The notes under the pieces were generated by a model. The model saw nothing but the letters and a program-made list of their open reading frames with translations, was not told where the DNA came from and ran no database searches. A stretch of DNA of 61,165 nt, from positions 1-61,165 of the IMG/VR virus record IMGVR_UViG_3300042478_002789; one strand, 5' to 3'. Every line of letters starts with the position of its first letter. Position 1 is the stretch's first letter. The translations under genes and the position numbers were made by a program. Source of the stretch: a virus. Taxonomy: Duplodnaviria; Caudoviricetes. This document shows, in pieces, positions 1 to 61,165 of this stretch.

Positions 1-1
1 C

Positions 2-226
2 TCATGGCTTGGCCTCCAGCGCGGCGCGGGCTGCTGCCTCAATGTGCGGAGGAACATTGCTTCCACTCGCATGAGCGTGAATGTAGACCGCCAGCGGCCA
101 GCGCAGCACATCGACAAGGGCGCGGAGCCGGGTGATCTCCTGCGCCATCTTCATCTCCGCTGCGGTCGGTCCTGCGTATCGTGCACACAGGAAATCAACT
201 CCGAACTCCTTGTAGATGTCGCTCAT
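2..226 (-). CDS. Array cassette protein, 74 aa; paralog of 2699..2932
   Basis: MSDIY start, EITRLRA block, EAKP end; SD plus ATGA overlap. Confidence 0.85.
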   Translation of the reverse strand: MSDIYKEFGVDFLCARYAGPTAAEMKMAQEITRLRALVDVLRWPLAVYIHAHASGSNVPPHIEAAARAALEAKP

Positions 227-432
227 GGCTTGGCCTCCTTAATGGCCGCGAAATATGCTGGACGCCAATCACCGTCCTGCGTGTTTTCCCATTCGGCGCC
301 GCACCTTTCGCAGCGTCTGACGGATCGTCTAGACACATACGTCGTGTTGTCTGGCAGGGGCATTGGCACATCAATGGTCATCCGCCGCGCCGTCTTGTGG
401 AGGCAGGAGAGGCAGAGCAATACTTTAGTCAT
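223..432 (-). CDS. Array cassette protein, putative Zn-ribbon
   Basis: CLSC and CERC motifs; EAKP end. Confidence 0.75.
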   Translation of the reverse strand: MTKVLLCLSCLHKTARRMTIDVPMPLPDNTTYVSRRSVRRCERCGAEWENTQDGDWRPAYFAAIKEAKP

Positions 433-743
433 GGCGCAGCATCTTCAAGCGCGTAGGTCGCTGTTTTCTGATGGTTATAGCAGTTAGTGCATTGAGCCGC
501 CACGCTAGGGTGTGGCGTGGCTTGAATCCGTCGAAGCGCCCTTTCCAGCACCTCGACGCGGGCGCGCAGCCTCTCAACCTCAGCAGCGGCAATTGCAGCC
601 TCTGCTTTCTCCCGCTGGGCTTCCCACAACTTGTATTCCACGCCTTTGGGAATTCGGTGACCAAAACCTATGCTGGTCTTGTCGGGGTCTATTCCCTCTG
701 CAACGCAGAGTGCGCGTGCGACTGCTTCAACAATGTCGCTCAT
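429..743 (-). CDS. Array cassette protein
   Basis: Start reassigned to MSDIVEAVARAL after the junction SD; EVERLRARVEVLE block; ends EDAAP. Confidence 0.8.
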   Translation of the reverse strand: MSDIVEAVARALCVAEGIDPDKTSIGFGHRIPKGVEYKLWEAQREKAEAAIAAAEVERLRARVEVLERALRRIQATPHPSVAAQCTNCYNHQKTATYALEDAAP

Positions 744-985
744 GGCTTGGCCTCCTCCTTGAACGCGCATCTGTCCACGCCATCCTTTTCCCTGCGATTG
801 ATCTGCCCACCGTTAGGCACAAATGGGGTCAAAATCGGCAAGAAGAATGCTGCGGGAAGCCGCAGGTCCATCTGGTTCTCTTTGAAGTACCGGCAGAGTC
901 CATCACCACTTGGATGCAGCCTGCCGTTCTTCGTGCGCTCCCACTCCGCGTAGATGCAGCCGACGCAAGTTGATGGCTCGCTCAT
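740..985 (-). CDS. Array cassette protein, Cys-containing
   Basis: CVGC and two further Cys; EAKP end. Confidence 0.75.
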   Translation of the reverse strand: MSEPSTCVGCIYAEWERTKNGRLHPSGDGLCRYFKENQMDLRLPAAFFLPILTPFVPNGGQINRREKDGVDRCAFKEEAKP

Positions 986-1218
986 GGCTTGGCCTCCTTG
1001 TCGAGCCGAGCGATGAGCGCGTCGGCGAACATGACCGCGTCATACGCGCATCCATTGAAGGTTCCGCTTGAGCCGTCGTAGCTAGAGTTCGCGAGCTGCC
1101 CCGCGAGACACGCAGTCGCGATGCGCTCGCGTCGGTCGGCGCGGAGGCGCTCGATCTCGGCTCGCATCAACGCGATCTGCCGCCCCGCGATATCATATGC
1201 CTTCTGATTGTCGCTCAT
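982..1218 (-). CDS. Array cassette protein
   Basis: EIERLRA block followed by a RERIATACLAG...AVMFADALIARL domain typical of small phage early proteins; EAKP end. Confidence 0.8.
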   Translation of the reverse strand: MSDNQKAYDIAGRQIALMRAEIERLRADRRERIATACLAGQLANSSYDGSSGTFNGCAYDAVMFADALIARLDKEAKP

Positions 1219-1442
1219 GGCTTGGCCTCCTTCAGCTTGGCGTGTATTGGGGTTGCGTTGAGTAACCGACCGCTGGCTGGATGGATGCGGTCGTTCAACG
1301 CTCCAACGAGTTCTTCAGGTGGGCGCGGCAACCTGACATCCCTCTCCAGCACCTCGATGCGGGCGCGGAGGCGCTGGTTGTCGGCATTAAGCTCGCACAC
1401 TTCGCGAGATAGCTTCTCTATGATTTCGTAAACGTCGCTCAT
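1215..1442 (-). CDS. Array cassette protein
   Basis: MSDV start, RLRARIEVLE block, EAKP end. Confidence 0.8.
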   Translation of the reverse strand: MSDVYEIIEKLSREVCELNADNQRLRARIEVLERDVRLPRPPEELVGALNDRIHPASGRLLNATPIHAKLKEAKP

Positions 1443-1630
1443 GGCTTGGCCTCCTCTCGTGTAACGACCAGCTTGATGGTCGGGCGTTTCTCGCGATTTA
1501 GAACCGCATAGCCGGTGATGTGGCCGGTCTTCGCGCGATTGCCATGGGGAAAAACCACGCTGACGGTTGAGTCGGAGCCGTGATCCTTTATCAGAGAGGT
1601 GATCAAGGCTCGCAATTGACCAAGTTTCAC
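1439..1630 (-). CDS. Array cassette protein (GTG start)
   Basis: GTGA overlap in the junction; EAKP end. Confidence 0.75.
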   Translation of the reverse strand: MKLGQLRALITSLIKDHGSDSTVSVVFPHGNRAKTGHITGYAVLNREKRPTIKLVVTREEAKP

Positions 1631-1914
1631 GGCTTGGCCTCCTTCAGCGCGGCGCGCAGATTCTCCTCCAAATGCTCCCAGCCCTTTCCGGCTGGGTCAT
1701 AGGTATCGGCATTCTCGTAGTCGATGAGTGCCTGTGCTGCTGCGCGTATGGTCTCCAACTCCTCCACGCGGGCGCGGAGGCGGGTGATCTCGTTCAGCAG
1801 AAACGCACGGTCTTCATGCGATTTCGGGCAGATCAGCGACGGGCCGTAGCGCCACCGCTCACCTAGTTCGTGCCTCTCGCGTATCTCGGCTAGCTTCTTG
1901 TCAACGTCGCTCAT
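1627..1914 (-). CDS. Array cassette protein, Ea22/Ead-like layout
   Basis: KLAEIRERH...DRAFLLNEITRLRARVEELE...LRAALKEAKP. Confidence 0.8.
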   Translation of the reverse strand: MSDVDKKLAEIRERHELGERWRYGPSLICPKSHEDRAFLLNEITRLRARVEELETIRAAAQALIDYENADTYDPAGKGWEHLEENLRAALKEAKP

Positions 1915-2129
1915 GGCTTGACCTCCTCGTGTAAGACATACTCGTCGGAGACCCAGGCTTCCTCAACCCAAATCCCGTCGAATTTCTTGTTATACTTGTT
2001 ATCCTCAATTTCTTTTGCGCAGGACTCTGCCATCTCCCTATCAGCAAAGACCCTGTAAACATACGTCCGGGTTCTTCCTTCAGAGTAATCGCCTTCAACG
2101 AGAACTATCCAGACGACGTTCTTGGTCAT
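1911..2129 (-). CDS. Array cassette protein
   Basis: VWIVLVEG...VFADREMAE...VEE pattern; ends EVKP. Confidence 0.75.
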   Translation of the reverse strand: MTKNVVWIVLVEGDYSEGRTRTYVYRVFADREMAESCAKEIEDNKYNKKFDGIWVEEAWVSDEYVLHEEVKP

Positions 2130-2156
2130 GGCTTGGCCTCCTTCAGGGCGCGACCG

Positions 2157-2702
2157 CTACTCGCAAGAGTAGATCTGTTCCGACCGCCGCAGCGGCAGCC
2201 ATCGCGGCACGGTCGTGAATGACTTGTCGCGGAACAGGACGCGGTTGGTCGGCTGGATGGTCAGGCGACCGCCATCGGTTCGCAAGAACATGAACTCCTT
2301 TGCCTGAGCCGGCGCGTGTGTGTAGGCGTCTCCTACCGGGATGGCCGTGAACAGGTATTCCGCGCCCAGCTCGGCGTCTGCCGCGCGCACAATCGCGCCG
2401 AGCCCGTCGAGGTAGTCGTAGGTGTGCAGGGAGAACTGCGAGTTGTAGCAGTCCCATTCCTGCGCGTCCTTGATCGTCCACGGATCGGGGTCGCTGCAGA
2501 ACGCCAGCGCGTGAGGCGGAAGGTCTCGGTAGACCGCGCCGCACTCAAGCAGCACCGTGCAGCCCCATGCTCGACCAGGATGGCTGTGCAGGCCGAACCA
2601 GACCGCAGGTAACCATTCGTCGGCGCCGAAGCCGATGAAGGCACCGCAGACCGAAACGTATTGATGGCGTGGCAGGCTGCCGCTGGCGGTGAAGAGCGTC
2701 AT
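2157..2702 (-). CDS. Hypothetical phage protein, 181 aa; largest cassette
   Basis: Starts at a junction ATG; stops at TAG before the next junction. Confidence 0.8.
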   Translation of the reverse strand: MTLFTASGSLPRHQYVSVCGAFIGFGADEWLPAVWFGLHSHPGRAWGCTVLLECGAVYRDLPPHALAFCSDPDPWTIKDAQEWDCYNSQFSLHTYDYLDGLGAIVRAADAELGAEYLFTAIPVGDAYTHAPAQAKEFMFLRTDGGRLTIQPTNRVLFRDKSFTTVPRWLPLRRSEQIYSCE

Positions 2703-2932
2703 GGCTTGGCCTCCAGCGCGGCGCGGGCTGCTGCCTCAATGTGCGGCGGCACGGAATTGCCTGTCTGGTGCGCGTGGATGTAGACCGCCAGCGGCCAGCG
2801 CAGCGAATCGACGCGGGCGCGGAGGCGCTCGATCTCCTGCGCCATCTTCATCTCCGCTGCGGTGGGGCCTTCGTTCTCGCTGCAACAGTCGCGGAGAACA
2901 TCGACCCCGAACTCCTTGTAGATGTCGCTCAT
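2699..2932 (-). CDS. Array cassette protein; paralog of 2..226
   Basis: Start reassigned to MSDIYKEFG; long blocks identical to 2..226. Confidence 0.85.
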   Translation of the reverse strand: MSDIYKEFGVDVLRDCCSENEGPTAAEMKMAQEIERLRARVDSLRWPLAVYIHAHQTGNSVPPHIEAAARAALEAKP

Positions 2933-3183
2933 GGCTTGGCCTCCTTGTTCAGAACTTTGTCGATACGAGCCATCATTGTTGCTTGCTCCACGACTCCGCG
3001 CTCTGTCATTGGTCTCCAGTAGATGAGACCGTTGTGACGAGCGTCGATCAATGCATCCGTCAACTCCATGACGCGAAAGCGGAGGCAAAGAATCTCCTCC
3101 GCTGCGTCGGCAATGATGTGAGCATCCTCCTCGCTGTACATGCGGGCTGCTTGAGCGCAGTCCATTAGGGTTCTATTGCTCAT
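2929..3183 (-). CDS. Array cassette protein
   Basis: DAAEEILCLRFRVMEL (degenerate internal block); EAKP end. Confidence 0.8.
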   Translation of the reverse strand: MSNRTLMDCAQAARMYSEEDAHIIADAAEEILCLRFRVMELTDALIDARHNGLIYWRPMTERGVVEQATMMARIDKVLNKEAKP

Positions 3184-3392
3184 GGCCCATCCTCCTCGCG
3201 CATGGCCCGCACCACTTCTAGGAGATCCTCTTTGTTGGCCACGCCAAACGAGAGCATGCGCTCCAGGTCCACGGAGTGGGCAAGCATCTTCTCGTTGTGG
3301 GCGCGGATGCGGATGATATCGTCGATGGCGTCATCGATATATTCGATCCTCATCTTCCGCATGGCTTGTAGCGTTCGGAATGTTCTGGTCAT
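3180..3392 (-). CDS. Hypothetical protein (array edge)
   Basis: ATGA overlaps on both sides; ends EDGP. Confidence 0.7.
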   Translation of the reverse strand: MTRTFRTLQAMRKMRIEYIDDAIDDIIRIRAHNEKMLAHSVDLERMLSFGVANKEDLLEVVRAMREEDGP

Positions 3393-3673
3393 AGGCCGGC
3401 CTCCTCCTTGATGCGGTTGACGACTGGCCAGAGTTCCTCGTGGACGAGGTCGTGGATGATGTCCTCGGGGGACTTGTCATCGGCGAGGTGGAGTACCATC
3501 CGTTCCTGTGCCTCGTCAAGGATGGCTTCGCGCAGCGTCACCATGATGGCAAGGATCTCCTTCTTGGCTTTGGCCTGGGCCTTCTCGATGCGCTCGTAGC
3601 AATGGAGGGCGGAGCATTGCTCGCGGTGTGCGTCGGTCTCCCGACAGTACTGCTCGTAGCTATACTGGTTCAT
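3389..3673 (-). CDS. Hypothetical protein
   Basis: AAGGAGG SD before MNQYSY; ends EAGL. Confidence 0.7.
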   Translation of the reverse strand: MNQYSYEQYCRETDAHREQCSALHCYERIEKAQAKAKKEILAIMVTLREAILDEAQERMVLHLADDKSPEDIIHDLVHEELWPVVNRIKEEAGL

Positions 3674-3839
3674 GGGGTTCCTCCTTGATGAGGTGGTAAC
3701 CGGCAGCTTGGAGGGCAGCGAGAACAGCGGCGGTATCCTGCCGCCACCACCCTTTCTCCTCTTCGGAGAGAAGGTGCCATGGCTTGTGGGGGTATTCGTT
3801 GACTGCCCATATGGCAGCGATGACATCGAGGTGGTCCAT
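3660..3839 (-). CDS. Small hypothetical protein, 59 aa (not in ORF track)
   Basis: MDHLDVIAAIW...; fills the gap with overlapping start/stop. Confidence 0.55.
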   Translation of the reverse strand: MDHLDVIAAIWAVNEYPHKPWHLLSEEEKGWWRQDTAAVLAALQAAGYHLIKEEPHEPV

Positions 3840-4078
3840 CAGTCTTTCTCCCGTGAGATGGTAAGGAGTTTATCGCACTCCGCTTCTATGACACCTAGGA
3901 GGCGGGCTACGAGGCGGGCCTCACCCTCGCTGGCAAAAGAGAACTGGAGGGTGCCTTGTTGCAGGTGGCGATGCATGGTGAGAAGGTACTCCTCGACAGC
4001 GGTGGCCAAGGGCAGCGGGTCGAGGGGGGTTGTTGGCACAAGCAGCTTGTTGAAGTCAATCTTTTTCTTTCTTGCCAC
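3839..4078 (-). CDS. Hypothetical protein
   Basis: AGGAG SD, GTG start. Confidence 0.65.
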   Translation of the reverse strand: MARKKKIDFNKLLVPTTPLDPLPLATAVEEYLLTMHRHLQQGTLQFSFASEGEARLVARLLGVIEAECDKLLTISREKD

Positions 4079-4125
4079 GTGGCTTTCTCCTCTTGTTTAG
4101 GATGGCGATGAGTTCTTCGACGACT

Positions 4126-4548
4126 TCATTTCGGAGGGCGGGGCTGCACTCCACCGAGACCACGACCATGAGTTGCTTGTGGCCCCGGAAGATGCTGCCG
4201 TCGATGTTTCGGAACGTGGTCTTCATAGCGTAGGTTCCTCATGAGGTTGGCGAGGGCGGCCTCCGGGTCAGAGGGGGGTCGGAGGTAGCGGATGGCGTAG
4301 ACGGCTTCGTTGTTGCGTAGGGATACCGCTTCCAACTGGCGCTTGGCAACCATGTTCTGGATGCGGATGGCAACAGCGGGCCGGGCAATCCCCGTGAAGG
4401 TTGCTAGCTCGGTGGCAGTGAAGTCACTCCCCAGGGTCTGGATTGCCGCTACCACCCTGCGGGTCAAGCGCCCGCCATTGGGGGCACCAAGGAGCGGCTT
4501 CGCAGTATTCGGCGCAACGGACGTTGCTACCTTCACGCTTCTGGACAT
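4126..4548 (-). CDS. Winged-HTH DNA-binding protein (true start probably downstream, near 4467)
   Basis: FTATELATFTGIARPAVAIRIQNMV HTH pattern. Confidence 0.55.
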   Translation of the reverse strand: MSRSVKVATSVAPNTAKPLLGAPNGGRLTRRVVAAIQTLGSDFTATELATFTGIARPAVAIRIQNMVAKRQLEAVSLRNNEAVYAIRYLRPPSDPEAALANLMRNLRYEDHVPKHRRQHLPGPQATHGRGLGGVQPRPPK

Positions 4549-5296
4549 AGAGCTTTCCCTTGTCGTTCTGGTAGGAGATGAAAGCGGTGGCCGTCTCCTC
4601 GGAGTTGAAGAGTTTCACGGCGGACTTGCGCCCCTCCTTCATGACGGCGAAGGTCGTTGGCTTGTACCAGCGGTCCTCGGCGCTGCACTCGGGGTTGCTC
4701 TGGTGGTAGAGGATGCGCTGGGAGATGCGCTCCTCGGCTACGTCGTGGGTCCACACCGGGATGTCCACTACCTGCATGGGCAGGTTGGGGTAGGTAACGT
4801 CACGCACCGAGAGGAACTTGGCCCAATCGCGCAGCATGACGATGACCTGTATGGCCTTGACCTCCATGCCGTGGAGGCGCAGCAACCAAGCGTAGGTATT
4901 GAGTTGGTTCTCCCAATCGGGCTCCACCAGTTGCTTCTGGAAGCGAGAGACAGAGGTGACCTTGTAGTCCTGGAGGATCTGCTGGTCGACCAGCAGGCGG
5001 TCGAACTTGCCGCTGATGGTGACACCGTGGCGAGAGGCGAAGAGCCGCTTCTCCACGATGGCTTCCGTGTCGGCCTCCTCCAGCAGGCGGTGGAAGGCTG
5101 AACCCAAGAGGTTCATGAGGTAGTCGGAGGCGTCCCGCTGGATGTCCCCCGAGTGGGCCTTGGCTAGGCGCACCATCTGCGGGGGTTTCCAGAGGGAGGT
5201 CACCGAGATGTCGGCGTCCCCGATGTCATAGTCGTCCTTGGCGAGGGCGGATACGACGGGCTGGGGCAGGTTGAACTTGTTAGAAAGCGGGTTCAT
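4424..5296 (-). CDS. PD-(D/E)xK exonuclease, Cas4/RecB-like
   Basis: GSAFH, SGKFD, DYK and QLNTY motifs; C-terminal Cys cluster RCAEYC-WC; SD AAGGAG before MNPL. Confidence 0.85.
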   Translation of the reverse strand: MNPLSNKFNLPQPVVSALAKDDYDIGDADISVTSLWKPPQMVRLAKAHSGDIQRDASDYLMNLLGSAFHRLLEEADTEAIVEKRLFASRHGVTISGKFDRLLVDQQILQDYKVTSVSRFQKQLVEPDWENQLNTYAWLLRLHGMEVKAIQVIVMLRDWAKFLSVRDVTYPNLPMQVVDIPVWTHDVAEERISQRILYHQSNPECSAEDRWYKPTTFAVMKEGRKSAVKLFNSEETATAFISYQNDKGKLYVQKREGSNVRCAEYCEAAPWCPQWRALDPQGGSGNPDPGE

Positions 5297-5435
5297 GCAG
5301 GTCTCCTTCATCATGGCGCTTCTTGAATTCGGCGGCGATGCGGTAGTGGCGGAAGGCTTCGTCGTACTTGCCTTCCCATTCGAGGTCAACCGCTTTCTGC
5401 TGGTGCTTCTGGTACAGGTGGTACGTCGTTTCCAC
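5280..5435 (-). CDS. Small hypothetical protein, 51 aa
   Basis: GTG-start ORF ...DLEWEGKYDEA...HEPAF. Confidence 0.45.
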   Translation of the reverse strand: METTYHLYQKHQQKAVDLEWEGKYDEAFRHYRIAAEFKKRHDEGDLHEPAF

Positions 5436-5534
5436 GGGCTTTCCTATATCGTTCGAGGGTCGAGGTGAGTTTGCGGATCCACTCTTCGAGTTGCTCGGGG
5501 GTGAGATCCTCGGGGTCGATGGAAAAGAGGGCGC

Positions 5535-5759
5535 TCAATTTATGGTATCTCCTTGTTGGGGCAGGGTGAGGTAGCTGATGTATTGGAGGACGGCTGCGTT
5601 GTGGGCGGCGAAGAATTCCCCAAACTTGGAGGGGGGCACGATGCCGGCCATCTCGGCAGCCAGTATGCGAGCCAGCATATCCAAACGCCAAGTGGGATCA
5701 ATGTTCTCGAACTTTTCCCAGATGTCGAGGGCACGGTTACGGAATTCGGATTCGGTCAT
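5535..5759 (-). CDS. Hypothetical protein
   Basis: GAGGAG SD before MTESEF. Confidence 0.6.
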   Translation of the reverse strand: MTESEFRNRALDIWEKFENIDPTWRLDMLARILAAEMAGIVPPSKFGEFFAAHNAAVLQYISYLTLPQQGDTIN

Positions 5760-5770
5760 GGCGGTTCTCC

Positions 5771-6136
5771 TCAGAAGTTCCATGCGAGGTTATGGCGAAG
5801 GGCAACATCCTTCATGTTCTCCAAGAGGCAATCCTCGAAGAGACCGGGGATGTGGTCACTCGAAATATCGTGAGCACGTTGCATATCTTCTGCTAGCTCC
5901 CGGCCCAATGTCACCACGGCTGGGATATCTCGGTTGACCAGATCTCCGACACCCCAAGCGCAGTTGGGATCGTCCATCTCCTCAAGGTAGAGGTGGTCGG
6001 GAATGATCCAACCGATGGCGCAGCGGGCATCGCCGGCCCGGTACTTGCAGCCATGCTCGTTCTTGCTGCGCTCGCCCTGTTCGAGGAGACGCTGGATGAC
6101 GTAGTCGAAGATTTCCTGGGGGGTGTTGGGGATCAT
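5771..6136 (-). CDS. Hypothetical protein, paralog family A (copy 1)
   Basis: QG...CKYR...CAIGWIIPD...QRAHD. Confidence 0.8.
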   Translation of the reverse strand: MIPNTPQEIFDYVIQRLLEQGERSKNEHGCKYRAGDARCAIGWIIPDHLYLEEMDDPNCAWGVGDLVNRDIPAVVTLGRELAEDMQRAHDISSDHIPGLFEDCLLENMKDVALRHNLAWNF

Positions 6137-6192
6137 GGGTTTCTCCTTGGGAAGGTGGTCCCCCCACCACTGGGATGAGGGGACCTGGGTGA

Positions 6193-6930
6193 TCAGAAGG
6201 GGATGGAGTCGTCGTACACTCCGGTGTCGAGGGGCTCGGGGTTGGCGACCTCCTTGACCACGGTGAGGCGGCAGACCCGGACCTTGGTGTTCTGGTAGTC
6301 GATGGGGACGGAGACCACGTCGGCGGGGTCCACCTGACAGAGCATGGTGCGCTGCCCACCGAAGCTTCGGAGGTACTCGAAAGAGCAGACGTGGAGGCCG
6401 GTGGAGCAGGTGCTTTCGGGGTCGTCGTCCACCTCGGAGCGGGGCATGGTGTGGGTGGTGCCCACCTTGTAGCAGTTGGTGCGGCTGGTGTGCACATCGT
6501 AGTAGGTGTCGGTGACCTTCTTGTAGAAGAGGAGGTCACCCTCGGGGGTGATGGCGATGTTGTTGGTGGCGACGAAGCGCCAGAGCTGGTTGCGGCTGCG
6601 CATCGAGGGGTTACGCAGCACCTTGTCGAGGAAGGACATGAGGGGGCCGATGTCGAAGCCCTTCTCCTTCATCGAGAGGATGTGCGGGACCATGACGTGG
6701 TCCACCTCGGTGCCGTTGCGCAGCAGCCGGTAATCCTCGATGACGAGGGAGCCATCGGCATACTCCTCGATGGTAGCCCGGGGGGTGATGTGCTCGATGG
6801 CAGCGTCCCACTCGCCCTGCCGGATGCACTGGAGGGCATCAGCGAAGCCCTGCATATCGGAGGTGGCGGTGTAGGTCTGGCCGTCACGGATGATGGTGAC
6901 GGTATTGGTGGTGATGAGATGGGGATACAT
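6193..6930 (-). CDS. rIIB: RIIB-like protein
   Basis: CSTGLHV, DPADVVSVPIDY and KVRVC motifs; adjacent to rIIA. Confidence 0.85.
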   Translation of the reverse strand: MYPHLITTNTVTIIRDGQTYTATSDMQGFADALQCIRQGEWDAAIEHITPRATIEEYADGSLVIEDYRLLRNGTEVDHVMVPHILSMKEKGFDIGPLMSFLDKVLRNPSMRSRNQLWRFVATNNIAITPEGDLLFYKKVTDTYYDVHTSRTNCYKVGTTHTMPRSEVDDDPESTCSTGLHVCSFEYLRSFGGQRTMLCQVDPADVVSVPIDYQNTKVRVCRLTVVKEVANPEPLDTGVYDDSIPF

Positions 6931-6941
6931 GACAGATCCTT

Positions 6942-8774
6942 TCACTTGATGAGGGAGATGATGCGGGTGAGAGCGGCAGCCTCTGACTCAGCCCACGACT
7001 TGGTATCCAGTAGGGTGAAGAGGGGGTTAGCCCGGATAACCTTTAGGTACTCCTTCTTGTAGTCGATGTTGCAGGAAGCCCAGCCAGAGCAGAAAGCCTG
7101 CACGTCGTAGTAATGGACAGGGTGGAAGTTGGCGGGCTTGGGTGGAGGGGGAGGGAGCAACCCGCTGGCAGCGAGGGCTACATACAGGGGCGTATCCCAA
7201 CCGTCAACCTGTTGATAGCTGTTGTAGAGAGCGAGGGCTGGAGCCTCGGTGTCGAGGAAGACCTGGGCGGCAGCCTCCCACTCGGCGGCGGCATCCCTGA
7301 GGGTGTTGTACTTGCCCTTGAAGTCAGGGGGGATGAGAGCGATCTGGCCTCCGATGCGCCGGCACATCGCCATGTAGATGGCACGGGAGAGCCTGACACC
7401 GCGCCAGTAGGTAGCCTTGTCCACCACCGTCACCGGGAGGTAGTGGGTGCAGGGGGTGGGGGATACCACAAGGGTGCCCCGGTCGTTGAGGATGCGGTGG
7501 GCGATGGGGCGGGAGGCCTTGCGGATGGGGGCTGCGGTGGGGATGGAAGAGAGGGGGATGATGGGCAGGCCCATGTCATCGAAGGGTGTCCTGTCCTCCA
7601 CCACGTACACGTCGGTGCCGGGGCCGTAGTTGGGCTGGTTACGGAGGGTGTTCTCGATGCGCTCCTGCATCTTGCGGTTGTCGTCTTCGAGGTAGGCCAC
7701 GTCCTCCCAGTAGAAGTAGAGGTTGGACCCGGAGGCAAAAGTGCCATTCCACCTCTTGCGCTTCCGGTCGGAGGGATTGAACTTCCGGTAGCTGGCACCG
7801 TGGATCTCCACGTGGGTGTTACCCACCCTGTAGGTCCTACCGCCGGGGGCATTGAAGATGTAGGACTTGTCGAAGATGGAACCCTTGAGGATCTGCCAGA
7901 TCTGGGGGACGGTGGTGCACTTGGCAACCAAGTCATCCTGGAGGCTGAGATAGTCCTGACGGTGCAGGTCGATGGCATTCTGGATGCGCTGGATGGTGGC
8001 GGGGGAGTAGACGATCTCCTCGCGAGAAGCGGTCACTTCGATGGTGCCGATGGGGAACTTGAGGACGAAGGGCGGGACCCGCTGGAAATGGGCGGTGTTG
8101 AGGGGGTAGGCCACCGGACCTACGAGGATGGAGGGTTTGCCCCCGGAGATGACGAGGTACTGGGGGTTCTCGTGGATGATGGTGGGACCGTCGTAGGTGC
8201 AGCCGGTGATGATGGGGCGGGGCTCGAAGTACTGGATCTGGGAGAGGGCTTCGACCCACTCGGGGGAGGGCTTGGCTGGCACGATGATCTCCAACCCGGT
8301 GTCGTTGGTGGGCTCGGAGGATACCTCGTGGAGGGCAGGCATCCCGTCGGCACCGATGCTGGCCATGTAGGTGGTCTTGGTGCCAGCGTGGGAGGAGACG
8401 ATGGTGTAGCTGTTGGCGATGGCGAAGGGGCTCTTGGCACCGAGGCCGAAGCCGCCGATCTGGCTGTTGTCACGGCGCTTGGTGGATTCACCGAAGCGGG
8501 TGAAGACCTCCACCATCGAGGTGCGAGAGAGGCCGGGACCCTTGTCACGGATGCGGAAGGAGGGGTCGAGTGCGGTGGGCACCCGGATCTCCATGGGCTG
8601 GGTGGGTGCAGCGTCGAGGGCATTGGATGCCAGTTCGCGGACCACCGAGGAGATGGGGTTGGAGTAGAGGCGAGAGGTCAGAGCCTTGACCATGATGCCG
8701 TTGGTCTGGATCTGGAAGTCGCAGAGTTTGGTGAGACCGGAAGACTCGTGGGTCTGGGAGATGTCGATAAGCAT
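6942..8774 (-). CDS. rIIA: RIIA-like protein (GHKL ATPase N-domain)
   Basis: LYSNPI..VRELASNALDA, IRDKGPGLS, STKR..IGGFGLGAKSPFA. Confidence 0.9.
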   Translation of the reverse strand: MLIDISQTHESSGLTKLCDFQIQTNGIMVKALTSRLYSNPISSVVRELASNALDAAPTQPMEIRVPTALDPSFRIRDKGPGLSRTSMVEVFTRFGESTKRRDNSQIGGFGLGAKSPFAIANSYTIVSSHAGTKTTYMASIGADGMPALHEVSSEPTNDTGLEIIVPAKPSPEWVEALSQIQYFEPRPIITGCTYDGPTIIHENPQYLVISGGKPSILVGPVAYPLNTAHFQRVPPFVLKFPIGTIEVTASREEIVYSPATIQRIQNAIDLHRQDYLSLQDDLVAKCTTVPQIWQILKGSIFDKSYIFNAPGGRTYRVGNTHVEIHGASYRKFNPSDRKRKRWNGTFASGSNLYFYWEDVAYLEDDNRKMQERIENTLRNQPNYGPGTDVYVVEDRTPFDDMGLPIIPLSSIPTAAPIRKASRPIAHRILNDRGTLVVSPTPCTHYLPVTVVDKATYWRGVRLSRAIYMAMCRRIGGQIALIPPDFKGKYNTLRDAAAEWEAAAQVFLDTEAPALALYNSYQQVDGWDTPLYVALAASGLLPPPPPKPANFHPVHYYDVQAFCSGWASCNIDYKKEYLKVIRANPLFTLLDTKSWAESEAAALTRIISLIK

Positions 8775-8837
8775 TGGAACCTCACAAAATTGAAAGGAAA
8801 ACTAGGAGCCAGAAAAGGACAAACAAAAAGGCCGGGT

Positions 8838-9113
8838 TCACACCAGCACGGTTAGCTTGTCCCGAGCGGCATCGGGTACATTGCGAATGGCTCGCAGCCT
8901 GTCGTCATAGTCGAGGTCTCCTATCTTGTGGATGATGTCGAAGGTGTCGGTGGCCTTGGAGAAGACGATGTAGGAGGGCTTGCGGAGGTTGGCCTTCTCC
9001 CACAAGAGGATGGGGCTGCACCAACCGAAGGGCTTCTCGTGGATGGGGAAGGCGCTACCCTTTGCCACGAGGGCTGGCCGCCTCCCCGACTCGGTGGAGA
9101 TGAGGTAGATCAT
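8838..9113 (-). CDS. Hypothetical protein
   Basis: GGAGG SD; ATGA overlap. Confidence 0.55.
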   Translation of the reverse strand: MIYLISTESGRRPALVAKGSAFPIHEKPFGWCSPILLWEKANLRKPSYIVFSKATDTFDIIHKIGDLDYDDRLRAIRNVPDAARDKLTVLV

Positions 9114-9352
9114 GCGATCCTCCAGACTCGGATGCCGCCGGGGGCAACCCGGCAGGTGAACTTCATGTTGTGGGTCTTGCCGTAGTCCCGAGCACAAGAG
9201 CGGATTGATTGCTCCTTGGCACGGGGGACGAGGAAGCTATGCCCAACGGACATGAAAGGGAAGGGGTATTTGGTGCGGAGATTGTAGATCTTCTCGGGGA
9301 TGGGGACGGAGTAGGTGATGCGGTAGGTCTCGACTTCGGTACGGTACTTCAT
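9110..9352 (-). CDS. Small putative DNA-binding protein; paralog of 60177..60404
   Basis: VPIP..KYPF..M.VG.SF...GIRVWRIA. Confidence 0.75.
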   Translation of the reverse strand: MKYRTEVETYRITYSVPIPEKIYNLRTKYPFPFMSVGHSFLVPRAKEQSIRSCARDYGKTHNMKFTCRVAPGGIRVWRIA

Positions 9353-9362
9353 GATGGGGTCC

Positions 9363-9557
9363 TCACGGTTGATTGTTGGAAAGAGCGGCTTTGCGGAGAA
9401 GGGTCATCTCGTCATCGGCGGGTCCTCCTATGTCCAACGATTCGTAGATTTGTTGTACATACCAGTCCTGTTCGGCTTGGGTGCGGCTCTTGCCTACACC
9501 CAGGATGCCATTGGATTGGTAGGTCCAGAGCATGAGGTCCTTGTCGTAATGAAACAT
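9363..9557 (-). CDS. Hypothetical protein
   Basis: GAGGA SD; operon packing. Confidence 0.55.
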   Translation of the reverse strand: MFHYDKDLMLWTYQSNGILGVGKSRTQAEQDWYVQQIYESLDIGGPADDEMTLLRKAALSNNQP

Positions 9558-9566
9558 GGGTTCCTC

Positions 9567-9839
9567 TCAGCATGGGGTGGCGGTTGCGACGGTGCCGACG
9601 TCGGTGAGGGAGAAGATCACCACGGGATTGCCGGCGATGTCCAGTAGGACGATGCGGAAATCGGAGAGGGGCGGGGCGTCCGTCATATCCCCTGCCTCGA
9701 TGGCTTCGAGGCAATGCAGGTGGGCCTCGTAGAGGTCGAGGCGAGCCTCCTCCAAGGTACGGTAGCGGAGGGGCTCGTCGTAGTCGTCGTAACCGTAGGG
9801 CTCCCAGCCAGAAAGGCTGCAAACTTCGATCATAAACAT
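9567..9839 (-). CDS. Hypothetical protein
   Basis: AAGGAG SD before MFMIEV. Confidence 0.6.
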   Translation of the reverse strand: MFMIEVCSLSGWEPYGYDDYDEPLRYRTLEEARLDLYEAHLHCLEAIEAGDMTDAPPLSDFRIVLLDIAGNPVVIFSLTDVGTVATATPC

Positions 9840-9852
9840 GGAGGTTCTCCTT

Positions 9853-10071
9853 TCAGGGTCCGAAGGGTCCGCCGAAACGCTCGGTGTTGTCGGCGCAGGT
9901 GTCGCATTGATAGCCACGCATCTTGTCCTCTCGGGTCAGGACATTGGGGGTGTGGCAGGTGGGACAGGGGAGGTTGCGGGGGTTGTTGGGGGAGGATGCC
10001 CGGAGAGCGGAGCCCTGCTGGGCAAAGTCCGCATCCTCGTCGTCGAGGTAGAAATCGTCATCGTCATTCAT
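9853..10071 (-). CDS. Small Zn-finger protein
   Basis: CPTC and CDTC motifs; acidic N-terminus. Confidence 0.7.
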   Translation of the reverse strand: MNDDDDFYLDDEDADFAQQGSALRASSPNNPRNLPCPTCHTPNVLTREDKMRGYQCDTCADNTERFGGPFGP

Positions 10072-10076
10072 GGGGG

Positions 10077-10448
10077 TCACTCCTCGGTGGGAAGGTTGAC
10101 GGTGAGACCGTAGTCGGCAAGCCATTCTTGGGCACTATGCCGCAGCCGCTTTCGGAAATTGGACGTCCCTTGGAGGTTGTCGTGCAGTTGTTGCAGGACT
10201 TCACCCACCTGCATGATGGCTTGGATTTCGGGAAGGTTGGCCACGGCATTGTGCTTCCGGCACAACGTATGGAAGCCTTTCCCCTCCATGTCGAAACTGT
10301 AGATGTCGTCAGGAATGAGGATGCCTATGGCACACTTGGTGCCGTCCTCGCCACGATAGGCGCAGCCTCCAACGTAGGGCTCGTGGCTGACTCTCCCTTG
10401 ATCCCAGAGGTGCTTGAGAACCTTGTCGACGACGGCTTGGGTATCCAT
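10077..10448 (-). CDS. Hypothetical protein, paralog family A (copy 2)
   Basis: QG...CAYR...CAIGILIPD...QQLHD. Confidence 0.8.
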   Translation of the reverse strand: MDTQAVVDKVLKHLWDQGRVSHEPYVGGCAYRGEDGTKCAIGILIPDDIYSFDMEGKGFHTLCRKHNAVANLPEIQAIMQVGEVLQQLHDNLQGTSNFRKRLRHSAQEWLADYGLTVNLPTEE

Positions 10449-10460
10449 TGGGATATCTCC

Positions 10461-11078
10461 TTAGTGCTGGGGGTAGGTGACGAGGGGGACGTTGCGGTCC
10501 CAGCAGTTACGGCAGGTGCCGCACTTGCCATTGTTGGAATAGGCGGGGCAAGAATGCTTGCCGGTGGTGGACACCGCCGATGTCACGAATTGCTTGTCGG
10601 GGAGGACTTCATCTAGCTTGTATGCCGAGAGGCGAATGGTGAGGTTGTCGGGGATGGGGCCGACATAATCCTGGATGATCTTCTTCTCCTTGGTGGGCAA
10701 CCAATGCTGGATGGTGGGGGTAAGGCGGGCCACCTTGACGATCTTGTGGAGATGGGAGGGGTTCTGGAGGTCCCCGCTATCGTGCCACCGGAAATGGCGG
10801 GGCTTGGACCCGGCAAGATCATTTAGGAGGAAGGACATTGCATCGACCCAGCGGGGGTCCTTGAGGGACGCCAAGCGGCGCTCCATCGCATTGATCACGT
10901 CGGGGAACCGGTATGATCCCTTGAGGGCATAGCAGCCGTGGCAAACGGTGCCAGGGATCTTGGCCAGCTTGGCTCCCGTCTTGCACATTACTGCGGGGAT
11001 GGAGTAGGACCACCACGGCATCTTGCCCGGCTTGCTGAGACCACCGACAAGATCCCATGCTTCGCTACGAGTAAACAT
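10461..11078 (-). CDS. GP88-like Cys-rich protein (radical-SAM-related fold)
   Basis: KMP, C-x-CHGCYA, FRWHDSGD, HWLPT and C-terminal CP-CGTCRNC. Confidence 0.8.
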   Translation of the reverse strand: MFTRSEAWDLVGGLSKPGKMPWWSYSIPAVMCKTGAKLAKIPGTVCHGCYALKGSYRFPDVINAMERRLASLKDPRWVDAMSFLLNDLAGSKPRHFRWHDSGDLQNPSHLHKIVKVARLTPTIQHWLPTKEKKIIQDYVGPIPDNLTIRLSAYKLDEVLPDKQFVTSAVSTTGKHSCPAYSNNGKCGTCRNCWDRNVPLVTYPQH

Positions 11079-11359
11079 TGGAAATCTCCCGAATAACTAA
11101 ATGGTTGGGGGTTAGTCAATGGTGAGGAGGTGGAGGAGCACCCAGAGGAGGAGGATGGTGGAGCCGAAGACGATGAATTCGACGACGGCTTTGATGATGG
11201 TGGAAATCATTAGTGGGCTCCTGTCAATTCGATGACCCACGTGATTTCATTCAGTTCCTGCCGGCATTGAAACCCTATGCCGTTAAAGAGGAGGTTGCGG
11301 GTGATCTTCATCATGAGATCGAAATCGTCGGTGACGTAGCGATACATGGGTTTCTCCTT

Positions 11360-11575
11360 TCACCCGTGGATGATGACGTTGAGGTCGGCAATGGCGGCAT
11401 CATATTGACCCCTCTTATAGGGCTTGCCTGTGAGGGCCGAAGCCCGCAGCAGGATATCCCTGCCGCTCATTCGAGAATGCTTCATGCCGAGGGCGAGCAT
11501 TCTGAGATGCCCCTTGAGGAAGACGGCTTGGACACCGGGCTGCCCCGGATCCTTGATGGTGATGGTATCGGACAT
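11360..11575 (-). CDS. Hypothetical early protein
   Basis: GGAGG SD; TGKPYKRGQY motif. Confidence 0.65.
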   Translation of the reverse strand: MSDTITIKDPGQPGVQAVFLKGHLRMLALGMKHSRMSGRDILLRASALTGKPYKRGQYDAAIADLNVIIHG

Positions 11576-11577
11576 GG

Positions 11578-11814
11578 TCAGTCCTCCGAAAAGGTGATGA
11601 ATACGACCGTGTTCTGGTCAATGGGGTAGAGGGTGATGGTGTCGCCGTGGTCGTCGATATCGCAGCAAACATCTGATAGGCCCAGCATTGCTTTTGCCAG
11701 CTGGATGATGGAGTTTTCCGTGAATCCCTTAGGGATTTCGGTGGATTTGCGGGTCACCCATGCATAATTGGGTTCTCCGCCGAAGGTGTCGGTATATTCG
11801 AGGTGCATATTCAT
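11578..11814 (-). CDS. Hypothetical early protein
   Basis: GGAGG SD; EYTDTFGGEPNYAWV motif. Confidence 0.7.
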   Translation of the reverse strand: MNMHLEYTDTFGGEPNYAWVTRKSTEIPKGFTENSIIQLAKAMLGLSDVCCDIDDHGDTITLYPIDQNTVVFITFSED

Positions 11815-11888
11815 GGCTGCCTCCGTGTCGTATGCACTATTGCATACGGTGATGCCGACCCGGTTAAAGATCGGCATCCCCCTAGGCA

Positions 11889-12140
11889 TTAGTCAGCCTT
11901 GGTGAAAGTGTCGATGAAGCCGAAACCGTAGGACCTCATGGACAAATCCCGATGTATCGAGGAGTATTGGCGGGAATGTTCTTTTGCCCATTTGGCAACG
12001 TATTCGAGGTAGATTTGGGGGATCGGGACAGGAAGTAATCCTTCCCATTCGGCAGCACGAATTTGCCCCGCTTCATAGGAAGCAAGAGCAATATCGGCTT
12101 CATTGGGTGACATCATGTCGGATGAAGCATTTAACCTCAT
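11889..12140 (-). CDS. Hypothetical protein
   Basis: AAGGAG SD; ATGA overlap. Confidence 0.55.
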   Translation of the reverse strand: MRLNASSDMMSPNEADIALASYEAGQIRAAEWEGLLPVPIPQIYLEYVAKWAKEHSRQYSSIHRDLSMRSYGFGFIDTFTKAD

Positions 12141-12367
12141 TTGGACATCTCCTTTAGTTCCTTCTTGATACGCTTGGCGGTGTCACCACGCCACGAGGAG
12201 GCATTGGCGAGGAAGTACAGGACGACACTCTTGGCATCATCGAAGTAATACTTGTCGTCGATGGTGCGGAGAGCCGCCATCGCCTCAATGTAGGGCTTTG
12301 CGGCATAATTCACATTCTTCCAGTCCCGCCGGATGTCGGCGGCAATCTCATAAAGGGGGCGAGACAT
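12137..12367 (-). CDS. Conserved small phage protein; first gene of the leftward operon
   Basis: MSRPLYEIAADIRRDW...YFLANASSWRG; GGAG SD. Confidence 0.8.
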   Translation of the reverse strand: MSRPLYEIAADIRRDWKNVNYAAKPYIEAMAALRTIDDKYYFDDAKSVVLYFLANASSWRGDTAKRIKKELKEMSK

Positions 12368-12410
12368 TATGTTTCTCCCAAAAGGCGGCGGAATTGCCGC
12401 GGCGAGGTCT

Positions 12411-12439
12411 ACGGTGGCACAGCCGTTTGGCGGTGTCAA
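12411..12439 (-). promoter_or_regulatory. Sigma70-type promoter for the leftward early operon
   Basis: TTGACA-17 nt-CACCGT with an upstream A-tract. Confidence 0.55.
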
Positions 12440-12503
12440 CAAGTTTTTTTGCCGTTGCGGTTCAAGGGGTTAGGCGGCAGTTTGGAACGGTTCCAAAGTG
12501 CGG

Positions 12504-12686
12504 GGTGAAGGCGGCCATATGATGTATTCACCCTGTAAGTGCTTGATTTCATTGAGTGGGTGAAGGCTGTGAAGGTAGTGAAGGGTGATATTACCCTTTC
12601 CATGGGGAAGGATGGGGATAGATGGGGGAAATGTTGCTAGTGAACCTTCACCCTCTTCGGGAATGTAATGAAATCAATGGGTTAGC
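12504..12686. other. Origin-like element, copy 1 (GTGAAGG iterons plus IHF-consensus sites)
   Basis: Four GTGAAGG and one inverted CCTTCAC; WATCAANNNNTTR matches at 12536 (reverse) and 12672. Confidence 0.6.
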
Positions 12687-12989
12687 TGTTTGGGGTGGGT
12701 GGGAATGGGGGTTGGGGGTTGCTAGCCGGGAATTGTGAGGGATTTCAATGGGTTAGATGTTGCTAATTGTTGCTAGATTGTGGGGATAATTGTAATTTTA
12801 TTATAATGGGGCGGGGAATATAATGGGAGGATTATGCTGGGGATATTGAAATTTTCTTGCGAGATATGTAATAAAAGATTCACGAAAGATTCACGCCATT
12901 GAAATTCGGGCTGTGCTGTAATGGCTTCCGTCGACTTTTATTCCAGTCGGAATATAAGGGATGACATTATAAGAGAAGGAAAACAGATT

Positions 12990-13280
12990 ATGTCCAAGAT
13001 GCAAATCGTGATCGACCTCGATAATCTGAATATTTCGGCCTGCGGCAATTATTATAATATGCCGATCAGCATCGCCGAGGATAAGATAAGGCTTATCGGC
13101 ATTAATAAGGATGCCTCGGCCTTCATTAACAAGGGGCGGATCATTATCCGCAAGGGGGCCAAGGCCGCCGCCGCGAAGGCCGATAATAACACGGCGCGGA
13201 TCGATAATATCGAAAAGGCGCTAGGCTCGATTATCGAATTGCTGGCTTCCCAAAATAAGGCCAAGGCCAAGGCCAAGTAA
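12990..13280 (+). CDS. Isolated basic protein in an AT-rich island
   Basis: AAGGA SD; followed by a terminator; atypical codon usage. Confidence 0.7.
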   Translation: MSKMQIVIDLDNLNISACGNYYNMPISIAEDKIRLIGINKDASAFINKGRIIIRKGAKAAAAKADNNTARIDNIEKALGSIIELLASQNKAKAKAK

Positions 13281-13304
13281 CATAACATAATCAATTAAAT
13301 AATT

Positions 13305-13340
13305 GGGGTCGGGATATAATGTCCCGGCCCCTTTTATTTT
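13305..13340 (+). terminator. Intrinsic terminator
   Basis: GGGGTCGGGA-loop-TCCCGGCCCC followed by TTTTATTTT. Confidence 0.8.
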
Positions 13341-13347
13341 GTCCCGA

Positions 13348-13433
13348 ATATATAATATCAGATAATATAATATAATATAATATAATCACATAATATAATA
13401 TCATATAATATTATGGTATTATATTATGTGATT
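13348..13433. repeat. (ATAAT)n tract and 17-bp perfect inverted repeat
   Basis: aatcacataatataata (13384) / tattatattatgtgatt (ends 13433). Confidence 0.85.
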
Positions 13434-13640
13434 TTTTTTGTGCTTTTTTTTTTGTGCCTAATTTTGGCGGGGGGTGGGGGAAAAACAGGCCGGCAGGCAG
13501 TTGGGGGTTGTGGGGGCCCCCATGCCAGAAATTTTTCAAAATTTGGACTTTTGGGGGTGGGTACTCTATAATGCCGTTTGGGGCACCCGTCGTTGGGTAA
13601 AACACCCCCTTCTCATTTCTCTTACCTCCCCTAGGTCCCC

Positions 13641-14066
13641 ATGGATATTCTGCAAACCGTACTCCATAGCACCCTCGCCCTCTCCCTCAAGACCCAGAAT
13701 TTCCATTGGAATGTCGTTGGTCCCCACTTTGGGCCCCTCCACGACCTCTTTGGCAAGCAGTACGAGGAACTCCAGGACGCAGCAGACCTCATAGCGGAGC
13801 GCATTCGGGCCCTTGATGACTTCGCACACCCCCACAACAGCAACGAGGGGGCCGACGCCGTAGACCCAATCCCCTCCAAGCCCCTCCACTACCGCAAAAT
13901 GGTCCAAACTTTGGCGGTGGAAAACGAGAAGCTGGGTCTCCTGTGCGCCAAGGGGGTTGCTCTCACGGCGGAAGAGGACCCCGCGACCTCCAATCTCCTG
14001 GCGGAGAGGCAGATGGCCCACCAAAAGGCCGCTTGGATGCTCCGCTCGCACCTCCTCGGCTCATAA
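13641..14066 (+). CDS. dps: Dps family ferritin-like protein
   Basis: HWNVVGPHF..LH..F..QYEE...D.IAERIRAL; KAAWML. Confidence 0.92.
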   Translation: MDILQTVLHSTLALSLKTQNFHWNVVGPHFGPLHDLFGKQYEELQDAADLIAERIRALDDFAHPHNSNEGADAVDPIPSKPLHYRKMVQTLAVENEKLGLLCAKGVALTAEEDPATSNLLAERQMAHQKAAWMLRSHLLGS

Positions 14067-14072
14067 TTTCCC

Positions 14073-14101
14073 TTGATTTTGGGGCGGGGGCCCCCTAAAC
14101 T
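14073..14101 (+). promoter_or_regulatory. Sigma70-type promoter, probably leaderless (gmd)
   Basis: TTGATT-17-TAAACT-6 nt-ATG. Confidence 0.55.
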
Positions 14102-14107
14102 GAGGGC

Positions 14108-15058
14108 ATGCGAGCCCTAATCACCGGAATCACCGGCCAGGATGGCCCCTACCTAGCCAAATTCCTCATCTCCAAGGGGTATGAGGTCCATGGGGTGGTG
14201 CGCAGCCACTCCCCGACCCTCAAAAACCTTGACTTCTTCCACATCCGGCCCCAAATTACCCTCCACCTGGGGGATGTATCCTCGGGCCCCGACATGCTGC
14301 GGGTGGTAGAGCAGGGTTTCGACGAAATCTACAATTTGGCGGCCCAGAGTTTCGTGGGATCCTCGTGGGACCAGGCCACTTCCACTACCCACATCAACGC
14401 GCTGGGGCCCCTCAACCTATTGGAGGCCATCCGCCGGGCGTCGCCGCGCACCAAATTCTACCAGGCAAGCACCTCGGAGATGTTTGGCAATTCGCCGGCC
14501 CCCCAGGGGGAGGAAACCCCCATGATGCCAAGGAGCCCCTACGGGGTGGCGAAGCTCTATGGGCACCACATCACCCGCAACTACCGCGAGAGCCACAATC
14601 TCTTCGCCTGCTCGGGCATCCTCTTCAATCATGAGAGCCCCCTACGGGGCCCGCAGTTCGTCACCCGCAAAATCACTTTGGGGATTGCGGATATCATTGG
14701 GGGGCGCGCCAAGACGCTGGCACTGGGCAACCTGGATGCCCGGAGGGATTGGGGGTACGCGGGGGATTATGTGCGCGCCATGTGGATGATGCTGCAGCAG
14801 CCGCGCCCCGACGACTACGTGGTGGCAACGGGGGAGTCCCACACCATAAGGGACTTCCTCTTCCACGCCTTTGACCGCGTGGGTTTGCGCTGGGAGGACC
14901 ACATCACGCGGGACCCCCGCTTCGTGCGGCCCGCCGAGGTCCATTGGCTGGAGGGAGACCCCACCAAAATTAGGGATATTGGGTGGGAGCCCGACGTGAC
15001 TTTCCGCCAGCTAGTCAACAAGATGGTGGATTGGGATTGCTACAACCGCCGTTCTTAG
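14108..15058 (+). CDS. gmd: GDP-mannose 4,6-dehydratase
   Basis: ALITGITGQDG, NLAAQSFV, YQASTSEMFG, PRSPYGVAK, GILFNHESP, FVTRKIT. Confidence 0.96.
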   Translation: MRALITGITGQDGPYLAKFLISKGYEVHGVVRSHSPTLKNLDFFHIRPQITLHLGDVSSGPDMLRVVEQGFDEIYNLAAQSFVGSSWDQATSTTHINALGPLNLLEAIRRASPRTKFYQASTSEMFGNSPAPQGEETPMMPRSPYGVAKLYGHHITRNYRESHNLFACSGILFNHESPLRGPQFVTRKITLGIADIIGGRAKTLALGNLDARRDWGYAGDYVRAMWMMLQQPRPDDYVVATGESHTIRDFLFHAFDRVGLRWEDHITRDPRFVRPAEVHWLEGDPTKIRDIGWEPDVTFRQLVNKMVDWDCYNRRS

Positions 15059-15088
15059 CAATCGTAGCAATCCTTCCTAGCAAATCAA

Positions 15089-15511
15089 TTAGCTTAGTTT
15101 TAATCCAGTGGGCCACTCGAAGTTCCACTTGAGGCCGTGAGTTTGGGCAACATCGCGAGCGTCGAGGAGAAACGATGCCACGAATGCCGACCCTGAACCA
15201 ACTCGCTCTGCCGCATCATCGTGGGCTTGCTGGAGTGATTCCAGAATGTTCCGATTGCGGGCAAACGGCTTCATCCGGGGGTAGGAATACACGGAAGGGT
15301 TTAGCTCCTTAACTACGTGGTCGAATACGTGTTCCGGGCGCTTCTTGAAGTAGGCGTCGGGGATGAGCCAACCCACCACACACTTCAGGGTGGTGTCCCC
15401 CTTCTCCATGCGGTAGGCGCACCCCTTCTTGGGCCAGTAGGCGGGGCAGCCCTGCTTGACGATTTGGCGCACCGCGTAGTCAAACTGGCGCTGTACCTCA
15501 GCCTTGGACAT
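15089..15511 (-). CDS. Hypothetical protein, paralog family A (copy 3)
   Basis: QG...CAYR...CVVGWLIPD...QQAHD. Confidence 0.8.
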   Translation of the reverse strand: MSKAEVQRQFDYAVRQIVKQGCPAYWPKKGCAYRMEKGDTTLKCVVGWLIPDAYFKKRPEHVFDHVVKELNPSVYSYPRMKPFARNRNILESLQQAHDDAAERVGSGSAFVASFLLDARDVAQTHGLKWNFEWPTGLKLS

Positions 15512-15513
15512 GC

Positions 15514-15792
15514 TTAGGACTCCTCAGTGTAAAGGTGGTGCCACACGACCTCAGTGTGTGGGCGGTGCCACACGATGATGGGGGTGTCGGGCCCCACGTA
15601 GGCCCCGGCGATGTTGAACTCCAGGAATTCGTGGGCTTCATCCTCCTCCATGCCATCGCGGGTCATGAGAATGTTGAGGATTTTGGGGCCGCTGTAGATG
15701 AGGGTGTCCACCGGCTCTGCACCAGCGCCCTGGCGTTGCCACACCGTGGCTTCACCCAGTATGGCCTCATCGTACCCTTCAAGTTTGAGCAT
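15514..15792 (-). CDS. Conserved hypothetical phage protein
   Basis: GYDEAILG...DGMEEDEAHEFLEFNIAGAYVGPDTP. Confidence 0.75.
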   Translation of the reverse strand: MLKLEGYDEAILGEATVWQRQGAGAEPVDTLIYSGPKILNILMTRDGMEEDEAHEFLEFNIAGAYVGPDTPIIVWHRPHTEVVWHHLYTEES

Positions 15793-16061
15793 TTGGGATC
15801 CTTTGGGAAAAGGCCCCCACCCAGTAGCCCCACTAGGTGTAGGGTTATTGGGCGGGGGTGAGTGGGGTAGCTGACAGGACTGAAAGAAACGTGGTGGGTG
15901 GCCGGCCCCAGCGGGGTCACAGCCATGTTCCGGGATGGAACGCCGCCAAGGTACTTGGAGGGGGTGAGGGGCGCAACCCCCACGTGATCACAAATTGTTA
16001 CGGATTGTTGCAGCCCCCGGGGGATTTTGGGCGCGGGTGGTTCCCTCTTTGTTCTTTGGGG

Positions 16062-16296
16062 GTGAAGGTGGGTGAAGGTTAGGGGGCCGGGGGTTCACCC
16101 CGTAAGTGCTTGATATTGCTGGGCGGGTGAAGGTTGTGAAGGTTGTGAAGGCACATTTCCCCAAAGAGAAGGGGTATATGTGTGGGGGGCGGGGAAAGAT
16201 GGGGGAAATTTGGGCGCGGGACCTTCACAACCTTCACCCTTCCTTTAATTTCAAGGGGTTAGCGCCCCGCAACAAAAGATGTAGGGGTGAAGGTTA
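16062..16296. other. Origin-like element, copy 2
   Basis: Six GTGAAGG and two inverted CCTTCAC; IHF-consensus at 16103; directly upstream of the helicase-like gene. Confidence 0.65.
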
Positions 16297-16449
16297 ACAA
16301 ACGTAAAACAAACTGATTTGGGGGTGGGAGGGGGGTCCTCATCATGATAGCACAGGGACGGCGCAGCCGTCAAGTATGCAAAGTTTTGGGGGAGGGGATT
16401 GCGCCGCCGCCCACAAGGTGGTACGTAGGGGGCCCCTCAAGGAGGATGT

Positions 16450-17919
16450 ATGGACGAGAAGGAATCAATGATCTTGGGGCCCGCCGGGCTCTACAAGCTG
16501 GTGGCCCATGCGGTGAAGCCGTGGAGGACCCCCAACGGAGATGTATTCGTGGATCTGTGGATGGATGACATCCGGCACACGGTGCCCGTGAAGAGCGAGG
16601 CCTTTACCGGCATCCTCTACATGCTGGCGGCGCGGGGTGCCCCCGGCAAGCTCCCCAGTGCCAAGGCGCTGGAGGAGATGAAGGCTTTTTGCATAGGGAC
16701 GGCGCTGGCATCCCAGCGCATCCTTCCGGCATTCGTGCGGGTGGGAGGCACTAGCGGCGACCTCTACTACGATTTTGGGGATGACACCCGCGAGATGACG
16801 AGGTGGCGCGGCGGCAAATGGGAAACCGTGAGGACTACGGGCGAGGTCCCCCGGTTCTACCGCCCGAATGGGATGCTCCCGCAGGTTAGGCCCCAAGGGG
16901 GCGGGGACCTCTTGGCCCTCTTGAGGAAGCACGTGAGGTGCAAGGAGGATGACCTCTACCTGTTGGCTGCCTGGTTGGTGGGCTCCTTCAAGGTGGGGGG
17001 CCCCTTCCCCGTCCTCATCATCAACGGGGAGCAGGGCTCCTCCAAAAGTACCACTACGCGCCTTTTGCGCCGGTTGGTGGATCCCCATGCCAGGGATATG
17101 AGGGAGCCGCCCAGTAACTCCAGGGATTTGGTGGCCGCCGTCAAGAACGCCTATGTGGTGGCGGTAGACAACGTATCCACTTTGCAGCACAACCTCAGCG
17201 ACTCCCTGTGCCGTATCTCTACCGGCACTGGGGCCCTCGGCGGTAGGGCTCTCTACACCGATAGTGATGAGGCGGCCTTCACGGCGTGTAGGCCCATCGT
17301 GCTCAACGGCATCCCCGCCTTCGCGGAGCGCGAGGACCTCGTATCCCGTAGTATCAACGTGGAGTTGCCGGCTATTCCCGCCAGGGATCGCATGGACGAC
17401 GACACCTTCTGGCACCAATTCGAGATGGACATGCCCCTCCTGCTGGGGGCCATCTTCGACTGCGTGGGCAAGGCACAAGAGGGCTTCTCCTCCGTGAGGT
17501 TGAGCGAGGCCCCGCGCATGGCCAACTTCGCCCGGTGGGCCTTCGCGGGATTGGGGCCCGACGCGGGGGAGCGCTTCCTCACCGCGTACTCCAACAACAA
17601 GCAGGAGGCCAGCGCCCACTTCGTGGAGCACAACGATGTGGCCCAGGCACTCATTTCCTTGATGAAGGAGAAGGAAGTGTGGTATGGTAGCTGGGCTCAA
17701 CTCCTCGCGGTACTTGCCCCCCACGCCTCGCCCTCCAAATTTTGGCCAGAAAACTCCTTGCAGTTACGCAATCGGATGATCCGCATAAGCGAGGACCTGC
17801 GGAAGTGCGGATTGGAGTGGCGCAAGAACGGGCGCGAGAGCAAATCGGGGCGCAGTTGCGTCGAGGTCCGCCGACTCAAATCCTTTGTCAATAACCACGT
17901 TCTCACGAGTGTATCATGA
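16450..17919 (+). CDS. P-loop NTPase, putative replicative helicase/initiator (SF3-like)
   Basis: Walker A GEQGSSKST, Walker B VAVDNVS, RALYTD, PIVLNGI, DLVSRS. Confidence 0.75.
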   Translation: MDEKESMILGPAGLYKLVAHAVKPWRTPNGDVFVDLWMDDIRHTVPVKSEAFTGILYMLAARGAPGKLPSAKALEEMKAFCIGTALASQRILPAFVRVGGTSGDLYYDFGDDTREMTRWRGGKWETVRTTGEVPRFYRPNGMLPQVRPQGGGDLLALLRKHVRCKEDDLYLLAAWLVGSFKVGGPFPVLIINGEQGSSKSTTTRLLRRLVDPHARDMREPPSNSRDLVAAVKNAYVVAVDNVSTLQHNLSDSLCRISTGTGALGGRALYTDSDEAAFTACRPIVLNGIPAFAEREDLVSRSINVELPAIPARDRMDDDTFWHQFEMDMPLLLGAIFDCVGKAQEGFSSVRLSEAPRMANFARWAFAGLGPDAGERFLTAYSNNKQEASAHFVEHNDVAQALISLMKEKEVWYGSWAQLLAVLAPHASPSKFWPENSLQLRNRMIRISEDLRKCGLEWRKNGRESKSGRSCVEVRRLKSFVNNHVLTSVS

Positions 17920-18425
17920 AGGAAGAAGAAAACCCCATCATGGAGGAAGCCCAGCGCGAGGTGGAGGTGATGCCCCCGCTGAAGGCTTGGCGCGACTCCC
18001 GCCGCATGGACCTCACCACCAAGGAGGAAATCTTCTGCAGGGAGTACGCCATCCACCGAGATTCCAAGAGGGCCTTGTTGGCCGCCGGCTATTCCGGGAA
18101 CCACCCGGCGGAGATCGGAAGGAGGTGGCTCCAGCGGCCCCGCATCGAGAAGCGCCTGCGCACCCTCTTGGAGCGGGACCAGTTCCGCGCCGACCTCACC
18201 CGCGAAATTTACCACAAGAAGCTCCAGGATATCTACGACAAGGCGATGGGCGACGGGGATTACGCGGGAGCCAACAGGGCCATGGAGCTTCTGGGGAAGT
18301 CCCTCGGGTTCTTCGTGGAGCAGAAAGCCGTGCTCAACGTGACCTCCAGGTTGCAGGGCGACAAGGCCCAAGAGGTAGAAGAGGTGAAGCGCCTGGCCAA
18401 GATTGCGGGGGTGTCCCTTGAGTGA
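17916..18425 (+). CDS. terS: Terminase small subunit
   Basis: LTTKEEIFCREY...AAGYS, A.ELLGK; directly upstream of TerL. Confidence 0.85.
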   Translation: MKEEENPIMEEAQREVEVMPPLKAWRDSRRMDLTTKEEIFCREYAIHRDSKRALLAAGYSGNHPAEIGRRWLQRPRIEKRLRTLLERDQFRADLTREIYHKKLQDIYDKAMGDGDYAGANRAMELLGKSLGFFVEQKAVLNVTSRLQGDKAQEVEEVKRLAKIAGVSLE

Positions 18426-19893
18426 CGCTCTCCTGGAGAAGCTGCAACTCTTGGCGGAGGCCAAGGCCCGCGAGTCCTACTACGCCTATTTGCAGTATGC
18501 CGCCCCGTGGATTCTCCCCGAGGGCTTCGTGGACGGGGAGCACATCCAGAAGATTGCCGCCCTTTTGCAATATGTGGAGGAGACACCCCGCGCCCGCGCC
18601 ATGATCTTCATGCCACCCCGTAGCATGAAGAGCGTCAACGGCTCCGTCCTCTTCCCCTCATGGGTATTGGGGCGGCACCCCACGTGGCAGGTCATGGGAG
18701 TTTCCTACGGGCAGGAGCTAGCTAACGCTTTCGGGCGCGACACCCGCAACCTCGTGATGTCGGATGACTACCAGAAGCTTTTCCCTACGCGCATCAAAAG
18801 TGATAGTAGGGCCACCAACAGATGGGATACGGAACAGGGAGGTAGATATGTCGCCGCTGGTATTACTGCTGGCATTGCAGGTAGGGGCGCTAATCTTGCT
18901 ATCATTGACGACCCCTTGAGCGAGCAGGATGCGATGTCGAAGAGCGCCCGCGAGTTCGTCAAGAACTGGTGGCCGGGCGGCCTTCGCTCCCGCTTGCAGC
19001 CTGATGGGCGCATCCTCATCATCACCACGCGGTGGCACGAAGAGGATTTGGCCGGCTGGCTCCTCCGCAACGCCGAGGATGACCCCCGCGCCGAGCAATG
19101 GCAGGTACTCTCCATCCCGGCGCTGACCGAGGAAGAGGAGTCCTACTGGCCCGAGAGGTGGCCCGCCGAGTACCTCAAGGGGCTGCGGGATGACCCCACG
19201 ATGCCCCGGGGGCAGTGGAACGCCCTCTATATGCAGGAGCCCACCGGCGAAGAGGGCAACCTCATCAAGGTGGAGAACATCAAGTGGTGGCCCAAGGACA
19301 AGCCGCTGCCCTCCTGCGACAGCGTCATCATGAGCGCGGATACCGCCTTCGGCAAGAAGGAGACCAACGACTACAGCGTCCTCCAGGTCTGGGGCATCTT
19401 CACCACCGGGTACGAGGACAGCCGGGGCAAGGAGTTTAATGTGCCCAATGCCCTTTTGTTGGCCAACCGGCGGGGCAAATGGGAGTACCCCGAGTTGTTG
19501 GAGCAGGCCCGCCAACTGGCCAAGAAGTACAACCCCGATAGGATCATCGTGGAGAAGAAGGCCTCCGGCGAAGTCCTCTACCCCGACCTCCAGCGGGCTG
19601 GGTTGCCGGTGATGCCCTACGTGCCGGGGAAGGGGCAGGACAAGATGGCCAGGGTACACGCCATCATGCGCTTCTTCGTGTCGGGGCGGGTCTGGTTCCC
19701 CGAGGAGCAAACCTGGAGTTACGACCTGGTGGAGGAATCCCTCGCGTTCCCCAAGGGGCGCAACGACGACCAGGTGGACGCCATGACCATGGCCCTCCTC
19801 TACCTCCGCGATAGCTACACCCTCTATAACCAGGATGACAACGTGGGGGAGGAGGAACCCGCGCGCAAAAGGAGGACGTATTGGAGGGCTTGA
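18418..19893 (+). CDS. terL: Terminase large subunit
   Basis: MPPRSMKS, GRGANLAIIDDP, TRWHEEDLAG, DTAF, EKKASG, NDDQVDA. Confidence 0.95.
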   Translation: MSDALLEKLQLLAEAKARESYYAYLQYAAPWILPEGFVDGEHIQKIAALLQYVEETPRARAMIFMPPRSMKSVNGSVLFPSWVLGRHPTWQVMGVSYGQELANAFGRDTRNLVMSDDYQKLFPTRIKSDSRATNRWDTEQGGRYVAAGITAGIAGRGANLAIIDDPLSEQDAMSKSAREFVKNWWPGGLRSRLQPDGRILIITTRWHEEDLAGWLLRNAEDDPRAEQWQVLSIPALTEEEESYWPERWPAEYLKGLRDDPTMPRGQWNALYMQEPTGEEGNLIKVENIKWWPKDKPLPSCDSVIMSADTAFGKKETNDYSVLQVWGIFTTGYEDSRGKEFNVPNALLLANRRGKWEYPELLEQARQLAKKYNPDRIIVEKKASGEVLYPDLQRAGLPVMPYVPGKGQDKMARVHAIMRFFVSGRVWFPEEQTWSYDLVEESLAFPKGRNDDQVDAMTMALLYLRDSYTLYNQDDNVGEEEPARKRRTYWRA

Positions 19894-19918
19894 TTACCCC
19901 GGCGTTTCGTGATATGAT
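19890..19918 (+). promoter_or_regulatory. Sigma70-type promoter, probably leaderless (portal)
   Basis: TTGATT-17-TATGAT-5 nt-ATG. Confidence 0.6.
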
Positions 19919-19923
19919 GCGGC

Positions 19924-22179
19924 ATGGCCATTGAAAACAGCATGCCTTCGGAAGTCCTGGGGTTGCGCGGCACCATCGTTGAATTGGACGATGGCGTCGA
20001 CGAAGTTGAAACTTCGTTTGACCAGTCCCACGACGCCAACCTGGCGGAAACCCTCAGTGAATCCGAACTGGGGATGATGGGCAGCACCATCTGCGAAAAC
20101 GTGAAGGCCGACCTTGACTCCCGCGCCGAATGGGAAAACCTCATCGTAAAGGGCATGGAGGAGTTGGGGCTCAAGATCGAGGAGACGGCGGAGCCCTTCG
20201 AGGGCGCATGCACCGCGCACCATCCCCTCCTTTTGGAAAACGTGGTGAAGTTCCAGAGCAAGGCCGTCCAGGAACTCTTCCCGGCTGCCGGCCCCGTCCG
20301 CACTCGCATCTGGGGCAACTCCACCCCCGAGAAGGAAGCTGCTGCCGCGCGCCTCAAGGAGTTCCTCAACTACCAGATTCTTGAGGAGATGGTGGAGTAT
20401 TTCGACGAGACGGAGCGGCTCCTCTTTGCCCTTCCCCTCGTGGGCTCCTGCTTCCGCAAGCTCTATTTCGACAACGGCATCGGGCGGCCCATCGCTGAGT
20501 ATGTCCCCGTCGACCAGTTCGTCGTGAGCTACAATGCCCCCGACCTCCGGAGGGCTGATCGCTACACCCACATCATCTATAGGGGCGACGAGGACCTCAA
20601 GGCCGATATGGCTTCGGGCCTCTACCGCGACGTTCCCCTGGGGGCCCCCGGCCTCATCGACCAGAATGCCATTGCCGCCAAGGTGGATGAGCTTCAGGGC
20701 GTGGCACAGCCCACCAATTATAGGGCCCACGTCCTCTACGAGTACCACGGCTACTTCAAGCTGGAGGATGACGCCAACCTCCCGTATGTCGTCACGGTGG
20801 ATTCGGGCACCCGGCGCGTCCTCTCCATCCGCCGTAACTGGGATCCCAACGACCCCCAGAAGCGCAAGCTGGAGTGGTTCGTCCACTATCGCTACGTGCC
20901 CACCATGGGCTTCTACGGGCTGGGCCTCATCCACCTCATCGGCTCCCTCGCCAAGACGGCCACCCTCACCATGCGGGCGCTGGTGGACGCGGGCATGTTC
21001 GCCAACCTGCAGGGCGGCTTCAAGCTCAAGAGCATGCGCGTCGTGGGTGCCAACGATCCCATCGCCCCCGGCGAGTGGCGTGACGTGGATGCCACCCTCC
21101 AGGATATCTCCAAGGCCATCTACCCCCTCCCCTACAAGGAGCCGTCGCAGACCCTCCTCGCCCTCCACGACAAGATGGTGGGGGCCGGCCAGAAGTTTGC
21201 CGACACGACGGAGCAGGTCATTGCGGATTCTACCAATTACGGCCCCGTGGGCACCACGCTGGCACTCCTGGAAGCCAGCACCAAATTCTTTAGTGCCACG
21301 CACAAGCGCATCCACGCCGCCCAAAAGCAAGAGTTCAAGATCCTCCGGCGCATCGACCGCGATTACCTCAACACCTACCCCTACGATATCCAGGGGGCCC
21401 CGCGCCAAATTTTCCTTGCTGACATAGCGGCGCAGGTCGACATCATCCCCTCGTCGGATCCCAACACCCCGTCGAATGCCCACCGCCTCACGCGGGCTAC
21501 CACCCTCCTGCAGGTGGCGTCGCAGAACCCGCAGATGCACGACATGCGCGAAATCTACAAGCGCGTCTACACTGCGATGGAAGTCGAGAACGTCGACAAG
21601 ATCCTGCCGCCGCAGCAGCAGCCCCAGCCCCTCGGTCCCCTTGAGGACATCATGGTGCTCTCGAAGGGGATGCCCATCGCTGCCTTCCCGGGCCAGGACC
21701 ACCAGGCGCACATCATGGCCAAGATGGCCTTCCTCCAGGATCCCATGGGCGGGGCTTCCCCCGTGTTTGCCCAGGTGGCCCCGCTCCTCCAGGCCAACAT
21801 CCGCGAGCATATGCTCATGCAGTATGCCGAGGCTGCGATGGCCCAGGGTGTCCCCGGGGACCAGGCCCAGGCCATGGCCGCCCAGCAGGTTGCCACCATG
21901 CATATCCAGCAGGCCATGGCGCAGCAGCAGCCCCAGGATCCCACGCTGCAGTTGGGCATGACTGAGCTTCAGCTTCGTGCCAAGGAGCACGAGGACAAGA
22001 TGCTCAACCACGCGGCCCAGCTTGCGGTGCGCAACCGCGAACTCGACCTGCGCCAGCAGGCCCAGGACCAGAAGGGCTATGTCGAGGGGCTCAAGATCAA
22101 GCAGAAGGATACGGAGGGTGTGCGCCGTGCTGCCACTCAGGCCGTCTCCGCAATCGGGAGGAAAACCGGTGCCCAGTAA
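19924..22179 (+). CDS. Portal protein
   Basis: 751 aa after TerL; ELFPAAGPVRT, GFYGLGLIH, LPYKEPS; Gln-rich coiled C-terminus. Confidence 0.88.
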   Translation: MAIENSMPSEVLGLRGTIVELDDGVDEVETSFDQSHDANLAETLSESELGMMGSTICENVKADLDSRAEWENLIVKGMEELGLKIEETAEPFEGACTAHHPLLLENVVKFQSKAVQELFPAAGPVRTRIWGNSTPEKEAAAARLKEFLNYQILEEMVEYFDETERLLFALPLVGSCFRKLYFDNGIGRPIAEYVPVDQFVVSYNAPDLRRADRYTHIIYRGDEDLKADMASGLYRDVPLGAPGLIDQNAIAAKVDELQGVAQPTNYRAHVLYEYHGYFKLEDDANLPYVVTVDSGTRRVLSIRRNWDPNDPQKRKLEWFVHYRYVPTMGFYGLGLIHLIGSLAKTATLTMRALVDAGMFANLQGGFKLKSMRVVGANDPIAPGEWRDVDATLQDISKAIYPLPYKEPSQTLLALHDKMVGAGQKFADTTEQVIADSTNYGPVGTTLALLEASTKFFSATHKRIHAAQKQEFKILRRIDRDYLNTYPYDIQGAPRQIFLADIAAQVDIIPSSDPNTPSNAHRLTRATTLLQVASQNPQMHDMREIYKRVYTAMEVENVDKILPPQQQPQPLGPLEDIMVLSKGMPIAAFPGQDHQAHIMAKMAFLQDPMGGASPVFAQVAPLLQANIREHMLMQYAEAAMAQGVPGDQAQAMAAQQVATMHIQQAMAQQQPQDPTLQLGMTELQLRAKEHEDKMLNHAAQLAVRNRELDLRQQAQDQKGYVEGLKIKQKDTEGVRRAATQAVSAIGRKTGAQ

Positions 22180-22690
22180 GTCTTTTGGCCAGGCCCGCAT
22201 GATGGCGGCGGCGGCCCACGACCCCGTTTTTGCCAAGCGCGTTGGCGTCCCCGGCAAGGTCGCTAAGGAGTTCAACCGGGCGGATGACCGTAGTGGTTTC
22301 CTGTCGTCGGCCATGCGGGCAAAGGGTCCCGCCTACCAGGAGGGTGGTAAAGTGGAACGCAATCGTAGTTCGGTGCCTTTTCGCAGCGCTCCCACGGGGA
22401 ACGATGATGAGCTTCGCGGCATGCCGGATCTTGGGCGGAAGTCCCCTGAGCCGGATCGCCAGACCCAGTTCCTGGAGCAACTGGACAAGGATGTTGCCGC
22501 CGGGGTCGCGCGTCGTGCGCAGGAGGCCAAGGACCGTGCAGCCGCTCGCGCCAAGGCTCCGCCGCCGCGCAGCGACAAGAACAACCCCGACGCCGCCACC
22601 ATCACCCGAGGCCCTCGCTACGCCAAGGGCGGTAGCGTGAAGGGCGGCGGTTGTGAGAAGCGGGGCACCCGTCCCGCCAAATACTACTGA
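22169..22690 (+). CDS. Small basic virion-module protein
   Basis: GGAGG SD, GTG start MPSKS; YxxGG motifs. Confidence 0.65.
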   Translation: MPSKSFGQARMMAAAAHDPVFAKRVGVPGKVAKEFNRADDRSGFLSSAMRAKGPAYQEGGKVERNRSSVPFRSAPTGNDDELRGMPDLGRKSPEPDRQTQFLEQLDKDVAAGVARRAQEAKDRAAARAKAPPPRSDKNNPDAATITRGPRYAKGGSVKGGGCEKRGTRPAKYY

Positions 22691-22700
22691 GGAGCCAACA

Positions 22701-22922
22701 ATGATGAAGAAGCCGATGATGAAGGGTGGCAAGATGGGGAATCCCGCCGCGCTGCCCTCCGAGAAGTTCTCCGCCCGTGCCAAGCGCGCTACCCTCCGGG
22801 GTGACGACATGGGCACCTACAAGAAGGGCGGCATGGCGAAGATGCCCGCCAAGGGTATGATGCCCAAGGGCATGATGCCGAAGATGGCCAAGGGTGGCTA
22901 CATGAAGGGCGGCAAGTGCTAA
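22701..22922 (+). CDS. Met/Lys/Gly-rich small protein
   Basis: GAGGAG SD; KGG repeats. Confidence 0.65.
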   Translation: MMKKPMMKGGKMGNPAALPSEKFSARAKRATLRGDDMGTYKKGGMAKMPAKGMMPKGMMPKMAKGGYMKGGKC

Positions 22923-23104
22923 ATCACTTCCGTCGAGCAGTCGAAGAGAAAAGGAAACGGCTCGCCCTGGACCTAATAGAGGGGCGGGCCGACTCCTTTG
23001 AAAGTTATCAGTGGCACGTAGGCTACTCCTCTGGTATGTTGGCGGCGATCCAACTACTGGAGGAAATAGTCGATGCAGATGCCGACAGCGAAGAGCGCGG
23101 GTAA
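22916..23104 (+). CDS. Hypothetical protein preceding GroES
   Basis: G.ADSFESY...VG...G pattern; operon packing. Confidence 0.7.
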   Translation: MLNHFRRAVEEKRKRLALDLIEGRADSFESYQWHVGYSSGMLAAIQLLEEIVDADADSEERG

Positions 23105-23465
23105 CACCACTTGGTGGACCGACCCTACTATCCCGGATCCCGCCGACCTCCCTACGGTGAGGGGCTGGCGAATCCTGGTGCGCCCCATCCCCAATGCCCC
23201 CAAGACGAAGGGGGGCATCATCATCCCGGATGCCACCATCGAGACGATGGATCTCATTCGCAGCGTCGGGCAGGTGAAGGCGGTGGGCCCCATGGCCTAC
23301 TCTCGCGGCGATATGGGCGACGAGCCTTGGTGCAAGGTGGGGGACTACATTCTCTACCCGCGCTACTCTGGAGCAAAGTTCTCCTATGGTGGCGTAAAAT
23401 TCCTGTTGCTCAACGACGATGAAGTACTGGCGGTAATCCAGGATCCCGCCCGTATAAACGAGTAG
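23073..23465 (+). CDS. groES: GroES-like co-chaperonin
   Basis: RILVRP, KTKGGIIIP, V.AVGP, KVGD.ILY.RYSG, LLNDDEVLAVI. Confidence 0.92.
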   Translation: MQMPTAKSAGNTTWWTDPTIPDPADLPTVRGWRILVRPIPNAPKTKGGIIIPDATIETMDLIRSVGQVKAVGPMAYSRGDMGDEPWCKVGDYILYPRYSGAKFSYGGVKFLLLNDDEVLAVIQDPARINE

Positions 23466-23469
23466 GGTA

Positions 23470-23498
23470 TTGACAACCCACTTCGTTTCAAGTATCTT
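23470..23498 (+). promoter_or_regulatory. Sigma70-type promoter for the head genes
   Basis: TTGACA-17-TATCTT. Confidence 0.7.
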
Positions 23499-23525
23499 GG
23501 GAATGCGTAACGCAGGATCGCAACT

Positions 23526-24401
23526 GTGGAAAACAAAGAAGACTGGGTCGAGGTGGATGTAGCCCCCACCGAAACTCCGAAGGCCGACGCGACCCCCGTC
23601 GAAAATGCCCCGGAGGAAGAGAAAGTCGGACATCGTGCGGAGAAGCGGATAAAGCAACTCCTCGCTCGTGTCAAGGACGCTGAAGAGAGGGCTAGCAGGG
23701 CTGAAGTTGCCGCCGAGGTCAAGGCCAAGGAAGCAGCAGAAGCCCTGGAGAAGGCCAAGGGAACCGAGACATCCGCCCACACGGTCTACCGCAACAGTTT
23801 GCAGGACAAGATCAAGGTGGCGGAGAAGCGGTTCCAGGATGCCTACGACGCGGCAGATCGGGACGCCATCCTCGCGGCGCAAAATGACCTCATTGAGGCC
23901 CGCCTTGAATTCAAGGCCCTCGATGCCTGGGAGCGCAGCAACAAGGTGGATCCGGCCCCCGCGCCACAGGCTCCGGCCCCGCAGGCCCCGCAGCAGCTTG
24001 CCCCCGCGACCAAGGAGTGGATGGATTCCAATCCGTGGTTTGGCCGGGGTGCCAACGCTGACAGGCTGGCAACGGCGGCGGCAGTGGCCATCTCCGACGA
24101 CTTGGTGACCGAGGGATATGACCCCTCCAGCGCCGAGTTCTACGAGGAGGTCGAGAAGCGCCTGATGGCAGAGATGCCCCGGATGGCCTCGAAGATCTCC
24201 AAGGGTGAGCCGGAACCCCGAAAGCCGGTCGTTGCTGGGCAGTCGCGCACTCCCAGTAGGCGTATCCGCCTCGATGAGGGCACCGTGAGGGCATCCAATC
24301 GCCTCGGTGCCACCCTGGAGGACACCGCCCGCTACATGGAGAAGATCCAGGATGCGGGTGACGGATACGTCAACATCGATGTCAAGCGCGGGAGGAAGTA
24401 A
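23526..24401 (+). CDS. Capsid scaffolding protein (putative)
   Basis: Charged coiled-coil; W...NPWFG motif; position before capsid genes. Confidence 0.7.
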   Translation: MENKEDWVEVDVAPTETPKADATPVENAPEEEKVGHRAEKRIKQLLARVKDAEERASRAEVAAEVKAKEAAEALEKAKGTETSAHTVYRNSLQDKIKVAEKRFQDAYDAADRDAILAAQNDLIEARLEFKALDAWERSNKVDPAPAPQAPAPQAPQQLAPATKEWMDSNPWFGRGANADRLATAAAVAISDDLVTEGYDPSSAEFYEEVEKRLMAEMPRMASKISKGEPEPRKPVVAGQSRTPSRRIRLDEGTVRASNRLGATLEDTARYMEKIQDAGDGYVNIDVKRGRK

Positions 24402-24402
24402 C

Positions 24403-24876
24403 ATGACGATGCGTAGTACGCGGGAAGATACCGCGCGAAAGCGTGAGTGGAAGGAGCCCAACGAGTTGGATGTGCCGGAGAGTCTCTCCCGGCGTTTCCT
24501 CAGCGAGGGCTTCGGGACCCGCTGGATCCGGGTGATGCTTGAGGGCAAGCCCGACCCCGTCAACGTCATGACACGCATGCGCGAGGGGTATGAGTTCGTC
24601 CGCAAGGACGAGGCACCCGAGTGGCCGGAGGCTCCCTCCATGGAGTACGGCACGCACGGCAACCTCATCGTCATCGGTGACCTCGCCCTCGCCAAGTTGC
24701 CCCTCGACATCTCCGAGTCTCGTACCCGGCAGATGGCGGAGAGGACCCAGGCCCTGGCCGATGCCATCAACCGGCAGTTGCAGGAGAATCGAAACCTCAA
24801 CCGCGCCATGCCTGTATCGAATCGCGGAAGTAGTAGCAAGGTGTTTTCTGGTGGCCGCACCCCTACTCTCGACTGA
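24403..24876 (+). CDS. Conserved head-module protein
   Basis: RWIR...REGYEFV...IGDLALAK. Confidence 0.7.
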   Translation: MTMRSTREDTARKREWKEPNELDVPESLSRRFLSEGFGTRWIRVMLEGKPDPVNVMTRMREGYEFVRKDEAPEWPEAPSMEYGTHGNLIVIGDLALAKLPLDISESRTRQMAERTQALADAINRQLQENRNLNRAMPVSNRGSSSKVFSGGRTPTLD

Positions 24877-24903
24877 AACCAAGGGCCGCCTGAGGAGTAG
24901 AGC

Positions 24904-25482
24904 ATGACTGCTACGAAGCGGCCCTTTGGCCTCCAGCCGGTGCGCATCCGGGGCGGCAGCCCCAACAGCGGCGCACTCAACACGTACCGAGTCGGCGCGT
25001 CCGCCGGTTCCTCGGACATTGGTGACGGCGACCCGGTGAAGCAGATTGCGGGCGGCACCCTTGCCCTGGCCTCGGCGGCGACGGATTACGTCATCGGCGT
25101 TGCCAAGGGCTTCAAGTGGGTGGACCCGGTGACGAAGCGTCCGACGTGGAGCAACTACCTCCCGGCGGGCACGTCTTCGGCGGACAGCAACATCTACGCC
25201 TACGTCGTGGATGATGACCGTGCGACGTTCATCGTGCAGGCCGATGCCTCCGTCTCGGCGGGCGACCTGGGCCTGAACTTCGAGCTTTCGGCCATCGGCA
25301 GCGTCAACACCTCCTACGGCAAGTCGCAGGCCGTCCTCAAGGCTTCGACGCGCACCACGGCCACCAAGCTGGTGCGTCTCATCGGCGTCTACGACACGCC
25401 GGACAACGCGCTTGGGGATGCCTTCCCCATCGTCGAGGTGCGGATCGTCCAGCACCGCGATACGCAGGCCTCGGCCTTCTAA
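24904..25482 (+). CDS. Capsid decoration/stabilising protein (putative)
   Basis: PFGLQP..GDPV..; immediately upstream of the MCP. Confidence 0.65.
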   Translation: MTATKRPFGLQPVRIRGGSPNSGALNTYRVGASAGSSDIGDGDPVKQIAGGTLALASAATDYVIGVAKGFKWVDPVTKRPTWSNYLPAGTSSADSNIYAYVVDDDRATFIVQADASVSAGDLGLNFELSAIGSVNTSYGKSQAVLKASTRTTATKLVRLIGVYDTPDNALGDAFPIVEVRIVQHRDTQASAF

Positions 25483-25495
25483 GGAGTAAAGACAC

Positions 25496-26404
25496 ATGGC
25501 AGCTATCACTAGGGCAAATATTGCCAAGCAGCTCCTCCCGGGACTCAATGCAGTCTTCGGCGTGGAGTACGGTTCGGTCGACGACCAGCACCTCCCCCTG
25601 TTCGAGATCGAGAACTCGGAGAGGGCGTTCGAGGAGGAGGTGCTCTTCACCGGCTTCGGCACTGCGCCGACGAAGGATGAGGGTGCCGCCGTCGAGTACG
25701 ACAACGCGCAGGAAGCTTGGACCTCCCGCTACACCATGGAGACCATCGCCCTCGCGTTCTCGATCACCGAGGAGGCCATGGAGGACAACCTCTATGATAC
25801 CTTCGCGCGTGTTCGTGCCAAGGCTCTGGCTCGCGCCATGGCCAACACGAAGCAGGTCAAGGCCGCCAACATCTACAACAACGGCTTCAACTCGGCCTTC
25901 CCTGGTGGCGACAACGTGCCGCTCTTCTCGGCGTCGCACCCCACCATCGGCGCGGGCAACTTCAGCAACACGGCTGCGGTTGACCTCTCCGAGACGGCCC
26001 TGGAGAATGCCCTCATCGCGATCTCCCTCTTCAAGGATGATCGTGGCATTCTCATCGGGTCGAAGGGCGTGAGCCTGCACATCCCGCCGCAGCTTCAGTT
26101 CGTGGCCGAGCGCCTCCTGAAGACCCCGGGCCGTGTCGGCACCACGGACAACGACCTCAACTCCATCAAGTCGATGGGGATGCTGCCGGGTGGCTACACC
26201 GTCAACCAGCGTTTCACGGATACGAACGCTTGGTTCATCAAGACGGATGCGCCCAATGGCTCGAAGATGTTCGTCCGAGTCCCGCTCCAGACGAAGATGG
26301 AGCCGGATTTCGACACGGGCAACCTGCGCTTCAAGGCCCGCGAGCGTTACGCCTTCGGCTGGTCCGATTGGCGCGGCTGGTTCGGTTCGTCGGGCGCTAC
26401 CTGA
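25496..26404 (+). CDS. Major capsid protein
   Basis: LLPGLNAVFG, SERAFEEEV, FSITEEA.EDNLY, DFDTGNLRFKARERY; strong codon bias. Confidence 0.92.
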   Translation: MAAITRANIAKQLLPGLNAVFGVEYGSVDDQHLPLFEIENSERAFEEEVLFTGFGTAPTKDEGAAVEYDNAQEAWTSRYTMETIALAFSITEEAMEDNLYDTFARVRAKALARAMANTKQVKAANIYNNGFNSAFPGGDNVPLFSASHPTIGAGNFSNTAAVDLSETALENALIAISLFKDDRGILIGSKGVSLHIPPQLQFVAERLLKTPGRVGTTDNDLNSIKSMGMLPGGYTVNQRFTDTNAWFIKTDAPNGSKMFVRVPLQTKMEPDFDTGNLRFKARERYAFGWSDWRGWFGSSGAT

Positions 26405-26422
26405 CCTACCCTACCGTGAGGT

Positions 26423-26462
26423 AAGTGGGAGGGCTGGGGGAAACCCTGGCCCTCTTGCTTTT
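26423..26462 (+). terminator. Intrinsic terminator after the MCP
   Basis: GGGAGGGCTGGG-loop-CCCTGGCCCTCTT followed by a T-tract. Confidence 0.65.
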
Positions 26463-26544
26463 CGTGGTACCCTATGCTACACTGGGGGACCACCCCGGCA
26501 ACAGAATCGGGGGCACAATTTTCCCCTATTCTACGGAGTGCATC

Positions 26545-26766
26545 ATGTCTCGTTTCACGCGCGAAGTCTACCCCGTTGTCGTCGTCGCTTCGGTTGGCAC
26601 CTCCGCCGCCGATTGGGGCGTCGATACCGATGGCTCCCTCATCCTCAACCAGGTGGTGGCCGCCTCCATCAACGGCATGAACGTGTCGTCGGCCCCGGCT
26701 TACCTGCCCATCAAGAACGCCGCTGGCACGGTCTACTACATCCCCGTGTACACGACCATCGCGTAA
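26545..26766 (+). CDS. Small virion protein
   Basis: GGAG SD; promoter-like TTGCTT-17-TACACT at 26455. Confidence 0.6.
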   Translation: MSRFTREVYPVVVVASVGTSAADWGVDTDGSLILNQVVAASINGMNVSSAPAYLPIKNAAGTVYYIPVYTTIA

Positions 26767-26775
26767 GGGTGCCAG

Positions 26776-27087
26776 ATGTCCTGGACCCAGATCAAGTCGG
26801 CCTTCACCTCTGCCACCTCTACGGTGGTGGTGGACAGGCCCACGCGTCTTCGCAGCCTCTACATCCACAATGACCTGCCGGGCACCCTCTACGTCTACGA
26901 TGCCTCGGCGGCCATCAGTGCGACGGGCCAGAAGATCCTTCAGGTGGACATGCCGCATAGGGCTACCTCCGGTAACCCCGACAGCGTCGCCATCTACATT
27001 CCCGATGCGGGCCTTCGTTGCGAGCAGGCTATGTTCGTGAAGGTCTCCGGTGGTGCCAATTGCGGCATCACCCTCTTCTTCGATTGA
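26776..27087 (+). CDS. Virion protein (putative)
   Basis: Beta-rich; position in structural module. Confidence 0.65.
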   Translation: MSWTQIKSAFTSATSTVVVDRPTRLRSLYIHNDLPGTLYVYDASAAISATGQKILQVDMPHRATSGNPDSVAIYIPDAGLRCEQAMFVKVSGGANCGITLFFD

Positions 27088-27095
27088 GGCCCAAA

Positions 27096-27485
27096 ATGGC
27101 AAAGTCTCGTGGTGCTGGCGCGGCCCAGCGTGGTTTCGAGTACGACGTGTACCGCAAGGGCGGCAAGGTCAAGAAGTACGCCGAGGGCGGTGAGGTGGAC
27201 CGCGAGGTGCGTCGCCCGGCTTTTGCCAAGGAGATGCTCCCCACGCGCCCCACTTCCCAGCAGCGGCGCATGGCAAGGCGCGCTCCCCCTCCGGCTCCCC
27301 CACGTCCCTCAGATACCGATGTCATGAAGGGTATCGTCAAGGACATGACCCGTGAGGAGCGAGTGCGCAAGGCCGTGATGCCCTCCGAAATTTACCGTAA
27401 GGGCGGCGGCGTGAAGATGGCCGGCGGCGGCTCCTGCCGGGGCATGGGTGCTGCCACCAAGGGCGGCAAGTACACCATCAAGTAA
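27096..27485 (+). CDS. Basic protein with YxxGG motifs
   Basis: RGAGAAQRG, YRKGG, YAEGG, RGMGAATKGG. Confidence 0.6.
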   Translation: MAKSRGAGAAQRGFEYDVYRKGGKVKKYAEGGEVDREVRRPAFAKEMLPTRPTSQQRRMARRAPPPAPPRPSDTDVMKGIVKDMTREERVRKAVMPSEIYRKGGGVKMAGGGSCRGMGAATKGGKYTIK

Positions 27486-27488
27486 GCC

Positions 27489-28160
27489 ATGGCAACCTCC
27501 GGGACTACCTCCTTCTCCCTCCCCCTTGACGAGCTGCTTGAACAGGCATCTCTTCGGGTTGGGGGCGAGCCCACTCTCGGTACCGAAGCCCGGGTGTCCC
27601 GGCGGGCTTTGGACCTCCTCTTTACCGACCTCCAGAATCGCGGCATCCTTCTCCACACTCTGGAGCAGGTCCTCGTCACCCTCACGACAGCGGTGGCTAC
27701 CCTTTCGTGCAGCAGCGACACCCTTGATGTCCTCGATGCCGTCGTGAGGCGTGACGACACCGACCTCATGATGACCCGCATGGGTTACGGCGAATACCTC
27801 GACATTCCCCGCAAGACGCAGCAGGGCCGGCCCACCCACTTCTTCGTCAATCGCCAGCGGGACAACCCCCTCATCTACATCTGGCCCGCGCCCGAGAACA
27901 ATACTGACATTCTCGTCTACTGGAAGATGCGCTTCGTGCAGGATGCCGGGAAGCTCTCCAATGACCCGGACATGCCCCGCCGCTTCTGGCCTGCCCTCGT
28001 CGCTGGCCTCGCCTACTACCTCGGGCTCAACCGTGGGATGCAGTTCCCCGAAACTCGCCTGGGCATGCTCAAGGCCGAGTACGAGGAGCAACTTATGCAT
28101 GCTACCGACGAGGACAGGGAGCGCGCCACCCTCCGTATAGTGCCACGCTACAGGTACTGA
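27489..28160 (+). CDS. Head-tail connector protein (putative)
   Basis: MATSGT...IPRKTQQGRP..WPAP..RF.PALVAGLAY. Confidence 0.7.
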   Translation: MATSGTTSFSLPLDELLEQASLRVGGEPTLGTEARVSRRALDLLFTDLQNRGILLHTLEQVLVTLTTAVATLSCSSDTLDVLDAVVRRDDTDLMMTRMGYGEYLDIPRKTQQGRPTHFFVNRQRDNPLIYIWPAPENNTDILVYWKMRFVQDAGKLSNDPDMPRRFWPALVAGLAYYLGLNRGMQFPETRLGMLKAEYEEQLMHATDEDRERATLRIVPRYRY

Positions 28161-28161
28161 C

Positions 28162-28452
28162 ATGGGCAATTTCGCCTCCGGCAAACACAGTTGGAGCTTG
28201 TGCGACAGGTGCGGTTTTCGCTACCGCTACCTACAGATCCGCAATGAGCCGGGCACCCGGTGGCGCGTTTGCTCTACTTGCAACGACGGCCAGTTCAACC
28301 TCAACACCCATCCGCAGAATCGTCCTCCGCCCGTCTACCCCGACCCGCAGGCGCTGCGCTACCCCCGCCCCGATGTGAACCTGGCGGTGGGTGGAAATGC
28401 CAATGACGATCAGCAGCTTCCCCTCGATGACGGTGGCCCGGGAGGTCCCTAA
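28162..28452 (+). CDS. Small Zn-finger protein
   Basis: CDRCG...CSTC...HPQ...PRPD. Confidence 0.7.
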   Translation: MGNFASGKHSWSLCDRCGFRYRYLQIRNEPGTRWRVCSTCNDGQFNLNTHPQNRPPPVYPDPQALRYPRPDVNLAVGGNANDDQQLPLDDGGPGGP

Positions 28453-30074
28453 TGGCCATTGTCAATGGGGATCGGGTCCGCGAATATAGCGAATCGAAGG
28501 GCCCCGGCAACATCAACCTTCAGGGGGCGGTGCGCACCTATCGCCGTTTTTCCGAGGGTGTGGGTGTCGGCAACCAAACCTACTACGCCATCGTGCATTC
28601 TCGCCTTGACCAATTTGAGGTCGGGATTGGCACCGTCGTCTTCGTAGGTGCTCTCTATTACCTCCAGCGCGACACGGTCATCGTCTCTTCCAACAACAAC
28701 CAGTTGGTAAATTTCTCCGAGGGTAACAAGCAGATCAGCACCGTCTACCCCGGCACCCAATTCGATCTCATCACCGACTACGTTTCCCTCACGGGCTACT
28801 ACGCCGCCCAAGCCTCGGCATACGCCACCGACGCCTCCAGCTATGCGACGCAGGCGGGCACGGCGCGCAACCAAGCCCAAACCTACGCTGCCAGTGCCGC
28901 CGCTGATGCCGCCTCCGCCGCCATCTACAGGACCGACGCCAGCGCCTACGCCACCAGCGCCCTAAACTATAGGGATGAGGCGTCCGTCCGCGCGGCCCAG
29001 GCCCTCACCTATATGACGCAGGCGTCAGCCTACGCCACCGATGCTGCGGCCCAGGCATCTCTTGCCCTCACCTACAAGGACCAAGCATCTGCCGCCGCCT
29101 CCCTTTCCAACTACTACGCCCAGCAGGCAGCCTCCATTGTCGCCCAGGTAAGTTCGGTAACAGCCGAGGTCTCCCTCGCCTATATCTACAAGGCTTCGGC
29201 GTCTGCCTTCGCTACCGAGGCGGGCAGCTACGCATCCCTCGCCTTCATCTACAAGACGTCAGCATCCGCCCACGCCACCGACGCCGCCAGCTATGCCAGC
29301 ATCGCCGCAGTAAGGGCCGACGCTGCCAGCGTAGCTGCCGTGAGTGCTGCCGCCGATGCCTCCCTCGCCGGAGTGTACAAGGCTTCCGCCTCAGCCTATG
29401 CCACAGGGGCTGCCAGCGATGCCTCTCTTGCCTTCATCTACAAGACTTCCGCCTCTGCCTTCGCAACTTCGGCGGCTGCCGACGCATCCCTCGCGCAAAT
29501 CTATCGCACCAGTGCATCCGCCTATGCCACCCAGGCGGGCAACTACGCCAGTGCTGCCAGCGTGGCTGCCACCAGTGCCAACAACGCGGCCAGCATTGCC
29601 AATGTGGCGGCCAATACTGCCAGCATCGCGGCAGTAAGTGCCAACAATGCAGCATCCATAGCCGGTGTCCACGCCAATACTGCCAGCGTGGCTGCCGTCA
29701 GCGCCAATAATGCTGCCTCCCTTGCCGGGGTCTATGCCAATACCGCAAGCATAGCTGCCGTAAGTGCAAACAACGCAGCCAGCATTGCCACGGTCAAGGC
29801 CGCCGACGCTGCCAACTACTCTTCCGTGGCTGGCGTCTACGCCAATACAGCAAGTGTGGCCGCCGTGAGCGCCAACAACGCCGCATCCATAGCGGGCGTG
29901 TATGCCAACACCGCTAGCATTGCGGCAGTGAGTGCCAACAATGCTGCCTCCCTGGCGGGAATCTATGCGACCAGCGCCAACGCCGCCCTCAGTGCCCTTA
30001 ATGCCCGCATCTCCTACGGGACGGCGGCACCCACCGGGGGTAGCAATGGCGACATCTACTTCCAGTACGTATAG
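28452..30074 (+). CDS. Ala/Ser-rich fibre protein
   Basis: DRV.E N-terminal anchor; 7- and 21-aa repeats; C-terminal GTAAPTGGSNGDIYFQY. Confidence 0.75.
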   Translation: MAIVNGDRVREYSESKGPGNINLQGAVRTYRRFSEGVGVGNQTYYAIVHSRLDQFEVGIGTVVFVGALYYLQRDTVIVSSNNNQLVNFSEGNKQISTVYPGTQFDLITDYVSLTGYYAAQASAYATDASSYATQAGTARNQAQTYAASAAADAASAAIYRTDASAYATSALNYRDEASVRAAQALTYMTQASAYATDAAAQASLALTYKDQASAAASLSNYYAQQAASIVAQVSSVTAEVSLAYIYKASASAFATEAGSYASLAFIYKTSASAHATDAASYASIAAVRADAASVAAVSAAADASLAGVYKASASAYATGAASDASLAFIYKTSASAFATSAAADASLAQIYRTSASAYATQAGNYASAASVAATSANNAASIANVAANTASIAAVSANNAASIAGVHANTASVAAVSANNAASLAGVYANTASIAAVSANNAASIATVKAADAANYSSVAGVYANTASVAAVSANNAASIAGVYANTASIAAVSANNAASLAGIYATSANAALSALNARISYGTAAPTGGSNGDIYFQYV

Positions 30075-30083
30075 GGGAGCGCC

Positions 30084-30281
30084 ATGACTACTCCTGTGGC
30101 ATCTGGGTGGGGTTCTGGAGTCTGGAATGGTACCCAGACGTGGGGCGGAAGTCCCTCCGTCCTGCCGCCATGGATCAACATCGCTGGCACCTGGAGACCT
30201 TCTACCGTCTGGCTGAACGTGGGCGGGGTCTGGAAGACTGTAGTTCCCTACGTGAACGTCAGCGGAACCTGGAGATCCTAA
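30084..30281 (+). CDS. Small Trp/Gly-rich fibre-associated protein
   Basis: NxxGxW repeated three times. Confidence 0.6.
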   Translation: MTTPVASGWGSGVWNGTQTWGGSPSVLPPWINIAGTWRPSTVWLNVGGVWKTVVPYVNVSGTWRS

Positions 30282-30282
30282 C

Positions 30283-30936
30283 ATGTCTACTTCATACACC
30301 CAACTCTATGATTATATCCGCAGCGCCTCGGAAAACGATGATACGGAGTTCGCGGCGGCCATCCCCACTTTCATCGACCAGACCCGCATGCGCTTGAGCC
30401 GTGACATTGACACATATGGCTTTGTCGTATATACTACGGTGGCGGTCTCCACCTACCTTGTATCGGTTCCCTCCGATGCCTTGGTGCTGAAGAACGTCAC
30501 CTATGTGTCGGCGGGAAGGTACAGCCAGCTCATCATGCGTACTGACGAGTTCCTCCGAGAGTATTGGCCGCAGCGCACCTCCGTGGGTGAACCCAAGTAC
30601 TATGCCCGCTGGGGGTACAACCAAATTCTGGTGGCCCCCGCGCCCTCCACCAGCGCCTCCCTCGAAATCTCCTACGTGCAGATCCCCACCTCCATTGGCA
30701 GCGTGGGCACCTCCACTAATTGGCTCACGGAGTATGCCCCCGAGGCGCTCTTTTACGGGTGCATGCAGGAAGCCTGCATGTTCATGAAGAACTACCAGGC
30801 CGCCGCCCTGTGGGAGGGCAAGTACCAGGACGCCGTCGGGAAGTTGCGCAACGAGGCCCGGCGCACCCGCCAGGATGACAACCTCAATAACAACTCGCCT
30901 GCCGGCGGCGACAACACCCTGCAAGGAAGCGTGTAA
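30283..30936 (+). CDS. Tail adaptor protein (putative)
   Basis: IPTFI..A.., G.PKYY, TNWL...P.ALFYG. Confidence 0.7.
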   Translation: MSTSYTQLYDYIRSASENDDTEFAAAIPTFIDQTRMRLSRDIDTYGFVVYTTVAVSTYLVSVPSDALVLKNVTYVSAGRYSQLIMRTDEFLREYWPQRTSVGEPKYYARWGYNQILVAPAPSTSASLEISYVQIPTSIGSVGTSTNWLTEYAPEALFYGCMQEACMFMKNYQAAALWEGKYQDAVGKLRNEARRTRQDDNLNNNSPAGGDNTLQGSV

Positions 30937-32738
30937 TGCCCTCTACGTATTCCCCCTCCCTCCGCCTCGAACTCCAGACCACCGGCGAGAACGCCAACAC
31001 TTGGGGTGCCAAGACCAACACCAACCTTAACCTCATCGAGCAGGCGGTTGCCGGGTACGTCAAGATCACCCTGGTCTCGGCATCCGCCACCTACACCCTC
31101 GACATCGCGGACGCCTCCGCCTCAGATGGGCGCAACGCCTTCATCGAGTTCGCGGGTACGGTGGCCTCCGCCATCTCCATCGTGGTGCCCAACGTTGAGA
31201 AGGGCTACTGGGTCAAGAATAGCGCCACGGGCAGCAACCTCACCTTCCGCACCTCCTCGGGTACCGGCTTTACCCTTCCCACCAACCAGTGGGTGTTTGC
31301 GGTGGCGGACGGGACCTCGATTGTCAACACCACGCCCACCTCCCTTACCGGGTATGCGCGCCTTGCCAGCGACCAGACCTTCACGGGTCTTAATACCTTC
31401 ACCTCTGCGGTCGCTGTGCGGGCGGCCCTTAGCGTTACGGGCAATGCCTTCGTGTCGGGGGTCACCACCCTCGCTTCAGCCGTGGACATCAAGGGGGCTA
31501 CATCCCTCGCCTCCACCCTTCTGGTAAACGGCAACGCTGTCTTCAATAGCAATGTGTCGGTGTCGGGCACCTTCACGGTGTCGGGTGTAGCCAACCTCCT
31601 CTCCGCCGTCAACATCAGGGGTGCCACGTCGGTGGGTAGCACCCTCGTGGTCAATGGTGCAGCAACTTTCAACAGCACCGTTAGCGTCTCCAGCGCTGTT
31701 GTGGTGGGTCCCGGCGCTGCAGGAACGCCCTCCATCTCCACCACGGGCGACACCAACACCGGCATCTACTTCCCCGCCGCTAACACCCTCGCTGCTTCCA
31801 CCGCAGGCTCCGAGCGCATGCGGATCGACAGCGCAGGCAACGTCGGCATCGACACGACATCGCCAGCATATAAACTTGACGTAAACGGCGCTATCAGAAT
31901 GCCAAATGCTACTGTTATTTTCATGAACGATAGCTCTGGAGTAGCCAAACAAACGCTTCAGCTTTTTTCTGATGACAACACATATATGAGCACTCCGGGT
32001 GCGTTAATTTTACGCACCAACGGCACTACCGAGCGCATGCGGATTGACAGCGCCGGCAGGGTTGGTGTCGCGACATCGACGCCCAGCACCAATGCCATCC
32101 TAACGGTCAATGGAAACATTGCTGTTGCCATTCCAACTCGTAATGCTGCGTCTGCCAATCAAATCGGCGTTTGGACTTCTGACGATCCTGTCGACAACGC
32201 CCGCGCGGCTATCTCATTCGCAACCGTCGCCGGGGGATCTTCGTCGAGCAGCTACATCGCGTTTGCCACGAACAACTACGGCGTCTCGGGCGGCGAGCGC
32301 ATGCGGATCGACAGCAGCGGGAATGTCGGCATCGGGACGTCGTCGCCGAGCGTGAAGTTGCAAGTCAGCGGCGGCACGGCGGCTATCACGAACCCCACCA
32401 CCGCTGTGCTTCTCAATCTGAATGACACCACGACGAACAACATCCAGCTTGGTACGTCGGGCGACGGATTCTATGTAGCAAACACCGCGAACAAAGCGAT
32501 CTGGTTCGCGACGAACAACTCAGAGCGCATGCGGATCGACGCTAGCGGAAACGTCCGTATTGGCACCGCTGCGCTGGCGACCACGGCCACGGACGGCTTC
32601 CTCTACATCCCCACGTGCGCTGGCACCCCGACCGGAACGCCCACGGCAATCACGGGGCTTGCGCCGCTCGTCATCAATACCACTAACAACAAGCTCTATT
32701 TCTACAGCGGAGGCGCTTGGCGTGATGCCGGGCCGTGA
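30936..32738 (+). CDS. Tail fibre / receptor-binding protein
   Basis: TGEN..TWG..TN.N anchor; four ERMRIDxxG.V repeats. Confidence 0.85.
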   Translation: MPSTYSPSLRLELQTTGENANTWGAKTNTNLNLIEQAVAGYVKITLVSASATYTLDIADASASDGRNAFIEFAGTVASAISIVVPNVEKGYWVKNSATGSNLTFRTSSGTGFTLPTNQWVFAVADGTSIVNTTPTSLTGYARLASDQTFTGLNTFTSAVAVRAALSVTGNAFVSGVTTLASAVDIKGATSLASTLLVNGNAVFNSNVSVSGTFTVSGVANLLSAVNIRGATSVGSTLVVNGAATFNSTVSVSSAVVVGPGAAGTPSISTTGDTNTGIYFPAANTLAASTAGSERMRIDSAGNVGIDTTSPAYKLDVNGAIRMPNATVIFMNDSSGVAKQTLQLFSDDNTYMSTPGALILRTNGTTERMRIDSAGRVGVATSTPSTNAILTVNGNIAVAIPTRNAASANQIGVWTSDDPVDNARAAISFATVAGGSSSSSYIAFATNNYGVSGGERMRIDSSGNVGIGTSSPSVKLQVSGGTAAITNPTTAVLLNLNDTTTNNIQLGTSGDGFYVANTANKAIWFATNNSERMRIDASGNVRIGTAALATTATDGFLYIPTCAGTPTGTPTAITGLAPLVINTTNNKLYFYSGGAWRDAGP

Positions 32739-32746
32739 GGAGTGAC

Positions 32747-32887
32747 ATGAAGTTCGACCTGACCATCCCCGAAACCAACCTTGTCCTTAGTGCCCTCGCC
32801 AATCTCCCGTATGGGCAAGTGGCGGACCTCATCGCCAAGCTTAGGCAGCAGGCGCAGGACCAGATGAAGGAGACCGACAATGGCTAA
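32747..32887 (+). CDS. Small fibre-associated protein, 46 aa
   Basis: GAGGAG SD; L..LPY..VA.LI pattern. Confidence 0.6.
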   Translation: MKFDLTIPETNLVLSALANLPYGQVADLIAKLRQQAQDQMKETDNG

Positions 32888-33194
32888 CATCGTGTGGAAC
32901 ATCGCAGCTCTTGAGTGCGTCACGAAGGACGGCAAGGACAACGTTGTCAGCACCGTCCATTGGACCGTCAATGGCGAGGACGGCACCAACACGGCGTCGG
33001 TGTATGGCTCCATTGGCGTCCCCTACGAAGGTGGCCCGTTTACGCAGTATGACGTTCTCACCAAGGACATCGTGGTGGGCTGGGTCAAGGCGCAGATGGG
33101 TGCCGACGAGGTCGCTAAGCACGAGAGCAGCGTCGCCGCGCAGCTTGCCGATCTGGCCACTCCTGCCGTCACCAAGCCCGCTCTTCCGTGGTGA
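32880..33194 (+). CDS. Tail fibre assembly-like protein
   Basis: VV.TVHW, F..YD.LT..V.GWV, LPW end. Confidence 0.65.
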   Translation: MANIVWNIAALECVTKDGKDNVVSTVHWTVNGEDGTNTASVYGSIGVPYEGGPFTQYDVLTKDIVVGWVKAQMGADEVAKHESSVAAQLADLATPAVTKPALPW

Positions 33195-33199
33195 GCGTC

Positions 33200-33379
33200 A
33201 TGAACGAATCGGCGAAGCAGGCCGTTGACGCACTTTCCCTAGGCACGGTTGTTGCAACAGTAGCGGGCTGGCTTCCCGCCGTGGCCGCCATCTTCACCAT
33301 CGTGTGGACCGGCATTCGCATCTATGAAAGCAGGACGGTGCAGAACCTTGTGATACGCCTGCGCGGGAAGTCGGAATGA
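33200..33379 (+). CDS. Small membrane protein (holin-like)
   Basis: Hydrophobic helix, IRIYE motif. Confidence 0.55.
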   Translation: MNESAKQAVDALSLGTVVATVAGWLPAVAAIFTIVWTGIRIYESRTVQNLVIRLRGKSE

Positions 33380-33401
33380 ACGATGGAAGCTTTGGAGGGA
33401 A

Positions 33402-35255
33402 ATGAAAGTGGCCGAGCTTCGCTCCCCTCAGCTTGTCGCCGTCAGCATGAAGGCGGGCGTCAACCGCGAACTCACCAAGTACGCGGGCGAGGGCGGCTGG
33501 TACGATTCTGACAAGATCAGGTTCCGCTTCGGCCAACCCGAGAAGATTGGCGGCTGGCAGAATATCAACGGCTCAAACGACCTTGTCCAAGTCCCTGGGG
33601 TATCGCGCTCACTCTTTGCCTGGGTGGATCTCGACGGTACCCCATATTTGGGGGTGGGCACCAACTCCCACCTAATGGTGTGGGAAGGCGGCGAATACTT
33701 CGACATCACCCCCGTCGATACTTCCGTCTCTGTCACCAACGCCATATCCACCTCGGCGGGCATCACTATCATCAACGTGAGGGTTACTTCCCACGGACAC
33801 AACACCGGTGATTACTTCTACTTTAGTTCGGTGGCCACCACTGTGGGCGGCAACATCTACCCAGTGAGTGCTCCCCTTGGGGGCTACCCCATCACGGTAC
33901 TAGATGCCAACAACTTCACCATCGACGTAAGTGTTACGGCAGCCGCCACTTCCGCAACCTCCGGTGGGGCGGCCACGGGTTTCTTCCTGCTGCCCCCTGG
34001 GTCGCAGTCCAATTCGGCTCTTTTTGGGTGGGGTTCAGGTCTTTGGGGCGGAGCCCAACCTTGGGGAACTCCGGCTTCCGTTGCTTTCTCCACTCCCATG
34101 CGTTACTGGAGCATGGATAATTGGGGCGAGGATCTCGTGGCATCTCCCCGCGCGGGGGGCATCTACTATTGGGATTCCTCGATGGGCACCGATACTCGGG
34201 CCTACCAGGTCACCGCCCCATCCCAAAATACCCAAATTCTGGTGAGCCCGGAAGATCGCCATCTCATTTCTTTCGGGTGCCCCGATGCCGTCACCTCGGT
34301 GGTGAACCCCCTCTATATTAGGTGGTGCTCCCAGGAGAACATCACCGATTGGACTGCCTCCGCCACCAACACGGCGGGCGACAAGGTCCTCTCGGGGGCC
34401 TCCAAGATCGTGGCAGCAAGGCGCACCCGGGGCCAAATCCTCATCTGGACCGACGAGAACCTCTACAGCATGCAGCAGGTGGGCCCGCCCTACACCTTCG
34501 GGTTCCAGCTCATCGGCACCAACTGCGGCACCCTTGGGCAAAATGCGGTGGCGGAGGTTGCGGGTCGCACCTTCTGGATGGCCGACGAGCGCTTCATGAT
34601 GTATGATGGTGCCGCCGCCCGACCCCTGAAGTGCAACGTACTCCGGTATGTCTTCGAGGCGCTGGATCGCACCCAGCTCGACAAGATCGTGTGTGGTAGC
34701 AACACTTCTTACAACGAGGTCATCTGGTTCTACCCCACCGCTTCAGGGGAGGTGGACTCCTACGTCATCTACGACTACATGCAGGACGTGTGGAGCATCG
34801 GCACCATGGTGCGCACGGCGTGGATCGACCAGGGCATCAACACCTACCCCATTGCCGCCGGCTACGCTTCCAGCGCCACCAAGCTCTACTACCACGAGTA
34901 TGGCAACGACGCTGACGGCGAGGCCCTCCCCTCCTACATCGAGAGCAATCTCTTCGATTTGGATGCGGGCCAAGAGTTGATGTACATGGATAGGATCATC
35001 CCCGACTTCTCCGATAGGAATGGGGATGAGATGCCGGGTAACGTCGAAATCACGCTGCACACCCTCAAGTACCCCAACACTCCGGCGTCGCAGGAGATCA
35101 CGAAGGGGCCCTTCACCGTATCGGCGCAGACACAGAAGATCGACCTGCGTATACGGGGGCGCCACGCATATTATCGCATCGACGGGGATGGTGTCAACAC
35201 CTCGTGGCGCTTGGGTGCCATGCGTTTTCGGGTGGCCCCCGACGGTGAGCGATGA
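33402..35255 (+). CDS. Tail nozzle / DNA-stabilisation protein (P22 gp10-like)
   Basis: 617 aa beta-propeller-like; PEKIGGW, WS.DNWGEDL, PDGER end. Confidence 0.7.
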   Translation: MKVAELRSPQLVAVSMKAGVNRELTKYAGEGGWYDSDKIRFRFGQPEKIGGWQNINGSNDLVQVPGVSRSLFAWVDLDGTPYLGVGTNSHLMVWEGGEYFDITPVDTSVSVTNAISTSAGITIINVRVTSHGHNTGDYFYFSSVATTVGGNIYPVSAPLGGYPITVLDANNFTIDVSVTAAATSATSGGAATGFFLLPPGSQSNSALFGWGSGLWGGAQPWGTPASVAFSTPMRYWSMDNWGEDLVASPRAGGIYYWDSSMGTDTRAYQVTAPSQNTQILVSPEDRHLISFGCPDAVTSVVNPLYIRWCSQENITDWTASATNTAGDKVLSGASKIVAARRTRGQILIWTDENLYSMQQVGPPYTFGFQLIGTNCGTLGQNAVAEVAGRTFWMADERFMMYDGAAARPLKCNVLRYVFEALDRTQLDKIVCGSNTSYNEVIWFYPTASGEVDSYVIYDYMQDVWSIGTMVRTAWIDQGINTYPIAAGYASSATKLYYHEYGNDADGEALPSYIESNLFDLDAGQELMYMDRIIPDFSDRNGDEMPGNVEITLHTLKYPNTPASQEITKGPFTVSAQTQKIDLRIRGRHAYYRIDGDGVNTSWRLGAMRFRVAPDGER

Positions 35256-35515
35256 AGCCCCTCCTGCCCCTTCCTCCCCCCTCCCTTCCCCCGGATGCCC
35301 AGAGTGCGTGGGGTGAGTTGGTGCGCGTCCTCAACCTCTACCACGGCCAGGTGGTGACGGGCCCCGGCGTGACAGGCTACGCTGTTTCTGGTACAATCCC
35401 CGTGAGTGCCACTATCGACCTGGGGAGCATCAACGTGACGGCGGTGGCCTACACGGTGGTGAAGCTCCTCAACGACTTGCAATCCAAGGGCTTGGTAAAG
35501 GTGGACAAGACATGA
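35252..35515 (+). CDS. Hypothetical tail protein
   Basis: ATGA-coupled to neighbours. Confidence 0.55.
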   Translation: MKPLLPLPPPSLPPDAQSAWGELVRVLNLYHGQVVTGPGVTGYAVSGTIPVSATIDLGSINVTAVAYTVVKLLNDLQSKGLVKVDKT

Positions 35516-37317
35516 AGGGCATCGAATCCGTAATGCGGGGCTACGCCGAGGGCGGCTCCGTCAATCCTTTCCAGGCGTATGCGAATACCGCCAACTACAG
35601 CCCCTTTAGCTACTTGGGACTTTTCTCGCAGCTTGCCCCGCGACCTCCCGTGCAGATCCGCACTCCGGGCAACATCCCCGGTACAGCTAACCCGCTTGCC
35701 CCTGCTGCCGGCGGCTACCGAGATGTCTACGGAAACCTGGAGGCAATCAAGGCCATCCAGGCTCTCAAACGAGCGGCAGCACCCGCTAGCACCACGGTCC
35801 CGGAAGCCCCCTCGACGCCAACAGGAGAGGGTGGAGGCAGCACGGGATTCTCTTCTACTCCGCAGGGTACTCCGGGGTCAGGCTTCAACGTGCCGGGAAA
35901 TGTCCTCGGTGTCGCGGGCCTACTTGCTGGCATACCGGGAGCGGGCGCGCTTGGGTCGGCGCTGGGGATACAGGCAGCCAACGACTATCTGGCGGCAATG
36001 GGGTTGTCTCGCGACGTGTCTACTCTTGAAGCCCTTAAGAGCGGTTTGTCGTTTGGTTTTTTCGGCCAGTCTCCGCAAACGCAAGCCGACGAAATAATTG
36101 GACGAGCTTTGGAACAGGGGCTTCTCGATCCCGACGTAATCGATTTCGTAAACGAAAAGTTAGCTGGGCCCACCGTTGCCGAGCAGTATGGGGCGCAGGT
36201 GGCATCCGGGGAGAGGTCTGCTTCGGGCGCTTTCTTCGATGCCATCAACGATCTGAATACTGTCGGAAGGTTGTCCGAAGTTTTTGACGCCATTGACAAG
36301 CCAGCAAGGGAGCAGGCAGAGAGAACGCAGGGTCTGGAAAAAGCAATCGAGACATTGGCGGCAGGGGAAGCAGCGCTGGGAGGGGTGGACAATACCTTTG
36401 GTGGCCCGGGCGGGCGCGCAACCGACGCAGCCCCCACCTTTGGCGGCGTCTCGGATTTGGACATCGCCGCTGCCAATGAAGCTGCGGCAACTACCACTGC
36501 TCCTAGTCCGACAGACTTAGGTCTTCCGGGATTCGGTCCCGAGAATCCCGTGGGACTTGGCGTTGCGCTCGCACCTGAAGTTGCCACTACGACTCCTGTA
36601 ACCGAAGTGACGACGGCTCCCGAAGTGGCACCCGCTGTCAACGCTGGACTTGCGGCTGCAATTTCGACCCCGTCTGTCGAAGTTCCTACGGAAGCTCCCG
36701 CTGTCCCGGGTTCCCCCACCTCCACTCCGGGCCCCACAGAACTCGGCCTTCCGGGATTCGGCACTATCGAAGATCCCTCAACTGTTGCGGACGTTTCTGT
36801 GGATTCCAGTGAAAGTGAGGGTGAGGGTGAAGGCGGTGGTGAAGGTGAGGGTGAAGGCGGTGGTGAAGGTGAAGGGGGCGGCGGCGAAGGTGAAGGGGGC
36901 GGCGGCGAAGGCGGAGAGGGTGGCGGTGGTGAAGGTGGAGAAGGCGGGGGCGGAGGCGGCGAAGGTGGTTGGGCCGAGGGCGGTTCCGTTCGCCTCTTCG
37001 ACATCTCCCATCTGCTAGACTACCTGCGCCAGCGCCAGTTTGGTGCCGGGGGCTACGTCCCCGGTGGGAGCGGCGGCATGGATGACGATGTGCCCGCCAT
37101 CATCGATGGGAAGGGGCCGGCGCGGCTCTCTTCCGGGGAGTTCGTCTTCGATGCCGCCACGGTAGCGGCGCTGGGGGATGGCAACAACCAGGCGGGTGCC
37201 CGCAAGCTCAACCAACTCCGCGAGGCAATTCGCCAGAAGGCCTACGGCCACAAGAGGCAGCCGCCCAAGAACTACAGCGTGGGCGACCTGGTGCGCCTGT
37301 ATGATCGTCGTCGCTAA
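35512..37317 (+). CDS. Internal virion/ejection protein with a Gly-Glu tract
   Basis: GE/G low-complexity at about 36810-36970; C-terminal DDVPA..ARLSSGEFV. Confidence 0.7.
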   Translation: MKGIESVMRGYAEGGSVNPFQAYANTANYSPFSYLGLFSQLAPRPPVQIRTPGNIPGTANPLAPAAGGYRDVYGNLEAIKAIQALKRAAAPASTTVPEAPSTPTGEGGGSTGFSSTPQGTPGSGFNVPGNVLGVAGLLAGIPGAGALGSALGIQAANDYLAAMGLSRDVSTLEALKSGLSFGFFGQSPQTQADEIIGRALEQGLLDPDVIDFVNEKLAGPTVAEQYGAQVASGERSASGAFFDAINDLNTVGRLSEVFDAIDKPAREQAERTQGLEKAIETLAAGEAALGGVDNTFGGPGGRATDAAPTFGGVSDLDIAAANEAAATTTAPSPTDLGLPGFGPENPVGLGVALAPEVATTTPVTEVTTAPEVAPAVNAGLAAAISTPSVEVPTEAPAVPGSPTSTPGPTELGLPGFGTIEDPSTVADVSVDSSESEGEGEGGGEGEGEGGGEGEGGGGEGEGGGGEGGEGGGGEGGEGGGGGGEGGWAEGGSVRLFDISHLLDYLRQRQFGAGGYVPGGSGGMDDDVPAIIDGKGPARLSSGEFVFDAATVAALGDGNNQAGARKLNQLREAIRQKAYGHKRQPPKNYSVGDLVRLYDRRR

Positions 37318-37738
37318 GGAGGGGGATATCCCCGCCATGGGGGCCCTCCTCGTGCAGATGCATCACGGGGTTCCCCTCAACCTGCCGCCCATCGCCCCCC
37401 ACAAGGTTGAGGCGGCCCTCCGTCACTGCATGCAGAAGGGGCGCATCTTCCTGGGCTACAGGGGGGAGAAGCTGGGCGGCATCCTGGCGGTGCAAGAGGG
37501 GGAGCATTGGTTCAGCCACGGGAGATTCCTGGCGGACCTCGTCTTCTACGTGGCCCCATGCGCCCGCGCTTCCCGCATCGCTTCCCACCTGTTGCGGGCA
37601 GCTTCCGAGTATGCTACAATGAGGGGCCTTCCCCTCCTCATGGCAGTGGTGAATGGCGAGGACGTGGAGCGCAAAGATAAGTTTTACGCTCGGCATGGTT
37701 TCACCCGAATCGGTGGCGTATACAACAGGGGTTTCTGA
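37301..37738 (+). CDS. GNAT acetyltransferase-like protein
   Basis: FYV.P.AR...IA..LL, FY.RHGF..IGG. Confidence 0.75.
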   Translation: MIVVAKEGDIPAMGALLVQMHHGVPLNLPPIAPHKVEAALRHCMQKGRIFLGYRGEKLGGILAVQEGEHWFSHGRFLADLVFYVAPCARASRIASHLLRAASEYATMRGLPLLMAVVNGEDVERKDKFYARHGFTRIGGVYNRGF

Positions 37739-38622
37739 TGTCTTTCCTTTGTACCTCGACCACCACGACCCAGCCGACCACAAGCGTCCAGACGCAGCAG
37801 ATCCCCGCGTGGTACGAGGAGGCACTCCAGCGCCTCGTGGGTGCAGGTGAGGCGGAGACGGCTGCCCGCCCCTACCAGTATTACGCCCCCGAGGAGCGCG
37901 TCGCCCAGCTTTCCCCCACCGAGGAAGCCACTATCGCGCAGACCCCGATGGCCGCCGGGGCCTACATGCCGGGGCTCTCCTCTGCGTACCAGAGCGCCGC
38001 GATGGGCTCCCGTGGGGTGGGAGATGTCGACTACTCCCAGTACATGAACCCCTACACCCAGTACGTCACGGACATCGCCAAGCGCGAGGCCCTCCGCGAC
38101 TACGGCAAGATGCTCCCCCAGATGGGCTTCCAGGCCAGCAGGCAGGGTGCCTTCGGCGGGGCGCGCTACGGGGTGCAGGAGGCTGAAGCGGAGCGCAACC
38201 TGGGCCAGCTTCTCTCGGACATCGAAACCAAGGGGCTGGAGAGGGCATTCACGGCGGGCACCGGACTGCAGCAGCAGGAGGCTCAAAGGCAGTTGCAAGC
38301 TTCCCAGCTTTTTGGCAATATCGGGGAACAGGCCCAGCGCTTGGGATTGGGTGGCCTCCAGGCCATCATGACCTCGCAGGCCCTCCCGCGCCAACTGGAG
38401 CAGCAGCAGCGTGACCTCGCCTACCAGGAATACCTACGCGGCCAGCAGTATGGGATGGGCCAGCTTGGGCAACTCAGCGGAATCATCCGAGGGGTTCAGC
38501 CCGGCGGCACTACCACGACGCAGCAGCAGACCCTCGTCCCGCAGATGTCGCCGCTGCAGACTGCTGCCGGCCTTGGCCTCACTGGCGCTAGTATTTACAA
38601 CCTGCTGGGTTACGCCAAGTAA
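37738..38622 (+). CDS. Ejection (pilot) protein
   Basis: YMNPY, GAFGGAR; Gln/Gly-rich. Confidence 0.7.
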   Translation: MSFLCTSTTTTQPTTSVQTQQIPAWYEEALQRLVGAGEAETAARPYQYYAPEERVAQLSPTEEATIAQTPMAAGAYMPGLSSAYQSAAMGSRGVGDVDYSQYMNPYTQYVTDIAKREALRDYGKMLPQMGFQASRQGAFGGARYGVQEAEAERNLGQLLSDIETKGLERAFTAGTGLQQQEAQRQLQASQLFGNIGEQAQRLGLGGLQAIMTSQALPRQLEQQQRDLAYQEYLRGQQYGMGQLGQLSGIIRGVQPGGTTTTQQQTLVPQMSPLQTAAGLGLTGASIYNLLGYAK

Positions 38623-38626
38623 AGCC

Positions 38627-39295
38627 ATGGACGAGAACCCCCTGCGCGAACACGTTGATCTGGAATACCAGAACCACCCCGAGGTGCAGCGCAACCTGCT
38701 CATCGAGGCGGCGGTGTCGCGGGGCCTGCCCCCCAACTTCCTCATCAATCTTGCGGGGATTGAATCCGCAAACGAGGAGAACCCGCGCACAGCCACGGGC
38801 AAGAAGGAGTTGGAGGGGGGCGGGCGCGCCCGGGGCATCCTGCAGTTCATTCCGTCGACGGCAGCCGCATACAAGATTGACCCGCTCAACGTGAAGCAGT
38901 CTGCCGATGCCGCCGCCGACATGGCCGCCAAGAACCTTGTGCGACTGCGCCGCAACTTCCCCAAGATGAGCGAGAGCGAACTCCTGCACCTCGCGGGGGT
39001 CGCGCACCACAGCGGGATGGGCAACGTGATGCAGGCTCGGGGTGTCCCCCAGAAGCCCTATGCCCTCGACTATTCCAAGAAGCTGCGCGCCGCCACCGAG
39101 AGGGACAAGCGTACCCTGCGCGACGCCATCAATTTTCCGGTGCCCCCCGAGGTCAAGAATCCGAAGCCCGCGCGCCCCTCTGGGGCCGCCTCCCAGCCCA
39201 TGCGCAAGGGCAGCTTGGACATCTACGACATCCAGCAGATGTTCAGCAATGTCGGGGAATACCCGCCCGGCGTCGATATGTTCTCCCGAGGTTGA
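38627..39295 (+). CDS. Virion-associated lytic transglycosylase (SLT)
   Basis: IES catalytic Glu; ARGILQFIPSTA; AHHSG. Confidence 0.8.
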   Translation: MDENPLREHVDLEYQNHPEVQRNLLIEAAVSRGLPPNFLINLAGIESANEENPRTATGKKELEGGGRARGILQFIPSTAAAYKIDPLNVKQSADAAADMAAKNLVRLRRNFPKMSESELLHLAGVAHHSGMGNVMQARGVPQKPYALDYSKKLRAATERDKRTLRDAINFPVPPEVKNPKPARPSGAASQPMRKGSLDIYDIQQMFSNVGEYPPGVDMFSRG

Positions 39296-39297
39296 CC

Positions 39298-40536
39298 ATG
39301 GACATTACGGCACTTTCCGACGACCAGCTTCGCGAATTTCATGGGCTTGCCCGCAGGGGACTTCCTCAGTCTTCCGGGTACGGCATGCGGGAACTGGCCG
39401 CCGAGATTATTCGTCGACGCGAAATTGGAGAGGGAGCGGCTGCTGCTTCCCCTTCGCCGTTTCCTTCGGGACCTGAAATCACGCAGTCCATCGCTAGGCC
39501 TCGGCCTCCCGGTTTCCCCCCGGTTCAATCCATGGGCGGGGATGTCGTGCCTCCGGTTATCGCTGATACCACGCAGCCGCCGGGCGGAAGCGCCACTCCT
39601 GGGGATAGGTCGAGGCCTCCCCCTGCGGCACCCAATCCCTACGATGCCATGATCCGCAGCCTGCTGCGGCCTTCGGGTGGCGGTGGGAGCCCCATCCCCA
39701 AGATTGATCGCATCGACGTAAAGGAGTTGACCTCCAAGTTCCCGGAGATCCCGGAGAGGGAGAAGGGCGAGGTCTACAAGTCCGACCCCTACATGACGAT
39801 GCTGCAGACGGGCCTTCGCATCCTGGCGGCCAAGCCGGAGTTGGGTCGCAGCGGCCTCAACGTTATCTCGGAGCCCCTCGCCAAGGGTGTCGAGCAGTAC
39901 CGGGGCGAGAAGGAGAAGGAGCGGGCTTCGCGTCAGGAGGAAGCCAAGGAATCGCGGGCTGATCTCTACCGCCGCCAGGAAAGCGCGAAGGGGACTGCCG
40001 CCCTCTCCCTGCAGGCTCTGGGGCTTAACCAGAGCGCCTCCTACAATGAAGCCAAGCTGGCGCAAGAGCGAGCCCAGCACGGTGAGACTGCCGCCCTCAA
40101 GCGCCTTGAGCTTGCCGTCAATATGCAGAACAGGCAGAGCGAGGACAACCTTCGGCAGGCGCAGGCTGAATACTATCGAAGCCGAAACCCCGAAGTTATT
40201 CTGCGGGCGGTTGCTCCTTTCGAGGATCGCCAAGCGCAAATTGCGCGCGAACTCGGTCGCTCCAATCTCACCCCGGAGCAGAAGGCTACCCTTGAGAACG
40301 AACGAGAGAGGAATGCCCGGTCCATCAGCTTCCTCCAGGGTACCCTGCGCGAGGAGACGCGGGCCGGCACTGCCCTCGATTCCGCCCAGATCCGAGGCCT
40401 CTTCTCAATTTACCAGCGAGGCGTGGGCAACCCATTGGCCCAGAATGACCCAGAGTACCAAAGGGCGGTTACCGCGTTGCGCCGAATGGGTCTGCTTCCT
40501 GAGACGCCGGATCCCAACGCCTCTCTTCCCAGGTAA
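39298..40536 (+). CDS. Ejection protein (putative)
   Basis: Pro-rich linker and coiled-coil; position. Confidence 0.6.
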   Translation: MDITALSDDQLREFHGLARRGLPQSSGYGMRELAAEIIRRREIGEGAAAASPSPFPSGPEITQSIARPRPPGFPPVQSMGGDVVPPVIADTTQPPGGSATPGDRSRPPPAAPNPYDAMIRSLLRPSGGGGSPIPKIDRIDVKELTSKFPEIPEREKGEVYKSDPYMTMLQTGLRILAAKPELGRSGLNVISEPLAKGVEQYRGEKEKERASRQEEAKESRADLYRRQESAKGTAALSLQALGLNQSASYNEAKLAQERAQHGETAALKRLELAVNMQNRQSEDNLRQAQAEYYRSRNPEVILRAVAPFEDRQAQIARELGRSNLTPEQKATLENERERNARSISFLQGTLREETRAGTALDSAQIRGLFSIYQRGVGNPLAQNDPEYQRAVTALRRMGLLPETPDPNASLPR

Positions 40537-40542
40537 TCCGAT

Positions 40543-43500
40543 ATGGTGGATTTCGTCAAGGCTGAATTTGACGACAAGCTCGGCCAATGGGTAGCAGCCA
40601 CCGGCAGGCCGGGCGCGCGCGTTGCCGAGTTCGACGGCGAGAAGTGGGCTGAGACCGGCAGGAATCCCGAGCCGGGGGCCCTCTCCCGTGGTATTACCAC
40701 CGGGGTGGAAACTACCAAGGGGCTCCTCTCGGAGGCGCTGCCCGCCCTTGTCCAGAGTGCCTTTGGGTACGATGAGGCTGCCCAGAAGAACCTCCTTGAG
40801 TACCAGGAGCGCCTGAAGAAGCTGCAGGAGTCTGGGCTGGGCAGCCGGGTGGGCCTGGAGGACATCAAGGATGTCGGGTCCTTCTTCTCCTTCCTGGGCG
40901 AGAGCGTGGGCGAGGGCGCGGTGAGCCTGCTTACCGCCGCCATTCCGGGCGTGGGCCTGGGGGCCGCCGGTGCTTCCACGGTGGGACGAGCCGCTGTGTC
41001 GCGCGCCGCCGGAAAAGTGGCATCCACCGCCGCTGAGACTGCCGCCAAGGAGATTGCCAAGAGGGAAGCTGCCGGTATCGCCGTTGACGCGGGTACGCGC
41101 GCCGCCATCGAGAAGGCTGCTTTGGAAGCCGCGCCCGCCCTCATCGGCAGGAACTGGGGGCAGATGGCCGGGTTGGCCCTGGGCTCCGCCGCCCAGAATA
41201 TGCCGGAGACCTTCGCCAAGATCTACACCGAGACGGGCGAGATGCGGCCCGAGGTGGCGACGCTGGTGGGCGGCCTCAAGTCCTCCCTCGACATACTGGG
41301 TCCCCTCCAACTCATCAAGAAGACGCGGGGCATCGACTTCTCCGAGAAGCTCTCCGATGTGCTGGCGGGCCGCCTCCTCAAGGGAATGCCGGGTACGGCG
41401 GGGGCCATCGGCGGTCTCCTCGAATCCGCCGCCCTCGAAGGTCTCACCGAGGGTACCCAGGAGCTAATTGACCAGCTTGCCGTTGCCACGCTGGCGGACA
41501 AGTCCATCAACTGGAAGGACATCGCGCAAGCCTCCCTCAAGGGTGCCTTCGGTACCGCCGTGCCCGGCGCGGCTGCTGGCTTCGTTGGGCAAAGGGCGAA
41601 GGCCCGCGAGGCCGCCCAGTTGGGGGAGATGCGCGGGGAGCAGCAGGCCGAAGAGCAGCGCCAAGTGGAGTTGCAGGAGCGCTATGCCCTCTTGGGTGAG
41701 GAGCCGCCCGCCGGCCCCAACTTCCAAAGGGATGCTGTTTCCCTCCTGCGCCGCAGCAAACCCAACGTGCCCTTTACCGACGAGGGCCGAGTGGATTTGG
41801 AGGCGGCGGAGAAGTACGCCGAGGAGAACCTCCCGCCCTCGCAGCGCAAGGCGTATCTCAAGCAGATGCGCAAATTGGACCTGGAGGCCCAGGACCAAGT
41901 CTTCCTGTATGTGAAGGACCAGGAAGCCAAGAAGGTCGCGGCGGAGCAAGAGACCACCCGGCGGGGAGAGGCGCGCCGCGCCGATGAGGCCCAGCGGGCT
42001 TCTGACGCCGATATCATCCAGCAGGGTAACGCCGATACCTCCCTGCTGCGCGACCCCGCTTTCCGCCAGCAGTTCGACGAGGCGCGGCAGCGCGAGACCC
42101 AGCGACGCACCCAGGAGCGCACGGAGCGCTTGGCCGACGAAGAGATGTTGGCCGGTTTGGGCTTCGGGGATTTCCCGCCCCGCGCCACCCCCCTGCAGAC
42201 GGAGAGGGCCCAGGTCCCCGAGGATGTCCGTGATGCCCTCCTGGATGCGGGGTATAGGTTAGATCAGATTGCCCAGATGGGCCCCGATGTTGCCCGCAAC
42301 ATCGTACTGAATCTCCGTAGGGAAGAAGGGGCACAGGTTGCCGAGAGGGCACCCAAGCTGCAGTCGTGGGTACGCAAGGAAGTCGAGGACTACCTTGGGG
42401 AGCTTAAGGCGGGCCAGCGCGTCTCCCTTCCTGTCATGCAGCAGCGCCTCAAGGATGCGGGACTCGATGCTTCCAAGCGGGATGTCATCGATATTCTTGC
42501 GCAGTATGCTCCGGGGGCGGAATCGTATGTGCCGGTGGACGCTCAGTTCCGCCTTGGCCGAGTGCAGGGGGAAGACGGAGTATTCGTCAAGCAGGTGGGT
42601 ACGCCCTCCGTCACCCCAGTTCGGCAGCAGATCGGGGAGCCCACGGGGGTTCCGACCAAGGGTGGCTTCGAGGGCGTAACGCTGGGCACCGAGGTGTCGC
42701 GCCCCGTCACCCCGTTGCAGGGCACCCTGCAGAATCCCCCAGCGGGGCTTACCCCGCAGCAATACGAGGCGATGCGCAACCGCGTCATTCGCATGGACCC
42801 CAAGAAGATCCTGACCAAGAAGGATCTGGATGCCGCAGGGGGCCCGGGGGTTGAACTCACCCAGCAGCAGGCCAAGGACATCTGGGAAGCCCTCTCTTCC
42901 AACGGGGATGTGAAGCGCGCCGGGCTGGGTTTCCGCGTCAACCCCGAAGCGGAGTTGTCCACCCAGTTTAGGGACGAGGGCAGCCCGCGCACCGACAGGC
43001 CCACCGAGGTCACCGGGCAGGAACTCCTCGACAAGGGCACCCGCAACAAGCTATATGGTCTGGGGTATACCCGCGAGGACATTGGCGGGATGTCCCCCGA
43101 GGAAGCGCGGGACGTGGCGGATCGCCGCGAGAAGAAGCCCCCCGCTACTCCAGCTTCGGCGCGAAATGAACCTTCCGGTACCCAAGCTTCCCTGAAGCCC
43201 GCCGAAGCCGGGATCCCCCAAGCCATGTCCTCTTCGCTGAGGAGCAAGCCCACCCTGGAGTCTGTTGGGTGGTACCAGGACAACCCGGGGTTGCGCGGAA
43301 ACCAGCGGTGGGTTACGGACAAGCAAGCCCAGGCCGAAGCTTCTGATCCCCAGCGAGCCCTCGTCGGTTCCATTACGGCCAAGTTCCAAAAGAGCGTACC
43401 CATCCCCACCGAAATGCTGGCATCCATCCCCGGAGCGCGCGGAGAGCAGAGGCGCAAGGGGGAAAGCCAGTATGACGCCTTGGTCCGGAAGGTCACCAAG

Positions 43501-43878
43501 AAAGGTTGGGATCCGTCCAACCCCATCACCATTGACGTAAATCATCGAGGCGAGCCCTATATCTACGAGGGTAACACCCGGGTGGCGGTAGCCCGCGACA
43601 AAGGGATCCCCGAAGTCCTTGCCGATATACGCTGGCTCAACGGCGGCGAGATGGCCGAGGGAGATTGGACTCCCGCCAAGGTTCTGGAAAAGATCGGAAG
43701 CAAGCCCACCGAAACTGGGCAGAAGGCCGCCATCTCTGCTATGTTTCCTGACCTTGACAAAATGAATGTGCCCAAGGGCAGCAAGGAAGTAGCCGACGCC
43801 GCCACCAAGCTGGAAGCGGAAATCAACAGGCAGGTGGAGATGGGGGAGCCCGCCACCAAACCCTACGATTGCAGGTAA
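40543..43878 (+). CDS. Large internal virion protein with a C-terminal ParB/Srx-like domain
   Basis: EGLTEGTQE motif; PITIDV...IYEGNTRVAVA. Confidence 0.7.
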   Translation: MVDFVKAEFDDKLGQWVAATGRPGARVAEFDGEKWAETGRNPEPGALSRGITTGVETTKGLLSEALPALVQSAFGYDEAAQKNLLEYQERLKKLQESGLGSRVGLEDIKDVGSFFSFLGESVGEGAVSLLTAAIPGVGLGAAGASTVGRAAVSRAAGKVASTAAETAAKEIAKREAAGIAVDAGTRAAIEKAALEAAPALIGRNWGQMAGLALGSAAQNMPETFAKIYTETGEMRPEVATLVGGLKSSLDILGPLQLIKKTRGIDFSEKLSDVLAGRLLKGMPGTAGAIGGLLESAALEGLTEGTQELIDQLAVATLADKSINWKDIAQASLKGAFGTAVPGAAAGFVGQRAKAREAAQLGEMRGEQQAEEQRQVELQERYALLGEEPPAGPNFQRDAVSLLRRSKPNVPFTDEGRVDLEAAEKYAEENLPPSQRKAYLKQMRKLDLEAQDQVFLYVKDQEAKKVAAEQETTRRGEARRADEAQRASDADIIQQGNADTSLLRDPAFRQQFDEARQRETQRRTQERTERLADEEMLAGLGFGDFPPRATPLQTERAQVPEDVRDALLDAGYRLDQIAQMGPDVARNIVLNLRREEGAQVAERAPKLQSWVRKEVEDYLGELKAGQRVSLPVMQQRLKDAGLDASKRDVIDILAQYAPGAESYVPVDAQFRLGRVQGEDGVFVKQVGTPSVTPVRQQIGEPTGVPTKGGFEGVTLGTEVSRPVTPLQGTLQNPPAGLTPQQYEAMRNRVIRMDPKKILTKKDLDAAGGPGVELTQQQAKDIWEALSSNGDVKRAGLGFRVNPEAELSTQFRDEGSPRTDRPTEVTGQELLDKGTRNKLYGLGYTREDIGGMSPEEARDVADRREKKPPATPASARNEPSGTQASLKPAEAGIPQAMSSSLRSKPTLESVGWYQDNPGLRGNQRWVTDKQAQAEASDPQRALVGSITAKFQKSVPIPTEMLASIPGARGEQRRKGESQYDALVRKVTKKGWDPSNPITIDVNHRGEPYIYEGNTRVAVARDKGIPEVLADIRWLNGGEMAEGDWTPAKVLEKIGSKPTETGQKAAISAMFPDLDKMNVPKGSKEVADAATKLEAEINRQVEMGEPATKPYDCR

Positions 43879-43881
43879 GAG

Positions 43882-46698
43882 ATGGCCAATAGTTGCAACC
43901 CCCAGAGGTCCAAGGTGCTTACCCCCGCTTTCCAGCGGGTGGAGGTGCAGCGCCAGCAGCTTGAGGCGATGAAGGCGGGAGACGAGCCATTCCGCGCCAT
44001 GAACGGCTTTCTCAAGTTCATGTCGGGCTTCGTCTCGCTGGACAACCTGGCCACCACTTGGCCCCAGTTGCGCCCCTATGTCAACGCCCTGAAGACGGGC
44101 GAGCAGATTCGTAGCCGACTGAACTACGAGTATGCCGAGTCGATGCGCAAGGTGGCCGACCTCGACACCAAAGAGGGGCGGGCCATCACCCGCATCATGG
44201 AGGTGGAGGATGCCGAGGGCCGCCTCGCCACCGAAAACGGAGATGGCACCGCTACCATCACGGCGCAGCAGGATCACGTCGGCGTCAAGCAGGGCGAGAC
44301 GGTAACCCTCCCCAAGAAACTGAATGATACCCGCAAGGAAATGCGGCGGGTGATGGACGAACTCTTCACCCACATGATCGATTCCACCAAGGTGGCGATG
44401 GGGTATGGGCCCAACGAGACACCCATGGGCAGGGATGCCCTCATCCTTCGGCGCATGGAATCCATCCGCAAGGAGGGCTACATCCCCCATATCCGCAAGG
44501 GGCGCTGGGGCATCACCTACAACCTCAACGGGCAGATGCACCTCCAGGACTTCGGGTGGAATCCCATCAAGGGTTTCCAGGGCGGGGGCAAGCAGCAGGC
44601 CCTCAAGCGCATCGAGGAGTTGAGGAAGCTGGGGGCCACCGAGATCTCCCAGCCCTTCGACATGGTGGAGCGCAAGGAACTTCTCAAGCAGTTTCTCCCC
44701 AAGGTCGATGCCATCACCAAGATGGACATTCTCTTTACGGCCATCCTCAATCCCAAGAAGAATGGCCGGGCTAGCATGGAGGAGGTGAAGGACATCCTTC
44801 AGTCCCTCCGGCAGGAAGCTGCCGTGCCCATGGCCCGCCTGCGCAAGCGCGAGAACATTCCGGGGTGGCTCACCCCCGAGAATTACGATACCTACCTCCG
44901 TAGTATCTTCGCGCCGTTCGTGGCATCCACCTCCGATTGGGTAGCCAACAAGGCCACCGAGGGGCTGCGCCGGGAGGCGATGGCCTCCATCAAGAACGAC
45001 CCCAAGTTGCTGGATATCGCCAACACCCAGGAGGAGTACCTTCATAGCAACGAGGCGCGCACCGCCCAGTTGAAGGCCCTGGCCTTCTTCTATACGCTGT
45101 GGGGCAACCTCTCCTCCGCCGTCGTCAACTTCACCCAGATTCCCCACGCCTCCCTTCCTTTCCTGGGCGCGGCGGGTGGCACCGGCAATGCCGCCATGCA
45201 ACTCGGGCGGGCCATCAAGGATATCACCAAGGCCTTCACCTTTTCTGCGGGGGGCGACCCCTTTGAAATCGAGAAGCTGGCGGGCAAGGTGAGTCCCGCC
45301 GAGTTGGAGATGCTGCGAGAGGGCTTGAAGCGGGGCCACTTCCAGGCTATGCTTTCGCGCGACCAGGCCCCTACCCAGCTTGCCGGCAGCCAGATAAAGG
45401 AGTTGTACGCGGCGGGCAAGCTCATCGGCAAGGTGGTGGAGGTAGGCTCTTACGCCTTCACCGCCGTGGAGACGATGAACCGAATGGCCACGGCCCTCGC
45501 TGCCTTCAGGATGGCGCAGGACAAGAAGACCCTGGCCACCCTGGGCAAGTTCGGGAAGAACGTGGGGGTGGAGGTCAACGACCCCATGGAGGCCGCCTTC
45601 TTCGCCTCCGATAACACCCAGGGTACGATGTCCAAGGCCTTTCGTGCGCGCTACATGCACGGGATGGCCCTCGGGGTCCTGACGCAGTTTGCCGCCTTCC
45701 CCATCTTCATGCTGGGCCTCTTCAACAAGTCGATGCGCTACTACGGGGGCAACCTCGCCAACTCCCCAGAGGCGCGCAAGATGACGACGCTCCTCTTCCT
45801 GGGCGTCATGTCCACCTCGGGGATTTGGGGCCTGCCCTTCCTTGCTCCGGCGGGCGATGCCCTCGATTGGTTCACCCGCAAGTTCGGGGTGGAGTTGGGC
45901 ATCAGTCCCACGGCGGTGCGCGCGCAGGTGCGCGAGGCCCTCCAGGATATGTTCAAGAGTGTGCCCGCCCTCAACTTCTTGGGGACCCCCGCCGAGTTGG
46001 CCGACATGGTCCTCAACGGGCCGTTCCGCGCCTCGGGGGTGGATATCTCCAAGAGGACGGCGCTGGACATCATCCAGTTCAATCCGCTGCAACTCGATTG
46101 GACCAACTTCGGTCCCCTTGGGGGCGCGGTGGGCGGCGGCATCCGTGACTTCCTGGCCTACAAGAGCAAGGGCGAGGACGCCATGGCCTACGCCTCCCTG
46201 GCCCCCTTGATGGTCCGCAACATCGTCAAGTCCCAGGTAATGCAGGAATCGGGCTTCATCACCCCAGGCAAGATCGAGCCGGCGGTGCCCGCCAAGGAGA
46301 TGCGGGAGGCCGTCGATGTGGCCAAGGTGGGCATGGGCTTCACTCCCACGAAGGTGGCGGTGGGCCGCGAGAAGCTGGAGGAGACCAAGCAACTCGGCAC
46401 CAAGATGGACGAGGCGCGGCAGTCCTATAGCGACAAGATTGCCACCGCCCTCAACAAGTCCCTCAATGCGCTGGATGCCGAGGCCCGCGTGAAGTACCGG
46501 CAAGAAGCCAACGAGTACTTCAAGGAGATTGCCAAGTATGATAGGGGCAAGCCCCTCCGGGACCGCATCATCCAGGATCCCTCCTCCTTCAATACCAGCA
46601 TCCAGAACAAGCTGAAGAAGATGCAGTTGGGCCCCGAGCGCCTGGAAGCGGTACCCAAGGGGGTTCGCGGGGAATATGCCGCCAGATTGCGAGAGTAA
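43882..46698 (+). CDS. Large internal virion protein
   Basis: 938 aa; YIPHIRKG, SSAVVNFTQ, E..NR motifs of DNA-transfer proteins. Confidence 0.7.
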   Translation: MANSCNPQRSKVLTPAFQRVEVQRQQLEAMKAGDEPFRAMNGFLKFMSGFVSLDNLATTWPQLRPYVNALKTGEQIRSRLNYEYAESMRKVADLDTKEGRAITRIMEVEDAEGRLATENGDGTATITAQQDHVGVKQGETVTLPKKLNDTRKEMRRVMDELFTHMIDSTKVAMGYGPNETPMGRDALILRRMESIRKEGYIPHIRKGRWGITYNLNGQMHLQDFGWNPIKGFQGGGKQQALKRIEELRKLGATEISQPFDMVERKELLKQFLPKVDAITKMDILFTAILNPKKNGRASMEEVKDILQSLRQEAAVPMARLRKRENIPGWLTPENYDTYLRSIFAPFVASTSDWVANKATEGLRREAMASIKNDPKLLDIANTQEEYLHSNEARTAQLKALAFFYTLWGNLSSAVVNFTQIPHASLPFLGAAGGTGNAAMQLGRAIKDITKAFTFSAGGDPFEIEKLAGKVSPAELEMLREGLKRGHFQAMLSRDQAPTQLAGSQIKELYAAGKLIGKVVEVGSYAFTAVETMNRMATALAAFRMAQDKKTLATLGKFGKNVGVEVNDPMEAAFFASDNTQGTMSKAFRARYMHGMALGVLTQFAAFPIFMLGLFNKSMRYYGGNLANSPEARKMTTLLFLGVMSTSGIWGLPFLAPAGDALDWFTRKFGVELGISPTAVRAQVREALQDMFKSVPALNFLGTPAELADMVLNGPFRASGVDISKRTALDIIQFNPLQLDWTNFGPLGGAVGGGIRDFLAYKSKGEDAMAYASLAPLMVRNIVKSQVMQESGFITPGKIEPAVPAKEMREAVDVAKVGMGFTPTKVAVGREKLEETKQLGTKMDEARQSYSDKIATALNKSLNALDAEARVKYRQEANEYFKEIAKYDRGKPLRDRIIQDPSSFNTSIQNKLKKMQLGPERLEAVPKGVRGEYAARLRE

Positions 46699-46704
46699 TA
46701 TAGC

Positions 46705-46733
46705 TTGACTTCCGAGGGCATGCCCCCTAAGAT
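46705..46733 (+). promoter_or_regulatory. Sigma70-type promoter, probably leaderless (glycosyltransferase operon)
   Basis: TTGACT-17-TAAGAT-6 nt-ATG. Confidence 0.65.
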
Positions 46734-46739
46734 TCAGGC

Positions 46740-47501
46740 ATGCTGCACATCTTCATTGGCTATGACCCTAGGGAGGACATCGCCTACAAGGTAGCCGCGC
46801 ATAGCATCAAGCGGCATTGTAGCGTTCCCTGCGTCATCACCCCGCTCAAGCTGGACTCCCTGAAGGCTGCAGGGAAGTATTGGCGCACACTCTACCGGGA
46901 AGGCAATCAGATGATCGACATGGGGGACGGCAAGCCGTTCTCCACGGAGTTCTCTTTTTCGCGCTTTCTCGTGCCCCACCTGGCCCACCAGAATGGCATC
47001 GAGGACCTTGTGGTCTTCGTGGATTGCGACTTCCTCTTCTTCGAGGACATCGCAAAGATGCTCCAGTTCTGTGATCCCGAGCGGGCAGTCTCGGTGGTGC
47101 AGCACAAGTTTCGTCCCAAAGAAGCCGTCAAGATGGACGGGGTTGCGCAGCAGCAGTACCACCGCAAGTTGTGGTCCTCCCTCATGGTTCTGAATCCCCT
47201 GCACCCCCATTGCAGGAAGCTGGACCTCGAAGCGGTCAACACCCAGAAGGGGTCGTGGCTGCACGGTTTCGAGTGGACCGACTCCATAGGGGAGATCGAC
47301 GAGACTTGGAACTGGCTTCCATATCACAGTCCCACCACGCGCTACGGATACGAGAGCCCGAAGGCCATCCACTTCACTGACGGGGGACCGTGGTTCCCCA
47401 ACTACAAGGACGTTCCCTACGCTTCCGCATGGAATGCGGAGAAGGCGCTGGTTGAACACGAGTTCTACAACTGGAACCATAAGGTGGACCTCTTCCGATG
47501 A
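46740..47501 (+). CDS. Glycosyltransferase (GT-A, GT8-like)
   Basis: IFIGYDPRE, STEFSFSRFLVP, DCD, WSS, HFTDGGPW. Confidence 0.88.
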   Translation: MLHIFIGYDPREDIAYKVAAHSIKRHCSVPCVITPLKLDSLKAAGKYWRTLYREGNQMIDMGDGKPFSTEFSFSRFLVPHLAHQNGIEDLVVFVDCDFLFFEDIAKMLQFCDPERAVSVVQHKFRPKEAVKMDGVAQQQYHRKLWSSLMVLNPLHPHCRKLDLEAVNTQKGSWLHGFEWTDSIGEIDETWNWLPYHSPTTRYGYESPKAIHFTDGGPWFPNYKDVPYASAWNAEKALVEHEFYNWNHKVDLFR

Positions 47502-49666
47502 GAATCGTTACTTCTTGGGGGCCGAAGGGCTGGGACCTCTACGGCAAGAACTTCCTGGACTCCACGCGCCTGTGGGATTCCAACATCTCCCTTACGGTGT
47601 ACGTGGATGGGATGGATCCCTCGGAGGTTTCATGCCAGCACCGGGCCATCGTCGTCAAGCGCCTTGAGGAAGTCGAGGGTTTCAACGAATTCAAGCGGGC
47701 CCACGCGGACAAGGATGGGAACACCCCGGAGGGTTACAACTACCGTCTGGACGCCGTGAAGTTCTGCGCGAAGGTCTTCGCTCTGCACGATGCGGCTCGT
47801 GATCCGGCGTCCTTCCTGTGGCTCGACGGCGATGTACTCACTGCAAAGCCCCTCACCCTGGGGTGGCTCCACGAGATATGTAAGGGGCACGTCACCCACC
47901 TGGGCCGGAAGGGCATCAACTACTCGGAGACGGGCTTCATCTACTTCGCCGGCAACGAGGGGCGCACCCTTATCGCCGATATGTACGACATCTACATGAC
48001 GGGGGAGATCTTCAACTATAGCGAGTGGACCGACGCCTTCATCTTCGAGCGTGTCCTCCAGATGCACAAGATGCATGGGCTGGAGGCCGTCAACCTCGTG
48101 GACCCCGACTACGTGGGGTTGGATGCCTTCGAGAACAGCCCGCTGAAGGAGGTCTTCACCCACCTCAAGGGGGCTCGCAAGAACACCAAGGTGGTGGGCA
48201 TCAAGACCCGATACGACCAGTTGCTGGCCCTCGTCCAGCACTACATGCCCAGCACCATTCTGGAGACCGGCACGTGGAATGGTGACCGGGCCCTGCAGAT
48301 GGCGCAGGTTGCGTTTGGGAAACACGACCACGTTGTCTACCACGGCTACGACCTCTTCGAGGAGGCATCGGCGGATACCGACGCCAAGGAACACAACATC
48401 AAGAAGCACTTCTCCCTGGAGGATGTAACCAAGAAGTTGGGAGAGTTCGCGGAGGCGATGGCCGCCAAGGGAAAGAAGTTCGAGTTCCACCTCACGAAGG
48501 GGGACACCAAGGATACCCTCCGGGAAGTGGCGGGCGTGGAATTCGCGTGGCTCGACGGGGGCCACTCGGTGGATACCATCGCACATGATTGGGAGATGTG
48601 CAAGCGCATTCCCGTGGTGGTCTTCGACGACTACTACGTGGCGGACCCCGAGGGTGGGATGCCCGCCGCCGAGTTCAGGGGGGTGGAGGCCACCTTCACC
48701 CGCATCCTCCGGGAGAAGCGCGTCTACAAGAGCAAGGATAGGGTGTCCGGGGGTGGCATCGTCCAGATTGCGGCGGTGGGCGAGGGCCTCCCCGACCTAC
48801 CGGGGGCGGGCATGGGGGGTGTGCCCCTCAAGGTCACGGCGCAGGATTGCATGCCCAAGGACCACATCATCAGCAACGTCAAGGAGAACATGGAGTTGCT
48901 CTCCCGGTGGGTCACCAAGGCGCGGCCCCACTCCCGCAAGCTGGTGATCGTGTCGGCGGGCCCTGACATCCACAAGAGGAAGGACAAGATCCTCAAGATG
49001 TGGCGGGAGGGTGCCGACGTGGCGGTGGTGAAGCACTCGCTGCCCACGGTGCTGGGCTGGGGCATCGACCCCCACTACCTCGTGCTGCTGGATCCGCGCC
49101 CCGTCGATGGCATCTCCACCCACGGCATCAAGCGTACCGACCTCCTTGAGGATATTCCGCCCACCACGAAGGTGCTGGTGGCTTCGATGTCCGACCCCTC
49201 CGTCACGCGGCACGTGATGGCGCGCACCAAGAATGTGTGGGGCTGGCACGCCATGACGCAGGCGCTGCTGAAGAGCGAGGTGTTCCCGCCAGGTTCCCTT
49301 TTGGTCAACGGCGGCACCTGCGCGGCGTGGCGGGCAATGTCCCTGAGCCTCTCCCTGGGGTATAGCGAGTTCCATCTCTTCGGCTTCGACTTCTGCTACC
49401 CAGAGGGGCAGATCGACAAGACGGCCAAGGATGAGCAGGGTCGCCCCAAGTACCTGGAGATTTCCATCGGGCAGACGGGCAAGAAGTTCTGGAGCACGGG
49501 GGAGTTGATTGCCGCAAGCCAGGACGCCCAGTACTTCTTCGAGCACGCCCGGGAGATGGGCATGCGCATCTACTGTCATGGGGAGGGCGTGGGCCCCACC
49601 ATCTGGAAGCTCATCCTGGGCGACAAGAAGCAGGAGCTTCCGACCCTAGAGGAGATCTTCAAGTGA
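47498..49666 (+). CDS. Fusion of GT-A glycosyltransferase, SAM methyltransferase and Maf/MptE-like domain
   Basis: WLDGD and SETGF; LETGTWNG and LDGGHS; VSAGP, LLDPR, GGT and HLFGFDFC. Confidence 0.8.
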   Translation: MRIVTSWGPKGWDLYGKNFLDSTRLWDSNISLTVYVDGMDPSEVSCQHRAIVVKRLEEVEGFNEFKRAHADKDGNTPEGYNYRLDAVKFCAKVFALHDAARDPASFLWLDGDVLTAKPLTLGWLHEICKGHVTHLGRKGINYSETGFIYFAGNEGRTLIADMYDIYMTGEIFNYSEWTDAFIFERVLQMHKMHGLEAVNLVDPDYVGLDAFENSPLKEVFTHLKGARKNTKVVGIKTRYDQLLALVQHYMPSTILETGTWNGDRALQMAQVAFGKHDHVVYHGYDLFEEASADTDAKEHNIKKHFSLEDVTKKLGEFAEAMAAKGKKFEFHLTKGDTKDTLREVAGVEFAWLDGGHSVDTIAHDWEMCKRIPVVVFDDYYVADPEGGMPAAEFRGVEATFTRILREKRVYKSKDRVSGGGIVQIAAVGEGLPDLPGAGMGGVPLKVTAQDCMPKDHIISNVKENMELLSRWVTKARPHSRKLVIVSAGPDIHKRKDKILKMWREGADVAVVKHSLPTVLGWGIDPHYLVLLDPRPVDGISTHGIKRTDLLEDIPPTTKVLVASMSDPSVTRHVMARTKNVWGWHAMTQALLKSEVFPPGSLLVNGGTCAAWRAMSLSLSLGYSEFHLFGFDFCYPEGQIDKTAKDEQGRPKYLEISIGQTGKKFWSTGELIAASQDAQYFFEHAREMGMRIYCHGEGVGPTIWKLILGDKKQELPTLEEIFK

Positions 49667-50409
49667 ACGTCCTCATCCTCCCGGATTCCCACGCGCGCCC
49701 CGGAGTCAATAACCGCCGGTTCGAGTGGCTCCTCAAGTACCTCAAGGATACCCAGCCGGATATGCTCCTGTGCCTGGGGGACCTGGCGGATATGCCTTCC
49801 CTCTCCTCCTACGACGGGAGTGCCCTCACGGGCAATGGGCGGCGGAAGGGCAGCTTCGACGGCAGGACAATCAACGCCGACATCGCCGCCGCCAACCAGG
49901 CCCTCTTCACCCTGGGGTTGTGGAAGGGCAAGAAGGTCTTTCTCATGGGGAACCACGAGGCCCGCATCGATAGGGCGGTGGACAACGTCCCCGAGCTACG
50001 GGGTACCCTTAGTACCGACGACCTAGCTTTGGCTACCTGGGAGGTGGTGCCCTTCCTTGAGGAGTTCCAGGTGCGGGGCCTCGCCGCCTCCCACTACTTC
50101 GTCACGGGGGTGATGGGCAAGAGCGTGAGCGGGGAGTACCCGGCGGCCACCCTCCTCAAGAAGCAGTACCGCTCATGCGTCATGGGCCATACCCACATCT
50201 GGGACGTGGCCATCCGAAAGGGCAGGGAGAAGCTCTTCTCCTTGGTGGCCGGCTGCTATCTTGACCCCAACCAGAAAGAAGGCTATGCTGGTCCCGCCCA
50301 GGCCATGTGGACTTCCGGGGTCACACTACTTAAGGGTGTGGCCGGGGGGTTCCCGCATGACGGTTGGGAGTTTATTAGCACCCGGAAGCTGGAGCATACC
50401 TATGGCTAA
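49663..50409 (+). CDS. Calcineurin-like metallophosphoesterase
   Basis: PDSH, LGDLAD, GNHE, GHTH. Confidence 0.88.
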   Translation: MNVLILPDSHARPGVNNRRFEWLLKYLKDTQPDMLLCLGDLADMPSLSSYDGSALTGNGRRKGSFDGRTINADIAAANQALFTLGLWKGKKVFLMGNHEARIDRAVDNVPELRGTLSTDDLALATWEVVPFLEEFQVRGLAASHYFVTGVMGKSVSGEYPAATLLKKQYRSCVMGHTHIWDVAIRKGREKLFSLVAGCYLDPNQKEGYAGPAQAMWTSGVTLLKGVAGGFPHDGWEFISTRKLEHTYG

Positions 50410-50656
50410 GACACCCGCGTGGCAGCGCAAGGAGGGGAAGTCCGAGTCGGGCGGCCTCAACGCCAAGGGCCGCGCCTCCTACAATAGGGCCAACCCTGGC
50501 AAGCCTGGCCTCAAGGCCCCGCAGCCCGAGGGCGGTCCCCGCCGGGATAAATTCTGTGCCCGCATGAAAGGGTTAAAGAAGAAGCTCACCAGCAAGGAAA
50601 CGGCTAACGACCCCAACTCCCGAGTCAATAAATCCCTGCGCGCGTGGCGGTGCTGA
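50402..50656 (+). CDS. Small basic phage protein
   Basis: PAWQRKEGK..GGLN..FCARM. Confidence 0.75.
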   Translation: MAKTPAWQRKEGKSESGGLNAKGRASYNRANPGKPGLKAPQPEGGPRRDKFCARMKGLKKKLTSKETANDPNSRVNKSLRAWRC

Positions 50657-50826
50657 TGGCCAAGTCAACCCCCAAGAACCCCAAGCTGTGGGCTGCCACG
50701 AAGGCGGCGGCCAAGCAGAAGTTCGATGTGTACCCCAGTGCGTATGCCAATGCGTGGGCTGCCAAGGAGTACAAGAAGAAGGGCGGGACGTGGGGAGGCG
50801 CGGACAACCGCGTGAAGAAGAAGTGA
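50656..50826 (+). CDS. Small basic phage protein
   Basis: YPSAYAN..YKKKGG. Confidence 0.7.
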   Translation: MAKSTPKNPKLWAATKAAAKQKFDVYPSAYANAWAAKEYKKKGGTWGGADNRVKKK

Positions 50827-51053
50827 AGGGCGGCCTGGGCAAGTGGTTCGGGGAGAAGTGGGTTGACGTGAAGACGGGCAAGGAGTGTGGCCGCAGCGGT
50901 GCCGAGAAGGGCAAGCGCGGCTACCCAGCATGCAGGCCCGCCACTGCTGCCGCCCGCATGACCCCCTCGCAGAAGGCTACGATGGCCGCCAAGAAGACCG
51001 GGCCCCAGCGCAAGAGTTGGCCCATTAGCCCCTCGGGGAGAAGGAAGGATTAA
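50823..51053 (+). CDS. Small basic phage protein
   Basis: GL.KWF.EKWVD..CGR..YP.CRP. Confidence 0.7.
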   Translation: MKGGLGKWFGEKWVDVKTGKECGRSGAEKGKRGYPACRPATAAARMTPSQKATMAAKKTGPQRKSWPISPSGRRKD

Positions 51054-51054
51054 G

Positions 51055-51231
51055 ATGGCTGAGAAGTGGATCCAGAAGGCAGTGAAGAAGCCGGGCGCGC
51101 TGCGTCAGGCGCTGGGTGCCAAGGAGGGTGAGCCCATCCCCGCCGGCAAGCTGACCAAGGCGGCGAAGGCTCCGGGCAAGATGGGCCAGCGGGCTCGCCT
51201 CGCCCAGACCCTCAAGGGCTTCAAGAAGTAA
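51055..51231 (+). CDS. Small basic phage protein
   Basis: KWIQKAVKKPGAL...RARLAQTL. Confidence 0.7.
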   Translation: MAEKWIQKAVKKPGALRQALGAKEGEPIPAGKLTKAAKAPGKMGQRARLAQTLKGFKK

Positions 51232-51237
51232 TGAGAG

Positions 51238-51387
51238 ATGGAAGCTCTGGAGGCCGTATTGAGGCTGTGGCCTTTGGCTATTGGCTTCATCACGTTGGTG
51301 ATCGTTCTCGCTAAGTTGGACCAGAGGGTGCTGGTGATCGAGGAAAAGGTCAAGGCACTCTTCGATCTCTGGAACAAGAAGGGTTGA
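51238..51387 (+). CDS. Small membrane protein
   Basis: One TM helix plus a short coiled-coil. Confidence 0.55.
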   Translation: MEALEAVLRLWPLAIGFITLVIVLAKLDQRVLVIEEKVKALFDLWNKKG

Positions 51388-51389
51388 CC

Positions 51390-51908
51390 ATGGATTTCAT
51401 GAAGGTCATCGGGGCCGTTGCCCCTACGCTGGCCACCGCCATGGGCGGACCCCTCGCGGGCATGGCCGTCACCGCTATCGCGGGGGCCCTCGGGCTGCCT
51501 GTGGATGCCAACAAGGATGACCTGGCCAAGGCCGTGGCGGGGGCTACCCCCGAGCAACTGGTGGCCCTGAAGAAGGTGGACAACGACTTCGCCGTGAGGA
51601 TGAAGGAGCTGGACATCGACCTCGAGAAGATTGCGGCGGGGGACAGGGATAGCGCTCGGCGTCGTGAGGCCAGCGTCAAGGACTTCATGCCCCGCCTCCT
51701 CGCCTTCCTGGTGGTGGGTGGGTTCATGGGCACGGTCTTCGCCGTCCTCCTGGGCTACGTGGATGGCATGAGGGATCCCATGATGGCCACCACGGTGGGA
51801 ACCCTCATCGGCTTCGTGTCGGCAAAAGCGGAGCAGGTCATCGCCTACTACTTCGGCAGCAGCAACAGCAGCCAGCAGAAGACTGCCCTCTTGGCGGAGA
51901 AGAAATGA
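51390..51908 (+). CDS. Holin-like membrane protein
   Basis: DRDSAR, two TM helices, YYFGSS; upstream of the endolysin. Confidence 0.75.
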   Translation: MDFMKVIGAVAPTLATAMGGPLAGMAVTAIAGALGLPVDANKDDLAKAVAGATPEQLVALKKVDNDFAVRMKELDIDLEKIAAGDRDSARRREASVKDFMPRLLAFLVVGGFMGTVFAVLLGYVDGMRDPMMATTVGTLIGFVSAKAEQVIAYYFGSSNSSQQKTALLAEKK

Positions 51909-52420
51909 TGAAGGACAACTTCGATAGGTGCCTCGCTGAGGTGCTGCGCCACGAGGGCGGGTGGGCCGACCACCCCAAGGATCCCGGCGGGGCCACCATG
52001 CAGGGGGTAACCCTTGTCACCTACTCCAATTGGTTGGGCCGCGAGGCCACCAAGGATGAACTGCGCAACATGCCGCCGGCGCACCGCGACGAGATCTACC
52101 GCAAGCACTACTGGGATAAGGTGAAGGGGGACGAGCTACCCAAGGGGGTGGACCTTTGCCTCTTCGACTTCGCCGTCAATTCGGGTCCCAAGCGGGCAGT
52201 GGTGGCGGTGCAGGAGGCGCTGGGGGTCAATGCCGATGGGGCGCTGGGTCCCATGACGCTGGGTGCCATCCAGAAGGCGACGCCCTCCGCGCTCATCCCT
52301 TGGGTGATTGAGTATCGGCTGGCCTTCCTCCAGAGGTTGCCCATCTGGGATACCTTTGGAAAGGGCTGGACCAAGCGCGTCAAGGATGTGCAGAGCGTAG
52401 CCATGGAGATGGCGTCATGA
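51905..52420 (+). CDS. Endolysin, GH108 with peptidoglycan-binding domain
   Basis: HEGG...DPGGAT, FD.AVNSG, FGKGW..R. Confidence 0.92.
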   Translation: MMKDNFDRCLAEVLRHEGGWADHPKDPGGATMQGVTLVTYSNWLGREATKDELRNMPPAHRDEIYRKHYWDKVKGDELPKGVDLCLFDFAVNSGPKRAVVAVQEALGVNADGALGPMTLGAIQKATPSALIPWVIEYRLAFLQRLPIWDTFGKGWTKRVKDVQSVAMEMAS

Positions 52421-52665
52421 AGAAGCTGGCCCTCCTCCTCGCCCTGCTGCCGGGGGTGGCGTGGGCCAACTGCGGACCCGCACAGGGGGTGGCGCGCTAT
52501 CTCCTTGACAACTTCGGGGAGGTGCCTCAGGTTACCTTCCAGGCCCCCGAGATCACCTACACCTTCTATGCCGGTACCAAGAGTTGGACGCTGGTGGGTG
52601 TGAAGGGCGACGTGGCCTGCATCGTCACCGAAGGAAAGGCTTGGAAATTCAATGGCACACTTTAA
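52417..52665 (+). CDS. Small secreted protein
   Basis: Signal peptide; two Cys. Confidence 0.6.
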   Translation: MKKLALLLALLPGVAWANCGPAQGVARYLLDNFGEVPQVTFQAPEITYTFYAGTKSWTLVGVKGDVACIVTEGKAWKFNGTL

Positions 52666-52787
52666 TCAATCGTGGGATCTGCCCCCGCTCGTTGGCTCCT
52701 GCTATATGTATGGACCGCTGAAAGACGACCCCACCCTCAAGGAAGTGAAGGAGCTTCTCCTCAAGATCCTTGAGAAGCTAGAGCGTC

Positions 52788-53042
52788 ATGAAGGCGGGTG
52801 ACCTCTACTATATCGAGTGGGTGGACGCTGCGACGCTGGGCGGCCATGAGTGGCGGGAGAAGAAGGAGATCGACTCTCTCGCCGCCCCCCACATTCGCAC
52901 CGTGGGCTGGGTCCACAAGGTGACGGATACCAGCGTCCTCATCGTCAGTACCATGGACCTCCATGATACCAACGATCCCAGCTACTGGGGGGAGATGATG
53001 ATTCCCCTTGGGTGCATCACCAAGAAGAGGAAGCTGCGATGA
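52788..53042 (+). CDS. Conserved hypothetical phage protein
   Basis: IEWVDA..W..TVGW..IP.GCI. Confidence 0.7.
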   Translation: MKAGDLYYIEWVDAATLGGHEWREKKEIDSLAAPHIRTVGWVHKVTDTSVLIVSTMDLHDTNDPSYWGEMMIPLGCITKKRKLR

Positions 53043-53162
53043 CCATCACGCGCGCCAACATCCCCGCCCAGATTTCGAGGCCGCCCATGAAGAAGAAGAT
53101 GGCGCAGGGCAAGCCCAAGAACGTGGGCAAGCTGGCCAAGAAGATGCTGAAGGAGATCAAGC

Positions 53163-53423
53163 GTGGCTGACATCGTGGACTTCAGGGCAAAGCACATACC
53201 CGAGGGGATGCGCCCCGCCAAGGAGGGGGACACCGGCATGCCGGAGATTACCCAGGCCCTCGCGGAGTTGCAGAAGCTGGTGGCCGAGGGGAACCTGGAG
53301 GGATTCGTGGTGGTGGGGATGACGAAGGACAACGATTCCTTTGGGACCATCGCCGGCCTCATCTCCCCCGTGCAGATGGCGGGGATACTGGAATCGGTGA
53401 AACTCCAGCTTCTCCTGGGTTAG
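53163..53423 (+). CDS. Hypothetical protein
   Basis: AAGGAG SD; last gene of the plus-strand block. Confidence 0.6.
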   Translation: MADIVDFRAKHIPEGMRPAKEGDTGMPEITQALAELQKLVAEGNLEGFVVVGMTKDNDSFGTIAGLISPVQMAGILESVKLQLLLG

Positions 53424-53544
53424 TTGCCTTCGAGGTCCCGCAGGTGTTCTGCGATAACCTCTAGAAGCTGCACGATGTCCTCCAGGTGGGTGGGCTCCGC
53501 AGTGTTGTCCTGCAGCCACTCGTCGAGGATCTCCAGCATTTCAT

Positions 53545-53973
53545 TCAGCGCCATTGTATCTCTCCATACTCGAAGGGTTTGAGGGTAAGGATGTCCCACG
53601 GGTCGAGGGAGAAGGGCTCCCCGTCGTCGAGGTTCTTGTAGATCTGGCAGTAGGAGAGGCTACGCCCGGCGAAGATGTGCTGGAGGGCAACCCCGTAGAC
53701 TTCGCGTAGCTTCTTCTCCACGTTGCGCTTCTGGGTGAGCTTCACCTCCACCACCACGACGGGACCCTTGGGGGGCACGACGATGATGTCGGGCTGGCAC
53801 ACCGACTTGTCCCAGTAGATCCATTGGCCGTGGATGATGAAGGTGTCGAGGTTGCCTCCCTCCGCCAGGTGGCGCACCACCTTCTTCTCGTAGAGGATGC
53901 CCTTGCGCTGGATGCGCGTAGGCTTGTCCTTGGGGAGGTAGAGGGGCCTATGCCCCAGATGCGGAGAGGACAT
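53545..53973 (-). CDS. PD-(D/E)xK nuclease (resolvase-like)
   Basis: G..YE, QPDII, VVEVK. Confidence 0.75.
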   Translation of the reverse strand: MSSPHLGHRPLYLPKDKPTRIQRKGILYEKKVVRHLAEGGNLDTFIIHGQWIYWDKSVCQPDIIVVPPKGPVVVVEVKLTQKRNVEKKLREVYGVALQHIFAGRSLSYCQIYKNLDDGEPFSLDPWDILTLKPFEYGEIQWR

Positions 53974-54274
53974 CCAACACGGCTCCCACGATCTCTACGG
54001 GGTTACCCTCCTTGTCGCGCAGCGCTGCTTCGCGCATCACGGAGAGAGGCACCCCATGCTGGAGGGCGAGGGATACGAGGGTGGCGGCGGTGCAGCAAAT
54101 GGCATATAGGTCCGTGCCCGCCCGGGGCCCCGAGATGAAGACCTCCCACACCTTCCCGCCGAGGGTGGAGTAGGAGAGGTGGTAGCGCTCCCCGTTGAAG
54201 AGGAGTTCCTCAACGGTGCTTTCGCGCCGGTTGGGCAAACGGAAACGTGAACTGGAGAGTGCTGCGGATGACAT
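53948..54274 (-). CDS. Stand-alone class II RNR C-terminal (TSCPD-like) domain
   Basis: RLPNRR, EVFI, SLALQHGVPL. Confidence 0.7.
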   Translation of the reverse strand: MSSAALSSSRFRLPNRRESTVEELLFNGERYHLSYSTLGGKVWEVFISGPRAGTDLYAICCTAATLVSLALQHGVPLSVMREAALRDKEGNPVEIVGAVLDVLSASGA

Positions 54275-54398
54275 AGACGGTACCTTCCTTTTCGACCCAG
54301 ACCTTGACTTCGTGGCCGCGCTTCCTCCAGTACGCCCGGATGGAAGAGGCTAGCCGCTCACTGTGGAATTTGCTGCCGAGGTAGTCAGGCCAGTCCAT
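54210..54398 (-). CDS. Hypothetical protein
   Basis: LA..I..YW..RG..V.VWVE..IRS. Confidence 0.6.
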   Translation of the reverse strand: MDWPDYLGSKFHSERLASSIRAYWRKRGHEVKVWVEKEGTVYVIRSTLQFTFPFAQPARKHR

Positions 54399-56655
54399 CC
54401 GGGTTGTCCTTCTTGCGCTTGCCCCAGTTCATCCCTGTTTGGGATTCCCACGGGATCGTCATCTCCCGAATGTTACCCCATATGTCCTTTACCTGCAAGG
54501 GAAATGTCAGCGCCTCCACGATGCGGGGCACCAGGGTGTCCTTGAGGTGCAGGGGGATCTGGCCGAAGGCAGCATCGTGGATGTTGTTGAGGATCTGCAC
54601 CTCCGGGAGGGTTTGGCGGATGGCGAGGAGGCCCCGCGCGGTCATGTCCCCCACGGTACTCTGGGGCACGTAGGCGATGGCCGCCCTTATGGTGGTGTCG
54701 TCGCGGGGGTTCTCCCAGAAGTTGCGCCGCCGACCAAAGGGGGTGACTAGGTGGCGCTCCGTCTGCACCTGCTGGGCCACCCAGACCTGCCACTTCTTGA
54801 GGTTGGGGAAGGTGCGGAAGTACTTGGATTGGAACTCCTCGATGAGCTTGGTCTCCACCTTGAGGACGCGCGCGATGGTGTAGGCGCTGCCCCCGTAATT
54901 GCTGTTGCCAGTGACCATGATCTTGTTGTTGCGCCGCACCAGGAAGTAGGAGGTGGGCACGGTGAGGCAGTGCACTGGCGTCCCCTCAGTGGGGATCTTG
55001 GTGACCTTCAGGTGGGACGCGCGACTCAAGGTGCGCCGGTTGAGATTGGCCTTGTGGACGATGCTGCCAAAGCCACTGAGGGTGGTTCCCTGGTAGGTGG
55101 TTCCCTTCCCGCACAGGGCGGCGATGGTCTGGTACCAATCGATGGTTTCCTTGCGGACGCTATGGAAGCTGACATGGGTCTTGCCCACGTGGGAGTCCCA
55201 GTGGCGGGTCTCATCGAGCCATGCCTCAAGGGCTGCACGGGACCACCCCAAGAGGTAGGGGCCGGGCAGCTTGAAGCCATCGGGGTTGAATACCTTGCGG
55301 GAGATGGTGCAGGACTTTGCGCCCTTGCTATCCGTCACCCAGTTTTGGGGGCCGAAGAGGAAGTCAACCCGCTTGATCTTGCGCGGCTTCTTGAGGTGGA
55401 AGCGGAGGTTGCCCGAGGTGCTGCTGCCATCGGCTTGCAGGGCGGCAATGCGCCTTGCCTCAAGGGGGGTGACGGTCTGCTGGCCCCCGACATAGTGGCC
55501 GACCACGGGCAGGCGAGCAGAGGAAGGGAGGGCTTCGGCTGGTGCCACCTTGAACTTGTTGTCGGTGGTGTAGGGCATCCGGTGATCGTGGGTGGCAAGG
55601 AGGGAATAGGCCGTGCCCTCGAACTGATGGAGGGTTCCCTCGTAGAGGAAGCTGGTCACCCCCAAGGTGGGCTGGAAGGAGATGGATCCATCGGTGTCCC
55701 AGCAGGCGACGCGCATCCCCACATTGATGGTGTTGATGGGTTGCCACCCAGAGGGGGTCAGGACCTCGTGGTCGGAGGTGAGGCACCCATGGGCCGCCCT
55801 CTTGGCAATGTCGCGGTAGGACATCTCGCGGTAATATTTGCGGTCGGCCAACTCACGGCGGGGCTCGAAGCCGAAGACCATGGCGGCCACCATCGTGTGT
55901 ACGTCCCCCGACTCGATGGCCTTGATGTAGTTCTCGTCCCCCGCCACGTAACCGACGACGCGAGCCTCTGCCCCCTGCTGGTCGCAGTTGAAGAAGATGT
56001 GGCCGGGGTCGGGGATGAAGATGCGGCGGATGTAGTCGTCGATGTTCTGGAGGTTGGAGCCCATCCCAAAGGGATGCTCGCTGCTGGACCAGCGCCCGGT
56101 GTCGGTGCCGGCGATGTTGAAGTTTGCATGCCAGCGCCCCGAGGGAGAGAGCTTCTTGGTGAGGGTCTCCACCGTCTTTTCGAGGTCGCGCATCTTCAGG
56201 AGGTGGGAGGTGACGGGCATGGCCCGCGAGTACTCCCGGTGCAGGCGCTCCAAGGCGTCGCGGTCGGTGGATACTTTCTTCTCGCCCTTCTTGGAAACGA
56301 TAACCTGGGGGAGGAAGAGGCGGGTATAGAGGAGATCTTGTAGCTGCAGGTAGCTGCGGGGATTGAAGGTCTTGCCCCACACCCCGGTGCAGAGGGCGTC
56401 GAAGTTCTGCTCGATGCGATCAAGGCGACCCTGGAGGTGGGCCACCATGCCGTCGCGCTTCTCGGTGTCGACGAGGATGCCCCGCTCCATCATTTCGAGG
56501 ACGAGGGGGAGGAGGGAGCGCTCGAACTCGTAGGTGGGGGAGTGGGGCAGGGCGGCATCGACCTCCATGGTCATTAGGCCGTCGAGCCCATTATAGACCA
56601 TTTGCTGGAGGGCAAGGTCCATTGAGGGCAGGTTGTCCGTCTCGATGATACGCAA
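54385..56655 (-). CDS. polA: Family A DNA polymerase, polymerase subunit (intein-containing)
   Basis: TGRWSS, NLQNI, DQQGAEAR (motif A), KRAAHG/SNYG (motif B), IHDA (motif C). Confidence 0.93.
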   Translation of the reverse strand: MRIIETDNLPSMDLALQQMVYNGLDGLMTMEVDAALPHSPTYEFERSLLPLVLEMMERGILVDTEKRDGMVAHLQGRLDRIEQNFDALCTGVWGKTFNPRSYLQLQDLLYTRLFLPQVIVSKKGEKKVSTDRDALERLHREYSRAMPVTSHLLKMRDLEKTVETLTKKLSPSGRWHANFNIAGTDTGRWSSSEHPFGMGSNLQNIDDYIRRIFIPDPGHIFFNCDQQGAEARVVGYVAGDENYIKAIESGDVHTMVAAMVFGFEPRRELADRKYYREMSYRDIAKRAAHGCLTSDHEVLTPSGWQPINTINVGMRVACWDTDGSISFQPTLGVTSFLYEGTLHQFEGTAYSLLATHDHRMPYTTDNKFKVAPAEALPSSARLPVVGHYVGGQQTVTPLEARRIAALQADGSSTSGNLRFHLKKPRKIKRVDFLFGPQNWVTDSKGAKSCTISRKVFNPDGFKLPGPYLLGWSRAALEAWLDETRHWDSHVGKTHVSFHSVRKETIDWYQTIAALCGKGTTYQGTTLSGFGSIVHKANLNRRTLSRASHLKVTKIPTEGTPVHCLTVPTSYFLVRRNNKIMVTGNSNYGGSAYTIARVLKVETKLIEEFQSKYFRTFPNLKKWQVWVAQQVQTERHLVTPFGRRRNFWENPRDDTTIRAAIAYVPQSTVGDMTARGLLAIRQTLPEVQILNNIHDAAFGQIPLHLKDTLVPRIVEALTFPLQVKDIWGNIREMTIPWESQTGMNWGKRKKDNPDGLA
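54904..55785 (-). mobile_element. Intein (294 aa) in PolA motif B, with a degenerate LAGLIDADG-type endonuclease
   Basis: N-terminal CLTSDHEVLT..GW; block B ATHDHR; AALQADG; C-terminal VHCLTVP...VTGN; +1 Ser. Confidence 0.92.
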
Positions 56656-56815
56656 GGTCGAACTCCAATGCGTGTGAGAGTTGGATGAGGAGGGCGAGGG
56701 CGTGGCTGCGCGCAAGGGGAATGCGGGTGAGGTTGCCGTCCACCACCACGTTGGCCGTCATGCCCTCCGAGGTGGAGGTGACGAAGAGGAGGGACGACGG
56801 CTTGTACTCAATCAT
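56591..56815 (-). CDS. Hypothetical protein between the polymerase halves
   Basis: Overlaps both neighbours; operon packing. Confidence 0.5.
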   Translation of the reverse strand: MIEYKPSSLLFVTSTSEGMTANVVVDGNLTRIPLARSHALALLIQLSHALEFDLAYHRDGQPALNGPCPPANGL

Positions 56816-57134
56816 AGATGATCTTGCGGTTGATGGTGCGGCCCTCGTCCATCATGCGCTGGACGGCGCGGCGGAAGTAGTCGTAGTCGATTCCCAGGAT
56901 GGCGCACATCCCCTTTAGCTCGGTGGGCTTGGAGGAGAAGATGATGTCGCGGGCCGACTTGCGATCCCGTGGCTTGGCATTGGGGTTGGTGGCGTCGTCC
57001 ACGGCTTGCACGATGACGGCCAGCAACAGTTTCTTCTCGGGGGTGAGGGTCCGGTCGGTATCTTCGTGGGCAAGGTTGTACGCGAAGGAGTCGAAGTCTG
57101 GATGGAGGAGGGAGTTGACGCGCTGCTTACTCAT
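56808..57134 (-). CDS. Conserved hypothetical protein
   Basis: PEK.LL.AVI.QAV.DA...C...GID. Confidence 0.7.
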   Translation of the reverse strand: MSKQRVNSLLHPDFDSFAYNLAHEDTDRTLTPEKKLLLAVIVQAVDDATNPNAKPRDRKSARDIIFSSKPTELKGMCAILGIDYDYFRRAVQRMMDEGRTINRKIIYD

Positions 57135-58098
57135 CCTTCTTGTTCCTGTCCTTTACCTTTCCGACGCGCATCAGCTTCCATGATTTCTCGTTGCAGTAGA
57201 TGCTGCCCAGGAACCCGAGGGACTTGAGCCACTCGATCTCGTTGGAGTGGGACTTCAGCATCGTATCCTCTACGGGATATCGGATCTTCATACCCATCTC
57301 GATGAGATAGGTCAAGTCATACACGGCGTTGTGCGCCACTTTGCGCAGGGGGGAAGCCATCAGCTTCTGGACCCGCAGCCACATGGCCACTTCGGTTTCG
57401 AGATCCCAGAAGGATTCGGGGAACCAGATGGGCAGGACGTACACCTTGGTGGGCGAGGGGGCAAAGCAGATCATGGTGATCTGGCCCCGCGAGGTCTCGA
57501 TGTCGAAGGCGAACTGTCCCTCCTTGAAGATATCCGCAACCGCTGCATCCATGTCGGCCACGCTCTCCACGATGTGGATGCGTCGGCGGGGGAAGGTGCT
57601 GCGGGGCTTGAGGGATTCCTGCCACGCCTTGCGCATATCCATGGCCACCACGGGCAGGAGGCCCTGCTGCTTGACGATGGCGCGGGGGTTGTGCGTGGGG
57701 ATGACGCGGATGCCGTTGTCGTAGTAGAGGATGTTGCCCCGGTGGTCCGAGAGGTTCTCCCCCGTCAGGCACCACAAGGAGAAGTCACCCATGGCGAGGA
57801 TAAGGTTGTGGCCCTTGGCCACCTCGCGCGCCTTCTGGTAGTGGGGGAGATACTTGCCCTTGAGGATGCCGGCTTTGTGGCGCGGGTTGCCGGCGTCATC
57901 CAGGGGGCAATCCTTCTTCTTGTGGAAGAAGTTGTTGGGATTGCCGTAGGGGGCAAGGTCGGGGAAGACTGTATGGATTTCGTGGGGGCCGAGGTCGGCA
58001 TAGCGCGCGGCCATCTCGAAGAGGGCGGCGGGGTACCCGGAGAGGGGCTTGCCCTCCTTGAGATCCTGGATGCTGGGATAGTCGAGGAGGACAAGCAT
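57127..58098 (-). CDS. UDG-like domain plus 3'-5' exonuclease (N-terminal part of the split PolA)
   Basis: GKPLSG, LAMG, PTHNP (family-4 UDG-like); FDIET (ExoI); AHNAVYD (ExoII); DTML. Confidence 0.85.
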   Translation of the reverse strand: MLVLLDYPSIQDLKEGKPLSGYPAALFEMAARYADLGPHEIHTVFPDLAPYGNPNNFFHKKKDCPLDDAGNPRHKAGILKGKYLPHYQKAREVAKGHNLILAMGDFSLWCLTGENLSDHRGNILYYDNGIRVIPTHNPRAIVKQQGLLPVVAMDMRKAWQESLKPRSTFPRRRIHIVESVADMDAAVADIFKEGQFAFDIETSRGQITMICFAPSPTKVYVLPIWFPESFWDLETEVAMWLRVQKLMASPLRKVAHNAVYDLTYLIEMGMKIRYPVEDTMLKSHSNEIEWLKSLGFLGSIYCNEKSWKLMRVGKVKDRNKKDE

Positions 58099-58103
58099 GG
58101 TAT

Positions 58104-58335
58104 CTCCGGGGAATTGAGGTGGCGGTGGGCAGTACCCCCTAAACGCGAAGCTACGGTGTAAAGTACTGCCTTGCTGCTCTTGGACGCCGCCACTCGCCCT
58201 CAACTACACACCGCAGCTATGGTGGGAGAGGGGTGGTGGTGGAGACAGGTGCATCACGGCCCTGAGGTGCAGGGATGCGTGTGTCTCCTTGAGGGCGCCA
58301 CCACACGCCCTTCGGGGTAGCCTCAGGTACCCCGA
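58104..58335 (-). ncRNA. Candidate structured RNA (hairpins plus pseudoknot or switch)
   Basis: Seven or more complementary segment pairs read by eye; see findings. Confidence 0.45.
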
Positions 58336-58734
58336 TTACGCCGCCGCGAAGTCCACGACGTTGGTGTAGTCCTTGCCGTTGGACCCCTTGGTGGTGGCGT
58401 ACACGATCACGGCTTCGAGGCCCACCATGTTCTCGAACTGCTCCTTCCACGCCACGCCGTCAGCGAGGGACGGATAGAGCTTCTTGAGGTTGCGCTTGGT
58501 GTACTTCTTGGCGGCGGGGGTGAAGTACATGCGGCCAGTGCGCAGCGGGCGGTTGAGTTCCACGCCGGTCATGTCCTGGCCGGAGAGGGCATCGCGCACC
58601 TTGAATTCGAGGACGACGTAGGGCTTGTCCTCGGCGGCGTCAATCTGGTAGCCCGAGACGTAGGCCAGGTACTTGCCCGGCGGGATGTCGCGGATGTCCT
58701 CGATGTCGCCGGGGGTCGTGTTCCAAAAGTCCAT
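58336..58734 (-). CDS. ssDNA-binding protein-like
   Basis: IPPGKY motif; OB-fold-like; downstream of the AAA ATPase. Confidence 0.65.
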   Translation of the reverse strand: MDFWNTTPGDIEDIRDIPPGKYLAYVSGYQIDAAEDKPYVVLEFKVRDALSGQDMTGVELNRPLRTGRMYFTPAAKKYTKRNLKKLYPSLADGVAWKEQFENMVGLEAVIVYATTKGSNGKDYTNVVDFAAA

Positions 58735-58747
58735 TTTCGATTCTCCT

Positions 58748-59500
58748 TTACGATTCGATCTGCTTGAAGATGGCACCCAGATCGAATGGTGCCTCTGCCT
58801 GCACCCGGTGGGGTGCGCTGCATTTCAGGTAACCCATATCACGAGTGGTCTGCGTGTGCAAGACCGGCTTTCCATCTTTTCGCGAGGCGAGCCACACGTT
58901 GTTCATGTAGCGCGCGACGACGTTGGGAAGCTGCTGCCCCAAGAAGGAGGGGAAGGCGCGCATGAGACCGCCGGTCTTCTTGTTCTCGATGAGGCGGATG
59001 TGGGCGATGAGGATGAGGTGGAAGTTGTAGCGGTCGCTGGTGAGGCGCGCAACCTGGTTCTCGAAGCGCTTGTTCATCACGCCCCACATCGACTGGTCGA
59101 AGCCCGCCTTGTCGTCGGAGATGCCGTTCTCCTTGAGGACCTGCGACATGCAGGTATCGTTCCAGAAGGTGGCGCTGTCGACGACGAGCACGGTGTTGCT
59201 ATCCCACGTGGTGAGATCACCGAGGTCCTCCTCAGGAAGCTTCCACTGGGTGGTAAGGGCAATGGACTTCTTCCACGAGTCGGGGTCCTTGGCGGGGATG
59301 CTGTAGTAGGAGACGTTGCTACCCTTGCCCTCCTGCAGGTAGGCGTTGAGGATGGCGAGGTTGTTGTCGAGGTCGAGGATGCGGACCTTGTAGTCCTTGT
59401 TGGCCAAGGTGGCCATGAGTCCGGTCTTCCCTGCCCCGGGGTCACCTAGGAGGAGAAGCTTCACTCGCTTCTGGTTTGGGTGGTTGAGGAAGGATGGCAT
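58748..59500 (-). CDS. AAA ATPase, Sak4-like annealase
   Basis: GDPGAGKT, LDLD, VVDSAT, ILIAH. Confidence 0.8.
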   Translation of the reverse strand: MPSFLNHPNQKRVKLLLLGDPGAGKTGLMATLANKDYKVRILDLDNNLAILNAYLQEGKGSNVSYYSIPAKDPDSWKKSIALTTQWKLPEEDLGDLTTWDSNTVLVVDSATFWNDTCMSQVLKENGISDDKAGFDQSMWGVMNKRFENQVARLTSDRYNFHLILIAHIRLIENKKTGGLMRAFPSFLGQQLPNVVARYMNNVWLASRKDGKPVLHTQTTRDMGYLKCSAPHRVQAEAPFDLGAIFKQIES

Positions 59501-59670
59501 TTCTGGCTCCAATCTATTTCATAATCGTAGGCCCAAGAGGACGACCCATCCGGGAGGATGATGTCGTAGATGCTACCTAGCAGGTCGTAGCCGTGGGGGT
59601 CAACAACTTTTATGGGGGTCCCGGCGGGGTGCGGGCCGAGGGGGGTCTTCAGTTTGTAATCTGCTGCCAT
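59461..59670 (-). CDS. Hypothetical protein
   Basis: ORF fills the operon gap. Confidence 0.45.
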   Translation of the reverse strand: MAADYKLKTPLGPHPAGTPIKVVDPHGYDLLGSIYDIILPDGSSSWAYDYEIDWSQKCHPSSTTQTRSE

Positions 59671-59757
59671 AGCCACACACCAGCGAGGATGGGGAGGACG
59701 AGGGAAGCGCCGAGGGAGACAACGATGAGGATGGCCGCCGCCCACGGAACGAGTTCG

Positions 59758-60177
59758 TCAATAGCTAGATACCACGCCCGCCTCGCGAAAGAGGTCACGT
59801 GAGAGGAAAGCTTCCGCGCCCCATCGCGAAGCAAACTCGGAAGACATTGGAGATGATACCACACGGCGGATTCCTTTCGAGATGACGGAGAGAGCGCAGT
59901 TGCAGCAGGGCGGGTGGGTGACGTAGAGGGTGGCACCTTGCGTGGGGAAGTGTGCGTTGTCAAGCACGTTGCGCTCGGCGTGGATGGTGTAGCGCAGCTT
60001 GATGTCCCGGTCGTTGAGGCGGGAGGCGGAGTCGAGTACGCCCCCAGGGAACCCATTGTACCCCAGGGCGACCTGCCGCTTGTCGGTGCCCACGAGGACT
60101 GCGCCCACCTTGGTGCTGGGGTCCTTGCTCCACGTGGAGATGTGGTGGGCAAGGGCGAGGAAGCGCTCATCCCACAT
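59758..60177 (-). CDS. dCMP deaminase
   Basis: WSKDPSTKVGAV, GYNG, HAE, PCCNC. Confidence 0.93.
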   Translation of the reverse strand: MWDERFLALAHHISTWSKDPSTKVGAVLVGTDKRQVALGYNGFPGGVLDSASRLNDRDIKLRYTIHAERNVLDNAHFPTQGATLYVTHPPCCNCALSVISKGIRRVVSSPMSSEFASRWGAEAFLSRDLFREAGVVSSY

Positions 60178-60404
60178 TAGGCCACGCGCCACACCCGCAG
60201 GCCACGGACGCCGTTTTCTTCGACGGTGCGCACCGTGAAACTGGAGCCCAGCTTCTTGCGGCACCGATTGATGGAGTTGCTAAGGGTGGAGCGCACCTGG
60301 GTTGCTACGAAGAAGGAGTCGCCCACCTGCATGAGGTCAAGGGGGTACTTGATGGGGCGGCCCCGGCGCGGGGGGATGGGCAGGTTGTTCTGGATCTCGA
60401 TCAT
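60177..60404 (-). CDS. Small putative DNA-binding protein; paralog of 9110..9352
   Basis: LPIP..KYP...M.VGDSF...GLRVWRVA. Confidence 0.75.
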   Translation of the reverse strand: MIEIQNNLPIPPRRGRPIKYPLDLMQVGDSFFVATQVRSTLSNSINRCRKKLGSSFTVRTVEENGVRGLRVWRVA

Positions 60405-60688
60405 GTCTCATTCCTTTCTATGCGGAGAGTGTATCCTGCTACCAGCAGGACAGAGTGGAAGTCAAGGAGGTTGGGTGTGCGATCCCCGCGTAGCCACTTG
60501 CGGAGGGTTTGACGGTGTATACCGGCGCGCTTGCAGGTGTCAAGCAGGAAGCCGGCGTCGTCGGCAAGGATGGCACCGAGTTGCTGGATGAGGGGATCAA
60601 CGTCGGGGAAGACTCCCTTGTAGTTGGCCTTGGCTGCGGCGAACATGGCTTTCTCTTGGCGCACCCGCAGGGGCACCTGGTGTGTCAT
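60401..60688 (-). CDS. XRE/Cro-type HTH protein
   Basis: CKRAGIHRQTLRKW..G..TP.L......GY. Confidence 0.75.
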   Translation of the reverse strand: MTHQVPLRVRQEKAMFAAAKANYKGVFPDVDPLIQQLGAILADDAGFLLDTCKRAGIHRQTLRKWLRGDRTPNLLDFHSVLLVAGYTLRIERNET

Positions 60689-60957
60689 GTTACGTCCTTT
60701 CCTGCGAGGAGGTCGCGAGCCAGGGAGGGTGCATCCCAGAAGCCGTCACCCTCCACGATCTTCTGGAGACCGGCGCGGTAGCGGGCGATCTCATCTCGGA
60801 GGGCGTCGCCTTCAGCCAGTTCGCGATTTAGTCTTTCCAACTCCTCCACGCGGGCGCGGAGGCTATCAGTTAGAATTGTCGCAAGTCGAGCGCATTCCAA
60901 ATGCTCCTCTTTAAGCCTTCTATTCTCGATTCGCAGCTTGCTCACGATGTCGCTCAT
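60685..60957 (-). CDS. Last array cassette protein
   Basis: MSDIVSKLR after the junction; LRARVEELE block. Confidence 0.8.
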   Translation of the reverse strand: MSDIVSKLRIENRRLKEEHLECARLATILTDSLRARVEELERLNRELAEGDALRDEIARYRAGLQKIVEGDGFWDAPSLARDLLAGKDVT

Positions 60958-60969
60958 GGCTTGGCCTCC
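60953..60969 (-). repeat. Cassette-junction repeat copy
   Basis: ctcatggcttggcctcc, exact copy. Confidence 0.97.
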
Positions 60970-61165
60970 TTCAGGGCAGCGAGCAGGGCTTTGAATTTCT
61001 CTCCCCAATACCAACTGCGCTCGTAAGCGAAAAAATCGTCTGCTGCTGCGCGGATGCGCTCCAGCACCTCCACGCGGGCGCGGAGGCGGGTGATCTCCCT
61101 CGCTGCGTCCAATTGAATTTCTGGTGAATCATAATAAGAGTACATCGTGTTTTCTGTTAAGAGAC
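60954..61165 (-). CDS. Array cassette protein; starts across the window junction (ATG at 5..3)
   Basis: MSLLTENTMYSYY...EITRLRARVEVLE...ALKEAKP if the ends overlap by 1 nt. Confidence 0.8.
   Translation of the reverse strand, partial: LLTENTMYSYYDSPEIQLDAAREITRLRARVEVLERIRAAADDFFAYERSWYWGEKFKALLAALKEAKP

What the first reader, a model, noticed from the sequence alone, without database searches (positions are those of the whole stretch)
1..3405. Gene-cassette array joined by one shared SD/stop/start repeat (continues at 60685-61165)
Seen: about 16 consecutive short genes, mostly 190-310 nt and one about 570 nt. They are separated by 12 exact or near-exact copies of GGAGGCCAAGCC-(A/G)TGA (1, 222, 739, 981, 1214, 1438, 1627, 1910, 2126, 2699, 2928, 60953) and 3 degenerate copies (429, 3180, 3389). 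The module is simultaneously the SD, the last codons (EAKP-stop) of the upstream gene, and the start (usually MSD) of the next gene. Genes outside the array have ordinary, variable SD spacers. Inference: any crossover between two copies deletes, duplicates, excises or inserts whole genes that remain translationally coupled. That would make this an integron-like but integrase-free accessory-gene exchange platform, plausibly for anti-defence or host-takeover proteins. The closest known analogues are start-associated sequences of Cluster K mycobacteriophages and T4-type promoter-bounded modules, which are largely intergenic; here the repeat lies inside coding sequence.
Basis: partly seen in the sequence, partly recalled or inferred. 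Interest (0 to 1): 0.92.

Follow-up and report, generated by a model that had tools for sequence, protein, structure and literature searches.

The report
Shuffled phage gene array with shared junctions
An uncultured lake phage carries a row of at least 17 tiny genes joined by one near-identical ribosome-site/stop/start sequence, and related phages differ by whole and half genes swapped at that sequence and at a second repeat inside the genes.

Summary
GGAGGCCAAGCC(A/G)TGA ("J") occurs 12 times in the window. All copies lie on the minus strand and inside the array (shuffles give 0.17). The window is a whole IMG/VR phage record, and its contig broke inside the array.

I found a second repeat, "R" (CGCCTCCGCGCCCGCGTCGAG, coding RLRARVE), in the middle of about half the cassettes.

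The exact 20-mer occurs in 85 IMG/VR contigs, 66 of them with 2-8 tandem copies. Relatives with 95-99% identical flanks carry different cassette sets. Similarity stops at J or R: of 105 high-identity alignment ends, 45 fall at J and 23 at R, against about 11 and 6 by chance. Half-cassettes recombine at R. Synonymous variants of J are absent from canonical arrays, while sister arrays each carry their own variant. That pattern indicates concerted evolution.

No integrase is present. A Sak4-like annealing protein and a PD-(D/E)XK nuclease are.

Best reading: J is a standard translational-coupling junction that also serves as a short-homology linker for in-frame shuffling. The closest analogue is the PeSL system of T4-type phages. 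Cassette functions are unknown, and recombination is inferred, not observed.

The parts
2929..2944 (-). J copy (exact)
2699..2714 (-). J copy (exact)
2126..2141 (-). J copy (exact). It is not translated by the upstream 181-aa ORF, which stops 15 nt before it
1911..1926 (-). J copy (1 mismatch, GGAGGTCAAGCC; encodes EVKP)
1627..1642 (-). J copy with a GTG start
1439..1454 (-). J copy (exact)
1215..1230 (-). J copy (exact)
982..997 (-). J copy (exact)
740..755 (-). J copy (exact)
223..238 (-). J copy (exact)
2..17 (-). J copy (exact) at the contig end. The next cassette is cut off at base 1
60954..60969 (-). J copy (exact), the last one in the array
3389..3404 (-). Degenerate J (GGAGGCCGGCCTATGA, 4 mismatches)
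3180..3195 (-). Degenerate J (GGAGGATGGGCCATGA, 4 mismatches). This junction type recurs at the upstream edge of arrays in other loci
429..444 (-). Degenerate junction (5 mismatches) with an ATGA overlap
61059..61088 (-). R copy (RLRARVEVLE codons)
60835..60864 (-). R copy
2798..2827 (-). R copy
1753..1782 (-). R copy
1344..1373 (-). R copy
543..572 (-). R copy
93..139 (-). Degenerate R (ITRLRALVDVL)
   Evidence: family D5
1138..1173 (-). Degenerate R (IERLRADRRE)
   Evidence: family D6
3389..3673 (-). Gene upstream of the array (94 aa). Its stop lies in the degenerate J at 3389
3180..3392 (-). Cassette, 70 aa
2929..3183 (-). Cassette, 84 aa, ends KEAKP
2699..2932 (-). Cassette, 77 aa, R family. 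Paralogue of 2-226
   Evidence: D3, 85%
2157..2702 (-). Cassette, 181 aa. Matches phrog_3704 ('ferredoxin', E 9e-13)
1911..2129 (-). Cassette, 72 aa
1627..1914 (-). Cassette, 95 aa, R family
1439..1630 (-). Cassette, 63 aa, GTG start
1215..1442 (-). Cassette, 75 aa, R family
982..1218 (-). Cassette, 78 aa, degenerate R
740..985 (-). Cassette, 81 aa, Cys-rich
429..743 (-). Cassette, 104 aa, R family
223..432 (-). Cassette, 69 aa, with CxxC pairs
2..226 (-). Cassette, 74 aa, degenerate R
60954..61145 (-). Cassette, 63 aa from the first ATG (frame open to 61163), R family
60685..60957 (-). Last cassette, 90 aa, R family. Its C-terminal half is kept in relatives while its N-terminal half varies
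58748..59512 (-). Sak4-like ssDNA-annealing protein. A candidate recombinase, not part of the array
   Evidence: phrog_124 E 1.2e-21; AAA_24
4424..5389 (-). PD-(D/E)XK exonuclease. A candidate recombination partner

Best explanation
The array is a hyperplastic block of small accessory genes. It sits inside a long leftward (minus-strand) non-structural transcription unit of an uncultured lake phage.

Each gene is joined to the next by one standard 16-21 nt junction, J. J contains a strong SD (GGAGG), a fixed 7-nt spacer, and the next gene's ATG overlapping the previous gene's TGA. Translation of one cassette is therefore probably handed on to the next. This step is inferred from the sequence.

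Because J is near-identical at every boundary, it also acts as a short-homology linker. Annealing, crossover or replication slippage between two J copies would delete, duplicate or exchange whole cassettes and leave every reading frame and every coupled start intact.

A second conserved stretch, R (21-30 nt, coding RLRARVE(V/E)LE), lies in frame in the middle of about half the cassettes. It would do the same for half-genes, producing new N-half/C-half chimeras.

The phage's own Sak4-like annealing protein and PD-(D/E)XK nuclease are plausible catalysts. This too is inferred.

Repeated exchange keeps the copies within an array identical (concerted evolution). It also draws on a cassette pool shared with phages that have other backbones.
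For: 1. Motif statistics and strand bias.
- 12 of 12 J copies and 6 of 6 R copies are on the minus strand and inside the array.
- Across 85 loci plus the window there are 246 J and 114 R copies on one strand and 0 on the other.

2. Sharp motif edges. Conservation rises from background to at least 0.91 over exactly 16 nt, with weaker conservation (0.62-0.85) over the next 5 nt (193 distinct contexts).

3. Relatives differ in the array.
- L078/L043, L033/L093, L046, L044 and L079/84/89 have flanks 78-99% identical to the window but different cassette sets.
- Their alignments stop at J or R.

4. Breakpoint counts in 56 non-redundant arrays.
- Alignments of at least 95% identity and 100 nt give 105 ends: 45 at J (null 10.7 +/- 3.1, maximum 21), 23 at R (null 6.4 +/- 2.4, maximum 16) and 37 elsewhere.
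- Of those 37, by my reading of the printed contexts, 15 lie at degenerate ERLRA-type codons and 4 lie just outside the J tolerance.

5. Half-cassette shuffling. 45 distinct R proteins give 28 N types, 29 C types and 41 combinations. 8 of 28 N types occur with at least 2 C types, and 11 of 29 C types with at least 2 N types.

6. Neighbours change. 236 cassettes fall into 152 types. The 10 types seen in at least 3 arrays almost always have different neighbours.

7. Nucleotide-level homogeneity.
- The 85 canonical loci hold 115 canonical 20-mers and 0 synonymous variants.
- Sister arrays carry their own variant: 8 of the 9 J-like copies in L147 start with GTG, and 4 are exactly GGAGGCCAAGCTGTGA. 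L139 has GGAGGCGAAGC in 4 of 5 copies. L163 has GGAGGCAAA in 4 of 4.
- The R-A-R codons are CGC-GCC-CGC in 26, 24 and 26 of 27 instances, against a background of 52/55/52%.

8. J is kept even where the upstream ORF stops before it. This holds for 7 of 130 distinct J pairs, with the stop 12-47 nt before the end of J.

9. Lake metagenomes.
- 24 runs hold 73-88% of the array's words.
- In 4 runs the array exists only as short contigs that end at J or R, while long contigs begin at 3288.
- Of the 24 loose ends shown (72 more were not shown), about 17 are at J and 4 at R.

10. Recombination genes are present and integrases are absent.
Against: - No recombination event was observed. Everything rests on comparing assembled contigs.
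- Contigs from mixed populations can be mosaic paths through shared cassettes, so long-range order may be unreliable. Each single adjacency across J or R is still spanned by k-mers longer than the motif.
- J offers only 16-21 nt of identity, at or below the usual minimum for efficient homologous recombination (recalled knowledge).
- 37 of 105 high-identity ends are not at strict J or R.
- Breakpoints at gene boundaries are also what selection on random illegitimate recombination would produce.
- The exact 20-mer occurs at ordinary cellular operon junctions. 41 of 44 genome contigs hold a single copy; of the other 3, 2 are phage-like arrays. It is therefore also a generic coupled junction.
- Translational coupling itself is untested. 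RNA accessibility of the SD shows no pattern.
Confidence: 0.7

Rival explanations
1. J is conserved only because it is a translation or regulatory signal. It could be an optimal re-initiation site, or the binding site of a phage or host factor, like the SAS of Cluster K mycobacteriophages. Under this view the array's variability comes from ordinary illegitimate recombination filtered by selection for intact genes, and J plays no part in the exchange.
For: - J contains SD, spacer, start and stop in the positions expected for coupling.
- The same 20-mer is used at single cellular operon junctions in many phyla.
- J is very short for homologous recombination.
- SAS show that start-linked repeats can exist with no recombination role proposed (passages read).
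Against: - Many breakpoints lie inside genes at R, where gene integrity does not dictate the position.
- Different arrays work with different junction variants, yet each array is internally uniform. That fits homogenisation better than one optimal sequence.
- No RNA structure or accessibility pattern was found, and there is no Rfam match.
Confidence: 0.15
2. The array is simply a tandem family of paralogues made by duplication and divergence. J (MSD start, KEAKP end) and R (central coiled-coil motif) are conserved parts of one ancestral small gene, kept by protein-level selection.
For: - About half the window's cassettes carry R or a degenerate R.
- A loose single-linkage cluster joins 85 of 237 cassette proteins.
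- A recent paralogue pair exists: 2-177 and 2699-2874, 85% identical.
Against: - Unrelated cassettes (181 aa, Cys-rich, 63 aa, 72 aa) carry the same J.
- J persists untranslated after the 181-aa ORF.
- Synonymous sites of J and R are fixed far beyond codon bias.
- The 76 loose clusters include 52 singletons.
Confidence: 0.1
3. The apparent shuffling is an assembly artefact. Metagenome assemblers break and misjoin at the repeats.
For: - The window contig ends inside a J copy.
- Logan contigs are fragmented across the array.
- The joints reported by read laying have sides of only 20-29 nt, about the length of the motif, so they are unreliable.
Against: - J (16-21 nt) and R (21-30 nt) are shorter than assembly k-mers, so a clonal genome would assemble through them.
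- 7 groups of 2-4 loci recover the same array at 97% identity or more. For the members whose contig names were shown, the IMG/VR metagenome ids differ.
- 24 runs hold 73-88% of the window array's words.
Confidence: 0.03

Closest known systems
PeSL (promoter-early stem-loop) cassettes of T4-type phages (Arbiol et al. 2010, PMC2839356: abstract and sections 13 and 16 read; Comeau et al. 2014, PMC4122927: abstract read)
   Same: - A short conserved expression signal is repeated between small ORFan genes in a hyperplastic region.
- Differences between close relatives map to the repeats.
- Exchange is thought to keep each gene correctly expressed.
- No site-specific recombinase is involved.
   Different: - PeSLs are intergenic, with conservation spread over about 100 bp, and consist of a sigma-70 promoter plus a terminator stem-loop.
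- J is 16-21 nt and has no promoter or terminator.
- J lies in the overlap of two coding sequences and acts, if at all, at the level of translation.
- There is also an intragenic linker (R) with no PeSL counterpart.
- Mini-circles were shown for PeSLs. They could not be tested here.
Start-associated sequences (SAS/ESAS) of Cluster K mycobacteriophages (Pope et al. 2011, PMC3203893: passages read)
   Same: - An asymmetric repeat that contains the SD.
- A single orientation.
- It sits just before start codons, mostly ATG.
- It is confined to the non-structural genes.
- It is linked to unrelated gene families.
- The upstream stop sometimes lies inside it.
   Different: - The sequence differs: GGGATAGGAGCCC, 13 bp.
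- SAS copies are scattered rather than at every junction of one array.
- The authors proposed no role in recombination.
- ESAS inverted repeats have no counterpart here.
- J is also found at cellular junctions, whereas SAS is nearly absent from host genomes.
Integron gene-cassette arrays
   Same: A one-directional array of promoterless small accessory genes bounded by a repeated site. Content differs between close relatives and is drawn from a shared pool.
   Different: - No IntI or other tyrosine or serine recombinase is present.
- J is not an attC-type imperfect palindrome.
- Exchange would be by homology rather than site-specific.
- The genes overlap (ATGA) instead of being separated by attC.
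Susskind-Botstein 'linker' model of modular phage evolution and boundary sequences in lambdoid phages (recalled from memory; not read here)
   Same: Short homologous sequences at module boundaries direct exchange between otherwise unrelated segments.
   Different: In the cases I recall, the linkers are rare and debated. Here the linker sits at nearly every junction of an array and also inside genes.
Concerted evolution and segmental gene conversion in tandem multigene families (general knowledge, recalled)
   Same: Copies within one array are more uniform than copies between lineages. Chimeric genes form at conserved blocks.
   Different: Here the homogenised blocks are 16-30 nt, while the sequences between them are largely unrelated.

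Membership tests
Integron | IntI-type tyrosine recombinase next to the array | tested here: not met
   PF00589 has no match in the window at E <= 0.01, while the control genomes all match. PF00239 also has no match.
Integron | attC sites (imperfect inverted repeats that fold as hairpins) between cassettes | tested here: not met
   J is a 16-21 nt asymmetric block with no consistent pairing. Genes overlap by ATGA, which leaves no room for an attC.
Integron | attI site and Pc promoter at the head of the array | tested here: inconclusive
   No promoter-like site lies in or just upstream of the array. Six sites were found in 1-14000 against 6.2 expected, and the nearest lie around 13400. The scan is consensus-only.
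PeSL cassettes (T4-type) | The repeat contains a sigma-70-type early promoter and a terminator stem-loop | tested here: not met
   No promoter-like site falls in 1-4000. Terminator-like sites are not above the shuffles (9 found, 11.6 expected) and none lies at J.
PeSL cassettes (T4-type) | The repeats flank ORFans in a hyperplastic region, and indels or replacements between close relatives map to them | tested here: met
   Fourteen of the 15 cassettes and cassette-like ORFs scanned have no significant family.
PeSL cassettes (T4-type) | Mini-circles formed by exchange between neighbouring repeats | not testable with these tools
   Only Logan contigs were available for the runs that hold the array.
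Start-associated sequences (Cluster K) | 13-bp consensus GGGATAGGAGCCC located 3-7 bp before the start codon | tested here: not met
   J is GGAGGCCAAGCC followed directly by ATG.
Start-associated sequences (Cluster K) | One orientation, confined to non-structural genes, associated with unrelated gene families | tested here: met
   12 of 12 copies are on the minus strand and in the array. The cassettes fall into 76 loose clusters.
Tandem paralogue family under concerted evolution | Copies are homologous along their length | tested here: not met
   237 cassette proteins give 76 clusters with 52 singletons, and 152 types at 70% identity. Only the R family is related, and only mosaically.
Tandem paralogue family under concerted evolution | Repeats are uniform within an array and diverge between lineages | tested here: met
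   115 canonical copies and 0 synonymous variants in the canonical loci. Sister arrays carry their own variants.

The most novel reading that the evidence does not exclude
J and R together form a dedicated two-tier, in-frame shuffling system. J exchanges whole translationally coupled cassettes. R recombines N- and C-terminal halves of small coiled-coil proteins into new combinations. This would give lake phage populations a combinatorial library of accessory, possibly counter-defence, proteins. The library would draw on a cassette pool shared between phages with unrelated replication and structural modules. The uniformity of the linkers would itself be maintained because it enables exchange, making this a homology-based, recombinase-gene-independent functional counterpart of the integron.
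Probability: 0.3. Interest if true: 0.85.

Novelty: new variant of a known kind. Interest (0 to 1): 0.72.

Why it matters
Whether short conserved 'linker' sequences guide the modular evolution of phages is an old question with few clear examples. PeSLs in T4-type phages are the best documented case.

This array is an unusually clean natural example. The linker is a translational junction rather than a transcriptional cassette. It is present at almost every boundary. A second linker acts inside genes. Dozens of related and unrelated contigs allow breakpoints to be counted against a null.

If the mechanism holds, three things follow:
- Phages can keep a high-turnover accessory-gene region permanently expressible without any dedicated recombinase.
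- It becomes directly testable how much homology phage annealing proteins need in nature.
- It suggests a simple design rule, a standard coupled junction, for building shuffleable gene arrays.

There is also a practical point. Such arrays break metagenome assemblies, so their diversity is under-sampled.

Tried and rejected
RNA-level explanations
- R contains GCCTCC, the complement of the SD part of J. I tested whether R masks the SD. The R-L codons that make up GCCTCC vary (CGC 12 of 27, CTC 16 of 27), and only the central CGC-GCC-CGC is fixed.
- Local folding gives SD accessibility percentiles of 2-82 across 11 J copies, with no pattern.
- There is no Rfam family in the window. I rejected this idea as unsupported.

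Cassette function
- PHROGs, Pfam and NCBIfam give nothing significant for 14 of the 15 cassettes and cassette-like ORFs scanned. The exception is the 181-aa gene (phrog_3704 'ferredoxin', E 9e-13). Sub-threshold hits are DUF7336, bZIP_2, phrog_28300 and four NCBIfam models.
- The protein Atlas returns only hypothetical clusters, with a weak 0.82 lead to a cluster in which 44% of members carry Ead_Ea22. Its structural neighbours are helical. This is a lead only.

Cultured relatives
- blastn of window 1-3700 against 50,697 phage records found no match.
- A 35-nt J-centred query gave 92 records, each with a single place, at E about 1, which is chance level.
- The best PolA hit is Caulobacter phage Kuura at 34%. 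The host remains unknown.
- Two array-bearing contigs binned into MAGs labelled Rubrivivax and Blastomonas. I regard that as weak evidence.

Read-level joints
- Read laying reported 13 'skip' joints. Their sides are 20-29 nt, about the motif length, so they are uninformative.
- No part of the coverage is used as evidence of absence.

Within-array versus between-array spacer distance
- Using a broad GGAGG-N7-RTGA definition gave 2.72 against 2.89. This is uninformative because most fetched arrays share the canonical J by ascertainment.

Backbone clustering
- Single-linkage tblastx clustering of the flanks merged 73 of 86 sequences (85 loci plus the window). It was too permissive to define backbones.
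- I relied instead on tblastn of the window's ORFs. By that test, 60 of 85 loci show little or no similarity outside the array.

Literature
- The string GGAGGCCAAGCC occurs in 11 papers, of which 10 were listed, all about eukaryotic genes.
- Searches for boundary or linker sequences and for coupled repeated junctions in phages found nothing comparable.
Supplements of the SAS and PeSL papers might list further motif features that I could not see.
- The Sak4 papers were seen only as a search listing.

Full report
What is there

The window is a complete IMG/VR virus record of 61,165 bp. IMG/VR classes it as 'linear' and CheckV rates it 100% complete. On its minus strand, from about 3673 down to 1 and again from 61165 down to 60685, lies a chain of short ORFs (63-104 aa, one of 181 aa). 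Their starts and stops overlap as ATGA.

The motif GGAGGCCAAGCC(A/G)TGA ("J") occurs 12 times at up to 1 mismatch. All copies are on the minus strand and within the array. Shuffled sequence gives 0.17 copies. Two further junctions (3180, 3389) are 4-mismatch versions, and one (429) is more degenerate still.

In 11 of 12 copies J encodes E(A/V)KP-stop of the upstream ORF. The next ORF starts at the ATG inside J, reading MSD in 6 cases and MSE in 1. Other ATGA junctions in the genome have varied SD and spacer sequences. An independent repeat finder returns the same families.

The array crosses the window ends

The first 40 nt of the window repeat 2698-2737, so the contig ends inside a repeat. 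A 4.9-kb IMG/VR contig, L062, matches window 693..1 at 100% and 61165..57511 at 99.8%. Between them it carries 564 nt with one more J copy of its own. The array is thus continuous. The genome is presumably circular or circularly permuted. The window probably lacks about two cassettes because the assembly broke there.

A second repeat inside the genes

Six cassettes contain CGCCTCCGCGCCCGCGTCGAG ("R", at most 3 mismatches; shuffles give 0.02). It extends to about 30 nt and encodes RLRARVE(V/E)LE in frame. Two more cassettes have degenerate versions.

In 85 related loci plus the window I count 246 J and 114 R copies on the array strand and none on the opposite strand. R lies a median of 114 nt after a J and 137 nt before the next. 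It is in frame 0 in 66 of 76 cases.

Genomic context

The phage encodes the following:
- an RIIA-like protein and a large terminase;
- a T7-type DNA polymerase split by an intein;
- a dCMP deaminase;
- a Sak4-like single-strand annealing protein and a PD-(D/E)XK nuclease.

No tyrosine or serine recombinase is found. No cultured phage is close.

The array lies mid-way in a long leftward gene block. That block appears to start at an AT-rich divergent promoter-like region near 13,400. No promoter-like or terminator-like sites above the shuffled expectation occur within the array. That it is a single operon is inferred.

Of the 15 cassettes and cassette-like ORFs scanned, none has a significant family match except the 181-aa gene (phrog_3704). 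The R-family proteins look helical.

Distribution

The exact 20-mer (J plus GCGA) occurs in 85 IMG/VR contigs. Of these, 66 hold 2-8 copies at up to 2 mismatches, spaced about 200-500 nt apart on one strand.

Only 25 of the 85 show protein similarity to the window outside the array. The other 60 show little or none. Examples of the other backbones carry a primase, a PAPS-reductase-like gene or a methyltransferase. Even so, 10 of those 60 share array segments of at least 100 nt at 90% identity or more with the window.

In 596 Gb of prokaryote genomes the 20-mer occurs in 44 contigs. In 41 it is a single copy, and these sit at ordinary operon junctions such as permease-to-ATPase in ABC transporters. 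There it again encodes ..EAKP-stop followed by MSD or MSE. Of the other 3, L127 and L132 are phage-like arrays, and L106 holds two copies 2 kb apart that I did not characterise. The sequence is therefore a workable generic coupled junction. What is special to these phages is its repetition.

Do relatives differ, and where?

Relatives whose flanks are 93-99% identical to the window (L078/L043, L033/L093, L044, L091), and others with more diverged flanks (L046, L079/84/89), carry different cassettes in different orders.

For example, the L078 array is about 2.1 kb, against at least 3.5 kb in the window. It shares only the 181-aa cassette whole. It shares several half-cassettes, and each of those alignments starts or stops at a J or an R.

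In L078, L044 and L079 the last cassette keeps the window's C-terminal half (from 60792 or 60778 downward). That half is fused at R to the N-terminal half of a different cassette. This is the product expected of an R-by-R deletion.

I then counted alignment ends over 56 non-redundant arrays, excluding ends near contig ends.
- At 95% identity or more and 100 nt or more there are 105 ends. 45 fall within 12 nt of J (random expectation 10.7 +/- 3.1, maximum 21). 23 fall at R (expectation 6.4 +/- 2.4, maximum 16). 37 fall elsewhere.
- The enrichment holds at every threshold tried. At 80% identity and 60 nt the counts are 221 and 101 of 656.
- By my reading of the 37 printed contexts: 15 are at degenerate ERLRA-type codons, 4 at IKRLEE-type codons, 4 lie 13-20 nt from J, 6 are at the ends of the 181-aa gene, 6 are at other places, and 2 are artefacts of the window's contig end.

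At the protein level, 45 distinct R-family proteins resolve into 28 N-half types and 29 C-half types in 41 combinations. 8 of the 28 N types are seen with 2-4 C types. 11 of the 29 C types are seen with 2-3 N types.

Cassette diversity is very high: 236 cassettes make 152 types at 70% identity. The 10 types seen in at least 3 arrays nearly always have different neighbours. The terminal type, for instance, has 7 different upstream types in 8 arrays.

Population data

24 lake-water metagenome runs hold 73-88% of the sampled words of window 1-4200. They may belong to few sampling campaigns. I laid four of them.

In all four, the array is represented only by short Logan contigs (122-1023 nt among the pieces listed). 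Their ends cluster at J and R. Contigs of 7.9 and 10.9 kb begin at 3288.

Of the 24 loose ends listed (72 more were not shown), about 17 sit at J, 4 at R, 2 at 2179 and 1 at 3679. One of them reproduces the L033-type neighbour of the 181-aa cassette.

Because J and R are shorter than the assembly k-mer, such branching implies that alternative neighbours coexist in the samples. Contigs cannot tell recombinants within one population from co-occurring relatives.

What keeps J constant?

Conservation is a sharp block: 16 nt at 0.91 or more, then 5 nt at 0.62-0.85, and background on both sides.

Protein-level selection for EAKP does not explain it, for three reasons.
- The 85 canonical loci hold 115 canonical 20-mers and no synonymous (GCN, AAR) variant. 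The window's own codon usage would predict about half to be variants.
- J is retained where the upstream ORF stops 12-47 nt before its end (7 of 130 distinct consecutive pairs).
- In R, the codons CGC-GCC-CGC are used in 26, 24 and 26 of 27 instances, against 52/55/52% in the genome.

A unique optimal sequence does not explain it either. Several of them are arrays built on their own variant:
- L147, L145 and L158 carry GTG-start junctions, most often GGAGGCCAAGCTGTGA;
- L139 has GGAGGCGAAGC in 4 of 5 copies;
- L160 has GGAGGTGAA in 4 of 9 copies;
- L163 has GGAGGCAAA in 4 of 4 copies.

Uniformity within an array combined with divergence between lineages is the signature of concerted evolution. 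That means repeated exchange or conversion among copies.

Mechanism proposed

Shown here:
- the anatomy of J and R;
- their restriction to the array;
- the variability of arrays between close relatives;
- the concentration of breakpoints at J and R;
- the combinatorial N/C halves;
- the nucleotide-level homogeneity;
- the presence of annealing and nuclease genes and the absence of integrases.

Inferred:
- J functions as a termination/re-initiation junction, so the cassettes are translationally coupled.
- The exchanges are homology-driven, through single-strand annealing by the Sak4-like protein, host RecA, or replication slippage between direct repeats 200-500 nt apart.
- Any J-by-J or R-by-R event keeps all frames intact. 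This last point follows directly from the fixed register of start, stop and frame in J, and from R lying in frame 0.

Rival explanations, with my odds, are in the Rival explanations section: a purely translational signal, a plain paralogue family, and an assembly artefact.

Comparison with known systems

The closest functional analogue is the PeSL system of T4-type phages. There, repeated promoter/terminator cassettes with conservation spread over about 100 bp flank ORFans in hyperplastic regions. They account for the indels between phi1 and RB49, and mini-circles have been detected.

The present case differs in four ways:
- the signal is translational and lies within overlapping coding sequence;
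- it is five-fold shorter;
- it sits at nearly every junction;
- a second linker acts inside genes.

Start-associated sequences of Cluster K mycobacteriophages share the SD-containing, single-orientation, start-linked character. They have a different sequence and distribution and no proposed recombination role.

The array is not an integron. There is no IntI and no attC-type site.

I found no description of this motif or of a comparable coupled-junction array in the searchable literature. Supplements were closed.

Verdict

This is a real and widespread feature. The mechanism remains inferred, and the cassette functions are unknown. I rate it a new variant of a known kind: linker-mediated modular shuffling.

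Noticed in passing
window 54904-55785 (minus strand, inside the polA gene 54385-56715): The T7-type DNA polymerase carries a 294-aa insertion. It starts with Cys, ends with Asn and is followed by Ser, as inteins do. It is exactly absent from the polymerase of L078, whose flanking protein parts are 99.7-100% identical. L091 shows the same gap at the DNA level. This is an intein presence/absence polymorphism among near-identical phages.
   Followed up: partly
L094-L137 (genome contigs): The exact 20-mer GGAGGCCAAGCCATGAGCGA occurs in 44 prokaryote contigs. In 41 it is a single copy, at ordinary operon junctions such as ABC-transporter permease to ATPase. It again encodes ..EAKP-stop followed by MSD or MSE, in many phyla. 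My rough estimate of the chance expectation is 1-3, so there may be convergent use of this junction. I did not model this properly.
   Followed up: partly
window 3180-3195, and the upstream edge of arrays in L019, L029, L030, L042, L043, L053, L067, L075, L078, L086 and others: A second recurrent junction type, GGAGGATGG(A/G)C(G/C)ATGA, appears once per array in many loci, including some with backbones unlike the window's. It may mark a conserved 'entry' cassette.
   Followed up: no
window 13300-13600: An AT-rich switch region (GC 0.49 in 12001-14000, against about 0.61 elsewhere). It has divergent promoter-like sites, a GC-rich terminator-like hairpin (13305-13331) and a 48-nt AT-only palindrome (13385-13432). 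It is probably the boundary between the leftward and rightward gene blocks and possibly an origin.
   Followed up: no
window 6942-8774 (minus strand): A 610-aa protein matches RIIA-type families (phrog_612, E 4.7e-74). That is unusual outside T4-like phages.
   Followed up: no
window 2157-2702 (minus strand); L043, L046, L059, L033/L093: The only long cassette (181 aa, phrog_3704 labelled 'ferredoxin', E 9e-13) recurs at about 95% nucleotide identity in several arrays. These include L059, whose 11.7 kb of flank shows no similarity to the window. In L033 it is separated from the next J by an extra 63 nt.
   Followed up: partly
L012:3271-3699 (orientation as fetched): One cassette in another array (142 aa) looks by eye like a small DUF559/Vsr-type endonuclease. 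If so, some arrays may carry nucleases that could provoke local breaks. No family search was run.
   Followed up: no

Follow-up and report, generated by a model that had tools for sequence, protein, structure and literature searches.

Mosaicism in phages is usually described as a matter of whole genes or modules that meet at gene boundaries. Polymorphic toxins, large proteins that bacteria secrete and that come with immunity genes, carry a pre-toxin motif (e.g. VENN in CdiA) that acts as a homologous-recombination swap point for C-terminal modules; the C side alone varies. Published work on Ea22, and on the mosaic ea22 of Stx phages, describes a short variable N-terminal part, followed by a coiled coil in the centre and by C-terminal domains that are unrelated and can replace one another, with one Stx variant bearing DUF551 (PMC10834534). 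The PeSLs of T4-type phages are described as repeated short sequences in a hyperplastic region of small ORFans, where homologous exchange shuffles, deletes or inserts modules, also between nearby copies in one genome (PMC2839356, PMC4122927). In the gp38 adhesin of T-even phages, glycine-rich motifs are described as lying between variable segments that can be interchanged, and such exchanges are seen in crosses (PMC3157838). Finally, phage annealing proteins (Sak4, Sak, Red-beta and Erf) are reported to recombine short, diverged sequences, giving rise to phage mosaics (PMC5499656, PMC8093625, PMC5928155).

The window analysed here is the whole virus record IMGVR_UViG_3300042478_002789 (61,165 nt), and its two ends hold a single array, about 15 tiny genes on the minus strand, nine of which contain between them ten copies of an in-frame block, EIxRLRARVE (Table 1). 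I put at roughly 85% the probability that this block is an in-frame, helix-coding linker common to otherwise unrelated tiny early phage genes, within which homologous recombination joins N-halves to C-halves. The record terminates within the array, with at least 564 nt absent from it, and the related sequence L015 matches both window ends at 100% identity over 693 and 2166 nt. Cassettes meet at junctions composed of a ribosome-binding site and an ATGA overlap. The preliminary description had proposed a cassette grammar; in the form MSD, a first variable part, the block, a second variable part and (K)EAKP, it holds for nine of the roughly 15 cassettes, and the block is absent from six others (223..432, 740..985, 1439..1630, 1911..2129, 2157..2702 and 3180..3392).

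The phage lineage is from lake water. Megablast of the array against cultured phages gave no match, and the cultured relatives of the array-adjacent exonuclease are distant (all below 60% identity, the best listed at 34%), so no cultured reference was usable. A junction 23-mer searched against the genomes of 185,579 species matched a single contig, in a MAG labelled Rubrivivax sp. (L044), which is at most a binning hint for the host. L044 and the viral contig L014 are equal in length and match position.

Table 1. Features of the array and of the adjoining recombination genes, in window coordinates.
Feature	Coordinates	Strand	Details
Cassette gene, 74 aa	2..226	-	MSDIYKEF-type N-half, PLAVYIHAH-type C-half; identical protein in L015
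Block copy EITRLRALVD	110..139	-	gene 2..226; 25/30 nt vs 1762-1791
Cassette gene, 104 aa	429..743	-	
Block copy EVERLRARVE	552..581	-	gene 429..743; 21/30 nt vs 1762-1791
Cassette gene, 78 aa	982..1218	-	RERIATACLAG-type C-half
Block copy EIERLRADRR	1129..1158	-	gene 982..1218; 19/30 nt vs 1762-1791
Cassette gene, 75 aa	1215..1442	-	
Block copy DNQRLRARIE	1353..1382	-	gene 1215..1442; 23/30 nt vs 1762-1791
Cassette gene, 95 aa	1627..1914	-	query of database homologue test
Reference block copy EITRLRARVE	1762..1791	-	gene 1627..1914; inside predicted helix 30-68
Cassette gene, 77 aa	2699..2935	-	paralogue of 2..226
Block copy EIERLRARVD	2807..2836	-	gene 2699..2935; 25/30 nt vs 1762-1791
Cassette gene, 84 aa	2929..3183	-	bears degenerate block
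Degenerate block copy EILCLRFRVM	3067..3096	-	gene 2929..3183; 19/30 nt vs 1762-1791
PD-(D/E)XK / Cas4-like exonuclease gene, candidate annealing-protein partner (putative role)	4424..5389	-	phrog_2139, E 7e-44
Sak4-like ssDNA-annealing protein gene, candidate recombinase (putative role)	58748..59512	-	phrog_124, E 1.2e-21
Cassette gene, 90 aa, final array gene	60685..60957	-	two block copies
Second, variant block copy EIARYRAGLQ	60763..60792	-	gene 60685..60957; 22/30 nt vs 1762-1791
Block copy LTDSLRARVE	60844..60873	-	gene 60685..60957
Cassette gene	60954..61165	-	5' end cut by record end
Block copy EITRLRARVE	61068..61097	-	gene 60954..61165; 30/30 nt vs 1762-1791

The block was found at all nine places named in the preliminary description, within a few bases and on the minus (coding) strand, together with a tenth copy absent from that list (EIARYRAGLQ). 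Block coordinates are in-register 30-nt units, and copies are identical to the reference at 19 to 30 of 30 nt. The exact 30-mer occurs twice, at 1762-1791 and 61068-61097, and not once in 100 shuffles; furthermore, the 28 nt of 60836-60863 match 1754-1781 at 100%, and 61041-61097 matches 1735-1791 at 91% identity. In the record, the 12-nt core MGSCTSCGCGCC occurs eight times, always on the minus strand and within the array (mean 0.27 and maximum 2 in shuffles). A six-frame scan for RLR[AF][RLD][VIR] gave seven matches, each within an array gene; the remaining ~57 kb had none. The universal core is about 12-24 nt long and sub-families have common tracts of up to 30-57 nt; efficient homologous exchange is usually thought to need homology at or above this core length.

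Half-gene shuffling at the block is supported. In a test set beforehand, N-halves and C-halves assorted independently, as had been proposed, and fixed N-C pairing was not found. The window and 39 related loci supply 55 unique block proteins, in which 28 N clusters and 25 C clusters form 46 combinations; 8 of the 12 multi-member N clusters have at least two C partners, 9 of the 10 multi-member C clusters have at least two N partners, and the full square N00/N02 x C00/C01 is present. The C-half of 982..1218 is paired in this set with five N clusters. With 77 database homologues added, the set grows to 131 unique block proteins, with 36 N clusters, 35 C clusters and 84 combinations; here the N-half of 1627..1914 is paired with 21 C clusters, one C-half is paired with 24 N clusters, and 28 N-cluster pairs each have at least two C clusters in common, so that all four 'gametes' are present. 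All these cluster counts are approximate, because the clustering was single-linkage at a chosen cut-off and merged some N types. The 77 homologues came from a search with 1627..1914 that made no use of the block, and at least 57 of them match one half only (34 the C-half, 23 the N-half), with alignments ending at residues 33-45 and 51-62. The block-less cassette 740..985, taken as a control, had no half-gene chimeras among its 14 homologues.

Individual chimeras can be followed at the level of DNA. The N-half of 2..226 matches L019:2923-3153 at 100% as far as +13 nt from the block, with no relatedness after that point, and the N-half of 1215..1442 is 94% identical to L010:2805-3005 up to +30 nt, with unrelated C-halves. 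The C-half of 429..743 is 99% identical to L011:3088-3294 and L029:45-302 from +6 nt, with unrelated N-halves; L011:3088-3294 belongs to a recombinant trio, its left side being 98% identical to L028/L009 up to +30/+35 and its right side being the 99% match to the window. Both block copies of the final array gene appear as joints in homologues, P0007 combining the N-half of 1627..1914 with the part of 60685..60957 after the first block, and P0015/P0017 combining the same N-half with the part after the second. The RLRAGLQ/RYRAGLQ form of the block connects many N-halves with a KIVEGDGFWD C-half, and the C-half of 2929..3183, which follows a degenerate block in the window, sits behind a canonical one in L043, P0033 and P0052. 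The full form of the truncated 60954..61165 gene begins (M/V)KDIVERLLTENTM in L025, L015 and P0072.

The expectation that break points fall in the block was borne out. Change points of clean chimeric pairs all lie within -22 to +35 nt, at +12 to +35 nt in same-N pairs (18 of 69 clean) and at -22 to +6 nt in same-C pairs (23 of 69 clean). These pairs were picked by splitting at the block, which introduces a bias that a clustering-free test, on the ends of blastn matches between arrays (at least 70 nt and at least 85% identity), was designed to avoid. There, 120 of 430 distinct ends fell in the block zone (7.8% of the sequence) and 136 in the gene-junction zone (8.7%), a 3.6-fold enrichment of tract ends in either zone; since the instances are related by descent, P values for end points and for codons are nominal.

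In the second test set beforehand, the synonymous sites of the core proved far more uniform than codon bias predicts. Among 31 unique proteins retrieved without the block, CTC is used in 24, CGC in 30 and GCC in 30, against codon-bias predictions of 0.29-0.38, 0.42-0.51 and 0.31-0.51, respectively; in 12 instances with mutually unrelated N and C halves the counts are 8, 12 and 11. Third-position identity is 0.47-1.00 from -12 to +11 and about 0.2-0.3 outside. These values weigh on the most durable rival reading, namely that the block is kept solely as a protein motif (a dimerising coiled coil or a site for a common partner), its DNA likeness being a by-product and rare illegitimate joins being filtered by selection. 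Heptad-like spacing, a confident long helix over the block, weak family matches on it and its high protein conservation in all 77 homologues of 1627..1914 are what such a motif would lead one to expect. However, near-fixed synonymous sites go beyond codon bias, and recent chimeras, which are scarless, keep 97-100% DNA identity as far as the block; both fit exchange through DNA identity. I regard the protein motif as possible but rather doubtful as the sole explanation; the two readings are compatible with each other, and even untargeted exchanges could leave their surviving joints concentrated at the block if selection favours foldable in-frame products.

The protein evidence is as follows. 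The AlphaFold2 model of the 1627..1914 protein has one helix spanning the block (mean pLDDT 93 at residues 41-50 and 91 at residues 51-60), and the block is thus predicted to occupy the central part of a single long alpha-helix, where I, L, V and L have a/d-type spacing, so new joints would probably remain foldable. On the hetero-oligomers suggested in the preliminary description, a predicted complex of the 1627..1914 and 429..743 proteins, which have unrelated halves and a common block, had a median score of 0.32 against a mark of 0.34 (controls 0.00), a value that speaks neither in favour of binding nor against it. Pfam matches on the block were sub-threshold (bZIP_2, DivIC, ZapB and DUF1192, E 0.002-0.03). 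DUF1192 (PF06698) stayed below its cut-off of 25.5 bits on the block in 982..1218 (15.1 bits) and L019:2923-3153 (18.0 bits); among the database homologues, P0076 has a precomputed PF06698 label, and a source gives the name DUF1192 to two. The nine block proteins had no match in PHROGs except a weak one of the 982..1218 C-half to phrog_28300 (E 0.0013). The ESM Atlas returned unnamed clusters at 0.91 and, as a faint lead only, a cluster at 0.82 with Ead_Ea22 in 44% of its members. The suggested likeness to lambdoid Ea22/Ead proteins stands as an analogy of architecture, in the long helix across the block and the interchangeable C-halves, and falls as membership of PF13935 (cut-off 27 bits), which matched none of 10 window proteins at E<=1, none of 10 proteins of relatives at E<=0.1 and, in a six-frame search at E<=1, nothing in the record, although the control genomes gave matches.

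Could the chimeras be artefacts, made by short-read assemblers jumping between cassettes at a block or junction? Logan contigs (k=31, four lake-water runs) do end at blocks and junctions, indicating that the assembly graph branches there, and the window record itself terminates within the array. Against this, identical chimeras recur in separate records (one in L019, L020 and L022, another in L010 and L018) and in homologue clusters on 9-37 contigs (18 for P0064, 37 for P0006 and 24 for P0023), L015 is identical to both window ends, most shared tracts are shorter than 45 nt, and the control family is free of chimeras despite having the same junctions on both sides. Logan contigs in X3 and X24, from lake water, add another combination, of an N-half ending ATTVAWMRA with the block and C-half of 2699..2935, although Logan support for chimeras is weak, coming from contigs instead of reads; most joints have sides under 30 letters or are other cassettes placed via junction and block, and joints of these kinds were set aside. 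An artefactual origin of the chimeras is very improbable; the related sequences are all metagenome assemblies, and long reads are needed to fully exclude mis-joins at repeats.

It is just as hard to credit that a dedicated diversifying system, site-specific or templated and thus integron-like or retroelement-based, has the block as its target. The tandem array does contain two tiers of very uniform short sequence, the junction and the block, but the record lacks, in six frames, a tyrosine integrase (PF00589), a serine recombinase/resolvase and a reverse transcriptase (PF00078), no inverted repeats within 60 nt occur anywhere in the array, and break points spread over about 55 nt instead of one phosphodiester bond. 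These negatives cover a record that is short by at least 564 nt, and an enzyme of an unfamiliar kind would escape them. An integron/attC system was accordingly rejected on the absence of PF00589 and of inverted repeats, and a diversity-generating retroelement on the absence of PF00078, the variation being in whole unrelated halves and not adenine-directed point changes. Positions 1-4000 contain no promoter-like sites (1.3 in shuffles) and five terminator-like sites (2.8 +/- 1.8 in shuffles), none of them at a block; with these scans and those of the array for Rfam families, tRNAs and inverted repeats empty or at chance, an RNA or hairpin role of the block was rejected. A PeSL-type regulatory cassette, with promoter and terminator, was rejected likewise, and the block lies inside ORFs. 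Finally, that the cassettes are one old protein family diverged past recognition around a conserved core, as their common MSD start, block and (K)EAKP tail might suggest, is scarcely conceivable, since a given N-half is found next to unrelated C-halves while keeping 88-100% DNA identity, and vice versa, and two N types and two C types are seen in all four pairings.

Under the recombinational-linker reading, homologous recombination inside the block would connect any N-half to any C-half, scarless and in frame, and could yield a large combinatorial set of chimeric proteins of about 60-130 aa. The partners in such exchanges could be co-infecting relatives or tandem cassettes within a single genome, with intervening DNA lost or gained. 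The array is flanked by the Sak4-like SSAP gene, which encodes a RecA-core-only ATPase of the Sak4 family, and by the exonuclease gene, and general recombination may be aided by these phage-encoded proteins. It is unlikely, if conceivable, that the array is a two-tier device in which junctions move whole cassettes and the helix block half cassettes, with the Sak4-like protein and exonuclease working both at high frequency, possibly through excised 'C-half + N-half' circles, and in which the lake population would keep a library of bivalent coiled-coil adaptors (target-binding head plus effector tail) against host defences. The position of the array prompts the guess that the cassette proteins are produced early in infection as adaptors for host take-over or anti-defence.

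The exchange unit here is half of an 80-residue protein, and the joint, of about 12-45 nt, doubles as helix code tolerant of any neighbour, with 84 combinations among 131 proteins. The array thus offers a natural test case for the minimum homology length able to drive exchange in the wild, for the origin of new small phage proteins from recombination instead of point mutation, and for the question of whether early 'ORFan' genes are two-part adaptors. There are practical warnings too: annotation and clustering pipelines will mis-group half-shuffled proteins, and short-read assemblies break, and may mis-join, at such blocks.

Compared with known systems, the array is a new variant of phage modular shuffling. 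As in polymorphic toxins, a short conserved peptide-coding stretch marks the swap point, but neither a toxin nor an immunity function is apparent in the array. The Sak4-like protein of the record is a candidate actor on the block, of the kind implicated in relaxed recombination, whereas published mosaics are for the most part mosaics of entire genes or modules. Like gp38, the array has conserved in-frame motifs within a gene between interchangeable segments; gp38, however, is one essential structural gene with a glycine-rich core and allelic exchange between phages, and the array consists of many paralogous non-structural genes whose motif is helical and joins partners that are unrelated on the N side and the C side alike. 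As with PeSLs, a repeated short sequence serves as the site of module exchange, with tract ends enriched at blocks and junctions, yet a PeSL is an intergenic promoter and stem-loop terminator that moves whole genes, whereas the block is coding, in-frame and mid-gene and moves half genes. The array resembles lambda Ea22 and Stx ea22 in comprising early proteins of a non-essential region with the same design (here with a predicted helix), not the same sequence; in L043 a DUF551-type cassette is fused behind a block cassette, and, as in the lambda exo-xis region, recombination genes adjoin the array. Unlike Ea22, the array proteins are 2-3 times smaller, share a helix of about 10-13 residues instead of half the protein, and occur as many paralogous copies per genome in which the N side and the C side are both swapped.

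Half-gene shuffling at the block, an in-frame stretch of about 30 nt coding for EIxRLRARVE in the middle of the cassette genes, is supported by three lines of evidence, all drawn from metagenome assemblies: the assortment of gene halves, the position of break points and the conservation of synonymous sites. The cassettes form one minus-strand array of tiny genes split over both ends of the record (3392..2 and 61165..60685), and about 15 were counted, nine of which contain the block. All nine copies named in the preliminary description are present, and I identified a tenth at 60763-60792. These ten in-register copies match the reference copy (1762-1791, minus strand) at 19-30 of 30 nt. The block 30-mer occurs exactly twice in the window and never in 100 shuffles, its 12-nt core MGSCTSCGCGCC has eight matches (0.27 expected), all on the minus strand and within the array, and a six-frame scan with the block peptide gave seven matches, every one in array genes. 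The universal DNA core of the block is about 12-24 nt, with sub-families sharing longer tracts (among window copies, 57 nt at 91% and 28 nt at 100%).

Neighbouring cassettes are joined by a second shared sequence, the junction AAGGAGGCCAAGCCATGAGCGAC, which is near-invariant, combines a ribosome-binding site and a stop/start ATGA overlap with codons for KEAKP and MSD, and reads ...KEAKP-stop overlapping ATG-AGC-GAC (MSD...). The 181-aa gene of the array begins at a junction and ends without KEAKP, and a short non-coding gap (2130-2156) comes next. An exact 23-mer of the junction is present in 19 IMG/VR stretches and a 21-nt block pattern in 24, four of them already known from the junction search. 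In 18 of the 20 new loci the block lies in a small ORF ending with the same type of junction, the exceptions being L026 and L036. L026, a viral contig of 64 kb in which the KEAKP junction is absent, also encodes small proteins that begin with MSD and contain EIERLRARIEELE, so the block may extend past the junction-bearing lineage. The window and 39 loci together yielded 55 unique block-bearing proteins.

If the block is an in-frame recombination point giving chimeric proteins, as the preliminary description proposed, the halves on its two sides should not be fixed pairs, and they are not. Split at the block and clustered by single linkage (blastp, E<=1e-3, the shorter sequence at least half covered), the 55 proteins gave 28 N clusters, 25 C clusters and 46 combinations. 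Two or more C partners were found for 8 of the 12 N clusters having two or more members, two or more N partners for 9 of the 10 such C clusters, and all four combinations of N00/N02 with C00/C01 are present. All seven window genes with a canonical block have a chimeric partner. For example, the N-half of 2..226 recurs in L019:2923-3153 with a C-half of the 60954..61145 type, L025 attaches the C-half of 2..226 to the N-half of 60954..61165, and L011:3088-3294 carries the C-half of 429..743 behind an N-half of the 982..1218 type.

A protein search that made no use of the block gave the same picture. Among 77 homologues of 1627..1914, BLASTP aligned 34 to the C-half only, with alignments beginning at residues 33-45, and 23 to the N-half only, with alignments stopping at residues 51-62; 16 aligned end to end and four fell into none of these classes. 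Several end-to-end homologues (e.g. P0005, P0025, P0038 and P0040) are also chimeric, with a diverged or different C-half. The merged set of 131 unique proteins formed 36 N clusters, 35 C clusters and 84 combinations (coverage >=0.6 of the longer sequence; counts are approximate, as single linkage merges some N types). The N-half of 1627..1914 occurs with 21 C clusters, its C-half type occurs with 24 N clusters, and in 28 N-cluster pairs both members share at least two C clusters. As a negative control I took the block-less cassette 740..985, whose 14 homologues include no half-gene chimera: coverage of the cassette is 91% or more in 12 of them, and the remaining two are a diverged but collinear protein and an ORF whose call starts at an internal Met.

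Break points were located by fitting one change point to ungapped DNA, -60 to +75 relative to the first RLRA base, in pairs with the same N cluster and different C clusters, and the reverse. Clean pairs were those with identity >=0.85 on the shared side and <=0.40 on the other; the rest, too diverged or with indels, were left out. The break fell at +12 to +35 in all 18 clean same-N pairs (of 69) and at -22 to +6 in all 23 clean same-C pairs (of 69). Some half-gene exchanges look recent at the sequence level. L019:2923-3153 is identical to the 2..226 type (1.00) until +13, and L011:3088-3294 matches 429..743 at 0.99 from +6 on and L028 and L009 at 0.98 until +30/+35, which places the crossover of this trio within a stretch of about 30 nt alike in all.

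The choice of pairs was biased, as sequences had been split at the block, and I therefore also compared the arrays all against all with blastn, scoring the ends of matches (>=70 nt, >=85% identity) that stopped short of a sequence end. The 430 distinct ends divide into 120 in the block zone (-25 to +40; 7.8% of sequence), 136 around the junction ATG (-30 to +15; 8.7%) and 174 elsewhere (83.5%); P values for these end points are nominal, because the contigs are related. Homology tracts thus end preferentially at the junction as strongly as at the block. Left ends cluster between -30 and +9, right ends between +10 and +39. Logan contigs of four lake-water runs stop at blocks and junctions (e.g. 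1762/1790, 518-547 and 2917-2934). An N-half that ends in ATTVAWMRA precedes the block and C-half of 2699..2935 in contigs of runs X3 and X24, and is linked to the C-half of 429..743 in one contig of run X1. As contigs are not molecules, this is weak evidence that alternative flanks coexist in the same lake-water samples.

The block is also conserved at synonymous sites beyond what codon bias predicts. The codon test used 31 unique proteins from the window and junction-found loci only, a set chosen against circularity, and expected shares came from 26 long window ORFs and from cassette genes outside the block. CGC encodes the first R in 21/31, the second in 30/31 and the third in 17/18, against shares of 0.42 in long ORFs and 0.51 in cassettes outside the block; CTC encodes L in 24/31 (0.38 and 0.29) and GCC encodes A in 30/31 (0.51 and 0.31). 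In a subset of 12 instances, no two sharing an N or C cluster, the counts for R, L, R, A and R are 9/12, 8/12, 12/12, 11/12 and 5/6, and third positions from -12 to +11 have a mean pairwise identity of 0.47-1.00, compared with about 0.2-0.3 beyond this range.

On the protein side, a shared coiled coil had been proposed as well. An AlphaFold2 model of 1627..1914 (20-row alignment; mean pLDDT 80.5) predicts a single helix over residues 30 to 68. The block (residues 42-51) lies within this helix, and mean pLDDT is 93 for residues 41-50 and 91 for residues 51-60. In the sequence itself I43, L46, V50 and L53 are spaced 3-4-3 as in a coiled coil. Pfam matches to the block were to coiled-coil families only, all below threshold.

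The window is a full IMG/VR virus record of class linear, estimated by CheckV to be 100% complete, and I found no near relative among cultured phages. Both its ends fall within the cassette array (1-7 and 61146-61165). Contig L015 matches the window's minus strand at 100% identity over its last 693 nt and its first 2166 nt, and bridges these two stretches with 564 nt (L015:694-1257) that contain two further cassettes and the missing start of 60954..61165. Thus, a circular or circularly permuted phage genome is probable, and the record falls slightly short of complete despite the CheckV estimate, with at least 564 nt absent. No tRNA genes or Rfam families were found. G+C is 0.488 at 12001-14000 and about 0.60 elsewhere in the window. 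In the second polymerase ORF a PhoH-like match lies mid-ORF (residues 306-606); the two-ORF polymerase may be split, or may carry an intein or insert.

Features of the window and of contig L026
Feature	Position	Strand	Remarks
Junction	all gene boundaries between 3185 and 2, plus 60959		joins cassettes
181-aa array gene	2157-2702	-	phrog_3704, annotated 'ferredoxin', E 8.9e-13
PD-(D/E)XK exonuclease gene	4424..5389		
rIIA-like (610 aa) and rIIB-like (250 aa) genes	6193-8774	-	just upstream of early region
DNA polymerase, apparently in two ORFs	57127-58203 and 54385-56715	-	phrog_17, successive parts (profile positions 564-767 and 805-1073)
Sak4-like single-strand annealing protein gene	58748..59512		
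dCMP deaminase gene	in window		
L026 small MSD-starting ORFs with EIERLRARIEELE	about 6190 and 6829 of oriented locus	-	

In 24 lake-water metagenome runs, 68-94% of the array-region words are present in contigs. In a genome collection the sole match to the junction 23-mer was a 40,011-nt contig (L044) binned in a MAG labelled Rubrivivax sp., a weak hint at Burkholderiales as host; L044 and the viral contig L014 have the same size and the same junction match position.

What could drive the exchanges? The record encodes no tyrosine integrase, serine recombinase or reverse transcriptase, the array has no inverted repeats or promoter-like sites, and its terminator-like sites are at chance level only. 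This makes a site-specific or retroelement mechanism unlikely, although the record lacks at least 564 nt of the genome. With the ends of the record joined as a circle, the array is flanked by the Sak4-like gene and the exonuclease gene. Annealing proteins of the Sak4-like kind are described (PMC5499656, PMC8093625) as recombining short, diverged sequences and generating mosaics. The phage's own Sak4-like protein could act in the block exchanges, and exchange may also take place between tandem cassette copies within one genome. Tandem-copy exchange fits the L011 chimera, because its two source-type genes, 982..1218 and 429..743, have one cassette between them in the window.

Finally, the cassette proteins had been likened to Ea22/Ead proteins, and here the architecture stands whereas membership by sequence does not. 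Ea22 of lambda and its mosaic Stx-phage variants combine a variable N-part with a coiled coil and exchangeable C-terminal domains (PMC10834534), the same design as in the cassettes. One such domain, in a Stx-phage variant, is DUF551 (PMC10834534). In L043:105-635 (minus strand) the junction is altered (KEAQAMSERW in place of KEAKP-stop/MSERW) and fuses a block cassette in frame with the one that follows, a match to DUF551 (E 8.8e-05, 23.7 bits; cut-off 22). However, Pfam gave no Ead_Ea22 match in 20 proteins or in six frames of the record; on sequence comparison, Ea22 is an analogue of the cassette proteins, not a relative. In mechanism the likeness is to two systems of T-even phages, in which short conserved repeats of PeSL cassettes (PMC2839356, PMC4122927) and conserved motifs inside the gp38 adhesin gene (PMC3157838) are proposed as sites of homologous exchange. 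Searches of open-access full text yielded no published description of such a half-gene shuffling system. Compared with the two T-even systems, the cassette exchange site is coding and mid-gene, is common to many paralogous tiny genes of one array, has both its N side and its C side exchanged, and is coupled with a second universal site at each gene boundary. The half-gene shuffling proposed for the cassettes is a variant on known phage modular shuffling.
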